A stretch of 64,000 nucleotides of DNA from Macrostomum lignano. Taxonomy: Eukaryota. Numbering within the stretch: position 1 is the stretch's first letter; every line of letters starts with the position of its first letter. The DNA lies in assembly GCA_002269645.1 (NCBI GenBank), contig NIVC01000186.1:652001-716000 (forward strand), read 5' to 3'. Below are positions 1 through 64,000 of the stretch, in pieces. The notes beneath the pieces are model-generated. The model was not told the origin of the DNA and searched no databases. It saw only the letters and a list, made by a program, of their open reading frames with translations. Position numbers and translations under genes: made by a program.

Positions 1-313
1 GCCTCTGTTGTAGGAGCTGTCAGGTACAACGCTCTTTTTATCTGCTTTATTTGTGTGTTTGTGCGTGATGCAGTACAGAGAATAAGAAAAGGAGAGAGAT
101 TTTCGGCTGCTCGGTTATCTGTTTGTTTGGTTCGACTCGAGCCGCACACAGACGTCTTTTGCGATTAGAATGGTCACTTTAATGAAAAGAGGGTGACGTT
201 CATACCCCTTGACGTCTGCACGGAGTGTGCAGCGGCCCGCTCTCTGAACTGCTAGCCACCCCCGCCTAGAGGCCGGAATCAGGGTCGCGAACTGAGCGAG
301 GGAGAGAAATGAA
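1..313. repeat. Near-identical copy of 8251-8563 (upstream region of the GNAT gene); patchy similarity continues ~420-560 vs ~8700-8850
   Basis: 1-313 matches 8251-8563 at offset 8250 with only a few substitutions (e.g. tctctgaact vs tctttgaact); shared AGCAACTT(T/C)CCAACGC and GCTAATGCATGC further on. Confidence 0.93.
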
Positions 314-1849
314 GGGGCGGACTGAATGCATATTGGACAAGTGATCTGCAAGATCATGGAACGGAGGGATGAGAGGAGAGAGAATGCCCTAGATTGGAGG
401 GTGGGGCGCGACGACAGATTATATACCCAGCTCTCAGCAACTTTCCAACGCGCTGTGCTAATGCATGCCTTCCTGTTCTTCCTCCACTGCACATTGGGGC
501 AGTTGCGACTGCTCCACATTTGCCACTCTTCCCAAAGTCTCCTCCCCTATTCTCCCCCATTCTTGGGGAGATTTCGCGAGGATTGGCTGGTCTCGCTGCA
601 CTTCCCATTAATCCATTTCCCGTCTTTTAGGCGCGAGCAGCAAGCAGATTTTTCAATCCCTCAGTGCAGAGTGCAGTATGCATGCAGATGACATCCAGGG
701 CAGTCATGCGACAGCTGTCACTGCCTGCCACATCGGATTGGGCCATCTCTCGAAATCGCATGATTTGACTTCACCCTTGACAAAATCTCGGTGCTCTTTC
801 CCTTACAGTATAATATAAATAAATTTTTGGAGTAGAAAACAAATACCTGCATGCAATGCAACCAATGTGTCTACAATATTGAAACGTCTTATCTTGCATG
901 ATTTTTGTCCTTTTCATTTCGAGCATGGGGGCAGCACAAACACTCCACTTTGCTGTTATAGCTAGTATAGAGAGGTCGAGGATCGCATAGGGTCAATAAA
1001 AGTTGGAAAAAAGTACATTTATAAACTTAGCAAGGTCTGGCATGTACGGAGCTAAATTATATCTGCAACGTGAGCACAACTGACTCCAGTATATCTAGCC
1101 GCATGTAGAAAGAAAATATGTCACCACAAACACAGCAGACCATGTGCAAGTGGCGGGTAAAGTTCTTTCCAAAGCTAACACATTATTCATCAGCGATAGA
1201 TCGGATCGAGGACAAAAGAAGGCAAGCAACTTTATTGCAATTTGCTATTTGGGAAACTTTAACTATTGCTAGCGAACAAAGTTATCCAAACTGCAAAATA
1301 TAAGTGTAGCTATGTGTGAGAAAATTTCAAAAAATTTCGAACAGCTGTTATGAAGCTCCATCTCGACATTCAATACGAACATCCTTAAACCTCGTAGCTA
1401 CCGAGGGCTATAGTTATAGATATCAAAGTAGCCATTTTTCGATATTCGATAGACATATCTATCGAGACCCATGAAAATCAGTTATCTATTTGGAAAAATG
1501 AATTAAAACTCATGGTGAGTGACCAGCACTGGTTTTACTCATATTGCATAAATAGCTAGTATCCAAAAATGCTTTCGTGTAGAAGGTCCTATCCCAGTAA
1601 ACAATTTTTATAATGCCTATTGAGCCTTTATCCACAAGGACAGGAATTCGCTGTATGTGCAGTCGGGGAAACAAGCTATGGCCGTCTTAATCCTAGCTAA
1701 AGGATTATAAGTAATCCTTCGAAAGTACTTGACGAACTTTCAATGTATTTAAACTGTGTAAGAACTGCATTCTTATTATTAAGTATAGAATCTACTTGTA
1801 TTAAATTCTACAAACTAATATATTGTACGTTGTATCGAGGTTACACAAG

Positions 1850-4290
1850 AGACCCCTTGCGCGCACGCGCTCGCAGACCAGACGGGAGGGGGGTCAGCGC
1901 TCAGCCAAGATCCTTTAGCCCAGGGTCCGGAGGCAGTGGCCCAGCAGCATCTGACGGCGTCGGCGCAGGGTAGCGCTCAGGGGCGGGGCTCCAGCGCGGG
2001 TCATCAGAACGTTGGTCGGCAGGCGCTCCGGCTAGTGCACGCCCAGCGCGTAGCGCAGCAGCGATCGGAAGAGCGCGTCCAGAGCCCGCTCTCGAGTCTC
2101 GGTCAGCGGCACAGCCTCCATGCCGTACAGGAGGATCGGCTCTACGGCCGCGCGGAACAGGCGCACCTTCAGGTCGTCTCCAGCAGCTGAATTGAAGACG
2201 TTCCTGAGGAGGTGCGCGGCGCGCCAGGCCTGAGTCCTCCTGTCGGAGACAATGACATCGAGGTTCATCACCAGGGCGCCGAGGTACCGGAAGTCCTCGC
2301 ACATCGCGATGCGGTCTCCATTTGGGGCCGTATTTGTGCCCACGTGCAGCGCCTCCGTCTTGCGAGCATTCACCAGCAGCCCAACACGGGCGCCCTCGTC
2401 GCAGAACCTTGTGAGAGCGTGCAACTGGATCGCGGCAGAGTAGCGCGATATCGTCAGCGTAAGCGAGATCGGGCAGCAAAATAGCAGGGTGTCTGGAGCT
2501 TCGGCGTGGGGCCAGCAAGTAGCTGTCATCCTCGCGGAGGTATCAAGGAAGCACGCAGTCCACAACCACGAGGAAGGGCAGAAGAGCCAGCGTGTCGCCC
2601 TGAAGGACACCTGTGCCGGCGCCGAAATTTTCTGTGGGGCCGTCGCTCGACATGACAAAAGTCCTGGAGTCGCGGTAGAGGTCCATCACCGCGCTCACCA
2701 GGATAGCAGGTAATGCCATAGTAAGATAGAAGCCACGCGATCGCAGGCCTGGACACGGAGTCAAATGCCTTGTAGAAGTCGACGAAGATGATTGACACGG
2801 AGCGCTGGCGGGTCTTGCAGGCCCCGATCACAGAGCGGATGGTGGCAACCTGCTCGGTGGTGGACCTGCCCGGGCGGAAGCCGCTTTGGGGGCTCAGCAG
2901 CAGCGGGTTGAGGCCGGGCAGGAGGCGGTTGTGCAGAACCGCGTTCAGCAGCTTCGGCGTTGTGCATTCTAGCTCGATGCCCCGCTAGTTGCCCAGGCTG
3001 GTGGAACCGCTTTCTTTGGGATGAAGACAATCGTAGAGGTGCACCATTGCTGAGGAGCTGAGGCGGCCTCGTTGCCTCCAAGGCTGCAGCCTGCAGTGCT
3101 TGTTCAGTAGGCTTGTAATGATTCGGGTGAGCTCAGCCAGCTTCAGGACCCTGGGAGGGATGGCGTCCACCTCAGCGGCGGCATCAGCTCGCATGGTCCT
3201 CAGTGCTCGGTCAACCTCGCCTGCAGTAATGGGGCCGGTGTTGAAGGCGTCTGGCTGGGCTGGAGCGAAGTCTGAGATTCGCAGAAGAGGCGCAGTTGGA
3301 GCGGGCGCGTTGAGCACCTCGCGGTAGCGGGTGGCCAGCAGAGCCTTGCGGTGCTCCGTGAAATCAGCGCCGACGATGGTGTTGGGCCTGGGCTTCCTGC
3401 CAGTCAGCTGGTTGGATGGCCCTCCAGGCAGAACTATGACGGCAGTTGTCAGTGGCGAGTTGGGAGCACTGGCCTTGGTCGCTGTCATGTCCATGGAGGG
3501 CAGCAGTGCTCTGCACATAACGCCTTGCATGCCTGGGAGATGATGAGATCGCAGTCCCACGGGCCTTTGGGTGGTTTGCCTGTCTCCGTTGGACAAGAGC
3601 TGCCGCATCCTCAACAGCGTGATGAAAAGACTCGAAGGACTCGACTGGAGCAAGGAGTTTCGGCAAACAGCTTGTGTAGGAAGGCCTGCCGCTTGTCCGG
3701 GTTTCTCAGGTCGGCCCAGTGTTGTGTAGTTGGTTTGCAGATATGTACATCTGCTATGTACATCTGTTTTCCGATATTGCTCTGTCGCAGCTAAATGAAT
3801 ATATAAGTATAAATACAGTATACCACTCGGTAGGCCAACTTGGGCTAAGTTCGTGTGTACCCCTAAATTCAGTCTGACTTTCTCAACACAACACCCAGAG
3901 CGGGTGAGGTGGCGCAGGCCAGAGATCTCTGGCCAGGATAAAACTGGATAGGAAAGGTGAGTTGGAATTGGGGATGCGACAGCTGTTCTTCGGCTGGCAA
4001 CGGCGAGCTGAAGTCACCAGCAGCAATGACAGAGTCCCGAGCAGAGATTGAATCAAGCATGCAGCCCAGAAAGTCGTAAAGGGCTTCTGTTTCACATGGA
4101 TCTTCGCTGGTCAGGGGGGGGGCGTTGGAGCATAGACGCAGATGATGTGAAGCCGCCTGTCTTTTCCGGCAAAGGAGGCGTGTCCCAGGCGCTCGCGGAT
4201 TGAAACCTGATGTCCAGCAGCGCCCGGAAGGCGAGAGGGGCAGGAAGCCGATGCCTCCAGTTCCCTGGGGAGTGGCCGGGGCAGCCCTGA
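1850..4290 (-). mobile_element. Decayed RTE-like non-LTR retrotransposon (partial endonuclease + reverse transcriptase), frameshifted and internally deleted
   Basis: Minus-strand fragments: endonuclease IICVYAPT and IAAGDFS (4290-3950); RT motifs FVDFYKAFDSVSR, GVLQGDTLA, LAYADDIALL, FRYLGA, FRAAVEPILLYG spread over several frames; AT-rich interruption ~3730-3880. Confidence 0.85.
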
Positions 4291-4530
4291 ATTGCCGGCC
4301 AGAGCTAGAAATCTAAATAAAAAATATTTTGAAAGTCTAAAGCAAAAATCAGAGGGATCAAATGGATCCTTGAAACAGTTTTGTAGTTTTTGTTTAAAGA
4401 GAATAGAATGGTTCGGTATTACTCGTAACAGTATAAATAAGCCACATAATATACTACTTGTATATGTCACAGAATGTTTTCAAAATAGACGAATGAAATT
4501 GTAAGTTTGAGACGAGACGAAAGAAATATA

Positions 4531-4703
4531 TCAGTCAATTCACACAATCTGTCAATTCACACAGTCAGTCAATTCACACAATCTGTCAATTCACACAGTC
4601 AGTCAATTCACACAGTCTGTCAATTCACACAGTCTGTCAATTCACACAGTCAGGCAATTCACACAGTCTGTCAATTCACACAGTCAGGCAATTCACACAG
4701 TCT
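4531..4703. repeat. 15-bp minisatellite (TCAATTCACACAGTC), block 1
   Basis: Tandem units read directly; same unit and orientation at 6393-6557. Confidence 0.95.
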
Positions 4704-4950
4704 GTTGTACTTTTCGTAGTAACGAAGACGAATGCAAGATGCCTAGTTAGGAAGAGATCGTAGATGCATGCAGCGCGTATCTTTTAGCAGCGAAGTAGCT
4801 GGCTGCTATACTTAAAATATGAATAAAGCTTCGCCCATAAACCATAGAACTAAAGTTCATACACGGCACCCCCACATTTTAGCAATTAACCTGGAGAGAA
4901 ATAAATGACTTTTTTCTGTTCGGTCCAACGATCAAAAAATAAGAAATAGG

Positions 4951-6395
4951 TCAGCCGATCAGGGCCGCTTTTCGGAGCCTCTGACTTCGACGAGAAACTT
5001 GGTACTCGGGACTTTGATCGCTGGTTGCCTCCACTTCAGCAGGAGTCGTAGTCTCCATTTCCTTCTCCATGATGCTGCCAACATTGGAAGGTCTAGGCGA
5101 GGTAATCTCTTGTGAGTTCTCTGTAGTCCTTGGCGTTGCATCAGATGCATGGACAACCCGTCCTTTGCTGTCCAAGTAGGTATTTGATCCATGAAGTCCT
5201 TGGATTTCTTCTGGGACCTTGTCTGACTTTCCTTCTACGTTGATGTAGACAGGAATTGGGGTCGTTAGCGGTTTGTCCAATTCTGTAAAGGTTGCAGTGA
5301 GGCGCGTTCTTGGGCGTTGCATAAACAGTTGTGCAGCAGGAATCGCTCCTTCGGAGTTCGGTGACAGCTGATGTACATCAATCCACCGAGAGAACGAGTC
5401 GCTGAGAAGTTTTTCTCCTTGAAATATGCTATGTCCTGATGAACACGTTCGAAGAAGAACTTTGCATCCTCCCATGAATGCAGATTTGCATTTGTTCGCT
5501 TTCTCGAATTTAGTTGGCAGGAAGGACACCTTTGAACGAAGCTATTGATCTGGGCGTCAATGTAAGGCCACCAGAAGTACTCTCGACCTAGTCTGATCAT
5601 GCGCACAATGCCCGGATGATTCTCGTGAAGAATTTGAAGAATTTATTTGCGCATGGACTTTGGAGGCACGATTCGGATCCCTTTGAACAGAATCCCGTTT
5701 TGAATGGAGTATTCCGCCTTGGATTTGGTGTACGGAAGCAGCTGTTTAGAAATGTAGCTTGGCCAACCTTGAGTAACAAACTTCTTGATAATATCAAGTT
5801 CAGGGTCTCTGGTGTTGGCGACACGCCGAAGAATTGTCCCAGAAGAAGAAAACTCTACGAGAGAGTTTACCTCCAGCAGATTGACATCAAAATTTGAAAA
5901 CGAAGTAGAAGCGTTTGTTGAAGGAATTCTTGACAGAGTACGAGCTATATGATGCAAGCATGGTGTCTCCCTTTGAGTAAGTGACAGTGTTGTAATAGGA
6001 TCTGAGCAGCAATGCCCATCTCTGGAGTCTCGCAGAAACTCGGTCAGGAACTTTCGTTGTTGAGAAGATGTACTGCAAAGGTCTGTGATCAGAGATGATG
6101 GTAAAATGACGGCATGCCAGAAATTGATGAAAATATTTTACACCCTCAATAATTGCAAGAGCCTCCCGCTCAATGTTGGCATAGTTGGCCTCAGCCTTGG
6201 TCAAAACTCGGCTTCCCAGCCATACAACTTCTTTTTGGTTCGTGTCGTGGGACAGCACAAATCGATTCCACTCTGAGAAGCGTCGCAGGTTAGAAACAAC
6301 GGCCTTTTTATATCATAAGAAACGATTCGACCTTCAGTTACAGCAGCTTTCAGTGTGGAGAACACAATGGAGTGAACGACAGTCCATTTCCACTG
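4951..6395 (-). mobile_element. Gypsy/Ty3 LTR-retrotransposon pol fragment (RT connection, RNase H, integrase zinc finger; integrase core deleted)
   Basis: WKWT..LFLTCDASQSG..VLSH, EANYANIEREALAII, FTIISDHRPL, RLQRWALLL, LHENHPGIVRM..YFWWP..CPSCQ, SDSFSRWIDV joined directly to PAAQLFMQRPRTRL; stops and frameshifts. Confidence 0.9.
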
Positions 6396-6557
6396 AATTC
6401 ACACAATTCAATTCACACCGTCTGTCAATTCACACAGTCTGTCAATTATACAGTCTGTCAATTCACACAGTCTGTCAATTTACACAGTCAGTCAATTCAC
6501 ACAGTCAGTCAATTTACACAGTCCGTCAATCCACACAGTCCGTCAATTCACACAGCC
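6393..6557. repeat. 15-bp minisatellite (TCAATTCACACAGTC), block 2, just 3' of the GNAT stop
   Basis: Tandem units read directly. Confidence 0.95.
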
Positions 6558-6571
6558 AAGACACGGTCAGT

Positions 6572-8195
6572 TCACTCGATCCGCTTTGCATAGAGCACAA
6601 TCTCTCGCAGCTCTTCCGGATCCAGGCCGGCAAACGGCCGCTCGCCATCAACAGGGTCATTGTACTCGACCAGCAGCACCGAGTTGAGCCTGTCAAAGCC
6701 GAGCCCTTCGAAGATTCGTCCAGTGTGCCGATGCGCAGCAACGACGTTTACAACTGGGACGCCACGAAGTTTGGCGAGTTCGAGCGAAAAATCAATGAGG
6801 CGTTTGGCGATACTTCGACTGCGCATCGCTTCTAGGACGACTAGGTACTTGAAATCGACGACTGTGTCAACATTGTAGTGGCTGTACAGATCCACAGGAG
6901 TTGTCAGATGGTCCAGAACTCGAGTCACGATGGCGTTCTTTGGATACCTGAAGTGAAGGTAGGCGACTTTGAAGCCATGGTTGATCAGAGATTGTGGGGG
7001 TAGAGTGCTCAGTGATTAATTCGTCTGACTCTCACGCCGCATCCCTTGGTTCGATTCCGTGCGCGGCCACGAAAGTTAGCCGGGGGCTGTCGTGCGATTC
7101 ACACCAATGAGGGCCAACTCCAAAGGCGTAGAAATTGTACATCCCTGACGACTAGAATATCAGGGACACTGTACACCGCGTCCATGAATGCGTGCCTGCA
7201 TGCCTACGCTTTTTTTGTGCTTAGGAGTCAGCGGAATGGGCAGAATTAATTGATTGTGGGATGATTTTGCTGAACGCGTTGCTCTAGAGTGCCCGCAATC
7301 CTCCTCTTATATATATATATAATGTAATATAATTAAGATGTATTAAGATATATTAATTAAATGTTAAATTGATATGCATATCAGGTATTGTTGTTGAAAG
7401 CTGCCAACCCACTAAGACCATAGCTACATGTACACTGCCGAATCCTAAAGGTAGAACTATATCGATTCGTATTCGTCCGAAATCTTCGCCATTTTTGTTG
7501 AGTGGTTCCTAATTTCGGTCACGTCAATAATGGTTGTGACATCCTTTTATGACGATAGACACTAGTACGCACTCGCTTTTTAATAGCTAGTTAAGAGGTT
7601 TGTTGTGTTTTGTTTGGAGCGGGAACACTTTTTGTGAAATTTCCTATTATCTTAATGAACGAATAGCTGAATATCTCGACGACCCTGAAGGCATTTGTCG
7701 TTTATTCTTTGTGGATAAAATGATGGTGAATTATAACTGAATTGCTTCATTTCGGTCAATGATGTCACGTGATTGCATTTACATGCAAACTAGCTTTCTG
7801 TGTGTTTATGAGAAATATCACGTAGTTTAGTGAACTGATACGATAATGAGCTCATTCAAAAGTGCACACCTCGCCGCAAGCTGCTGGTCCAGCACCAACG
7901 GATGCCGTTTTGCGCTCTGCCTCGGCACCAGACTGGAGACTCGAGCTCCGACCAGAGCTCCGCTACTCGGATCCTCCGTCACCACCGTCACTCCCTGACC
8001 CAGCAGACCGGGCGGTAGTGTCAGATCAATATTTAAATCCTCAGGGTTGACCCCGCCAATGTGCTTATTTAGCGGCGTCTTCGGAAAGAAATCCTGCAGC
8101 ATCAGCTTCCAGGTGGCGTCGCGATCGTCTGGTCGAGCGACTCGATAGCGGAGGCCATCGATGACGCGTTCAGATGGCACCGATTGGCTCTCCAT
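6572..8195 (-). CDS. GNAT-family N-acetyltransferase, arylalkylamine/dopamine N-acetyltransferase (insect-AANAT)-like; 2 coding exons, 233 aa
   Basis: Exons 8195-7870 and 6947-6572 join in frame (AG|GTGTGC...TTCAG|G) giving QLAAR-YPKNAIVTRVLDHL; FFPKTPLN motif, acetyl-CoA motif YLVVLEAMRSRSIAKRLI, IFEGLGF. Confidence 0.8.
6996..7320 (+). mobile_element. tRNA-derived SINE, family B (full-length copy), antisense in the GNAT intron
   Basis: A-box-like GTGCTCAGTGATT (~7005), B box GGTTCGATTCC (7048-7058), body shared with 18225-18515 and 48590-48802, (TA)n tail. Confidence 0.7.
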
Positions 8196-8250
8196 GCTTC
8201 TGGTTTAGAAATTTAGTAAAGAATCTGGCCTTCAAAGATGTAGCTGTAGA

Positions 8251-8563
8251 GCCTCTGTTGTAGGAGCTGTCAGGTACAACGCTCTTTTTATCTGCTTTAT
8301 TTGTGTGTTTGTGCGTGATGCAGTACAGAGAATAAGAAAAGGAGAGAGATTTTCGGCTGCTCGGTTATCTGTTTGTTTGGTTCGACTCGAGCCGCACACA
8401 GACGTCTTTTGCGATTAGAATGGTCACTTTAATGAAAAGAGGGTGACGTTCATACCCCTTGACGTCTGCACGGAGTGTGCAGCGGCCCGCTCTTTGAACT
8501 GCTAGCCACCCCCGCCTAGAGGCCGGAATCAGGGTCGCGAACTGAGCGTGGGAGAGAAATGAA
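8251..8563. repeat. Copy of 1-313; putative GNAT promoter/5' UTR region
   Basis: Direct sequence identity; lies 55-370 nt upstream of the GNAT ATG on the minus strand. Confidence 0.9.
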
Positions 8564-11500
8564 TTAGGGATAGACTGAGACGGAGCGCGAGAATTCGAGA
8601 TTATGGAACGGAGCTGGATCTGAGGAGTGAGAGGAGAGAGACCTACCATACACTGTAGATCGGATCTAGGTTGGGGCTGGAGTAGATCAGTAGAAGATCG
8701 ATTATTTATCCAGCTATCTCTCTCTTTCTTTTGCAGAGTTTTAGCAACTTCCCAACGCACCTTGCTAATGCATGCGTTCCTGTTCTTATTACTATGGCAG
8801 TTGCAATTGCAATTACTCCGCAGTTGCCACTCTTCCCAACTCCTCCAATTGTCCTTTTTCCTCCAAATTCTAAGATGTACGGGAGACTCACATTCCGCAA
8901 CTGCTGTGAGCAGAATCATAAAATTTGTTGAGTGCATTCATTTTCAAATAACTGCACGTTTTGTGCTGAGGAGGGTACGTGGTTAGAGATTAGAATGGGG
9001 TGACTTTGAACTTAAGCAGTGTTTCTCGAGACATTTAACCATAGAAATTCTGCTCAGCTCCAACACGTACCAGCCTATCCCTTAACATGGAGCCCGCAAA
9101 TTTCTATATTGTTACCCGGAATTTTCTTGCATGACCAAGCTAATGACAATCAAATTATTATAGGTCTTTGCCAGTAGTCAATATCTTTTTTTTCGGGCGA
9201 CTGCGTGCAGCCCTTAAAATTCGATAATGACTACTGCAAAGTTCTATAATGGTATATTGTCGTTATATAGTACTTTGTAATTTGTATATCATTTTGCACT
9301 CTAGCTTAGACTGCGAGCTTTTCATTTCGGAATTGAGTATTTGCCCATCAAGGCAGTGACTGCTGCATCAAGGACTTCTAGACGTCTAGAAGTCCTTGTG
9401 CTGCATGTCCATGGCTTGACTGAAATAAAACAGTTCGGGCTTTTAATTCTCACAGCTGGCACCAATTTTGGCATATAGAACTTAAGTCTATGTTCAATCA
9501 TTGTTTCCGCCTTCAAAACAGAAGTTTTCCGTGGCAGAAAACTTCTTTGCCAAATATTGTGCCCGCTGTCAGAATTACGGGTCCCATGAACCTGTTAAAT
9601 TTCAACTCGCGACTTGCATGTCCATAGCCAGTTCGAAACGATGCGAGTTCAATACGTCCCTTGTAATTATTTTATTTACTTCAAACCATGCCAAAGTAAA
9701 TTTCGAAACTCGAACCTCTTTAACTCGAAATCGGTTGCGAAAAAAGGTAGATAGAATATTGTTTCGATTGAGCTACTTTGTTAAAATATACCAACGCTTT
9801 TTTGAATCCTGGGTTGTCAAAATTGATTTCTATGTTAAATTATTTCATGCTAACCAACTGCTATGCCTAGACCTGCGCCTGTAGTATCAAATATTCTATT
9901 TATGTACACCAATGTGCATCATCTATATGCAAATAACACAGATATAGGCCTATGCCCGATGCACCTACCAACGCTAGTGCGGCTAGTTGAACTTTCTTCG
10001 TGTACGCCAGTATGCCTATGTTGAATGTTGCCAACCTAACCTCTAGCTAGCTTTTTTCCCAGTGTTTCCAAAAGGGGCTACAAAATTCGTGTGTAATGCA
10101 CATATCCTATGAACTATAGTGCTAAAATAGTATTAGGTCTATATGGCCTATAAGCTGTAGGATTATTGTCTATAGCTTTGGACGTTTTGTATCCAATCCA
10201 AATTCCAATGTATGCTTGGACTTATTTTTGAACAATTTTTAGTAATTTAGAGCTTTTGCCTTTTATTTTATACCAGGCCTAATACAAAACTTCAAAATTC
10301 ATTGTTACTATGCCCTATTATTTTTTACAAACTTAATATTTAAATTTTAGAATTGATATAAGCCTATTATTAGACATAATCTATATTTAATAGACAGTCT
10401 AAAGTCAGGAAGGTGTCCAGTATATGCCAGAATGATGAATGAGAATTTTTTCTGTGCATGCCAATTTATACCAAAGTTCAGAACCCCAAAATAATTATGC
10501 GCAGGCTGCATGCCAAAGTTGAGAAAGTATTTCAAGATTCAAACTTAGTAGTAGTAGTAGTGGAGTACTAAGTTTGGCTTAGGCAAAAAGCCTGTTTGGC
10601 CAGTATAATTCAATGTATTTAATAGTAATTCAACAGGAAGCCAGGAGGGTACATTTAGTATAAGTAAGGCCTACAAGTTTTGAAAAAAATATTGTATTTG
10701 AAAGAGCAACTAAAAATTTCTACAAATCTTTTGAACAAACTTTAATGGCTAATGAAGTGAAAAAGTATGTAAATAAAGAATTATAAAACAAGTACTGTAC
10801 AAACTTGATGGAGAGCAATTCATCTAATAGGTAATTAAAATAAGTATATAGGTATTAATCAGTCAATATCAAATAATATAGGCCCTATTGGGCATTTAAG
10901 AATGAAATATATTTTAAAAAGGAAATAACCAAAAATATTGCATTTAAAACAAAGATTTAGATAGGCATAAATTGTTAGAAATTAAAGTATTTATAATATA
11001 CAAATAGACACATAATGGAATGCAATAGCAATTGCTTTGGTATTTATATATATAAATGGGCAGGAATATATAGAAAGGAGATGTAACAAAAGGGAATAAC
11101 ATGAAAGCTTCAAGAGGTCCAGCGCAATGGATTCGATTGGTCTTAGATAGGTAGTAACAGCATAATACACATGGCCATGGGGTTTGTCTAAGTTTTCATG
11201 TTGGTTGTAATAGAAGATTATTTTTGAGTTTATAAATCTTCTTTTTTCAAGATTCAAACTTTGTGAACTCATTCATATATTTAAAAAGGAAAAAAATATT
11301 ATAACAAAACAATTCTAATAATAGTATTTTTTATGAAATTGCTATACTATATAAAACGTGCCTATTTTAGTTTATTTTAAACTTTCTAATATCAATAAAT
11401 AAAAAAATGTTTACATGTTTGAACATAAGTTAAATAATGTTATATGTATATGTAGACTGTAGCTGGGAATTTGTATTTCCAAAAATTGTTTTGTATGCCA

Positions 11501-12515
11501 AATACAAATTATAATTTTGTTTTATACACAGTATGCCAAATGCAATTTTTTTAATATTCAAGCATGCCAACCATGCATGCCAAATGATCTATGAAGGGCT
11601 AATGCATGCTAGAATTTTCAAGTAAAAATGCCACATTCCTGACTATAGGAAATATATAGGAATTAATTATAAAATAATATAGAATACATATATAGACCTA
11701 GCTTAGTGTTTTTTTGACTTCTAAATTTTTGGGCAATTGTCAAGTTTTATTTGTTAAGTTATTTTGATTATGAAATTAATCTATGAACCATTTAAGTAAG
11801 AATAACTATTTTTAAAAGACAAAGCCTGGGTAAGCACTACTTCTGCACCCTGGATCATATAATATTCAGGCTTGCATTGGCCTTGCATTCCAAAAGTTAG
11901 ATATGCACAGTTGGCATACATGATTCCTAAGAAAATAGTATGTGCACACTTGATATGTATTTCATAGAATCACATGGAAGAGTTAGTGTTAAGTGGAAAA
12001 ATATTGAAAAGTTTTTTAAGCATAAATTTCAAGCTTTCTAGTTTTTGAGCTCATAATAAGGCATTTAAACAAATGTTTGTTTATGTTGATTTTCTATTTA
12101 AGATACTATAGTCAAGAAAGATAAATAAACAACCAAATTATCTACCAAGAAGGATTCTTTATGCAACACAAAAAGGTCATTTACTATTACAATGCAAAAA
12201 ATCATTTATTGTCGCAGTGCACACAGGCATAGATTTAAGAGTGTGGGCATACACTAAATTTTTTTGGTGTGCATTTGTAACTTCAATTTTCATTTGGGCA
12301 TGCACCAAGCATGATCTGGACTATGGCACTACTTTATATTTTAAAATGTGTTCCATTATATCTGATGTTAGAAAGCTGCAGTAGTCTGTGGCCAAAACAT
12401 TTAAATGTTTTTCAACTTGTATTAGTGCCCATACCATATACAATGATGATATGATACTATGTGATATATGTTTTCCAAATGTCTATGGTCTAGTCCAAAT
12501 ATCTATAGTCTAGAC

Positions 12516-12987
12516 CAAGAGTTGGCAAACTTTTTTAACCTCATGGGCCAGATAGAGAACATAGAGCATGATTGCAAGCCAGAGGAGGGGAGAGAAGAGA
12601 AGGAACAGAAATAAGATAAGGAGAGTCAAGAGAATTAAGAAGGGAAGGGAGAGGAGAGGGGAGAAAGCAATGAAGGGAGAGAAGAAGAAAGGGAAAAGAA
12701 GTGAGGAGAAGGGAGAAAAAGAAACAGAAAAAGAAAAGAGGAAAGGGCAGAGGAGAAAAAAGAAGAGAGAAAAGAGAGGATAAAGGAGAGAAGAAAAGAG
12801 GAGAAAGGAGAGGAGAGAAAAGAAAAGAGGACAAAGGATATCAGAGAGAAAGGAGCTGAGAAGATAAGAGGCCAAAAACCTTAAATAGGCTGGATTGCTA
12901 TTATGAAGGTTTTAAAGGACCCAAGGGCCAGATAGAAAGACTTTGCAGGCTGAATTTGGCCCGTGGGCTGGAGTTTGCCAACCTCTA
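12516..12987. mobile_element. Non-autonomous hAT (Charlie-like) MITE carrying an internal GA-rich microsatellite
   Basis: Ends CAAGAGTTGGCAAAC ... GGCCCGTGGGCTGGAGTTTGCCAACCTCTA; 8-bp TSD GTCTAGAC at 12508-12515 and 12988-12995 (NTCTAGAN is the known Charlie target preference). Confidence 0.85.
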
Positions 12988-13657
12988 GTCTAGACCATAG
13001 ATACTAAATACCCTAGATAGTTCACTCAGCAATATCTTAAGTGTCAGTTTGATTTGCTACTCTCTGTCTAGTGCCATAAGTGCATATTTGCTCTATTTTT
13101 TTTTGTTGAGAAAATGATAGGCTAGCTGCCCATATCACACGCATACTTTGCAGCTTTTAATTCTTTTATCTATGGCCAAGCTTGGCAGTAGATCAAAATT
13201 CTCAAGCATAAAACCCACTGTTAAAATCTGCCCCCACCCCAAAAAAGCATTGAGTTTTAGTCATAGACAGCTAAAGAAATAGATTGACTTTGTATTTAGC
13301 TAGCGGGACAAGATACAGAGTTTAAATAAAAGAGACAGGATGGAGAAAGGATAGATTTTATACTTTGCGCTTTGAGGCTTGCCAGCAAACAGAGCAAGAC
13401 TAACACAACACTAGCAATACCACAGAATACAGAATGCCCAATCAGCCCTCTCGTAGAAAAATCTGCTGCAAAAAGTTTTTGCAAATTTAGCTACTTGAAG
13501 AAAGTGAAGAAAGGTGAAGAAAGATAGCATTCACTTATTATACTTACGCATATGCGGCTTAGAGGGGTTGTGCCATAGACGACTGAGACTGCGTTATCAC
13601 ATGAATAAGACAGTGATTAGCAGCAACAAAGGCACCAACAAAGACAACTGTAACATT

Positions 13658-14640
13658 ATGACAGTATCAAGAAGGCAATGCGCTGCATATGGCTGCTAGA
13701 ACTATGCAAAAAATGTCCTGCACAAACGAGATTTCATCGATTCCCAGCAAACCGTGAAAGGTATATTCATGTAAATGTGTGACTTGCCTGCTATTGCTGC
13801 ACAGTCATTCACTGAAACCTAACAACTGTAGGTGTGAGGATTGGGCTTGTTGCATCCTCCGAGCAGAACTCTTGGGCAAGAAGAACAAAGCGAGATAGAA
13901 GAATGCTATTGTGTGCACCCACCATTTTCCCGAAAGCATGTACATGTGTCCTGACTCCTGACCAGAGACATGAGCCTGGCATCAGACTGATGCCCACAGC
14001 TTACCCGACACTCCAGCTGTACAAAGAAACAGCAGAACCTTACCGACGCTCCCGTCCGAGAGTAAGAGTGTCTCAACTTGCGAAGGAGAGGAAGCCGAGA
14101 GAAGGTTGCACTGAGGACGATATGTAGTGTTTTGATGGGGAACCAGTCATCTCAGCTGCAGATTCAGCAAAATTGAGAGGACGAAATATCAAGCTGTTCA
14201 AGCTTTTCAAGACTCAATGCCACTGTGAGGACTGTCGCTGCGACCTCACTTCAGCCTCTGTGGAAAGCAAGGCTTTTATTTATCTGAAAAGCTACGAAGA
14301 AGGCAGCCTAGTAGTGCCCAGTGATGCAGTGGTGGCGGCTGTTGCAGAAATAAAAGCGAGCTTTCTGGCAGTGCCGTCAGATAAATTCCACAAGCCGCAT
14401 GTTGGCGCCAGTGTTAGAGCTTTGTTTCTCAGTTCAGCTCGAAGTCTCATACGAACTCATTCTGAAGAGTACAGCGAATGCTGTACTATTGGTTTAGCAA
14501 TGCTGTACACCAATCTGAGGCTCCACCATTGGTGCAACAGTTGGCAAATTCTGGCGCTGAAGAGGAAAAGCAGAAAAGGGACTGCACTTGTACGAGTGCA
14601 GAGAAAGCTGAGGCAACTGAACACTGATTTAGGAATATAA
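13658..14640 (+). pseudogene. THAP-domain / P-element-transposase-like relic (THAP fused to the C-terminus, catalytic core missing)
   Basis: CAAYGC* ... FHRFP | intron 13761-13831 | CEDW ... VCTHHFPES ... LMPTAYPTL (THAP C2CH with stops and a frameshift), then CHCEDC..L..FIYLKSY..GSLVVPS..LRLHHWC. Confidence 0.72.
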
Positions 14641-14939
14641 TTGATTGGGAAAAGCATATATGTAATTTGAACTGGATCAGCGAATACATGTTGGAGTAAA
14701 TTGGTGAATTGTTAATAATAATAAATAAATTATGCTTCAAATATGTTATTTGTTTCAAATAAATGATTAGTGGCAACACCTATGGTTTTATTCCAATTTG
14801 GGCACTGCCAAACCCGCTAATTTTAAATTTTGAAGCAATATCTAAGTTTATAGAATCATACACAGTCTACATATATACATTATATATATACAGACATTGA
14901 ATTTTTATAACTACTGCTCCGCTTCACCACAAAAGTAGT

Positions 14940-16400
14940 TTGTTTGCATATTAATTTCCAAACATCACGCGACAGCCGATCGGGCATTCTGTCTATATTC
15001 TGTGAGCAATACTTTGTGCAATCACCACATTGGCATAGAATTCAGCTCAAAGCGCTGCTGTGCAGCCACCTGCACCATACAGTGCAATCTCTTACAGACA
15101 AAAGAGTGACTGTGCGAATGCACAGGTTTCTAGCAGACGACGGAGCGAATTGATGGCGGCAGATGCTGGAATTGACTTGGACATCGGAGCCATTTGCAAA
15201 GATACGACACTTTTGCAGTGGAATACCATTCCAGACAGGGAGCTGAATCTACTCCGCCTCATTGCACAACCTGACACATTTGGTTGTTTGCAATGACGAA
15301 GAGGCTGACAACCTGAACTGCAGCCATTCATGATTCAACAGCACTGATTGTGAGCCGCCACAGGCTGGAAAGCAGAAGGCAATGCAAATAGCCAACAGCT
15401 CCACCAACCAAGGTCATGCTGAACAATGAAGCAATAACAGAATTGCTCAGCTACACAGCACAATGGTTTTAATGACAGACCAGAGCTCAGCTCCTTCGTT
15501 GGTGCCCTGCTGTCCATGGCTGCCAGCAGCCTAGCCCAGCCTGACTCGACATCCCGCAACTGCAAAGATGACAACTGCAATGCTGCTATCATAGTAGCCT
15601 GTGCCCCCACCAGTGCCAGAGACTGCGTGACTACCAAAGCGGGTCCACCAAATTCAAGTAGTGTTGTACAAGTACACCAGGCACCACAGCAGCAGCTGGC
15701 TCCAAGAAAAGCTGGACTCCTTGCAGGCTGTTAGCAATGCCTCACTGAAAGCTGTTGAGTACATTGGCAGGTATGTGCTAAAGTGAAGCCAAGTTCTTCA
15801 CTGTCAGCTGTGTAACTCTGCTTATAACATCCGCACCTGTGGGCATTCACATCCAGCACAAGACCTACTCGCATGCATCATGTGGGTTAATTGAACCATC
15901 GCCAGTGGTACCTACTTGTTGCATTTATGAAGATGGAGGCCGCATTCGCAGCTCTGACACCAGCTTCATAATCCAGCCACATGTGGCAGCTCGGTTTGTG
16001 GAACACCTCCAGGCACAATTAGTAGCACTACCTGCCTGCAAACAGCATCACACGTGGGTGTATAATCAAGTTTTTAAAACTTTTGCTCACCTACACAGTG
16101 GCGCAACCAGGGGGAGGGGCGGGGGGGGGGCCCCCCCCCTTAGGCGGGGGACCGAAAAAAAATCAAAGGGGGGACCAAGCGAATTTTCGCCAAAAACAGA
16201 GCCACCCCTCCGCCCCCCCCCCCTCCCGGGACTTTACCCTCAGAATCTGCCCCCCCCCCTTGGAAAATTTCTGGTTGCGCTACTGCACCTACAGGTGCAC
16301 CATTGGTGCTGTTGGAAAATGAAGAATTATATGGGTGCAGTGGCTCAGAAAAAAAGCCACTTCAGAAAATCAATTTCAGAAAAACAGGATGTCAATTTGG
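14940..16400 (+). pseudogene. Second P-element-like transposase relic (C-terminal region clear, N-terminal THAP doubtful)
   Basis: VEYIGRYVLK*..HCQLC..IQHKTY..GLIEPS..FAHL[MITE]QVHHWC parallels the 14173-14640 segment; weak THAP-like FCEQYF near 15000. Confidence 0.55.
16094..16285. mobile_element. 192-bp G/C-run-rich MITE with CAGTGGCG termini and a 6-bp TSD
   Basis: Terminal inverted repeats (TIRs) CAGTGGCGCAACCAG / CTGGTTGCGCTACTG; CACCTA at 16088-16093 and 16286-16291; removal restores the FAHLQVHHWC frame. Confidence 0.85.
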
Positions 16401-17687
16401 CATAGGGGGTCCAAATCCATGATACAGTAATGAAAGTCAGGATGCCATAGCATAGCACCCGTATACCAAAAAACCTAGGTATAAAGTAAGTAAGTTTGAA
16501 TGAATAAATTAAGCTTAAAATCAATGTAAATTGACTGCAAAAAACCACTGCAGTTCAACCTAGGTTGAATGGTAAGTAGTATATGAGTATAAAGGGAGCA
16601 TAAGAAAATTTATATCTAGAAGAGCTTAGTCCTTTGCCTATGCCATGCCCTAATAGCTTTATACCCTGTTAATTTTGATTGATTTAGCAATATCAAGACT
16701 TTGGTATTATAATAATCTTTTTATTATTGCAAAGTGCAACAATTTTTCTTGAAAACAAGTTGCTATTGTTGGTATCAGTAAGATTATTTTTGCCTATTAA
16801 TAATTAATAATGATATAATAAAACAATATTAATATTATTGCTGACTGTCAATGTTAATAATTAGGCCAACTAAAGCAGAAAAATCGTATGAGTTATGACC
16901 TTACTTATGCTAAATGTGCCTGTCAACAATTTATGCATATGAAATCGGTAACCATTTCAGTTTAGGTTTTGAGCACACAAAAATACAATTTAACAAAGAC
17001 TAATCTCGTGCAAGATCCAAATGCTTTTAGTTGCTACAGTTATTCTGGCCAGCTGTTTCCTAACAGCTAAGCTTTGGAAACGCCTGGCCAAGTATGTCAT
17101 GGACCTGTTCACTATGCGCAATATTATTGGCCCAGCTCAACTGCCATTGGTTGGCAATGCGCACCAATTTGAATACGGGGGCGCCGCTTTCTATCGGCAA
17201 ATCATGGAGCTTGGGCGGCAGTATCAAGACCATCCAATGTTCCGCATCTGGGTTGGCATCTATCCTATTGTTGTACTGCAGAAAGCGAAGTCTGTTGAAA
17301 GTATTCTATCTAGCAGTAAGCATATTACTAAGGCGTTTCAATATGACTTTCTGCACACCTGGCTTGGTACCGGTTTGCTAACCAGCGCAGGAGAGAAATG
17401 GCACTCCCGTAGGAAGATGCTGACGCCAGCTTTTCATTTTAGTATCCTACAGGATTTCTGTCCAGTGTTTAGCGAGCAGTCTCGAGTGCTGCTGCAGGTG
17501 CTGGATGATCAGCTGGATGCTGACGGTCAGGCTGAGCTGGATATCTTTCCCTATATGGGACGCTGCGCTCTGGATATTATCTGCGAGACTGCCATGGGCT
17601 GTCAGGTACTATTGATAGATACTGATAATATATTATCATATTATAGATGATAAATAGATAGATAAGATTCCTACAGATAGATAGAAA

Positions 17688-17992
17688 GGGGGTTGTAGCC
17701 TAGTGGTTAGAGTGTCGGACTCGCAACTTGAAGGTCGGGGGTTCGATTCTCGACCCACTCGGAACAATTTGTATCCTTGAGCAAGACACTTAACTCTGCA
17801 TTGCTTCAGTTCACCCAGCTGTAAAATGGATGCCAGCATTAGCTGGGGTAATTGAGGCTGTGTGGCGACCAACCAGTACTTGGACTGAACAGCCGTACGC
17901 AGCCTTCAGATGCGCCGCGCAATAGCTGCGGCTGAGCTGTCGGTTGCACATCTTCCCATTGGGGGCAGGTGTAGTCAATTATTATTATTAAT
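17688..17992 (+). mobile_element. tRNA-derived SINE with CORE-like central domain (family A), in CYP4 intron 1
   Basis: A box TAGCCTAGTGG, B box GGTTCGATTC, then CCTTGAGCAAGACACTTAAC...CCCAGCTGTAAAATGG (resembles the CORE domain of MIR-type SINEs), (ATT)n tail. Confidence 0.8.
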
Positions 17993-18224
17993 ATCTAGAT
18001 AGAGCTTTGAAGTGGTGGAAGAATGACTATTTAATCAATCGCTTGATTATCCAGCATGTTTGAATCTGGAGAGCTAAGTATTTCAGGGATCTAGTAATGG
18101 GATGTGTTCGATTGTTTTGTAAAAATGTAATGCAAAGAGAGGTCTTTGGATAGGTTGAAACCGTTTAAGAACCATATGGATATTTAGAGTGACGTAGATA
18201 TCAGTAGCTTTATAAAGGCTTGTA

Positions 18225-18515
18225 CACGAAAATTTGTCGTTGGGGAGTTGTCGTGCGATTCACAGTCCTAGGAGCCAGCCTCAAGCCAGCTCCCCCTCCC
18301 CTCAAGACAAGGCACATATAGAGAGTGTACATGCCTGACGATTAGAAAGTCGGGGCCGCTGTACACCCTGTGTGAGCGTGTGCCTGCGTACAGCATTGGC
18401 GCGCTTGTATTGTGCTCAGGAGTCAGCGGAATGGGCAGAATCGCTTTAGAGTTGGTAATGGCAAGGAGACAATGTCTCCGAAGGCGTTGCTCCAGAGTGC
18501 CCGCAACCCTACTGT
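18225..18515 (+). mobile_element. SINE family B copy without the tRNA head, in CYP4 intron 1
   Basis: Shares CACGAAA, GTCGTGCGATTCACA, CTCAGGAGTCAGCGGAATGGGCAGAAT and GCGTTGCTCCAGAGTGCCCGCAA with 7070-7300. Confidence 0.72.
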
Positions 18516-18982
18516 AAATATTTAGTTTTTGTCTGCAGTAATCAACTTTTACATATCTATATATGTAGGTAAAGTAAGTCTCTAGATGTATCTATAGGTA
18601 TTCAGAGTGAAAAATGGGTAGGATTTTCTTGGAATCAGTAGATCTGGCACTAGAGTAGAATAAATATAATACTAGCTACTTAGTAAGTAGTATTAGCAGC
18701 AGTTTATTACAATAGCTCCGATCCGTCCGTTTCCCCAGGTTCACGCCCAAACTGAGCAGAACAGCGAGTACGTCACCTCCGTAGCCAACATGTCCGAGAT
18801 TGTGATGCGCCGTTTGAAAAATCCCCTATACTATTCGGAGTCGCTATTCGCTCGCAGCCGCTTGTCCGCCGAGCAGAATGCCTGTCTGGGCGTTATGCAC
18901 GCCTTCACCACCGGCGTCATTGCCGAGCGTCGGGCCGACTTTGCCGCGATGTCAGAGGAGGAGCGTCGCGATCAGATGGCGA

Positions 18983-21900
18983 CATAGTTGCCACCCCTGC
19001 TCAAATTTTGAGCAATTGCTCAAAAAAATTTAAGCTGCTCAAATGCTCAATTTTATTTGGTTCTGCTCAAAAAAGTAATTATTTTTTTGCTTGTCTATTT
19101 TTTACTTCTATTGCTAAAAAGTCATTCTAAATAAAGTAAGAAAGGTCAAAATGATTCTTGTTCCTTCTTTTTGGGTCATTAGTTTTGTAATTTTCTCTAT
19201 AAACTTATACGTATAAGTCTATGTATAAGTATATTATATGTATAAGTAGTGAAAGTACTAAAGTGGGAATCTAGGGAAGTAGTAGTTTAGGTACTACGCT
19301 CGTATAAAATTCAAGTCACATTTCAGCCACATTCTAATGCCCACTGATCGAAAAACGAAGTGGAATGCTACCTGGTTATCTGAACATGACCATTCTGGGG
19401 TCAAAATATCACGATGGTGCCAGAAAGACGACGACAATGACGATGAAGCCACATGTAGATTGTGCAACCGTGGAGTAAATTTTCGTCAACATGGCATTGC
19501 TGCTTTGCGACAACATGCTGATGGTGCAAAGCACAAGGCTCTTTCTCGGGCTATGGTTGCTGCTTACAGTCAGCAAAAAATCAATGCTTTTTTCCCAATC
19601 ACTCCATCTGAGAACCAACAACTAAAAAAAGTGGAGGCAGAGGCATCTTTGCCCCAACAGACCATGGCGGCGAGCCTACGATTCGGACTGCTTGTTGTTC
19701 GGAAAGACCTATCATTCAAAACTATGGACGAAATTTCTGAAACACTGCCTGTTGCTATTCCTGATAGCAGTGTTGCTCAGAACTTTTCATGTGGAAGAAC
19801 CAAGACAACGTACCTGGTCACTGATGCACTTGCCCCACATGCTAAGGAGGAAATGTTTAAGAGCCTTCGTGACTCTCCCTTTTCAATTCTGCTTGATGAG
19901 GGCACGAAACGTGACCGCTGCTGGCTGGTTTTACTGGCCCGCACTTTCTGCATTGAAAGGCAGAAGGTAATTCTTGTCTACATTGGTTCAGAGGAGCTTA
20001 AAAATTCATCGGCGTCAAATATGAAGGACACAGTTTTGTCGTTGCTATCCCAAGCCAAATTGCCTGCAAGGAATGTTATTTCCGTGATGACAGATTCCTG
20101 CAATGCAATGAGAGGTATGCGAGATAGCTTGATGAGTAATCCTTGTTGACAAAGATCCTGTCCCTAAAATAATTCACCTTTCACATTTCAGGCATCCACA
20201 ATGGACTTCTCACCAAGCTGAAAGATGCTATGCCGCAGCTTATTGATGTTGGAGGCTGCAGTCTCCATCATGTACATAATAGTGTTCAATATGCAACTAA
20301 GGCATTTGACAGCACTGGCGAGGCTGAAGGACTGATGGATGATGTCTATAACTATTTCCGATTTGTGAAAAGGCGCGGAGCATTCCATGAGGTATGAATT
20401 TAAACTTTGCTTAATCTTGAATGTGCTTTTCTTCCCTGACAAAAATTAAAATTTTTAGATTCAGGATGCACTGGACCTGGCTGAACACGTGTTCATCCGC
20501 CGAGTCGAAACTCGCTGGCTCCAGATTCTAAACGTCATTCGACGGATTCTAGAGCAATGGGAGGCCCTGAAGCTGCACTTTGAGAAAGCTAGTGCCTCAG
20601 AACTGGACAACATTCGGGCACGACGAATCAAGCTGGCCCTTACTGATGAGATGCTAGCCAAGCTCCAGTTCTTAAGCCAAGTGCTGCCAAGATGCGAAGC
20701 ATTCGAGAAAATTTTTCAGCGGGAGAGCACTCAGGTTCACCACTTGGCTTCTTCGCTGGAAAAGCTTTTTAGTGACATTCTTCTTTGCTTCATGCGGAGT
20801 GAAGTTGTTGAAAACAGCCGCTCTCTTTCAGACCTGGTTGACAGGGCTACTGATCGCAACAATCAACTAATGAACAAAGATCTAATCATCGGCTCGGCCA
20901 CCCGTGAGACTGTTGCACGGTTACGTCAGATGGAGCAGATTGGCTTTTTTAAGTCAGTTCGCTGCTTCTTTTCTGAAATTATTAGTCGACTGTTTGCCTA
21001 CTTACCTTTCAACAACAAGGTGCTTTCTGGCCTTCAGTTTGTGGATCCTGAATACATGTTGGGATCAGACTTCAACTTTGACAACAGCATTCTACGTGTT
21101 GGGCGTGCTATGAGCACAGTCATTTCTGCCGACTTGCTGGATGATATCCGGCTGGAAGCTACAAGGCTTCGACTGACCTGCCCAACTGAGAAAGCAAAGG
21201 AGACACCAGAGGCTTTTTGGGCACAGCTTTCTGTTGAAGATTATCCTCATCTTTCTAAACTAGGTCGTGCTGCCTGCTGCATACCGCACGGTAATGCAGA
21301 TAGTGAACGAGTTTTGAAATGGGTGGCCAACAACTTGACCAAGCAGCGCAATAGGCTAGGAGAAGTTACGCTGGACTCGATTTTGGCTGTGAAAGTTTGG
21401 ATGAAATGCAACAGCACTGGCCCAGCCAAGGTCACTATTGATTCTAACCTGCTGGACACAGCTTTTCAAGCCAAAAGCAAAGCCGATGAGCGACGACGAG
21501 CTAAGCAAAACGAAAAGGCCATGAAGCGACTTCAGCAAGCACTGGAGGAGCAGCGACGACTGGTTACTGAAAAGGAGAAAGAGCTCCAGCAGCAGAAGCA
21601 ACAAAAGCAGGCAGAGGCCCAAACAAAGATTGACGAAATGCGCAAGAAGGCTCAGGACATGCTCGCACTTGCTGATAAGGAGGAGCATGCCCTACGCAAG
21701 CGGCATGGTGACAGTGAAGAAGCAAAATCAAAGAAGAAGAAGAAATGACTATGTTTGTACATTTTATCAGCTTAAAATTTACTGAATGTTTGTAGTAACT
21801 ATAACTCTAAGCTTCATGCTGTAGTCTTTATTGTCTGAGGTGCTTCTTTTTATTTTTGTCTGCGCAACTTGAAACAATTTTCCTTGTACATGTAAACCAT

Positions 21901-22034
21901 TTTTGTTTTCGAATTTACTAAATGTCTGTCATAGTGAAAAGAAAAACTGGTTTGTGGGAAGGATGCGAGTTTTTGACCTGCGCTAAAAATTAGTCCTTGC
22001 GCTACTTTTCTTCAAAAACTGGGTGGCAACTATG
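18983..22034 (+). mobile_element. Complete 3052-bp hAT DNA transposon
   Basis: Perfect 14-bp TIRs CATAGTTGCCACCC (18983-18996) / GGGTGGCAACTATG (22021-22034); 8-bp TSD GATGGCGA (18975-18982, 22035-22042). Confidence 0.95.
19337..21748 (+). CDS. Intact hAT transposase, 3 exons, 755 aa
   Basis: Exons 19337-20114, 20192-20391, 20459-21748 splice in frame with GT-AG; BED-like CRLC..H....H, ILLDEG, VMTDS, CSLH, TRWL, IPHGNADSERV; coiled-coil/basic tail ending KKKKK. Confidence 0.9.
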
Positions 22035-22327
22035 GATGGCGATTAGGCGACGAAGGAAGCGCTTAACTTTTCTTGATCTGCTGCTATTCGAAAGCGAGAC
22101 TGGTGCCAAGCTAACCGATTCGGACATTCGGGAGGAGGTGGACACCTTCATGTTCGAGGGCCACGACACCACTGCCGCCGCTATGACCTGGTGCCTGTTC
22201 CTGCTGGGCCGGCATCCCGACGTCCAGGCCGAGGTGCACAAGGAAATCGACGCCATCTGGGAAGAGGTATCAGTCTGTCTGTGCTGTATTTCTCAGGTTC
22301 AACCAAAACTGTACTCCGTGATTACTT

Positions 22328-23140
22328 CAGATCCTCCGATAGGCTACCAGAACTCGCAGATCCTCAGGTTGGGCTACCAGAACTCTCAGATCCTCCAATT
22401 GGACTACCAGAACTCTCAGATCCTCCAATTGGACTACCAGAACTCTCAGATCCTCAGATTGGACTACCAGAACTCTCAGATCCTCATACTGGGCTACCAG
22501 AAGCCTTCAGATCCTCAGACTGAGCTACCAGGACTCTCAGATCCTCAGACTGAGCTACCAGAACTCTCAGATCCTCAAATTGGGCTACCAGAACTCTCAG
22601 ATCCTCAAATTGGGCTACCAGAACTCGCAGATCCTCAGGTTGGGCTACCAGAACTCTCAGATCCTCCAATTGGACTACCAGAACTCTCAGATCCTCCAAT
22701 TGGACTACCAGAACTCTCAGATCCTCCAATTGGACTACCAGAACTCTCAGATCCTCAGATTGGACTACCAGAACTCTCAGATCCTCATACTGGGCTACCA
22801 GAAGCCTTCAGATCCTCAGACTGAGCTACCAGGACTCTCAGATCCTCAGACTGAGCTACCAGAACTCTCAGATCCTCAAATTGGGCTACCAGAACTCTCA
22901 GATCCTCAAATTGGGCTACCAGAACCCGTAGATCCTCAAATTGGGCTACCAGAAGCCTTCAGATCCTCAGACTGAGCTACCAGAAGCCTTTAGATCCTCA
23001 GACTGAGCTACCAGAAGCCTTCAGATCCTCAGACTGAGCTACCAGAACTCTCAGATCCTCAAATTGGGCTACCAGAACTCTCAGATCCTCAAATTGGGCT
23101 ACCAGAAGCCTTCAGCTGCTCAGACTGAGCTACCAGAAGC
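22328..23140. repeat. 30-bp minisatellite (CTACCAGAACTCTCAGATCCTCAAATTGGG) filling the last CYP4 intron
   Basis: Tandem units between donor 22267 and acceptor 23195. Confidence 0.95.
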
Positions 23141-23764
23141 CTTCATATCCTATATAAATAGTAGTTCTATAGCCAGAAAGCAACAAAACTCGCAGGGACG
23201 CCTCAGCCCCGAGGGCCACCTGACTTCCGAATGCCTGAACCAGCTGAGCCTGTTGGACCGCTGCGTCAAGGAGGCCCTCCGCATCTATCCGTCTGTGCCG
23301 TTCTTTGGCCGCGAAGCAGCTGAAGACATCGAAGTGGACGGCTACACAATCACCGCCGGCACCACGGTGCTGGCTCTGGCCACTCAGCTGCACCGCGATC
23401 CCGAATATTTCCCCGAGCCGGAGAAATTCAACCCGGACAGATTCCTGCCAGAGGCTGTGCGCGGACGCAATCCTTATGCCTATGTGCCTTTCTCTGCTGG
23501 GCCTCGCAACTGCATCGGCGCTAAGTTTGCCCAACTAGAAGAGAAAGCCGTGCTGTGCTGGTTTCTAAGGCACTATGACGTCACCAGCCTGCAGACTGAG
23601 GAGGAGGTTGACCCGGCCGGGGAGCTTATTCTGCGTCCGGCTCACGGTATTCGACTGCGGGTGCAGAGGAGGAACGTCTGATTCGAAATATTGATGTGTT
23701 GGAAGAACTGACAGATAACTTTGCGAGTTTCATGGGATTAATATGTTTGATTAAAAAAACCGGA

Positions 23765-24716
23765 GTGATACTTCGGAGTGTTTTTTCTCGTGTGATTCTA
23801 GCGAGTGATTCTTTAGAGTGATTTTAACGAGTGACTCTTTAGAGTGATCCCTTGCTTGTGTGACTCTTTGGAGTGATTCAAATGAGTGACTCTTCGGAGT
23901 GATTCTAGCAAGTGACTCTTCGGAGTGATTCTAGCGAGTGACTCTTCGGAGTGATTCTAGCAAGTGACTCTTCGGAGTGATTCTAGCGAGTGACTCTTCG
24001 GAGTGATTCAAATGAGTGACTCTTCGGAGTGATTCTAGCAAGTGACTCTTCGGAGTGATTCTAGCGAGTGACTCTTCGGAGTGATTCTAGTGAGTGACTC
24101 TTCGGAGATATTCTAGCGAGTGACTCTTCGGAGTGATTCTAGCGAGTGACTCTTCGGAGTGATTCAAATGAGTGACTCTTCGGAGTGATTCTAGCAAGTG
24201 ACTCTTCGGAGTGATTCTAGCGAGTGACTCTTCGGAGTGATTCTAGTGAGTGACTCTTCGGAGATATTCTAGCGAGTGACTCTTCGGAGTGATTCTAGCG
24301 AGTGACTCTTCGGAGTGATTCAAATGAGTGACTCTTCGGAGTGATTCTAGCAAGTGACTCTTCGGAGTGATTCTAGCGAGTGACTCTTCGGAGTGATTCT
24401 AGTGAGTGACTCTTCGGAGTGATTCTAGCGAGTGACTCTTCGGAGTGATTCTAGCGAGTGACTCTTCGGAGTAATTCAAATGGGTGACTCTTCGGAGTGA
24501 TTCTAGCGAGTGACTCTTCGGAGTAATTCAAATGGGTGACTCTTCGGAGTGATTCTAGCAAGTGACTCTTCGGAGTGATTCTAGCGAGTGACTCTTCGGA
24601 GATATTCTAGCGAGTGACTCTTCGGAGTGATTCAAATGAGTGACTCTTCGGAGTGATTCAAATGAGTGACTCTTCAGAGTGATTCTAGCGAGTGACTCTT
24701 CGGAGTGATTCTAGCG
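23765..24716. repeat. 26-bp minisatellite (GAGTGACTCTTCG GAGTGATTCTAGC; 13-bp dimer), ~30 units, 3' of CYP4
   Basis: Tandem units read directly; degenerate at the left edge. Confidence 0.95.
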
Positions 24717-25420
24717 ATGGACCCTTTACACGTGACCTGTGTGCCATTTTTATTACTTTGCCAAATGATTTTTTCAGTAAATAGCTAATTTTTATAAATT
24801 TATCGTTCTCTTATTGTCTCGGCTCAAAAAGTTTTGTCATAGAATAATTCGATTCTATTTCGTCATATAATTAGTCATAGTAGATCATTATGCAAGTCAT
24901 GACCAGATTTTTTAATCCTATCCTTTTACATTTTTTATACGATTGGCTTGAGTATTGAGTCGTTGTCGCAGCACAGAATTATTTGCATCCATTCTAATCC
25001 TTTCTAATTCCGTATAGATCATGCGTTTGTTGTCCCCGATTTCAAACTTTTGTTCCAATTTTAAAATAAAATAAATCAATAAATTTTTATATATTGATTT
25101 TCATCTTGATGCAGATGTTGCTGTTGATCAGTGTTTACTTTTTATTTGAAAATTAACTCTTAGGCGACTCTTTGATGATTTTTGGCGATCGTGACATCTC
25201 GTCCTTTTTAGGGTCGTGTAGAGTCACTTCTTTCCTATTTCACCTGTGTTGCTTGCAATGACTCTGGATCGACGCAAGTTGCTCTTTGGCATTGGTACTG
25301 TTTTCATAACCCATGAAAACCCAAGATAACCCACCCCATTATCCTTAATATATCAATCCCGTAGTTAAATAGTGATTCTGCTGCTAATTGAGGTCCTACT
25401 TTGATGCTAATCCGGTTTCC

Positions 25421-26347
25421 ATGGCGGAGCGCTCGGCCGCCTATCAGCTTCATCATGTGCAGCATCAGCAGCAACAACAACAGCAGCATCTGCAGACTCG
25501 CGTTAGCGATCATGCCTTCTGGGAGCAGGAGATGCGCGCGATTCAAGCCATCCCATCGGAACTGTCTGCATTCAAAAGCGCGGAGTTGCCGTTGGCTCGA
25601 ATCAAAAAGATTATGAAATTAGATGACGATGTTAAGACTATGATGATCGCAGCCGAGGCCCCGCTATTGTTCTCCAAGGCGGCTGAGATCTTCATTCGCG
25701 AGCTCACCTATCGAGCCTGGATGCACACAGAGCGGGCCAGACGGCGGACTCTTCAGCGTAACGATATTGCGCTAAGCGTTGGCGATCCGGAAACTGATCA
25801 ATTCGACTTTCTTATCGACATTGTGCCGAGAGATACGCCGCCGCCGTCGCTTCCGCCTCATCAGCAGCATCAGATGGCGCATTATCAACAGCAAACAGCA
25901 ATTGCTGGGCATAACAGCGCCAGCGCCGGTAGCAGCAGCAAGAATAACAATAATCACAATACTAATAATAATATTAATAAGTCCACTTCATCCTCGGCCG
26001 GCTCCTCGGCATCATCAACAATGGCGGCTGTGATCAGCAGCGGCGGTGGCTCGGCGCCAGTTCAATACGTTATCCAATTGCCAGTTGGTGCGGCTGCTGG
26101 TGGCCAGCTGGTTGGAGGCAGTGCCGGCCTGCAAGTTCAGTCACAGTCTCAGCAGCAGCAGCCGATGCAGATCTTCATCAGTCATCAGGAGGCCGCTGCA
26201 GCTGCCGCCGCTGCCGCTCCTACATCCGTAACGGTTTCTACTAGCATCCAGCCGGTTGACGTTAAGCCAATCATTACAACCGCGACGATGGTCAGTTCCT
26301 CAGCGACATCATCTGCTGCTGGTCCACCTGCACATGCCCAACTGTAG
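25421..26347 (+). CDS. NFYC: Nuclear transcription factor Y subunit gamma (NF-YC), single coding exon
   Basis: Histone fold [42 protein letters not shown]...[21 protein letters not shown]; Q/S/A-rich tail. First ATG at 25421 (the ORF track starts at TTG). Confidence 0.93.
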
Positions 26348-26464
26348 CGAGGGTCATTGGCGTTATTGTTTTAGTGATTGTTTTGTTCAGGTATTTCTGG
26401 TTTAGCTCTGAATAGTACTACTTGGTACTAGGACAAATTTGTTTGAAGTATTATGATTCTGTAT

Positions 26465-26830
26465 TTCCCTTCCAGACTCTTATGTTTAGAACCCCGTGTT
26501 TCACGGTTTGGGTTCCCTGTCCAGACACTAAGTTTAGAACTCCATGTTTCACTGGTTGAGTTCCCTTCCTAGACTCTGGGTTTAGAACTCCATGTTTCAC
26601 TAGTTGAGTTCCCTTTCTAGACTCTGGGCTTAGAACTCCATGTTTCACTGGTTGATTTCCCTTTCCAGACTCTGGCTTTAGAACTCCATGTTTCACTGGT
26701 TGGGTTGCCTTTCCAAGCTCTGGGTTTAGAACTCCATGTTTCACTGGTTGAGTTCCCTTTCCAAACTATGGGTTTAGAACTCCGTGTTTCACTGATTGAG
26801 TTCCCTTTCCAGACTCTAGGTTTAGACCCT
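26465..26830. repeat. 48-bp minisatellite downstream of NF-YC
   Basis: Unit TTTAGAACTCCATGTTTCACTGGTTGAGTTCCCTTTCCAGACTCTGGG. Confidence 0.92.
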
Positions 26831-27334
26831 TGCTTGAGAACTTCGTATGCGTTCAACAAAGGTTAGTAATAAAAGTATATTAACAGATTTTCCTACCCTC
26901 TCGAGTGGGTTATGTCGAACTTTCCCAGTGTTAAAATTTTGCGTTTTTGGTTTGATATTCCTATTGTCCATTAAAATTAAGGTGATCTGTTGTTTATTTC
27001 AATTAGTAGTTAAGAAAAAAGTTATTCGAGCTGTTCAATCAGTTGGCACTGCGTTTTTTGTGAAATATTATATTTACTCTGCAAATTGTTTTTTTACTGT
27101 TTTCTGTAGCTTCTGCTTCCATAAGTAGTATGCAGAGTGTGCACCATTAATCAGTTGATTTGCTTGTGTTTTTATGAAAATACGCCTTACTGTCTTCCTT
27201 TGTTTCTGCTGATGCTAACGGAAAATATCCATCGATTTCTTGCATCTTAACTGAGGTGTTTTCTTTGAACAACTTCTCTTGTGTTGCTCAATTTGTTTTT
27301 TTATAGCTTCAATGTACGCATTGTGTCGACCAAA

Positions 27335-27708
27335 CTCCCCAGTGCACACTGCTCCGGACACAACCCCAATCCCGCCCATAAAACACCCCAGGGCACACTG
27401 CTCCCGACACAACCCCACCCATAAAACACCTCAGTGTACACTGCTCTCGACGTAGCCCACCCATAAAACACCCAGTGTACACTGCTCTCGACGTAGCCCA
27501 CCCATAAAACACCCAGTGTACACTGCTCTCGACGTAGCCCACCCATAAAACACCCAGTGTACACTGCTCTCGACACAACCCCACCCATAAAACACCCCAG
27601 TGTACACTGCTCCCGACACAACCCCACCCATAAAACACCCCAGTGCACACTGCTCCCGACACAACCCCACCCATAAAACACCCCAGTGTACACTGCTCCC
27701 GACACAAC
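27335..27708. repeat. 43-bp C-rich minisatellite, block 1
   Basis: Unit CCCATAAAACACCCCAGTGTACACTGCTCCCGACACAACCCCA; same unit at 28508-29170. Confidence 0.95.
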
Positions 27709-28507
27709 TCCTTCCGATTCTGGCCTGTTGACACATAAAAATGCTTCCATTTGATGCAAGCAGGTTCATTTTTATTATTTGTTATTTGTCCTTCGAATTG
27801 GTGCCAATAAAAAGTTGAAGTGCGATCAAAGATAGAAAAGTTATTCAGCCAGTTTTTCAGGTTTTCAATTTTTCCTGTTTAAGCTTGCTTGTGGCCTTTC
27901 TGTGTACTCCTGTTTTCTTGTTTAAGCATTGCTGCGGGCATATAATGCAAACTGTTTAAGTTCATTCCAGTAGTTTTTATCGCTAATTGTTGTGTATGAG
28001 CGCAAAGCCATGCTTGTGCGTCAGTTGTTTTTATGTAGTGTATCATTATCGGCAGAATAGAAGCAAAATTATGGATATTATTTAATAAGCGGCAGCAGAT
28101 TTCACTGTTAGTATGATAACTGTTTGAGTGTCAGGTGAGCCTATTATTCATATTATCATTACTATTACTATTATCTTTATCACTACTGTTTCACTATTAT
28201 TATTCGAATTTAAGTTAATATTAATCGCAATAAACTGGCGAGTTCATTAAAACGATTATTTATTTTGCTTTTTGTCGTCCTAATTTTTAATAGTCTTTTA
28301 GTTCAAGATTATGGTAATATTTGGTTTTAGTTTGATTGCTTTACTCTCATTCTCGCGTAAGTTTCATGTTGCATCCTTGACAGTTTCAGCGCAACACTTC
28401 GTTTTAGGTGATTATTGTTTCGTTACCGAGGAATTCAAAACACTAGAAATTTCTAGACACCAAGTATTTAATTTATTATATATTGAATTAACAAAAGCTT
28501 ATTCCAC

Positions 28508-29170
28508 AAACACCCCAGTGTAGGCTGCTCCCGACACAACCCCATCCATAAAACACCCCAGTGTACACTGCTCCCGACGCAACCCCATCCATAAAACACC
28601 CCAGTGTACACTGCTCCCGACGCAACCCCAGCCATAAAACACCCCAGTGTACACTGCTCCCGACACAACCCCAGCCATAAAACACACCAGTGCACACTGC
28701 TCCCGACACAACCCCATCCATAAAACACCCCAGTGTACACTGCTCCCGACGCAACCCCATCCATAAAACACCCCAGTGCACACTGCTCCCGACGCAACCC
28801 CATCCATAAAACACCCCAGTGCACACTGCTCCCGACGCAACCCCACCCATAAAACACCCCAGTGCACACTGCTCCCGACGCAACCCCAGCCATAAAACAC
28901 CCCAGTGTACACTGCTCCCGACACAACCCCACTCATAAAACACCCCAGTGCACACTGCTCCCGACGCAACCCCAGCCATAAAACACCCCAGTGCACACTG
29001 CTCCCGACGCAACCCCACCCATAAAACACCCCAGTGCACACTGCTCCCGACGCAACCCCAGCCATAAAACACCCCAGTGTACACTGCTTCCGACACAACC
29101 CCACTCATAAAACACCCCAGTGCACACTGCTCCCGACGCAACCCCACCCATAAAACACCCCAGTGCAGGC
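28508..29170. repeat. 43-bp C-rich minisatellite, block 2, ending ~65 nt before the ATMIN ATG
   Basis: Same unit and orientation as 27335-27708. Confidence 0.95.
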
Positions 29171-29236
29171 TGCTTTAAATTTCTGTTATTTCATGAAGTT
29201 GCCAACTGTGCAGCGAGTTAACAGACGCTGACTAGC

Positions 29237-30639
29237 ATGCTTCCCGGCCAGGGGGATGGTGATCAACAGCGGCAGCAGCCGGCTGTACTGAAAATCACTC
29301 CAACAAAAGCCGAGCTCATTAGAGAGTTCAGCTGTCCGGAATTTCCGCTAGTATGCACTCTGTGCAATTTGCCATTCCGTTCCACTAGCAATCTGCGCTT
29401 TCACATGGTCAAGACTCACCGCTGCTCTGATCCGAGCGCCGCTCTGGCCGCGGCCGTGTCAGCGGCTCCGGAAATCAAGCGCTACCATTGTCCGGAGATC
29501 AACTGTCCGTATAGCGAGTTGCGGGGAGAGTTTTTTACAACTCTGTCTAGAGTTAAACAGGTTAGATGTTTTTTATTTTCGGCTTCGTGTGAGATGAGTT
29601 ACAGAATCTCCACGGCAGTGTCAGCAGGGAATTCCCTGCAGTGTCAGCAGGGAATCCCCCTAGCAGTGTCAGCAGGGAATCCCCCCTAGCAGTGTCAGCA
29701 GGGAATCCCCCCTAGCAGTGTCAGCAGAAAATCCCCCAGAAGTTTCAGCAGGGAATCCCCCCTAGCAGTGTCAGCAGGGAATCCCCTAGCAGTATTAGCA
29801 GGGAATCCTCCTAGCAGTGTCAGCAGGAAATCCCTTAAACAATTTCCAAACGCTCAATCCTGCAGCACTACAGCTGGAAGCACGTGGAGAAGAAATCCCA
29901 GTGCCGCTACTGTTCCCGCCGCTTCCCATCCGACTCTCTGCTCGGCCTTCACCTGCGCGACTGCGGCAGATTCTTCAATTGTGAAGAGTGCTCCCGGTTC
30001 TATCGGGATTTGAAAAACTTGCGCAGCCACTTCAAGAAGACTGGCCACGGCGCTAACAGCATCTTCAATCAGCGCCAACGACGCAGGCCGCAGTGCCGCG
30101 GACTGAAGAATGAACAGCGGCGGACTGGCAACGCCGAAGACGTTGATCTGGACGATCGAGTTGTTCAGAGTCCCGCCGCAGCCAGCGGCTTCGGTGGCGA
30201 CGTCAGCGCGTCGCTCGCCAGTGCTCCGGCCGTCAGTGAGTCGCCAAAGCCAATGAACCTGGTGATTGTGCTCACCGGCCTTGGCGGCGGCGCTCCCTCA
30301 GCCTCGGTGATGTCCGTCTCAGCTGATGCGGCCGCCGCCGCGGCTAAAGCTACGGCTGCCAGCAGCGCTAACGCCAGCGCTAATGCTAACAATGCATCGG
30401 GCCCAACAAGCCGTTACCGGCCGCTGGTGCCCCGGCCGCTGCCAACTGAGACCCGAGCCTGCCAGACAGACTCGGCCCTGACTAATGAGTTTCACCCGCC
30501 GTCTTACCTGTACAGCCAGCAGCAGCCAATGCTGTACAGGGCGCATCATCACACTGGCCCAGTGATGGTGCACGATCATGCCAGCTTCCGGGGCTCCAGC
30601 TGTTCCAATTTTGCTGTTGTGTCATTTCAAGATTCCAAT

Positions 30640-30682
<43 letters not shown>

Positions 30683-31041
30683 GCACTATGCATACTCAGA
30701 CAGAGTACACTTCTCCTATTGCTACGGATGGTTACTCTGTTGGGGTCCAGTACTCTTATCAGCAGCAGCAGCAGCAACAGCAGGCGACTCAATCGTCTCA
30801 ATCCAACAATTCCGGCATAACTCAAGGCGTCTGCGTTGGCTCCGGCGCCTCACCGCCCATCACTCTGGGCATTCAGGCTGGCCCAGATCCGCTTGAGCAG
30901 CTGCTCGACATGGAGACTCAAACTAACGACGCGTTCGGCAGCGGCTTTGCCGGCTGCGAGATGGAAACTCAAACTTACGAAGAGTTCGACTGGGAGACCG
31001 TGTTCGGCATTGTTAATCGGCGCTCCACTGGTGTGGGATAA
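29237..31041 (+). CDS. ATMIN: ATM interactor (ATMIN/ASCIZ) zinc-finger protein, 2 exons, 499 aa
   Basis: Exons 29237-29560 and 29866-31041; YHCP..NCP..F.TLSRVKQ|HYSWKHVEKK..C..C..H..DCGR.F.C..C..Y.....L.SH.KKTGH; dynein light chain LC8-type motifs ACQTD, HTQTE, ETQTN, ETQTY. Confidence 0.87.
29615..29830. repeat. ~23-24-bp minisatellite (GCAGTGTCAGCAGGGAATCCCCCTA-like) in the ATMIN intron
   Basis: Tandem units inside intron 29561-29865. Confidence 0.9.
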
Positions 31042-31234
31042 TTTTCCCATTGATTTCCAGTAACCCAGTGGCCGTATTGATAATTGATGATTGATAAATA
31101 TAAAGCACCAATTCGTTTGCTATTGATATCTTCTGTTCTATAATTATGTCTAACATTGATCCAGTACACAGTTACAAGACAAAAGCCTTAAGTGCTTCAG
31201 CGTCTATGGATCCAAGCCTACCAAATCTACAATA

Positions 31235-31648
31235 TCATTCAGGCTCGTCCTGAATCATTCAGGCTGGCCATCAATCATTCAGGCTCGTCCTGAATCATTC
31301 AGGCTCATCATGAATCATTCAGGCTGGCCATCAATCATTCAGGCTCGTCATGAATCATTCAGGCTCGTCAATGAATCATTCAGACTTGTCATGAATCATT
31401 CAGGCTCGTCAATGAATTATTCAGACTGGCCATCAATCATTCAGGCTCGTCATGAATCATTCAGGCTCGTCAATGAATCATTCAGACTTGTCATGAATCA
31501 TTCAGGCTCGTCATGAATCATTCAGGCTCGTCATGAATCATTCAGGCTGGCCATAAATCATTCAGGCTCGTCAATGAATTATTCAGACTTGTCATGAATC
31601 ATTCAGGCTCGTCATGAATCATTCAGATTCGTCATGAATCATTCAGGT
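31235..31648. repeat. Mosaic minisatellite (TGAATCATTCAGGCTCGTCA) 3' of ATMIN
   Basis: Tandem units read directly. Confidence 0.9.
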
Positions 31649-32259
31649 TCTTTACTAATCTTATCAAATCCTGAATGTTTGAAGAATGCTGCTTAAATCA
31701 ACCCATTATAATCTTAATCCTCAGGCTCCGTGAGCCTTTCGTGTTTAAATAATTATTTGCTTGATCAAATTTTACTAGATCGCCCGTTTCACTCTACTGT
31801 TAGTAACGCCCACTGCTTCTGCACTAATTGTTTAAAAAGATAATTTTACGGTTAAACCACACCTTGATACTTATTGCACTGTATCTGCCAACTGAGTGCC
31901 AACAAAATGTGATGTATTCGCGTGTGCCCTGTGTTTGCGGTCACAAACTCATCTATAATTCAGTAGGCTACTAAGTGCCGAGCCATTTGTAGTAGTTCTT
32001 CTACTGTTTTGCTTTCAGTGAGCGACAAATTTCTGTCTGGCACAAGTTAAACACGTTTTTTGCAGCTGTCTCTTTAGTTAATATTTGTTTAACATTTTTG
32101 CTAATCATTGTCTTCCAATATTGTATGTAGCTTTATTTATGCAGCCATGAAAACATTCTCAATATCTTCATCTCAACCCTAGAGCTAGCCTAAATCCCCA
32201 TTTTTAAACATCATCCCTAGATCTTTATCCCAATCGCTAGGTCACATTCCTTAGTCTCA

Positions 32260-32810
32260 TCACACAATCTCATCTCATATCCCATATGAAGATCCCCATC
32301 TTTGAATCTCTTCCCATGACCCCATCCTAAGATCCCCATCATTGAATCTCATCTCAAGACCCCTATCTTTGAATCTCATCCCAAGACCCCATCCCAAAAT
32401 CCCCATCCCAAAATCCCCATCCCAAGATTTCCATCCCAAAATCCCCATCCCAAAATCGCCATTCTAAGATCCTCATCCCATAATCCCCAACCTAAGATCC
32501 TCATACCAAAATCCCCATCCTAATATCCCCATCCCAAAATCCCCATCCTAAGATCATTCCAAGATCCCCATCTTTGAATCTTACCCAAGACCCCAATCTT
32601 TGAATCTCACCCCAAGACCCCAATCTTTGAATCTTATCCCAAGACCCCATCCCAAGATTTCCATCCTAAGATCCCCATTTCAAGATCCCCATCCCAAAAT
32701 CCCTATCCCAAGATCCCCATCTCATGATCCCATCCTCGAATCTAATGCCAAGATCCCTATCCCAAACGCTCATCCCAAGACCCCATCCCTAGGACTCCAT
32801 CTCTAGATTC
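32260..32810. repeat. Degenerate ~14-bp C-rich minisatellite (CCCCATCCCAAGAT)
   Basis: Tandem units read directly. Confidence 0.85.
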
Positions 32811-33147
32811 CCTAGCGATAATTATTTCCACTCTCAATCGGCTCCATCGTAATTGAAAGCACATAAAATCATATCGCTTCAATTTCTGTGCTTTAATGTA
32901 ATCCCCAGTTGCGAGCATTGTTCTAAAAAAATTTCAACTCGTTCCAAATACTTCCATGACCAACTTTGCCGATCAACGAAACAACAATTATACTCGTAAA
33001 TAAACAAAATAAATCACTTAACACGTTAGACCAGTTTGTACTTCAATTTTAACCGAATGACTGCTGATTGACTGACAATTTTTTGGTCGATCTTTGTCTA
33101 CTCCGAATTGGACCAAAATGTTAAAATGTAATTTAGATATTTATTAA

Positions 33148-33760
33148 CAGTAGAAAGACCACGGGGGTGTATTTCAAATACACACATTTTTTTTGTCTGG
33201 ATCTCCGAAAATATTCAACCAATTGCCATCAAAATCCAGAACACGGGCTAAAATTTTCCGCTCTATTCGATGAAGCAACTCCAAGGAGAATCACGAAAAA
33301 TCGGAATCGTCGAGATTTTCAACGATTCTCCTCGGGGTGTCCGGTGGCAAAAACCACCAACATTGGCAAATTTTTTCTGTTCACAAAATCTCATCATGAA
33401 ACCACGTCGGCTCAGGAAACTATGCATATCAGTCGTAAAGGCCTTTGTTCTCAGCATCCCAGGAACTAGGGTCCCCTTCATCACCGTCTGGAGCATCGGC
33501 GGCGACCGTCAGGACCTTCAACAAAAGCACCCGATCGGCATCGCAGAGACGGGTGCGTTCCCAAAACTGAAATGGAAGAATCCTCTTCTGCATGCAGCAT
33601 TCAGTCAGTAGACATTAATCGGTGAATGAAATGGACGACGGCGACCCTCTAGGTTGACCTGTAGACATACAAGCGACGTTCGGGACCTTCAACGGAGTGC
33701 CACCACGCGGCCCCGACTAGCTAGTCCACGTAGGTCCACGTAGTCGGGGTCTTTCTACTG
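33148..33760. mobile_element. 613-bp non-autonomous DNA transposon with TTAA TSD
   Basis: TTAA|CAGTAGAAAGACC ... GGTCTTTCTACTG|TTAA; perfect 13-bp TIR; subterminal hairpin CCCCGACTA...TAGTCGGGG. Confidence 0.85.
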
Positions 33761-34717
33761 TTAAGATAGGCTGTTCGAAGCATTCTCTGTGACCCGTGTA
33801 TCTTAATGGGCTATTATGGATTCCCCCCCCCGATTCGAGTTTTCACCCAACTCGCTGCTTTCTCTTTCTCCCTCCATATTCTTGTCTTCTTGTACTAAAA
33901 GAGAGATTCTTTGCCTAGAGAAGCGGAGGCCTGACAGGGGGGGGGCGGTTTATCAATAATTGATAGCACACTCTGCTGATGCATGCGGCCCTGGTCGCAC
34001 TAAATAAGACAGAGACTCGAAAATCAGCAGGGCAGGGGGCACAGAGATGACAGCGGGTCTTCTTTTGCCTGTGTAGTATTTAAATAATATAGTGTAGTGC
34101 TGTATGACTGACTGGCTCCATTTGCTATTTGGCTTGTGACAACCGGCGCTTCTAGGCTAGATTTCTATAGCTAATTATCAAATCGCCTGCATGCTATAGC
34201 TCGAGTGTTTGACGTGTAAAGCTGCGCTGGAGTGGGAGGCGATAGTGTGACCTGTCAATTATCAATTCCCTGCAGGCAGTAGCTGCTGGGCAGGCTGAAT
34301 CCACTCGAATCGATGTCTGCTCTAGCCGGGGAGAGTTCTCTACGCATTAGGGTGTCCCAAGTGCTATATAGGCCAACCTATTAGTGCTAGGGCGGGCGGT
34401 TTCTAATCGTTCCGGATTCTCTTGGGAACCTGTTGCTGAAAGCGGAACCGCGCGTGTTGCTTTTGTTTTATATTGGCGCCAATGTTTTTGGCGAGCCTCA
34501 ATAAAATCCGGAATTTTTTTGTTCTAATCAGCGTTCCGGATGGGCTTAAGAGGGTTATTGGCAGAGTTGAAAGCCAACTCAGGCGACGACTGGGGTGGCG
34601 TGAAGAGCGGCTAAATGCAGGCTTTTGAAATGCCTCTCAGAATTCTCTCCGTTTTGAGTGCTTTTATTAAAGACTGATAACAATTCGCTCAATATAGTCT
34701 GTTCTGCCATCTGTTCA

Positions 34718-34806
<89 letters not shown>

Positions 34807-34829
34807 GGCTGTCTGTCTGGCTGTCTGGC

Positions 34830-34881
<52 letters not shown>

Positions 34882-34926
34882 CATCTATCTATCTATCTGT
34901 TTATCCATCCATCCATCTATCTGTCC

Positions 34927-35018
<92 letters not shown>

Positions 35019-35048
35019 GTTCATCCATCCATCCATCCATCTATCAAG

Positions 35049-35125
<77 letters not shown>

Positions 35126-35150
35126 CATCTATCTGTTCATCCATCCATCC

Positions 35151-35242
<92 letters not shown>

Positions 35243-35534
35243 CTCTGTCTATCGACATTCGTTTCTCTCGCTATCCGCCTGCACCGGAGCGGTTACGAAA
35301 ATTAGATTTCTCGGTAGTTGCACGTACTCTTTTGCACTACTTGAGTAGTCTGATTTTCGTTCGGCATAGCTGGTTCCAGCAGGTAGTTCCTCTGGATAAA
35401 AGCGCTTACCGCGCCCATTGGCTTTCCAGCTGCCTTAATCGTTTCCGGTGATCTTGTGTGCGTGCTTTCAGCTTGATTGGCTGCGGCAAGCAAGCTCGAA
35501 AGAGCTCGCTTCGCTCGCTCTTTCTCGCTATCTA

Positions 35535-35580
<46 letters not shown>

Positions 35581-35620
35581 CTCTGTCTATCGACATTCGT
35601 TTCTCTCGCTATCCGCCTCC
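34718..35620. repeat. Compound (GTCT)n/(ATCT)n microsatellite, with a second (ATCT)n tract sharing the same ~45-bp right flank
   Basis: CTCTGTCTATCGACATTCGTTTCTCTCGCTATCCGCCT follows both tracts (~35243 and ~35581). Confidence 0.92.
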
Positions 35621-36477
35621 GCTCCCTGGAGACGACGCGCTTGCACCTTCACCTGTATTGATTCTCAGGCTTTGCTTGCATCTTTTCACAATATGCGCCG
35701 TACCCACGGCGGCAGAGGTTGGCGCAAGAAATCTGATACCGCTAGATTCCGGTAGAATTCCCATGAAGTGCCCAAGTTTAGTAACTGACTGGCAACGAGT
35801 CAACACGCCAAGCAACAGCAGCAGGCTTTACGGCATCCGCTGTTTTCTGCCCCCCCCCCTCCTCTCTCCCTCTCTCTGTCTCTTCTCTCGGGCGATCCTG
35901 TCAATAACTGCGAGAGCCGAGTCAGCCAGCCAGCCAGCCTGATGGCTGCTCGGACATCCCTGAGCACGCAATTCGCATGGGAATAGGTAGCTATGGAGTT
36001 TGGCTGACACGGATAAGCGCAAGGCATTAGAGCATCGCCCTGAGCCTGCTCGTGTCGGGCCATCCTCACCTAATGGAAATCCACTAATTGGCACGAAGTG
36101 TTGAGTGGGTAGCGGATAGCTTCAGCGACCAGTTGTTGAGTAGGGGATGGGGGGAGACGATTCGGGATGAGTTATCACCTTGCAGACCTGAGACAGGTGA
36201 ATGTGAGCTGGTTTTGCAATTTCATTTCAGATCATTTACCTAGTACTCGATTTCAAGGCGTGCAATACGGCTCTGGGCATTTTAATTGCGATCACAAGTG
36301 TGCGTCACTACTTTCTGCTTCATCTATATGGCTTTCATTGCCTATCTGAAGCACATGGATGTTTTGATGATCAAAATTTTTATCCACAGAAAAATGTGCG
36401 CTCAAAATTATCTGCACTGTCATTCCATCAGCTTTGGTAGAAGTAATTGGTGGCATTTCTGAGTCACTCAAGCATGC

Positions 36478-37340
36478 TTGGTCATCTGGGGAGATTTCTG
36501 AGCACTGCCACTCCAGCATCCCTGGTCATCTGGGGAGATTTCTGAGCACTGTCAGTCCAGCATTCTTGGTCATCTGGAGAGCTTTCTGAGCAGTGTCACT
36601 CCAGCATCCTTGTTCATCTGAAGAGATTTCTGAGCAGTGTCACTCCAGCATCTGTGGTCATCTGGAGAGATTTCTGAGCAGTGTCACTCCAGCATCCTTG
36701 GTCATCTGGAGAGAATTCTGAGCACTGCCACTCCAGCATCTGTGGTCATCTGGAGAGATTTCTGAGCACTGTCAGTCCAGCATCTGGTCACCTGGGGAGA
36801 TTTCTGAGCACTGTCAGTCCAGCATGTTTAGTCATCTGGGGAGATTTCTGAGCACTGTCACTCCAGCATCTGTGGTCATCTAGAGAGATTTCTGAGCACT
36901 GCCACTCCAGCATCCTTGGTCATCTGGAGAGATTTCTGAGTACTGCCACTCCAGCATCCTTGGTCATCTGGAGAGATTTCTGAGCACTGCCACTCCAGCA
37001 TCCTTGGTCATCTGGAGAGATTTCTGAGCACTGCCACTCCAGCATCCTTGGTCATCTGGAGAGATTTCTGAGCACTGCCACTCCAGCATCCCTGGTCATC
37101 TGGAGAGATTTCTGAGCAGTGCCACTCCAGCATCCTTGTTCATCTGGAGAGATTTCTGAGGAGTGTCACTCCAGCATCTGTGGTCATCTGGAGAGATTTC
37201 TGAGCACTGCCACTCCAGCATCCTTAGTCATCTGGGGAGATTTCTGAGCACTGTCAGTCCAGCATCATTGGTCATCTGGAGAGATTTCTGAGCAGTGTCA
37301 CTCCAGCATCTGTGGTCATCTGGAGAGATTTCTGAGTACT
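36478..37340. repeat. 44-bp minisatellite upstream of the prepropeptide gene
   Basis: Unit GAGATTTCTGAGCACTGCCACTCCAGCATCCTTGGTCATCTGGA. Confidence 0.95.
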
Positions 37341-37555
37341 GTTACACGTTGGCATTCGGCCGTCTCCGCTCTGATTGGCTGATAGCCATCTGGACCTGTT
37401 CCATCCCCCGCAAATGAGGAGGCGATGCCTATTATAATCCTCTGCGGAAGTTGCTTTCACAGTGCGCGATTCCTGGCAGCAAAACAGCTTATAGACTCAC
37501 CACTGGTCCATAAAGCAACGGAGAAAATATCTGATCTGCATAAACGACTGAGACG

Positions 37556-38000
37556 ATGAAGCTGATCACTGTGCTGCTGGTTGCTTTGATTGGTAAGCAA
37601 AACTGATCCAAGAATATCCTCTTGAGTTGGGTATAAAGTTTCCCTTATGAATTATGGATTACAAGGAACCATTAAAATTACAGCCGCCGCAGCCATCTGT
37701 AGCGCCCGTCCACTGGAGGTGCGCCGATTTGGGTGAGGAAAATTCAGTTTTGATGATGATGCATGACTTGTACTTCTAAGAAATCATCTGAACAACCTGC
37801 AACTGCCCCGCAGAGGCAAGCGCTGGTGGCCCGTGAAGTACTATGACGCTGACAACATCCAGGTGAAGAGAGTTGGCCACGGCAGGCCCTCCCTGGAGCT
37901 GCCAGCCAGCGCCTGGGATAATTATCCCGATTCCTACATTAGCAAGCGCTGGTGGCCCGTGAATCCACACGAAGGATCCGGCAATAGGCGGCGTCGTTAA
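37556..38000 (+). CDS. Secreted prepropeptide (neuropeptide-precursor-like), 3 exons, 101 aa
   Basis: Exons 37556-37592, 37684-37732, 37781-38000 (GTAAGC/TTACAG; GTGAGG/TCTAAG) give MKLITVLLVALIAAAAICSARPLEVRRFGNHLNNLQLPRRGKRWWPVKYYDADNIQVKRVGHGRPSLELPASAWDNYPDSYISKRWWPVNPHEGSGNRRRR*. Confidence 0.78.
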
Positions 38001-40959
38001 GGATTGAAGCTGCGTCTGTGCGGAGCTGCAAATTGATGAACTCTCGAAATGTCTAAACAGAATTGCCCACAGCTTGTTGCGTCCCCCCACCCAGCCGTAC
38101 GTTGGCTGCCTCCCATGTCTCTGTCGATCTCCTTGAAATCTCCTCAATGCGGCTTGCAAATGAAAACCCGCCACGAAACCTGCTTTGAGATTTCTTAGTC
38201 TCAAATAGACGGCATTGGAAACTCGGCTTGAGAGCCTTCTAATTGAAAAGGCACAGCTTTACACTATTGCTACTGGCTTATTCCCAAGTCTTCGTTGCTT
38301 CAAGCCTCTTTAAAATAGTCTGATTGATTGATTTCGAGTTTCTCCAACGCTTAGTCTGAGTGTTGATCCAATAGCTTCGGAATTGTAGCGGGAAGGGTTT
38401 AAGAAACAGTTGGAAAAAAGCAATACTTTAAAATAGATAACCAGCTACTTAAGGCAAAAGAAGACCAAACCGAATTACATGGGGTCTTTGCATTTGGCAT
38501 GCCAATCATAAGTCGAAAGTAGTATAAAAGCACTGGCTTTTCTAGTATTACCTGTGGTTCGGCGAAATAGACAGGTAGGACAGCTGCTCCTGGCCCTGTA
38601 GCTTTCTTAGAGAGCCCTAGAAAATCTGGATTAGGACCTCGTAAATAACGCGGCAGAAAGGCGCAGGGAGATGCTGTGACGGTAGTCGTATAGAAATTTA
38701 TAGATGTCTAAAAACTGCTGCATAGCTCATATTTCGTTCACGAAGCATGAGAAAGTTCTAGATGATTTGCATGGTGATTACGAGTACAGGTGAACAACAC
38801 GTCCTTACAATCCTACATGTAAAGGCGATTCAGATAGCCTTAGAAGCAAATAAACAAATGTCTCTATAGAATTTCCATGTGATTCATAATAAGAATGAGC
38901 GGAAAACATTGCATTGAACCAGAGGACACCAAGTGGCAGCTTTACTCCAACTCTGGCCATAACTCTTCAGTCTCTCCTCACCAGCCTAAGCTGGGGAAGC
39001 CAATTTGTGATTGCGTCACTCACAGTTGACGAAAACCACAGGTGTGGTATATGAATTACGTCACTTGGGACTGAGATGAGGAAATTTGACTACTGTTTCG
39101 GGTGGAAACTTAAAAATCTGGCCGAGTTCCTCCATCACTGTACTAAGACTGAGTACGACGTCGTTACAAGTTATTTATATCTACATTACATCTACGAGAA
39201 TAATTGATTGATTTCAGAAAAAAACAGCCCAACGAATTTTCATGAAACTTGCACCATTCGATTAGACAATTTCCGGTGACGCTACGGGTCGTGGCTAAGA
39301 AATGTCTTAATGATCAGGATATTACATATTAAAAAAACATGTTTTTTTGCAAAGTTTGAGCAGAATTGTTCTCCACTACTAGGCATTTCGATTAGAGTTG
39401 AATGATGATTGCATCATAAGACAGCGCCTGGTAACTCAGCAGACGCCGGCCTGAATTGCGTAACAATTGCAACTTAGACTTGATTTAGACTGCGTCGACC
39501 CTTTAGTTAACTGTAATAGAGACTGATACTGACTGCTTGAGAACTTTATTATGCCATAACTGCTTCCTGTAATTTTTACTCTAAGCGGCTTGATGAGAGA
39601 ACTAATTCATAAGCAATTAATTAGTCGTTTCCACTCTACTAAATTGATGAGATGTCATGACTTACGAGGGGATTGCTGAGCTGTCAAGGCAAAGGATTCA
39701 CAAAAATAAATTTCATCCCTTTCTTACTGGTCGCCCCAAAGGGGGGCATTATTTTTGTGCTAGTCCACTATACTAAAAATGGTTTGGCTCTAGATATCTA
39801 TCTACCTAGTAAAGTGCTACAATGAACGAAAGTTAGCCTAGATGAGAGCAGACTGAACTGCTAATGCAGCTACCTGAGTTGGAATTTTGATCATATAAAA
39901 TTATTTTTATTAAAAGCTTTCATCAACTGAAGCAGACTTAACAAAAAGAAAATAACTTAACATAAAAGAATCACCTTGTCAACCACAGAAGACTCATGGA
40001 GAAATTGCTGAAATCTCGTTCATGCAGGGGGGGGGATTGCTAAAATGCTGTGACTCACGGGAAAAGGGTTGCTCAGATGCCAGGGATCAATTGGGAGTTA
40101 GTAGGCTAAGTATCGAAGGGAGAGTCATGGTTGAGCGATGTCTTAAAGGGAGGCTTTGATCCCAAAGCTCATAGGAGATGCTGATAGCTTAGCCCAGATA
40201 GCTGGATTTCAGGGCGGATGCTTCTTTGCTTCAAACATGATTTTCCTTTAAAAAACTAACAATATAGTGGCTGTACAAGGCCAAAAGCTACATGTAACTT
40301 ATTCAAAAATATTTATTCTCTTGCTTTGCTGCTTTCCCTATCGGGCTGCGCAGATTGCTAGTGTATTTCTATATATAGCTGCTTCTGCTGCTAATATATG
40401 ATGTAACTTAATCAGTAAAACATCTACTGTAGTCTAGCTATAGTAAATCGGAGAAATTTTGCATCTGCAACATGATTGTAGCTTTTGAATCGAGTCAATC
40501 ATCTTCGTCTCAAAGATTTCATCAAGTCACTTCATCGAAACAGGAAGTTTTTTTAATAAGAAAAGTCACTTTTTCGTGCTAAACGGAAGAGAGTGAAATT
40601 TGAATTACAAAGCAAACAGCAGCGCTTTACAAGGAAGCGTGGAACATATACCAGCTGTTTGGTGATCCAAGTGTACTCGTAGCCAGCATTGCTCTGTGCA
40701 GTGGGCAAACATTTGCCAACACGGATACACGCCGATGTAGGCCTACTGGAAGCTTGGTGTCAACTTCTGTAGCGTTTGCAACGACAGGACACGCATAGTG
40801 TCACATTGACCGTCGACTGCAAACCGTGACATCAAGTTTTCCACTGTTGCTCTATTCCTGGAAGCTTTCGTGAAGATATACTCTCGAGAATTGCACAGTG
40901 CATGCTTGGAACAAGTGAAACAATTGCCTCATTTGTTCGTCGCATGTTCCCAAAGTGTA

Positions 40960-41512
40960 CCATTTGTGTACTTGAGATCTGTGTCCCAACTGCACCATTT
41001 GTGTCCTTGAGATCTGTGTCCCAACTGCACCATTCGTGTCCTTGAGATCTGTGTCCCAACTGCACCATTCGTGTCCTTGAGATCTGTGTCCCAACTGCAC
41101 TATTCGTGTCCTTGAGATCTGTGTCCCAACTGCACCATTCGTGTCCTTGAGATCTGTGTCCCAACTGCACTATTCGTGTCCTTGAGATCTGTGTCCCAAC
41201 TGCACTATTTGTGTCCTTGAGATCTGTTTCCCAACTGCACTATTCGTGTCCTTGAGATCTGTGTCCCAACTGCACTATTCGTGTCCTTGAGATCTGTGTC
41301 CCAACTGCACTATTCGTGTCCTTGAGATCTGTGTCCCAACTGCACTATTCGTGTCCTTGAGATATGTGTCCCAACTGCACCATTCGTGTCCTTGAGATCT
41401 GTGTCCCAACTGCACCATTTGTGTCCTTGAGATCTGTGTCCCAACTGCACCATTCGTGTCCTTGAGATCTGTGTCCCAACTGCACCATTTGTGTCCTTGA
41501 GATCTGTGTCCC
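40960..41512. repeat. 35-bp minisatellite
   Basis: Unit GTGTCCTTGAGATCTGTGTCCCAACTGCACCATTC. Confidence 0.95.
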
Positions 41513-41987
41513 GACTACTCCAATTGTTAAGCAAGCTACTGATAGTAGGAAAAAGCCAAAATGAATTATAACAGTTACACTAGCTGCATATGCTAGTCGG
41601 ATGCAAAGTAGAGTATTATTGAATGATGCTTAGCTTGTGTAAAATTTAACTGGGAATGTATTGTCAATAATGTTCATAACAAAGTTTATCGCATTCAAAA
41701 CGATCATAGCAATTAATGTAGATGCAAAGGGTTAAAAGCTAGATTTGAATTGTAAACAGACTATACAAAACTGTTGGTCCAAATTAGCAAAATTCGTTAT
41801 AAATTAATTGTTAAATTGCAAGTGGCAACGGGAAATCAATCTTTTATAAGTACAAGTGTTCTACTGTCCTTAGTTAGTCAACATCGTAGGTCAACTATAT
41901 AAGATGATGATAAACTTAGAACTATAACAATAGCAATTATTCATTCTATCTATCACAAAGAGCGTTACATGTACATGAGAGGGTTGG

Positions 41988-42622
41988 TGACGCCTCCTGA
42001 GGGACCGATGGAGTTTAGTGGCGCCTCCTGAGGGACCGATGGAGTTTAGTGGCGCCTCCTGAGGGACCGATTGAGTTTAGTGGCGCTTCCTGAGGGACCG
42101 ATGGAGCTTAGTGGCGCTTCCTGAGGGACCGATGGAGTTTAGTGGCGCCTCCTGAGGGACCGATTGAGTTTAGTGGAGCTTCCCGAGGGACCGATGGAGC
42201 TTAGTGGCGCCTCCTGAGGGACCGATGGAGTCTAGTGGCGCCTCCTGAGGGGCCGATGGAGTTTAGTGGCGCCTCCTGAGGGACCGATGGAGTTTAGTGG
42301 CGCCTCCTGAGGGGCCGATGGAGTTTAGTGGCGCCTCCTGAGGGGCCGATGGAGTTTAGTGGCGCCTCCTGAGGGGCCGATGGAGTTTAGTGGCGCCTCC
42401 TGAGGGACCGATGGAGCTTAGTGGCGCTTCCTGAGGGACGGATGGAGTTTAGTGGCGCCTCCTGAGGGACCGATGGAGCTTAGTGGCGCCTCCTGAGGGA
42501 CCGATGGAGCTTAGTGGCGCCTCCTGAGGGACCAATGTAGCTTAGTGGCGCCTCCTGAGGTACCGATGGAGCTTAGTGGCGCCTCCTGAGGGACCGATGG
42601 ACCTAAGTTGCGCCTCCTGAGG
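41988..42622. repeat. 31-bp minisatellite 3' of the tetraspanin
   Basis: Unit GTGGCGCCTCCTGAGGGACCGATGGAGTTTA. Confidence 0.95.
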
Positions 42623-42714
42623 TGCCAAGAAGTACACGTATAGCTAGCGGTACTGGATGAAATTTACGGGCGTTAAGATACAATATATATGTGATACTGA
42701 ACTACAAAGGAATG

Positions 42715-45700
42715 TCAAAAGTTCGATTGCCGTTTTTTGCCCGCCTGCACCGGCGGCGGCCCAAGATGACGCTGTTGCTGTTGCTGTGGGTTCCGCGGCT
42801 TCAGAGGCTGGGCGGACAAGGCGATGGCCGGCTTGTGCTGCTGCTGAGGCGGTCGCTTCATTGGCTGCGCTTGCAGCGCCTGAGGGGCGGCTGATTTCTG
42901 CGGCTGCGGCTGCGCGGGCTGGCTGGCCACTGTCAAGCTGCCAAATGAGGCTTCTTCGCCGGTTTCGCTGGGATACTGGGCCGCTACACTACTGTTGGCC
43001 AGACTGGCGCGTGGCTTCGGTACCGGTGGCTGCTGCTGCGGCTGCGGCTGCTGCTGCTGCGGCTGCGGCTGCTGCTGCTGCGGCTGCTGCTGCTGCTGCT
43101 GCTTCTGCTGCCGAGGTCTGACCGGTTGAGCGTGGATAGCATTGGGCGGCGGACGAACCGGCGGCTCACTGAACAGTGACCGGGCCGCCACGCTTGGCAA
43201 AGACGACTCCGATGGCGGCCTGTTGAGCCCGTTGACGCCCCCGCAAGTGCCTGGCGGCTCGCTGAACAGCGAGTGCCGGCTGTTGTACACCGAGGAGCCC
43301 GACCGGAGCGGCTGGGACGTCAGCAGAGACTGCTGATGGCCGCCGCGCAAGCTGCCAACTACGCTGCCTGATAAATGACGTTGAAGCGTGCGGCATCGTA
43401 AGTAGTTGTCATGGAAATTCCTAATGACCTTGAGGGAATCCCGCAATAAGGCTAGAGTGTCGGATGAATCGGTGATCTTGGGAAATATCTTGGAACCTTG
43501 GAAAACGCATGAGCGGTTGGGAATTATTAATGATCTTGGAACTCACTCAATGACTTTGAGATTCACCGAACGTCCCTACGGAAAGTTTAATAATCTTATA
43601 AATTTCTCCACAACATTGGAAATCTCTTTGCGACCTTGAAAATCTCTCAATGACCTTGGGAATTCCTCAAAAACATTTGGGGTCTCTTAGCGACCTTGGA
43701 AATCTATCAATGACCTTGGGAATTCCTCATAAAATTAGGGGATCTCTTAGCGACCTTGGAAATCTCTCGATGACCTTGGGAATTCCTTATAAAATTGGGG
43801 GATCTCTTAGCGACCTTGGAAATCTCTCGATGACCTTAGGAATTCCTCATAAAATTGGGGATCTCTTAGCGACCTTGGAAATCTCTCGATGACCTTGGGA
43901 ATTCCTCATAAAATTGGGGATCTCTTAGCGACCTTGGAAATCTCTCGATGACCTTGGGAATTCTTCATAAAATTGGGGGATCTCTTAGCGACCTTTGGAA
44001 GTTTTGCAGTAACCTTGGGAATCTGTCAGTAACTTTGAGAATCTCTCAACTTTGTTCAAGTTTCTACGATTGAAGATGAAATATTGTTACCTGGCCTCGA
44101 GTTGCCAAATTGTTGTTCCCGCTGTTTCTGCTTCAGCTGATTGCCTGCCTGCTGTCTGCAGCTCTGCACCAGGCCGAAAGCAACGGGGCCGGCGGCCAGA
44201 ACGGCACCAAAAAACACCAACACGCCGACGATAATGTGCCGATTACTGAAGGCCTCCAAGTCGGCAGTGCAGGCCTCAAAACAGCCGATAGGATGCATGT
44301 AGGGATTCTCTGAGGGCACGGCCGGCCGGTTGTTGGTGCAGTCGGCCAGTTTGGCCGGGTCGGCGTGCGCCTCTGCGGTGCAGCAGCTGTCCGGAATGTT
44401 TGGCGTCGTGTGCGGTGTGCCTTCGCTGAGCTGGCGGTACCAGGGCGTGTTCTTGTAGGCCTGGAGGAGGGCGGGTTGAGTGCTACCTACTCAGCAATGG
44501 GCCGCGACGTCATGAGGAACTCAAAAAAGGCCAACGAGTACTTGCAAGTAATGATAGAAACACCTGTGTGTGCTTGAGTCTTGAGTCCTGGAGTGCTTGT
44601 GCTTGAGTGCTTGAGTCCCATTCACACATCTGTGTGTGTGCTTGAGCTCACTGTCCCATTCACACATCTGTGTGTGTGCTAGAGCTCACTGTCCCATTCA
44701 CACACCTGTGTGTGTGCTAGAGCTCACTGTCCCATTCACACATCTGTGTGTGTGCTTGAGCTCACTCTCCCATTCACACCTGTGTGTGTGCTTGAGCTCA
44801 CTGTCCCATTCACACCTGTGTGTGTGCTTGAGCTCACTGTCCCATTCACACCTGTGTGTGTGCTTGAGCTCACTGTCCCATTCACACACCTGTGTGTGTG
44901 CTTGAGCTCACTGTCCCATTCACACACCTGTGTGTGTGCTTGAGCTCACTGTCCCATTCACACACCTGTGTGTGTGCTTGAGCTCACTGTCCCATTCACA
45001 CACCTGTGTGTGTGCTTGATCTCACTCTCCCATTCACACACCTGTGTGTGTGCTAGAGCTCACTGTCCCATTCACACACCTGTGTGTGTGCTTGAGCTCA
45101 CTGTCCCATTCACACACCTGTGTGTCTGCTTGAGCTCACTGTCCCATTCACACACCTGTATGTGTGCTTGAGCTCACTGTCCCATTCACACACCTGTGTG
45201 TGTGCTAGAGCTCACTGTCCCATTCACACATGTGTGTGTGCTTGAGCTCACTGTCCCGTTCACACGTGTGTGTGCTAGAGCTCACTGTCCCATTCACACA
45301 TGTGTGTGTGCTTGAGCTCACTGTCCCGTTCACACATGTGTGTGTGCTTGAGCTCACTGTCCCGTTCACACATGTGTGTGTGCTTGAGCTCACCCTCCCC
45401 ATTCCAACTTTAGAAGTACACAAGCACTTGAAGTCTCACCATCTGAGCCCTGTTGGTGCGGACAGCGCAGCACTTGGCATCTTTCTGCAGCTGGTTCCAG
45501 GCCTCGTACAGAGCCGTATCGCTCGGGCCGTACCGCTGCAGCGAGCTGTCCAGGCTGGCCTCCAGCCCGGTCTGGGCGCTGCCGGCCTTCAAGCTGCCAG
45601 CCAGCCCCAGCGCGGCCAAAGCCAGAACAGCCGCCAAGGCCAGGGTGATACAGGCGGCAAGGTCCAGGCCTCGATTCCCGTACAGCTGGCTGATTAATGC

Positions 45701-45913
45701 GGTCAGAGCGGCCAGGACAACCAGGCCAGCAGCCGCCATGTCCAGGTACATCGGTACATAGGCAGAGTCAGCGTAGCTCAGCACCGGCCGCAGGCTTCTG
45801 GCTGGACCCTGGACGGTGAGGGCGAGGCCCATGGCGGCGAGGCAGAGGACGATGCCCAGCACGCACAGGGCCAGAGTGGCCGCTCGCAGTTTCGGACTCG
45901 ACGTCTTGCGCAT
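42715..45913 (-). CDS. Tetraspanin-like four-TM protein with long low-complexity C-tail, 3 exons, 498 aa
   Basis: Exons 45913-45440 (GCCATG start), 44460-44091, 43367-42715 join in frame; three N-terminal TMs, large extracellular loop (EC2) with KCCA..IPDSCC..C..GCF, fourth TM IIVGVLVFFGAVLAAGPVAFGLV. Confidence 0.8.
43625..44045. repeat. 60-bp minisatellite in tetraspanin intron 2
   Basis: Units recur at a 60-nt period (ATCTCTTAGCGACCTTGGAAATCTCTCGATGACCTTGGGAATTCC...). Confidence 0.92.
44615..45395. repeat. 36-38-bp minisatellite in tetraspanin intron 1 (block 1)
   Basis: Unit CTTGAGCTCACTGTCCCATTCACACACCTGTGTGTGTG; same unit at 47673-48300. Confidence 0.95.
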
Positions 45914-46137
45914 GGCGGAGACTTTTGAATCTTCCTTGTTGTTGTTGTTGTTGCTGATGTGGCTGACTGTGGCGCCTTGCCTCGCTCTTGCTGCCTTTGC
46001 TTTTGACGATTCCGTGTTTACTGAACGTTTCTGGGGCTGAATGGGGTTCCAAGAATGGGGATTTGTTAGAGAATAATCTTCTATGCTGGGTTTTTTGCAC
46101 TTTCTAAAATTAGATAGGGTAGACATTGTCCAGCTTA

Positions 46138-47000
46138 TTTTGTGAATGGGTCAGGTGAGATTGTGAATAGATTAGGTGAGGTTGTGAATAGATTAGGTGA
46201 GGTTGTGAATGGGTTAGGTAGGTTGTGAATGGGTTAGGTAGGTTGTGAATGGGTCAGGTAGGTTGTGAATGGGTAAGGTGGGTTGTGAATGGGTTAGGTA
46301 GGTTGTGAATGGGTCAGGTGAGATTGTGAATTGGTCAGGTGAGATTGTGAATTGATCAGGTGAGATTGTGAATTGGTCAGGTGAGATTGTGAATAGATTA
46401 GGTGAGGTTGTGAATAGGTTAGGTAGGTTGTGAATGGGTTAGGTAGGTTGTGAATGGGTCAGGTGGGTTGTGAATGGGTTAGGTAGGTTGTGAATGGGTC
46501 AGGTGAGATTGTGAATCGGTCAGGTGAGATTGTGAATCGGTCAGGTGAGATTGTGAATGGGGTAGGTTAGGTTGTGAATGGGTCTGGTTAGGTTGTGAAC
46601 GGGGTCAGTTTCGGTTGTGAATGGGTCAAGTTAGGTTGTGAATGGGTCAGGTGAGATTGTGAATGAACCAGGTGAGATTGTGAATTGATCAGGTTAGGTT
46701 GTGAATGGGTCAGGTTAGATTGTGAATGGGTCAGGTGAGATTGTGAATGGGTCAGGTTAGATTGTGAATTGGTCAGGTTAGATTGTGAATGGGTCAGGTT
46801 AGGTTGTGAATGGGTCAGGTTAGATTGTGAATTGATCAGGTGAGATTGTGAATTGATCAGGTGAGATTGTGAATTGGTCAGGTTAGATTGTGAATGGGTC
46901 AGGTGAGATTGTGAATGGGTCAGGTTAGGTTGTGAATGGGTCAGGTTAGATTGTGAATGGGTCAGGTGAGATTGTGAATGGGTCAGGTTAGGTTGTGAAT
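46138..47000. repeat. 20-21-bp minisatellite (TTGTGAATGGGTCAGGTGAGA) upstream of the tetraspanin ATG
   Basis: Tandem units read directly. Confidence 0.93.
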
Positions 47001-47672
47001 GTTTCACGTCAGAATCTAATCACTTCCGGGTTCAGTCAGTTATTAAACTAAACTATCAAGTGAACTATTCTTGATCAAAACGAAATGTTTAATACCAACT
47101 TACCTTTTAGACCAAATCGTGTTAATTTTGTAAAATGTTTTGGAGAAGTTTTTTATAAGATAGAAAACAGAAAATCGAAATGAAAAAAGTTTCTCGACAG
47201 TGTCCGAAGTGCGAAGGTGGAGCTCACCGATCTCTCTTAGTCTCTAATTTCTCTCTGTGGGCTGCAATGCCAGGCATGTACGGCAGGAGTGCCTTCCCTC
47301 TCTCTCTCTTCAACAGGACAGAACTGGTTAGAGAGAGCGGAGAGAGGGCGAGGTCAGAGAGAGAGAGGAGAGAGGTTGGGTAGGGTTACACTGTACCCCA
47401 ACCTAGAGTCCGCTTCTCTACCCTCCTTACCCTCCTCTCCCTCCCTTGAGCGCACAGGAGCTCAGCTTATTGCTTCGTTCAACCCACGCCCAAAATGTGG
47501 GCATGGCCAACCAAGTAGCAAAGCACATTACTTGCATAGACTGTACAGTGCTATGCGACACCTTGGTGACTCAGATTACCGAGCCATTGCTTATCACTTG
47601 AAATTCGAATCTATTATTATGTTTATGAAGTATACAATTTCTGTTGCTAACCTCGTATTTATAAATTTCTCA

Positions 47673-48300
47673 GTGTGCTTGAGCTCACTGTCCCATTCAC
47701 ACATCTGTGTGTGTGCTTGAGCTCACTGTCCCATTCACACATCTGTGTGTGTGCTTGAGCTCACTGTCCCATTCACACACCTGTGTGTGTGCTAGAGCTC
47801 ACTGTCCCATTCACACACCTGTGTGTGTGCTAGAGCTCACTGTCCCATTCACACATCTGTGTGTGTGCTAGAGCTCACTGTCCCATTCACACATCTGTGT
47901 GTGTGCTTGAGCTCACTGTCCCATTCACACACCTGTGTGTGTGCTTGAGCTCACTGTCCCATTCACACATCTGTGTGTGTGCTTGAGCTCACTGTCCCAT
48001 TCACACATCTGTGTGTGTGCTTGAGCTCACTGTCCCATTCACACATCTGTGTGTGTGCTTGAGCTCACTGTCCCATTCACACATCTGTGTGTGTGCTTGA
48101 GCTCACTGTCCCATTCACACACCTGTGTGTGTGTGCTTGAGCTCACTGTCCCATTCACACACCTGTGTGTGTGCTTGAGCTCACTGTCCCATTCACACAC
48201 CTGTGTGTGTGCTTGAGCTCACTGTCCCATTCACACACATGGGTGTTTGATCTCACTCTCCCATTCACACACCGGTGTGTGTGCTTGAGCTCACTCTCCC
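47673..48300. repeat. 36-38-bp minisatellite, block 2
   Basis: Same unit and orientation as 44615-45395. Confidence 0.95.
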
Positions 48301-48589
48301 GTGACTTTCAAAGTAAAAGAGAAAAAGTAAAAAATGGTGGCTTTTGTACTGATAGCTTTGTAGATGTACTAAATGTTTTTAATTGAATAAGGCATAAAAA
48401 GATATTTTTGTGCAGCCAAATACAGTAGAAATTTACTTTCTGGAAGTTAAAGCAAACTTGAAAAAAAGTTCAAAAACGAGCCCCGGCAGTTTTCGGCCTG
48501 GACGGAACCGACTGAACTCGATGATTGTGATGGTGATGCCGCTGCAGTTGCTTCTGCCTCTGCTGCCTCGGGGTGAGCGCCGCTCCGCC

Positions 48590-48802
48590 GAGCTCTGGAG
48601 GTGCAGTGTTCGATGACTCGCCCGGACCCTGGTGATGCTCATGTGGCTGATGTCTGGAATAATTAGAGGCCAAATTCCACTGACTCCTGAGAATGCAACC
48701 GTACACACGCTCACACAGGGTCTGGCATGTACACCCTGTGTACCTGGGGGTTGGCCCTCATGGTGTGAATTGCACGACAGCCCCCTGGGTAAATTTTCGT
48801 GA
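48590..48802 (-). mobile_element. SINE family B copy, headless and internally deleted
   Basis: Reverse strand CACGAAAATTT..GGGGGCTGTCGTGCAATTCACACCATGAGGGCCAAC..CCCTGTGTGAGCGTGTG..CTCAGGAGTCAGTGGAAT. Confidence 0.68.
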
Positions 48803-48879
48803 ATTTCGTGAAAATGAATTAGTAAGTAGTAGTATGTAGGAGTAAGTAGTATCACTTCAAGCAAAAAGTACAGTATTAT

Positions 48880-49389
48880 TTACTTTTTTGACGGAATTGA
48901 TGTGAAGCCGCACCAGTCTTTGCTCTTCATCTCTAACACGCGCTGCCTGTCCAGCATCTGATCGGCAGCCTCCTCTCTGTCATCCACCTTCAGATCACTG
49001 ACCTCGCCGTCCCCAGCTGGCGTGAAGCTGCGGTCGCCGCAGTCGCCGCCTCGCCGATAATACCAGGAACCGGCCTGCCGGCTCGCCTGCGGCACCCGCC
49101 GTTTAGCGAACCAATCATCGATGCTGGGAGTCAGCTGACTGTCCAGCAGCCTCGCCAGCTCCATCAGTACCCGACGCTCGCGTTTCTCGAAGTCGCGGTC
49201 GAACGTGGAACGATCGCGGTCCAGTCTGACCCTGTCCTGACAGAGCCGCTGCTGCTGCTGCAGGCTGGCCTCGCGGACTCGAACTTCAGCCATCGGCGGG
49301 TGCCGGGCGTCGGAGCGACAACTTCCGGTGCCGCTGCGGCCTCCGCCGGCTCGGCTTGACAGCTGACGACCGGCGGCAGACGTTGGCAT
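48880..49389 (-). CDS. Uncharacterised 169-aa protein with a predicted coiled coil
   Basis: Single GC-rich ORF flanked by AT-rich DNA; heptad-like LQQQQRLCQDRVRLDRDRSTFDRDFEKRERRVLMELARLL; no family recognised. Confidence 0.6.
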   Translation of the reverse strand: MPTSAAGRQLSSRAGGGRSGTGSCRSDARHPPMAEVRVREASLQQQQRLCQDRVRLDRDRSTFDRDFEKRERRVLMELARLLDSQLTPSIDDWFAKRRVPQASRQAGSWYYRRGGDCGDRSFTPAGDGEVSDLKVDDREEAADQMLDRQRVLEMKSKDWCGFTSIPSKK

Positions 49390-50061
49390 GTCGGAACTGC
49401 CTCAAGCAAGGTTAAAGAGTTCTAAAGGCAGCCTGAGGGTTCGCCAAGCCTTGCGTCAAAATTGCTGCTTTTAATAAGCAGCCAGCGGCAGAAAGAAAAA
49501 CAAAACTTGGCAGAGAGAAAAAGAACAGCACAGGAAAACTCATTTAACCTGTCAGCGGGGTGTCACAAATTCATCCACAGAATAATGTACAGCGCGTTTT
49601 ATTGTTCCATTCTAAATAAGTTTCTTTTTCAGAATTGTTTCTCAATTGCAGTCCTTGAGGGGCCACTGAAGTGAGACCGCGCGGCCCTTCGCTCACTCGG
49701 ACTCCAAAAATCTAATCTAAGATGTTTAGTTTGGCTCAGCCTGAATGAGTAAAGAGGTTGTTGCCACTTCACATGCTATATTTCGTAGGGGACCTGAATT
49801 TCAATGTGAAATTTAGAAGCATTGATTGAAAGCGGCGATTTTAGCAGCTGAGTCAAGTCTGCCCCTGTCTGTCTGTTGGAATTGTCTATGGCCAGAACCT
49901 CTGCCGCGCCGAGCAAGCTGGGGCAGCGCTATCTATGCTATTCGCGTACAGTGTCACTTTTTAGCTCTATCGAGTCTTAAAGAGACTGGGGCGTAGAGCA
50001 GAGCGAGATTGAGCCCTCACTTTTACTGCTAAGTGACAATTGCAACCAAGAGACCAAAGCT
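49390..50061. promoter_or_regulatory. Probable bidirectional promoter between head-to-head genes
   Basis: Positional only: divergent ATGs at 49389 (-) and 50062 (+) are ~670 nt apart. Confidence 0.35.
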
Positions 50062-53000
50062 ATGCTGGACCATTCGATGTGCCCCAGATGGGCGCAGGAC
50101 TTTTGCGAGATCCGGCTGCACGTGGACTTTGAAAACAAGATGCTGATGCCGCTGGGCGTCTCCGGGATCGGCTACGAGGAAGCCGCCTGCTTTGACGTGC
50201 TGCTGTACGGCCGGGAGCGCTGTCAACCCAACTGCAGGCAGATCGCCTGTGGCAGGTGCCGGCCAAGGGTGCTGTACAGGGACTGCGCTGTCAAGCCGAA
50301 CGTGAGTCACATTTTTTACATGCCTGCATTTTTGTAGCCCTACCAATTCCCTCTCTAGCTGAACTCTTTCCTTTCAATTCAAGTTTTAGTTTCTTAATCT
50401 TAGATCCTGCACACAAGCTGCTCTTATCTTACCTGAACAGCACTCCAGCTCCTGCACGCAAGCTGCTCTTATCTGAACAGCACCCCAGATACTGCACGCA
50501 AGCTGCTCTTACCTGAACAGCACCCCAGCTCCTGCACGCAAGCTGCTCTTATCTGAACAGCACCCCAGCTCCTGCACGCAAGCTGCTCTTATCTGAACAG
50601 CACCCCAGCTCCTGCACGCAAGCTGCTCTTATCTGAACAGCACCCCAGCTCCAGCACACAAGCTGCTCTTATCTTACCTGAACAGCACCCCAGCTCCAGC
50701 ACACAAGCTGCTCTTATCTTACCTGAACAGCACCCCAGCTCCTGCACACGAGCTGCTCTTATCTTACCTGAGCAGCACCCCAGCTCCTGCAAGCAAGCTG
50801 CTCTTATCTTACCTGAACAGCACCCCAGCTCCAGCACACAAGCTGCTCTTATCTTACCTGAACAGCACCCCAGCTCCTGCACACGAGCTGCTCTTATCTT
50901 ACCTGAGCAGCACCCCAGCTCCTGCAAGCAAGCTGCTCTTACCTGAATTACAGGGGCCTGGCCTAGCCTATAGTCCGCACAGCGAGTACCTGTACTGCCT
51001 AAAGTGTCACCAGCAGCCGGCCACCGCACTGCTGTCGCTGACGCCGCACGAGCAGGACGTTGAAGTGAAAGAGCTCGGCCTCCTAGCCTGCTGGTTCGCC
51101 ACCTGGTTCCAGCGCGCCAAAGCGTCCGCAACGGTGAGCACCTGCAGCCAGGGCGCGGCAACCTGCGCCGATGTCTCCATAGTCCCCATCGCTACCGCAC
51201 CGCCGCCGCCACCGCCGCAGCAGCGACAGCGAGAAAGTCATCGACAACAACAGCAACAACAGCAACAACAACAGCAACAACAACAGCAGCAGCAGCAGCG
51301 ACAGCTGCAAGACCAGCAGCTGGAGGAGCAGGAGGCGGAGCAGTACCAAGATGAGGCGCAGGGCGAAGGCGACGGCTGCGGAGATGGCGAAGGCGAAGCT
51401 GAAGCCGATGTGGAGCAGCTCACGAGGCCGATGCAAACTAAATATGTTGCTACAGCGACGTCCAAATCTGCTATGAAGCTGCGCAGGTTCGACAATTCCA
51501 GCGGCTTAAATACCACTAGCAAGTGAGCACGGGGATCTGGGAGCGTGTGCATGAGTACAGCCTGAGTACAGTATTGGCTCGCTTGAGCATGCCTGTGCTC
51601 TAAAGTCAGCACAAATCAATTCCATCCTTCCATCCGTGCCCTGGCGCAGGTACCTGCCAAACATGCGCATCATCTACCAGGTGCGCAAGGAGCGCATGAC
51701 GGTGACCCTGCCGGAGCCCGACCAGTTGAAACGCAACATCGACGTTCAGCTGCTGTGCCGCAAGGAGGGCGACCAGCCGCAGTTGCAGACGGCGTCTCTG
51801 CGACCCGGGGACGAGCAGGCCAGCTGCGAGCTGATCGCAGCCAGGGACACCCCCTACACCCTGATGGTGAAGCTGCCTAACATGGGCCAGCCTCTAGAGC
51901 TGCTGGACCTCGTCACCGAGCGCAAGGTGCTTCGAGTACAGGAGTCCCGCCTGGCGCCCAAGTTCATGAACTTCCTCATGGAACGCCGGGTCGACCAACG
52001 TGCCACCTTCGTGCTCCACGTCACATTCGACGAAAAATCGATTGACGTCGACACGCCTTGGCTGGGCGAGTTCTTTTTGGACGTTGATTCGGTTCAAAAC
52101 ACCCTCATCATTGGCACCGTGAACGGCTTGGAGCGCAAAATCTACCGAGTTGAGAAGCTGCTCGGCCGGCACGAGGACGGCACGGCCCGCCCAGACTCGC
52201 GCACCATCGTGTTTGAGGGCAGCGTCCACCCGGTGACGATGCGCACCATGGAAAGCGTGAGCCTGGACCACGAGTCCGACTACCTCATCAGCGTGGTGGA
52301 TCCCGACAACCGCAGTGTGCTGCCAGCTTCCGTGCTGTCCGTCCGCAGCCGGTCCCTCTACGTCAAGGAGGTCAAAGGCGGCGACGTTCGCCTCCACGTC
52401 ACTGTGCAGCGCGACCTACCGTCGGCGAGTTCGACAACGGCCAGCAACAATGACAACAGCCTCGATGCGGCCACGGCGCAGCAGCAGCAGCTGTCGAGCA
52501 ACAGCGTCCTGGAGCTGCAGCCGCCCTTCCAGCGCCAGCCCGACGGCAGCTTCTGCTGCCCACTGGGCATTGGCATCGGCGGCAGCCGAACTCGCTATCG
52601 AATTCTGCACACGAGCGGCAGCCGGCCGCTCAGTCGCCGCTCTGGCCAGGCCGGCCTACGCTCCACCAGCCGCGGCTCCACGGCTACATCCGTCTCTGCG
52701 GCGGCTGCGGCGGCGGCTACCAATGCCGCTCTTGAGGCGGCCGACGCGTCGACTTATTCGTGCGGCGGCAGCGTCGGCAGCGGCGTTGGCGTAGGCTGCC
52801 GAAGCAGCAGTCGGCATGACGACTCCGGGCTCGGCCGCAATCCCAGCAGCCTATCCGAAGGCTTGGACGCGTCAACCGCGGCAACAACGTACCAAGCCGG
52901 GATCTGCCTGCACCTGGACGTTGATTTGGCCAAGCTGAAGGCCCGCCTGCTGCCATCCGAGGCTGGCAGGTCAAATGTTTCAAACGACGCCGACTCGGAC

Positions 53001-53243
53001 GGCAGCAACGCCAGCTGCTATCTGATTGTGGAGGAGCCCCGACTTGGCGGCAAGGCGCGGTCTTCGCCCTGCCAGCTTGGCCAGGAGTTCAGCGTCAGCC
53101 GGTGGTGCCGATACACCGTCAAAGCAATCGAAGAGTGCAGCGTCAGCCCGTTATTCACGTTTCGTCTAACAGACCAGGACGTGACGGACGTGAAGCAGTG
53201 CGGCCTGCAGCCGGTGCAGCTCACACAGAGCGTCGCGCGATGA
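50062..53243 (+). CDS. Uncharacterised ~800-aa protein (Cys-rich N-terminus, polyQ/acidic linker, beta-rich region), 3 exons
   Basis: Exons 50062-50301 (|GTGAGT), 50954-51522 (TTACAG| ... AA|GTGAGC), 51650-53243 (GCGCAG|G) join in frame; strong GC3 codon bias. Confidence 0.72.
50400..50945. repeat. 40/45-bp minisatellite in intron 1 of the 800-aa gene
   Basis: Unit CTGAACAGCACCCCAGCTCCTGCACGCAAGCTGCTCTTAT, with or without CTTAC. Confidence 0.93.
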
Positions 53244-53614
53244 TCCTTCAGCCAGCAGCTGGAACAATACTGAGCATTTTTTCTCCCGAGCCCAATCCTC
53301 TCCTTTGTTCGACTGACTATACAGTTTGCTTTTTGTGAAGAACTGATCGTTTTTTATTGCCGGCCAATCGTCATTGGACTGACTGGGCTCGGCAGGAGCC
53401 ATCATATTTTTTTCATTTTCTGTACCACCGCAGGGCTGGGCTGGGCAGTTTTTGACACGAAAAAACTCGACTCGACAAACCATTGGTTTTTTCTTACTTA
53501 AAAACATTGCTGCGACTGAGGCTTCCTCATTTTCTACTTTCTTTGCAACAGCGGAGATTTAAAATCTTCATCTGCTTAGCAAGTCGCTAGTTATGGACTG
53601 AGGACTGAGCAGAA

Positions 53615-53772
53615 CAATCGATCAATCAATTAATCAATCCATCAATCAGTCAATCAATCAATTAATCGATCAATCAATCAATCGATTGTTTGTAAATCAA
53701 TCGATCGATCGATCAATCAATCAAACAATCAGAAAAATCAATCAATCAATTTATCAATCAATCAATCAATCT
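53615..53772. repeat. Degenerate (ATCA)n microsatellite between convergent genes
   Basis: Read directly. Confidence 0.85.
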
Positions 53773-54441
53773 ATAAGCACCTTGCGAAACACATTACTGC
53801 AACCTAACCTAACGTCAGCTCAAGCAAAGCACGAATTAAATTCATTACGAGAAACTTTTCAATGACAATTGACTCGGGAAAGATGCGGTATAACAAAATG
53901 TGACCTTTTTGAACTTTTTTAGGTTCTATATATTTACTACTGCAGAGTAAGATACACAAAATAAGCAGTAGTATGCTACGAACATTCTCAGCAAAAAATA
54001 CAAAGCGGCAGAAATGAATTTATGGAGCAATAGAGATTTTACGAGGAGAAGCTAAACTAAAAAGCTGAAGCCGAAAAAACCCCGGGCAAGGCACTCGCAA
54101 AACCAGCTGTACAATCAGAGTCAAACTGTACACAGGCGCACTCATTAAATCAAATCTAAAGCTACTTTAAAACGTCGGACAACAACAAACAAACTATTCC
54201 TAGGCAACTAGTGTTCTAAAAAATTAATATTGTGATTAACTTCTATAAAAAATCAAACTGCTAAAAACACAGAAGCAAGCAGCTAGACAGCTACTATTAG
54301 TAGATGGAAAGGCTATTGACAACGAAACTTAACTAAAATAAAAATGAACTCTGTTTATGCGAAATGTACATATAGTATTTGTTATAAAAAAGTCAACGGC
54401 AACTCGCACCAATTTGAATTGCGATATTATCCTGTAAAACA

Positions 54442-57400
54442 TCACTGCTGCTGTTCAGCGAATTTCACCCGCTTCTCCTGCTGCTGCTGCTGCTCACGTC
54501 GATACCGCGGCAGACGACGGCTTCGGCGAACACCCTGGCCAGCCGGCGGAGCTTCGGACGACAATAATCGATTTTCACCGGCGTAGCCTTCGGCAGCGAC
54601 AGCAGCGGCAGCTGCAGCGGCGGCGGCGGCAACCACGTCGGCTCCGAACAGCTCCGGATCGGAATGATGTCGCTTAGTCCGCCGGCTCAGGCCGCCGCCG
54701 GCTTCGGCGCCGCTGCCATCAGCGGCACCCCTGCCGCCTTGAGATCGTTTGGCACCGCCGCCACGGACGCCGCCGTCAGATGAAGCGGCAGCGGCCGCGG
54801 CGTCGGCCTCCGTGTCGCTGTCCTCCTCCAGCAGGAAGTCGTCGTCAGACCAGCAGGCCGCTTTGCCGTGGACCCCGTCATCATCATCGGAGTCTTCTTC
54901 GTAGTCGTCGTCGTCGTCGTCGAAATTCTCGCCGCACCAGTAGCTGTCGCAATCGTCGTCGTCGTTGAAGTCGACAAAATTGGCAAAACGGCGGCCAGCG
55001 GGGCTGTTGTCAGCAGCTCCGGCGGCGGCGGCGGCGGCGGCTCCCGCAGGCCGGTCGATCCGGCAGACCATCTCGGCCAGGTCGGTGAACCGCAGCGAGG
55101 CGTCCTCCCGCCCGCCAGCCATCAGCACGTCGGCTACCTCCTGGGCAACCTGGCGTTTCAACACTGGCAGCTTCTTGGCGCGGGCCCAGCGCTCGATCTG
55201 ATCCAGGCAGTACCGGTAGCCGACATTGTTGATTTCGTCGAATGAGCCGAACTGCAGAGTGCCGTAGGCTTCGATCGGAGGGCGCATGTACTCGCAGATG
55301 CCGTCGGATTTGACGCTCTCGAGCTGGCGCACGCAGGACACGTAGGCTAGGCGGGACTGGATCTCCGTCAGGTTGGGCACGTTCACCTGGAGAGCGGGGC
55401 GGGGCGAGGTAGCTATGGAAGAGTGATAGAGCTTTGCTGTGGTAGCTATGGAAGAGTGATAGAGCTTTGCTGTGGTAGCTATGGAAGAGTGATAGAGCTT
55501 TGCTGTGGTAGCTACGGAAGAACCTAAGGGGGCTTGTGTTGAGGTAGCTATTGTGTTGAGGTAGCTATTGTGTTGAGGTAGCTATTGTGTTGAGGTAGCT
55601 ATTGTGTTGAGGTAGCTATTGTGTTGAGGTAGCTATTGTGTTGAGGTAGCTATTGTGTTGAGGTAGCTATTGTGTTGAGGTAGCTATTGAAGACCAAAGA
55701 GGGCTTGTGTTGAGGTAGCTATTGTGTTGAGGTAGCTATTGTGTTGAGGTAGCTATTGAAGACCAAAGAGGGCTTGTTGAGATCCGAATGCAGACGCGCA
55801 CTCACCCGCACAGAGAAGGGATTAAGCTTCTTATAAAGCAGCCACCAGCCGGACAGCTCGTCGCCATAATTAGTCAGATTAGTCTCATCCTGAGAGCCGA
55901 CATCCACTGCAAACACGGTGGACGGTCCGTACTTGGATCGCATCACGTCGGCTGGCAGGTTGTTGACGTAGCCGCCGTCCAGAAGCAGGTTGCCGCTCTC
56001 CGGGTCGCATAGGGGTGGCAGGTAGCCGCTCAGAGACATGCTGGCTCGAACGTAGCGCCACAATGAGCCGCTGGTGTGCACCCGCATCTGCGACTTTGTT
56101 ATATCCGTTGTGATGCAGAAATACGGCAGCCAGAGATCTTCAATGTTTCTGTCGCGGAATACCGCCTCGATGCCGCGGTTGAAGGCGCGCCCGGTGAACA
56201 TGGCCGTCTGTGGGTAGGTCAGGTCGGCCAGCTTGCTCCACAGCGAGCTCATCTCGCGAGAGAATTTCCTGGCTCGGTCCTGGCCAATGTTGCATGGGGT
56301 GAGTTTATTAATTTGGTTATTACTACGAATAAGGATAACAGGAAGAATTATGCATCTCTAAAGAGTTGGGGAAAAAGGGAAAAAGGGGATGAGGCAGTGC
56401 AAGCAATAGGCAGCTGGGAGGGAGAGAAGAATGAGAGGCGAGAGGGAGAGAGGGAGGGGAAGGAGAGGGAGGGGAAGGAGAGGGAGGGGGAGGAGAGGGA
56501 GAGAGTGAGAGGGAGAGGGAAAGAGGGAGAGAGGGAGAGGGAGAGAGGGAGAGAGGGAGAGGGATAGAGGGAGAGGGAGAGAAGGGGAGAGGGAGAGAGG
56601 GAGAGAGGGAGAGAGGGAGAGGGAGAGAAGGGGAGAGGGAGAGAGGGAGAGAGGGAGAGAGGGAGAGGGAGAGAGAGAGGGAGAGGGAAAGAGGGAGAGA
56701 GGGAGAGGGAGAGAGGGAGAGAGGGAGAGAAGGGGAGAGGGAGAGAGGGAGAGGAAGAGAGGGATAGAGGGAGAGGGAGAAAGAGAGAGGGAGAGGGAAA
56801 GAGGGAGAGAGGGAGAGGGAGAGAGGAGAGAAGGGGAGAGGGAGAGAGGGAGAGAGGGAGAGAGAGAGAGAGAGAGGAGAGGGAAAGAGGGAGAGGGAGA
56901 GGGAGAGAGGGAGAGAAGGGGAGAGGGAGAGAGGGAGAGAGGGAGAGAGGGAGAGAAGGGGAGAGGGAGAGAGGGAGAGAGGGAGAGAGGGAGAGGGAGA
57001 GAGGGAGAGAGGGAGAGAGGAAGAGAGGGAGAGAGGGAGAGAGGGAGAGAGGGAGAGGGAGAGAGAGAGGGAGAGAGAGGGAGAGAGGGAGAGAGGAGAG
57101 AAGGAGAGAGGGAGAGAGAGAGGGGAGAGAGGGAGAGAGGAAGGAGAGAGGAGAGAGGGAGAGAAGGAGAGAGGGAGAGAGGGAGAGAGGAGAGAGGGAG
57201 AGAGAGAGGGAGAGGGAGAGAGAGAGAGGGAGAGAGGGAGAGAAGGAGAGAGGGAGAGAAGGAGAGAGGGAGAGAGGGAGAGAGGGAGAGAGGGAGAGAA
57301 GGAGAGAGGAAGAGAGGGAGAGAGGGAGAGAAGGGGAGAGGGAGAGAGGGAGAGAGGGAGAGAGGGAGAGAGGGAGAGAGGGAGAGAAGGGGAGAGGAGA

Positions 57401-60371
57401 GAGAATGAGCGTAGGGCAAATATTGTATATTCTCATTCCATTTGTACAATAATTAGGTATTGCATAAGGTGAAAAAATAAAATAATTGGAATGATAGGAA
57501 AAGTGAATTAGTCCAATCCCGCTATTCCGGAGTCAATTAAATAAAATTACCTGAAATCGGTCCAATCGTTGCGTCTCCTCCGCCCACAGAGCGCCAACAA
57601 AAGAGCCAATCGAGGTGCCGCCAACCATGTCGATAGGGATGCCAGCCTCAGTCAGGGCGCGGATCACGCCCAGATGCGACAGGCCCCGGGCCCCGCCGCC
57701 GCCCAGCACCAGGCCAACGGCTGTGCTAGTGATAACCCTGGCCAGCCGGCACATGTCCGACATTGGATTGGGCGGCTCGGACAGCACATCCCTGTAGGTC
57801 TCCAGCACTCGATTGGAACTGCGCCGGGCGAACACGCGCTTAGGCACCCGGATGTGCAGGTGCTGCTGGATAACTAGCTGATTATCGAAGTGCGGCTCAG
57901 AAGCTTTGTTAAGAAGCTCCGCCGCCTTGCCTGGCGTTGGGTACTCGACTGATTCGCGGTGCAGCAGGATCAGCATGTTCAGCAACCGGCTGGAGTCCGG
58001 CAGCACCACCTGAGGTTTGGAGACACAGAAGTGAGGAAAACAATGGGATATAGCACGCCTGATATCACATGATCCAGCTTGAATCCACCCCATAATCCAG
58101 CCCCAATCCACCCCACAATCCAGCCCCAATCCACCCCATAATCCAGCCCCAATCCACCCCATAACCCAGCCCCAATCCACCCCATAACCCAGCCCCGATC
58201 CACCCCATAACCCAGCCCCAATCCACCCCATAACCCAGCCCCGATCCACCCCATAACCCAGCCCCAATCCACCCCATAACCCAGCCTCAATCCACCCCAC
58301 AATACAGCGTCAATCCACCCCACAACCCAAGCCAGAACCACCCCATAATCCACAACACAATCCAGCCCCAATCCACACAGAAAAGCAGATAAAAATCAAA
58401 TCCCAACACTAACCCGCTTAACGTGATTCATAGCGTCAACTTTCTCGTCGGCCAAGGCCACAATCAGCAGACAGTCGGCCTGTCGAATGCAACGCCGAGT
58501 CCAGACGGTGCGCTCGAGATCGCACAGGTACAGCAGCAGCCGGTGATTGTCCTCCTGCTGGGCCAGCCAGCTGGTCATTCTATACTCATTGTCGCGCTCG
58601 AATGCCCGCCGACCGAACCGTTTGAGCACAATCTGCGAGGTCAGGCGCATGCTGGGCCCAACAATAGACAGGGCGTGCTGCAGCTCCAAGGCGAAGGCCT
58701 CGAGCGGCACCCGCGAGCTGGCTGGGAACAGCGCCACGGAGCGGAGGTTGGCCATGGGCACCCGGTGCAGGTCCACCATGTCGGCGCCGCGGCCTGAGCC
58801 GCCGGGATTGTCAACAATGTTGCCTAGCAGTCGCTGGGACAGCACTGTGATCAACCGGGTGACGATGTGCGGGTGCCGGCGCTTGATCATGTTCAGCAGG
58901 TCAACGGGGATCTGGGCGAGTTCGCTGTCACGGACAGCGATGACCGTGGTGGCGCGGGGGCGCAGGGTGAACACCTGCGCGAATTTAGAATTGGATGCAG
59001 GTTCTGGTAGAGTGCCTAGCAACGGAGGATCTGGGAGGCTGGCCCAGCAACTGAGCATCTGGGAGGCTGGCCCAGCAACTGAGGATCTGGGAGGCTGGCC
59101 TAGCAACTGAGGATCTGGGAGGCTGGCCACCAGCAACTGAGGATCTGGGAGGCTGGCCCAGCAACTGAGGATCTGGGAGGCTGGTCCGGCAACTGAGGAT
59201 CTGAGAGGCTGGCCCAGCAACTGAGGATCTGGGAGGCTGGCCACCAGCAACTGAGGATCTGGGAGGCTGGCCCAGCAACTGAGGATATGGGAGGCTGGCC
59301 ACCAGCAACGGAGGATCTGGGAGGCTGGCCACCAGCAACTGAGGATCTGGGAGGCTGGCCACCAGCAACTGAGGATCTGGGAGGCTGGCCACCAGCAACT
59401 GAGGATCTGGGAGGCTGGCCCAGCAACTGAGGATCTGGGAGGCTGGCCACCAGCAACGGAGGATCTGGGAGGCTGGCCACCAGCAACGGAGGATCTGGGA
59501 GGCTGGCCACCAGCAACTGAGGATCTGGGAGGCTGGCCACCAGCAACTGAGGATCTGGGAGGCTGGCCCAGCAACTGAGGATCTGGGAGGCTGGCCACCA
59601 GCAACGGAGGATCTGGGAGGCTGGCCACCAGCAACGGAGGATCTGGGAGGCTGGCCACCAGCAACGGAGGATCTGGGAGGCTGGCCACCAGCAACTGAGG
59701 ATCTGGGAGGCTGGCCCAGCAACTGAGGATATGGGAGGCTGGCCAAACAGCACCGAGAAGCCGCAGAAAGCAGGCAAATATACCTCCAGAAAGCCGATCC
59801 AGTCGCCGCGGCCCAGCTCCCCAGTGAGCTGCTTGTGCCCCTCAGGCGTTGTGTGCGCCTGCCGCAGGCGGCCCTGCAGCACAATATAAACATTGCTGGC
59901 AATGTCGCCCTGTTTATAAAGCGGCTTGCCGGACTCCAGGAACAGCCAATCCAATACGAAGTCAATCTGCCGAAGGAACGGCGACATTCGGCGTACAATA
60001 AAATGCGCCACGTGTAAAGCGGCGCTGGGCTGTTGGCGCAACACAGCGTAGAAATCCCGACAGGTGATCACAGCCACGTGGGCCTCCTCCTCGCAGCGGA
60101 TGGTGAACAGCGACGCTTCGCCAGTCAGCGCTGAAATCATGCCGGTCATCTCGCCGGGCAGCACCGAGTACAGGGTGTTCACTGCGGGTGGCGCGCTGGC
60201 CGACAGCGGGTGGCACTGCTGCAGCAGGTGCAGGCGGCCACTGACTACGAAGAATAGATTGGGCGAATGGTCGCCCTGGCGGACCAGCTTGGCGCCAGCC
60301 TTCACCCTGGCCAGGGTCACCCGGTCCTCCAGTAGCGAGGCGTCCGGCAGGCCGAATACTGCCGCAATGTC
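54442..60371 (-). CDS. PNPLA6/7: Neuropathy target esterase / swiss cheese (PNPLA6/7): last five coding exons; 5' exons lie beyond the window
   Basis: Exons 60371-59784, 58974-58414, 58009-57551, 56279-55806, 55386-54442 (all phase 0, GT-AG); cyclic-nucleotide-binding repeats ([26 protein letters not shown]), patatin [34 protein letters not shown]. Confidence 0.95.
55408..55775. repeat. 33-bp then 17-bp minisatellites in the last PNPLA intron
   Basis: GTAGCTATGGAAGAGTGATAGAGCTTTGCTGTG x3; GAGGTAGCTATTGTGTT xn; both share GGTAGCTAT. Confidence 0.9.
56420..57405. repeat. ~1-kb GA-rich simple repeat (GGGAGAGA) in a PNPLA intron
   Basis: Read directly. Confidence 0.95.
58080..58375. repeat. 23-bp minisatellite (CCACCCCATAACCCAGCCCCAAT) in a PNPLA intron
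   Basis: Read directly. Confidence 0.93.
59020..59748. repeat. 27/30-bp minisatellite (CCAGCAACTGAGGATCTGGGAGGCTGGC[CA]) in a PNPLA intron
   Basis: Fills intron 59783-58975. Confidence 0.95.
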
Positions 60372-60434
60372 CTGCGGGTGGGGGATTGGCTAATCGTTGG
60401 GTGCTCAAATTTATATGGCATAGTGATTTTTCAG

Positions 60435-61175
60435 AGAACCCATCCTACATCACCATATGAGAACCCATCCTACACCATCATATGAGAACCCATCCTACAC
60501 CACCATATGAGAACCCATCCTACACCATCATATAAGAACCCATGCAACACCACTCACAGAGAACCTATCCCATACAACCCACTAGGAAACCCATCCCACA
60601 CCACCCACCGAGAACCTATCCCATACAACCCACTAGGAAACCCATCCCACACCACCTACTGAGATACCACCTTTCTGAGAAACCATCCCACACCACTATA
60701 TAAGAACCCATCCCACACCACCATCTGAGAACCCATCCCACACCACCATCTGAGAACCCATCCCACACCACCATCTGAGAACCCATCCCACACCACCATC
60801 TGAGAACCCATCCCACACCACCATCTGAGAACCCATCCCACACCACCATCTGAGAACCCATCCCACACCACCATCTGAGAACCCATCCCACACCACCATC
60901 TGAGAACCCATCCCACACCACCATCTGAGAACCCATCCCACACCACCATCTGAGAACCCATCCCACACCACCATCTGAGAACCCATCCCACACAACCATC
61001 TGAGAACCCATCCCACACCACCATCTGAGAACCCATCCCACACCACCATCTGAGAACCCATCCCACACCACCATCTGAGAACCCATCCCACACCACCATC
61101 TGAGAACCCATCCCACACAACCATCTGAGAACCCATCCCAACACCACCCATCTGAGAACCTATCCCACAGGCCAC
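60435..61175. repeat. 25-bp minisatellite (ACCATCTGAGAACCCATCCCACACC) in a PNPLA intron
   Basis: Read directly. Confidence 0.95.
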
Positions 61176-61239
61176 ACTACCTATCCAAGAGTGAGAACCC
61201 ATCGCACGCGAAGGCGTATTCAGCATGCCAGTGAAGTAT

Positions 61240-64000
61240 GAGACAGACTAGGCCCATGGGCTAAGGTCTGCGATGCTTCACGCCTGCCCCTATCTTCAGC
61301 AGGTCAAGGCTGGTGGGAGGTCTGCACCCTCTATTTGCCTCTGGCAGCCGCAGACCCCCCCCCCACGCTGTCTCGCAAGTCGACCCAGGGTACTCGTCCC
61401 CGCGTGTGTTCAAGGCAGTCCCTAGGGCTGCTGGACAGACTGGGCTCCGGCGCTGGCGACCCTATCCAGTGGCTTCGGCCGAATTTGGGTATGCGGGTCT
61501 GGCTCGCCAACCTGCAGGCCGTGGTACTGCTCAACGTACTCTCTAATGCCTAAGGTGTTGACCGTGCCGATGGGCTGGAAGGCCGGGGAGTAGTCCGGTC
61601 GCAAGCGGTCCCCCTCCTGGTGTCGGGCCAGCCTTGAGGGTTCTATTGGCCTACTGCCCGGTCAGGTGGAGCGGCCGGGTGGGTACCGCGCCCCTTTGAG
61701 GGTAGCCCACCAACCTTTTATCATGGCCTTCGAGCCGACTATGGATAACCAAGCTTTTTCTAGGGACGGGGACCCTTCTAAACCCCAACCTCAGTCCGAA
61801 GGACCGGCCGGCCCTGCTGGCAGATCCCAACCGACTGATTCAACTGTGGCAAAGGAAGGACCGGCTGGCTCTGCTGGCAGATCCGACCAGAGCTACCAAA
61901 CTCAAAATGCCCAAAGACCTGCCAGCTCCGCTGGTGGATTTAAGGGAACCGCGAGCTCTGAGCCTAAAGGACCGGCCAAATCTGGCAGATCCGATGAAGC
62001 TCAGCGGGCTCGGCTTGAGCGCAAACGCGCTAAACAACGCGCCAAAAGGCAGGCCAAGAAGGGAGCTGCGGGGGCCAAAGATATATTGTTTCTCCGGGGG
62101 GCGGCGTCCACCATGGATGCTGAAGCGACTGGCGTCCCAAGGCAACCAGACGGGCCGGCCGGTGGAAGCTCCGGTAGTTCAGCGGCGGCGCTCCCCTGGA
62201 GATGCTGCTGCGGCTGCTGAGGCCGAAACCACGGCGCAACAAATGGCCACTGCCAACAAGGAGGTTCCTTCGGGAGCTACCTTTGCGGCGAAGGCCAAGG
62301 CCAAAATCCCGGGAGTGATCATCCAAGGTCGCGACCAGGACTGGACCACTGATCAGCTTCAAAAAGTGTGGAGTGCTGTTGACTCCTATCTGATTGAGCT
62401 GACTGTCGAGGAGGGAATCTCCATCGGCATTGAGCGGATGGTGCTGCGAAGCACATTCGTTCTTATTGCTCCTAGCAGCGAGGAGGACGCTCGGCAGCTG
62501 CTTCAGCGGCTACCGACGGTCTCCTTGGATGCTGACCTTGGCGGAGCTCTTTTTCTTCGCGAGGGCCAGCGTCCAAAGACGATACCCTATGTGGTTTTCG
62601 TCCCTGCTAAGAGCACCGCAGCTGGACCAGACGTTATTCGCCGGGTCCTACTGCGTCTGAACCCGACCTCCCTGCTAGTGGACTGGTGTATCACCGTAAA
62701 GTCCGCAGGGGGGAGACGGGCAACTCAATTGTCCTCGGCCTTTCCAGCACTTGGGCGAGTCGGTACCCTAATGGATCCTCTTTCCAGCTGGGTGCCCTCA
62801 AGCTCAAGATGCGCCGAGGAAAGTCTGCCAAAGGAAGGCTACTGCCAACCCCGGCATCTCCGGCAAGAGCGGGGCGCAGTCTAAGGCCCAATGAAAGGCG
62901 CAAGCCGATCCCAAAGCCAAAGCTGCATCTCGCCCCTCTGCTAGCAGCAGTTCGGCGACCGCGGTAACGGCTCCGGCCAAGCCCCGGGAACCAAACCTGC
63001 CAGTCGGAGAAGGAGTTGAGGACGAGGCCGGGTCTTCGGAATCCGAGCTCTCCTCGGCCACCCTGGTGGGGTCTGAAGGTAAAGATGCAGGTGAGGAAGC
63101 TTCCTCCATCCTGTCATCGGAGCCTGAGGACTCTGCTGGGGGCCGGTGGGGGTGAGGAGGCCATGGACGTCGACCAACTCCCATCTCCCAGTCAAGCCCC
63201 AGCGGCCTGGGACGAGGACGATCTGTTGTCCAAGTCTCCTTGATGGCCCTGGGCTCTAGCCAGACATTGCATTTAATACAGTATGAATAAGCTCCACGCT
63301 GCCAAAGGAGCGACATTCTGTCTGCAAATTAATTTACAGCATTGCGTATCTGCGTCAGTAAATCTGATGAAGATTGCTGAGCTGTACAGGCCAGGCCTCA
63401 TCCTGATCCAGGAACCCTGGATGCGCAACGGTAAGTTGCCCAACATTCCCTCTGGCTACTCTGATTTTTATGTGTGTGTGCCCGGGGAACAGCCGCCCTA
63501 GAGCGGCTATCCTCGCTGCTAGCCATCTCCAGGCTTGGCTGAGGACTGATCTCTCTGATGGAGACCTTTGCGTCATCCAATCTAATCATTTCTCTCCGCG
63601 TACGTGTCTTGTTGCCTCGGTTTATATCCCAGGCGACAGAGACCCTGCTCCCGAGAGTTTACTGCGCCTTGCGCAGTACTGCGAGTCCCAGAACGCTGAG
63701 CTGTGCTTAGGGGGCGACCTCAACGTGCACCACAAGCACTGGGGCAGCAAAGATACCAACACTAGAGGAGAGGAGCTTCTGGCCCTTATCTCTAACACAA
63801 ACCTCATGCTCTGCAACCGCGCAGCACTCCTACCTTTAATAATGGCAGATGCGACCGAGTCCTCGACGCCACACTCGTTACCCAAGACTCTTTGACAGAG
63901 TTGAGGAGTGGAGAGTCTGGTCTGAGGATCCCTGTCTGACCACTGCTTTATCGTCTTTAACATCGCGGACACTAAAACCCAGTCTCCGATCACTTGGAGG
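61240..64000 (+). mobile_element. 5' part of a two-ORF LINE (R1/LOA/Jockey-group-like): 5' UTR, frameshifted ORF1, APE endonuclease start of ORF2; antisense within a PNPLA intron
   Basis: ORF2 LQINLQHC..ILIQEPW..[shift]..LVASVYIP..LCLGGDLNVHH..WGS..TN.RGE.L; ORF1 pieces in alternating frames 61730-63243; element runs off the window. 5' boundary approximate. Confidence 0.85.

What the first reader, a model, noticed from the sequence alone, without database searches (positions are those of the whole stretch)
37556..38000. Unannotated neuropeptide-like precursor releasing two N-terminal WWPV peptides
Invisible in the ORF track because of short exons. It has a signal peptide (probable cleavage after CSA), a GKR amidation site, two more KR sites and a terminal RRRR. 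Predicted products: ...LQLPRR-amide, WWPVKYYDADNIQV, a 24-aa spacer, and WWPVNPHEGSGN. The KR-WWPV unit is a 22-nt internal repeat (37816-37837, 37942-37963). The shared motif is N-terminal and non-amidated, unlike MIP/Wamide peptides, and I recognise no family. A second in-frame acceptor 33 nt downstream (37813) would change the first peptide to ...RRFG-GKR, so alternative splicing could switch the amidated product.
Basis: partly seen in the sequence, partly recalled or inferred. Interest (0 to 1): 0.75.

Follow-up and report, generated by a model that had tools for sequence, protein, structure and literature searches.

The report
Orphan flatworm prohormone-like gene, WWPV peptides
This is a real, RNA-supported three-exon gene of the flatworm Macrostomum lignano, already in GenBank as a "hypothetical protein"; it looks like a small secreted peptide-hormone precursor with no known relatives, but nobody has shown where it is expressed or whether its peptides are made.

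Summary
The window is the last 64 kb of Macrostomum lignano scaffold NIVC01000186.1. Exons 37556-37592, 37684-37732 and 37781 or 37814 to 38000, with GT..AG introns, give a 101-aa or a 90-aa secreted protein. Both carry GKR, two more KR sites, a terminal RRRR and two KR-WWPV units encoded by an exact 22-nt repeat.

Two corrections:
- The gene is not unannotated. The 90-aa form, which uses the downstream acceptor, is GenBank PAA58252.1/PAA83139.1/PAA88489.1 (Mlig007078, "hypothetical protein"). That annotation was built from RNA-seq, and the gene sits on three near-identical loci.
The supported N-terminal product would be RPLEVRRFG-amide.

No homologue was found in 5.8 billion clustered proteins, in 1.84 billion representatives read by HMMER, in Pfam, in JGI metagenomes, or in the planarian prohormone supplements.

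Basic residues cluster into cleavage-type pairs (shuffle p about 0.004-0.008), and the peptides between them are acidic.

Best reading: a lineage-restricted, convertase-processed peptide precursor, probably neuropeptide-like. This is a new member of a known kind. Tissue, processing and function are untested. Interest is moderate.

The parts
36463..37342 (.). Array of 20 copies of a 44-nt minisatellite. It ends about 30 nt before the promoter elements. Context only; not shown to be functional.
   Evidence: TRF score 1368, 90% matches. The copies vary between the three genomic loci.
37374..37437 (+). Putative core promoter: an inverted CCAAT box (CTGATTGGCT; ATTGG at 37374) and a TATA-like TATTATAA at 37430. 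These lie about 180 and 125 nt upstream of the ATG.
   Evidence: Motif scan. The segment 37343-37555 has 1 variable column in 213 among the three loci. Its function as a promoter is inferred.
37556..37592 (+). Exon 1 (coding part): start codon and the first 12.3 codons of the signal peptide. The donor is G|GTAAGC.
   Evidence: Identical in the GenBank models of L001-L003.
37593..37683 (+). Intron 1 (91 nt, GT..AG, phase 1, GC 0.33).
   Evidence: L001 carries a 7-nt insertion here.
37684..37732 (+). Exon 2: the rest of the signal peptide (cleavage predicted after ...CSA, codon ending at 37706) plus RPLEVRRFG.
37733..37780 (+). Core of intron 2 (GTGAGG...CTAAG, GC 0.35). A YTNAY branch-like TTGAT lies at 37750.
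   Evidence: There are 2 SNP columns among the loci.
37781..37813 (+). Alternative 33-nt segment. It is intronic in the GenBank model (acceptor CAG ending at 37813). If the upstream AAG acceptor were used it would be coding and add NHLNNLQLPRR. It contains the CTGAA branch-like motif (37788) for the downstream acceptor.
   Evidence: GC 0.52, GC3 0.64. The 101-aa product is not in public collections.
37814..38000 (+). Common part of exon 3: G-GKR / WWPVKYYDADNIQV / KR / 24-aa spacer / KR / WWPVNPHEGSGN / RRRR / TAA.
   Evidence: One synonymous SNP (37871, AGA/AGG) among the three loci.
37816..37837 (+). Copy 1 of the exact 22-nt repeat, encoding (G)KRWWPV(K).
37942..37963 (+). Copy 2 of the exact 22-nt repeat, encoding (S)KRWWPV(N).

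Best explanation
This is Mlig007078, a small, lineage-restricted Macrostomum lignano gene. It encodes a secretory pre-propeptide that is cut by prohormone-convertase-type enzymes.

Proposed mechanism (inferred except where marked):
1. The 20-residue signal peptide is removed after ...AICSA.
2. A PC2-like convertase cuts after GKR and SKR. Both sites are followed by Trp, a context that is almost always cleaved in invertebrate precursors. M. lignano has a PC2 homologue, and its knock-down is lethal to juveniles (shown by others).
3. Cleavage after VKR is less certain, because that site is followed by Val.
4. A carboxypeptidase trims the basic residues, including the C-terminal RRRR. Peptidylglycine amidating enzyme converts ...RRFG-G to RPLEVRRFG-amide in the annotated 90-aa isoform, or ...LQLPRR-G to ...LQLPRR-amide if the upstream acceptor is ever used.

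The main products are two acidic, non-amidated peptides of 12 and 14 residues that begin with Trp-Trp-Pro-Val. The first may stay joined to the 24-aa spacer as a 40-mer.

The peptides would act as extracellular signals. Neuropeptide or peptide-hormone signalling is the most likely role.

Shown here: gene structure, an RNA-derived annotation, three intact copies, the motif anatomy, and the absence of relatives. Inferred: secretion, cleavage, amidation, cell type and signalling role.
For: 1. The gene is real and spliced.
- The 90-aa CDS equals GenBank PAA58252.1/PAA83139.1/PAA88489.1 on three loci of assembly GCA_002269645.1.
- That annotation was built from RNA-seq with StringTie/TACO plus a de novo transcriptome (PMC5730564).

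2. The protein looks secreted.
- The N-terminus has a 15-residue hydrophobic core (KD 3.0) followed by C-S-A.
- AlphaFold models only this helix with moderate confidence. The rest has pLDDT below 56 and pTM is 0.24, as expected for an unfolded propeptide.
- The mature part has no Cys and no Pfam domain.

3. Basic residues are concentrated in pairs or runs.
- There are 7-8 overlapping dibasic pairs; the shuffle p is 0.004-0.008.
- Only 3 basic residues are isolated, p = 0.001-0.004.
- The mature protein has pI 10.7-11.1, yet every inter-site peptide has pI 4.2-5.2. This is the classic prohormone layout.

4. A Gly precedes the first KR, which is an amidation signal.

5. Both WWPV units follow KR directly and end 12-14 residues later at another basic run.

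6. There is weak evidence of constraint. The CDS has 1 synonymous and 0 non-synonymous variable columns in 273, against about 2% in the 3' flank (12/600 and 42/1573). The Poisson probability is about 0.03.

7. Flatworm neuropeptide precursors are commonly genus- or class-restricted and include non-amidated multi-copy peptides, e.g. Sm-npp-33 and Sm-npp-26 (PMC9495596).

8. M. lignano has a nervous-system-expressed PC2 homologue needed for development (PMC4490696).
Against: - There is no orthologue or paralogue anywhere. The usual proof, conservation of the peptides and their cleavage sites across species, is therefore missing.
- There are only two copies, and they share only four residues.
- The 22-nt identity includes all synonymous sites (p about 0.01 under independent codon choice). 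This suggests a young micro-duplication or conversion rather than long-term selection on a bioactive core.
- No expression site, peptidomic evidence or receptor is known.
- Mlig007078 does not occur in any searchable paper, nor in the held supplements of five M. lignano expression studies.
- The WWPV peptides are neither amidated nor cationic and resemble no known ligand.
- The signal peptide and cleavage sites were judged by rules, not by SignalP or NeuroPred.
Confidence: 0.5

Rival explanations
1. The gene encodes a secreted peptide or small protein made by a non-neural gland: prostate/seminal fluid, an adhesive, rhabdite or pharyngeal gland, or a host-defence peptide. The product acts outside the animal or in the mating partner. 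It would be processed by furin/kexin-type enzymes or not at all. The Trp/Arg-rich uncleaved protein (5 Trp, pI 10.7) could act on membranes like Trp-rich cationic antimicrobial peptides.
For: - The same signal peptide and dibasic anatomy fit.
- M. lignano has many orphan, rapidly evolving secreted gland products. For example, 76 transcripts are prostate-limited, most are predicted to be secreted, and several have no homologues (PMC5977470).
- Orphan status and a young internal repeat are typical of reproductive and defence genes.
- The uncleaved mature protein is strongly basic and Trp-rich.
Against: - After cleavage the WWPV peptides are acidic (pI 4.2 and 5.2), unlike cationic antimicrobial peptides.
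- A G-KR amidation signal and basic residues confined to cleavage sites are more typical of regulated-pathway prohormones.
- The gene ID was not found in the held supplements of the reproduction-focused expression papers. This is weak evidence, because the files are partial and some use other ID systems.
Confidence: 0.27
2. This is a young, taxon-restricted transcript whose short ORF has no selected function. The signal-like start, the KR pairs and the WWPV repeat would be accidents of a recent micro-duplication in GC-rich sequence.
For: - There is no homologue in any database.
- The 22-nt repeat is identical at every synonymous site, as expected for a recent DNA event.
- The three genomic copies are too similar (about 2% in the flanks) to prove purifying selection.
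- The region is embedded in minisatellite-rich DNA.
Against: - Several independent features coincide: canonical splice sites, a hydrophobic leader with a -3/-1 site, clustering of basic residues (p < 0.01), Gly before the first KR, and both repeat copies placed exactly after KR.
- The ORF is intact with no amino-acid change in all three copies, although about 5 substitutions would be expected at the flank rate.
- The transcript was assembled from RNA-seq.
- CCAAT-like and TATA-like promoter elements are present.
Confidence: 0.15
3. The real coding sequence lies on the minus strand: the 142-aa ORF at 37776-38204, antisense to exon 3.
For: A 142-aa open frame exists there.
Against: - It starts with TTG, has no ATG and has no signal or domain features.
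- The introns are canonical GT..AG only on the plus strand.
- The public RNA-based models are on the plus strand.
- Long antisense frames are a common by-product of GC3-rich codons (GC3 0.68).
Confidence: 0.02

Closest known systems
Flatworm neuropeptide precursors (npp/spp genes of Schmidtea, Schistosoma and cestodes: McVeigh 2009, Collins 2010, Koziol 2016)
   Same: - Short pre-propeptide: signal peptide, KR/RR-flanked short peptides, a G-KR amidation site, no cysteines or domains.
- Lineage restriction is usual in this group, and it includes non-amidated multi-copy peptides such as Sm-npp-26 xFDPI[LI][FY]-OH.
   Different: - No sequence relative among them.
- No WWP, KRWW, RRWW or PRRG[KR] string in the held planarian prohormone supplements or in the S. 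mansoni npp paper.
- Only two paracopies.
- No peptidomic or in situ hybridisation support.
Opioid-type and orcokinin-type precursors (peptides that share an N-terminal 'message' motif, e.g. YGGF... or NFDEIDR...)
   Same: The conserved residues of the paracopies sit directly after the dibasic site at the peptide N-terminus, with variable, non-amidated C-terminal tails. Basis: own knowledge of those families. This is an analogy only.
   Different: No sequence similarity, a different motif (WWPV) and no evidence of a receptor. Not a member.
MIP / allatostatin-B / 'WWamide' (W-X6-W-amide) peptides
   Same: Trp-rich and spiralian, which is why the name invites comparison.
   Different: The defining C-terminal Trp-amide (W-G-[KR][KR]) is absent. 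Here the Trp residues are N-terminal and adjacent, and the peptides end in V, S or N without Gly.
PRXamide peptides (pyrokinin / small cardioactive peptide / neuromedin-U type)
   Same: The hypothetical 101-aa isoform would end its first peptide in ...Q-L-P-R-R-amide, which is P-R-X-amide in form.
   Different: - The motif is present only with the upstream acceptor, which public models do not use.
- There is no aromatic residue at the F-X-P-R-X position.
- X = Arg is atypical.
- No precursor homology.
Trp-rich cationic antimicrobial peptides (indolicidin/tritrpticin type)
   Same: The protein contains short W-W-P and V-R-R-F strings, and the uncleaved mature protein is basic (pI 10.7) with 5 Trp.
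   Different: - Those are cathelicidin-derived, 13-residue, strongly cationic peptides.
- The predicted WWPV peptides here are acidic.
- No cathelin domain.
- The resemblance is recalled from memory and was not tested.

Membership tests
Proneuropeptide / prohormone (generic class) | N-terminal signal peptide for entry into the secretory pathway | tested here: met
   Met by rule-based analysis only. The n-region is MK, the h-region LITVLLVALIAAAAI has KD 3.0, and the c-region C-S-A satisfies the -3/-1 rule. AlphaFold models a helix at residues 3-17. SignalP was not available.
Proneuropeptide / prohormone (generic class) | Short peptides flanked by dibasic convertase sites, with basic residues concentrated at those sites | tested here: met
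   Three KR sites, one or two RR sites and a terminal RRRR. Clustering versus 100,000 shuffles gives p = 0.004-0.008, and the isolated-basic count gives p = 0.001-0.004.
Proneuropeptide / prohormone (generic class) | C-terminal Gly before a basic site (amidation signal) | tested here: met
   G-K-R at 37815-23. It would give RPLEVRRFG-NH2 from the 90-aa form or ...LQLPRR-NH2 from the 101-aa form. Amidation itself is not testable here.
Proneuropeptide / prohormone (generic class) | Conservation of the peptides and cleavage sites in orthologues of related species | tested here: inconclusive
   No orthologue exists in any searchable collection. Genomes and transcriptomes of other Macrostomum species are not in these collections, so absence is not shown.
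Proneuropeptide / prohormone (generic class) | Expression in neurons or endocrine cells, and detection of the mature peptides | not testable with these tools
   No expression or peptidomic data are reachable. The gene ID is absent from the searchable literature and from held supplements.
MIP / allatostatin-B / Wamide | Peptides ending in Trp-amide (W-G-basic), usually W-X6-W-amide | tested here: not met
   The precursor has no W-G-[KR] anywhere, and its Trp residues are N-terminal and adjacent.
FMRFamide-like / RFamide peptides | Peptide ending in Arg-Phe-amide (R-F-G-basic) | tested here: not met
   The 90-aa form has R-F-G-G-K-R, which would give ...RFG-amide, not RF-amide. The 101-aa form has RFGNH....
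PRXamide (pyrokinin/SCP/NMU type) | C-terminal F/Y-X-P-R-X-amide on transcript-supported peptides | tested here: inconclusive
   L-P-R-R-G-KR exists only in the upstream-acceptor isoform, which is not in public records. The aromatic position is Gln. No precursor homology.
Described flatworm npp/spp families | Sequence similarity of the precursor or the mature peptide motif to a named family | tested here: not met
   phmmer against 1.84 billion representatives and the word-indexed 5.8 billion clusters returned only the protein itself. The motif strings are absent from the Collins 2010 supplements and the S. mansoni npp paper. McVeigh 2009 and Koziol 2016 could not be read.

The most novel reading that the evidence does not exclude
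Mlig007078 founds a Macrostomum-specific neuropeptide family whose peptides carry an N-terminal Trp-Trp-Pro-Val 'message' with free, variable C-termini. A pair of in-frame acceptors 33 nt apart switches the co-released amidated peptide between RPLEVRRFG-amide and ...NHLNNLQLPRR-amide. One tiny gene would then give two different peptide cocktails.
Probability: 0.2. Interest if true: 0.55.

Novelty: new member of a known kind. Interest (0 to 1): 0.35.

Why it matters
M. lignano is the flatworm in which transgenesis and RNAi work. I found no dedicated M. lignano neuropeptidome study in the searchable library, and prohormone processing (pc2) is essential for its development. A transcript-supported orphan precursor with clear cleavage anatomy is a cheap, testable candidate for a new ligand. 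The tests are in situ hybridisation, RNAi, peptidomics and receptor matching. It would also add an example of an N-terminal-motif peptide family in Spiralia. If it turns out to be a gland or seminal product, it is instead one more fast-evolving secreted orphan. Either way it is a modest addition, not a new principle.

Tried and rejected
- **Homology searches, all empty apart from the protein itself:**
  - word-indexed search of 5.8 billion clusters;
  - full phmmer against 1.84 billion representatives;
  - Pfam at E <= 10;
  - JGI metagenome scan with exon-3 peptide patterns: 412 pattern hits, none confirmed.
- **Exact look-up of the 101-aa isoform:** not in the collection.
- **Literature:**
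  - 'WWPV' gave only irrelevant hits.
  - KRWW/RWWP/WWP gave noise.
  - 'Mlig007078' is in no main text.
  - It is not in the held supplements of PMC5816591, PMC7336406, PMC5946080, PMC12896417 or PMC5730564. PMC10786194 has no supplements held.
  - Two searches for an M. lignano neuropeptidome or single-cell paper found none.
  - McVeigh 2009 (PMC2749192) is not held.
- **Structure:** the single-sequence AlphaFold model has low confidence (pLDDT 54, pTM 0.24), so no fold search was run. Its pairing of the two KRWWPV segments as strands is not trustworthy.
- **Rfam:** no match in the window.
- **Selection test:** the three loci are about 98-99% identical, so dN/dS is not informative. Only a weak Poisson argument is possible.
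- **Other WWP strings:** those in translations of the 30-nt minisatellite at 59018-59745, and single ones at 26098 and 5573, are coincidences.
- **Antisense ORF 37776-38204:** rejected as a by-product.

Full report
**Where the window comes from**

A protein search with the spliced product returned one hit, 'hypothetical protein BOX15_Mlig007078g1 [Macrostomum lignano]'. Looking up its encoding contigs gave three loci of assembly GCA_002269645.1 (Mlig_3_7), L001-L003. The window is identical to L003 over the gene plus or minus 3 kb. The window is therefore NIVC01000186.1:652001-716000, and window coordinate = L003 coordinate + 27555.

The neighbours are the same at all three loci:
- a C2H2 zinc-finger gene upstream (window about 29237-31041, + strand);
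- a tetraspanin gene downstream (about 42715-45913, - strand).

**Checking the observation**

- The ATG is at 37556. It has an in-frame stop five codons upstream and A at -3.
- Exon 1 is 37556-37592, followed by GTAAGC.
- Exon 2 is 37684-37732, preceded by ...TTACAG and followed by GTGAGG.
- Exon 3 runs to the TAA at 37998-38000. It starts at 37781 (after CTAAG) or 37814 (after CCCCGCAG).
- Both versions are in frame.

The products are:
- 101 aa: MKLITVLLVALIAAAAICSARPLEVRRFGNHLNNLQLPRRGKRWWPVKYYDADNIQVKRVGHGRPSLELPASAWDNYPDSYISKRWWPVNPHEGSGNRRRR;
- 90 aa: the same, but with ...EVRRFGGKRWWPV....

The 22-nt repeat GCAAGCGCTGGTGGCCCGTGAA occurs at 37816-37837 and 37942-37963. It is exact, does not extend by a base, and has no other copy in the window with up to 3 mismatches. 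The only coordinate correction is that 37813 is the last intron base.

**The gene is already annotated, in the 'second' isoform**

P0001 (PAA58252.1, PAA83139.1, PAA88489.1; UniProt A0A267GT56) is exactly the 90-aa downstream-acceptor product.

The GenBank annotation of Mlig_3_7 is a genome-guided transcriptome built from RNA-seq with StringTie and TACO plus a de novo assembly. It was filtered only for alternative transcripts with identical CDS (PMC5730564). Two things follow:
- The upstream-acceptor isoform, which has a different CDS, was not assembled at any of the three loci.

The 101-aa sequence is also absent from the 15-billion-protein collection. The N-terminal amidated product supported by public data is therefore RPLEVRRFG-amide, not ...LQLPRR-amide.

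The upstream acceptor remains possible on sequence grounds:
- It is the first AG 27 nt downstream of a YTNAY motif (TTGAT, 37750).
- The 33 nt are open in frame.
- Their composition is exon-like (GC 0.52, GC3 0.64). The true intron parts have GC 0.33-0.35, and the CDS has GC3 0.68.

An open, in-frame 33-mer has a chance probability of about 0.2, so this is only a hint. The downstream CAG acceptor has its own branch-like CTGAA at 37788.

**Is the prohormone-like anatomy more than chance?**

- The N-terminus has a 15-residue hydrophobic core (mean Kyte-Doolittle 3.0) followed by C-S-A, which satisfies the -3/-1 rule.
- The mature part has no Cys.
- In 100,000 shuffles of the mature sequence, the number of dibasic pairs (7-8) is reached with p = 0.004-0.008.
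- The low number of isolated basic residues (3 of 15-17) is reached with p = 0.001-0.004.
- The mature protein has pI 10.7-11.1, but each predicted inter-site peptide is acidic (pI 4.2-5.2). The positive charge therefore sits almost wholly in the cleavage sites.
- Pfam finds nothing at E <= 10.
- AlphaFold without an alignment gives pLDDT 54 and pTM 0.24. Only the signal helix is moderately confident. That fits an unstructured propeptide but proves little.

Rules established for invertebrate precursors (Veenstra 2000, recalled from memory) say the following:
- KR not followed by an aliphatic or basic residue is almost always cleaved.
- KR followed by an aliphatic residue is ambiguous.
- RR sites are ambiguous.

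By these rules GKR|WW and SKR|WW are strong sites. VKR|V and VRR|F are uncertain, so the first WWPV peptide may persist as a 40-mer joined to the spacer.

**Relatives**

None were found.
- The word-indexed search of 5.8 billion clusters had only four candidates, and only the protein itself had E <= 10. This also means that no annotated protein shares several of the KRWWP/RWWPV words.
- A full HMMER pass over 1.84 billion representatives found only the protein itself.
- A pattern scan of JGI metagenomes confirmed nothing.
- The strings WWP, KRWW, RRWW and PRRG[KR] are absent from the held supplements of the planarian prohormone paper and from a Schistosoma npp paper.
- 'WWPV' appears in no neuropeptide paper.

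Genomes and transcriptomes of other Macrostomum species are not in any collection I could search. 'Orphan' therefore means 'no relative outside M. lignano in what is searchable'.

**The three genomic copies**

M. lignano DV1 carries large recent duplications. Across L001-L003 the variable columns are:
- CDS: 1 in 273, a synonymous AGA/AGG at 37871 in the second KR;
- 37343-37555: 1 in 213;
- the 48-nt intron core: 2 SNPs;
- intron 1: a 7-nt indel;
- 3' flank: about 2% (12/600 and 42/1573).

At 2%, about 5.5 changes would be expected in the CDS, and the probability of seeing 1 or fewer is about 0.03. This is weak evidence of constraint and nothing more.

**An unexplained detail**

The two KR-WWPV units are identical at every synonymous site, while the sequence on both sides shares nothing. 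With local codon usage, identical K, R, P and V codons by independent choice have p of about 0.013. Peptide-level selection alone does not predict this. A young micro-duplication or a short gene-conversion tract is the simplest explanation. This weakens the argument that the shared WWPV reflects long-term selection on a bioactive core.

**Mechanism and rivals**

The best-supported reading (confidence about 0.5) is a lineage-restricted secretory peptide precursor.
- It would be processed at its KR sites by a PC2-type convertase. M. lignano has a nervous-system-expressed pc2 homologue that is essential for juvenile development (PMC4490696).
- It would be trimmed by a carboxypeptidase and amidated at the single Gly-KR.
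- It would release two N-terminal-WWPV peptides and one short amidated peptide as extracellular signals.

The rivals are:
- **A non-neural gland, seminal or defence product (0.27).** M. lignano has many orphan secreted prostate transcripts (PMC5977470). However, the cleaved WWPV peptides are acidic, unlike cationic antimicrobial peptides.
- **A young functionless ORF (0.15).**
- **The antisense 142-aa ORF (0.02).** It has a TTG start, and the splice sites are canonical only on the + strand.

**Comparison with known families**

It works like a flatworm npp/spp precursor. Such precursors are often genus- or class-restricted and include non-amidated multi-copy peptides such as Sm-npp-26 and Sm-npp-33. 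It is not a member of any named family:
- The MIP/Wamide criterion (C-terminal W-amide) is not met.
- The RFamide criterion is not met, because R-F-G-G-KR would give RFG-amide.
- The PRXamide form exists only in the unsupported isoform.

The N-terminal shared motif has analogies, such as opioid YGGF and orcokinins. These are analogies from my own knowledge, not homology.

**Verdict**

This is a real gene with a real prohormone-like layout and no described family. It is a new member of a known kind, of moderate interest (0.35).

No step had to be referred.

Noticed in passing
window 36463-37342: A 44-nt minisatellite of 20 copies at 90% identity. It ends about 30 nt before the inverted CCAAT box of the gene's putative promoter. 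The unit variants differ between the three genomic loci.
   Followed up: partly
window 37816-37837 and 37942-37963: The two KR-WWPV coding units are identical at all synonymous sites (p about 0.013 under local codon usage), while the flanks share nothing. This suggests a young micro-duplication or a short conversion tract rather than ancient paracopies.
   Followed up: yes
window 37776-38204 (- strand): A 142-aa open frame (TTG start, no ATG) lies antisense to exon 3 and the 3' UTR. It is probably a by-product of GC3-rich sense codons.
   Followed up: partly
window 44615-45393 and 47673-48300: Two arrays of the same 38-nt minisatellite unit (rotated), 21 and 16.6 copies, lie 2.3 kb apart. The first falls inside the span of the tetraspanin gene (42715-45913, - strand).
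   Followed up: no
window 1-64000: The window is unusually dense in minisatellites: TRF reports 30 rows with score >= 300 and periods of 17-75 nt. It also has a (TCTA)133 microsatellite at 34720-35253 and a purine-rich GAGGGA(GA) tract at 56418-57403, which explains the GC-skew spike at 56-58 kb. This agrees with the published figure of 15% simple and tandem repeats in this genome.
   Followed up: partly
window 20489-21748 (+), 21997-22824 (+), 25388-26347 (+): Three ORFs carry domain hits: a hAT transposase C-terminal dimerisation domain (E 3.8e-7); a cytochrome P450 fragment (E 2.6e-20) that runs into a 30-nt tandem array, producing a spurious 'extensin' hit; and an NF-YB/histone-fold domain (E 3.7e-14).
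   Followed up: no
window 59018-59745 (- strand): Translations of a 30-nt minisatellite read ...CWWPASQIL... in all three frames. This is a coincidental WWP string unrelated to the finding.
   Followed up: yes
L001 10001-10452 versus L002/L003: The three genomic copies of the gene differ by a 7-nt insertion (TTATGAA) in intron 1 of L001 and an 8-nt indel in the 3' flank (window about 38113). They encode identical proteins. This fits the recent large-scale duplication reported for the DV1 line.
   Followed up: yes
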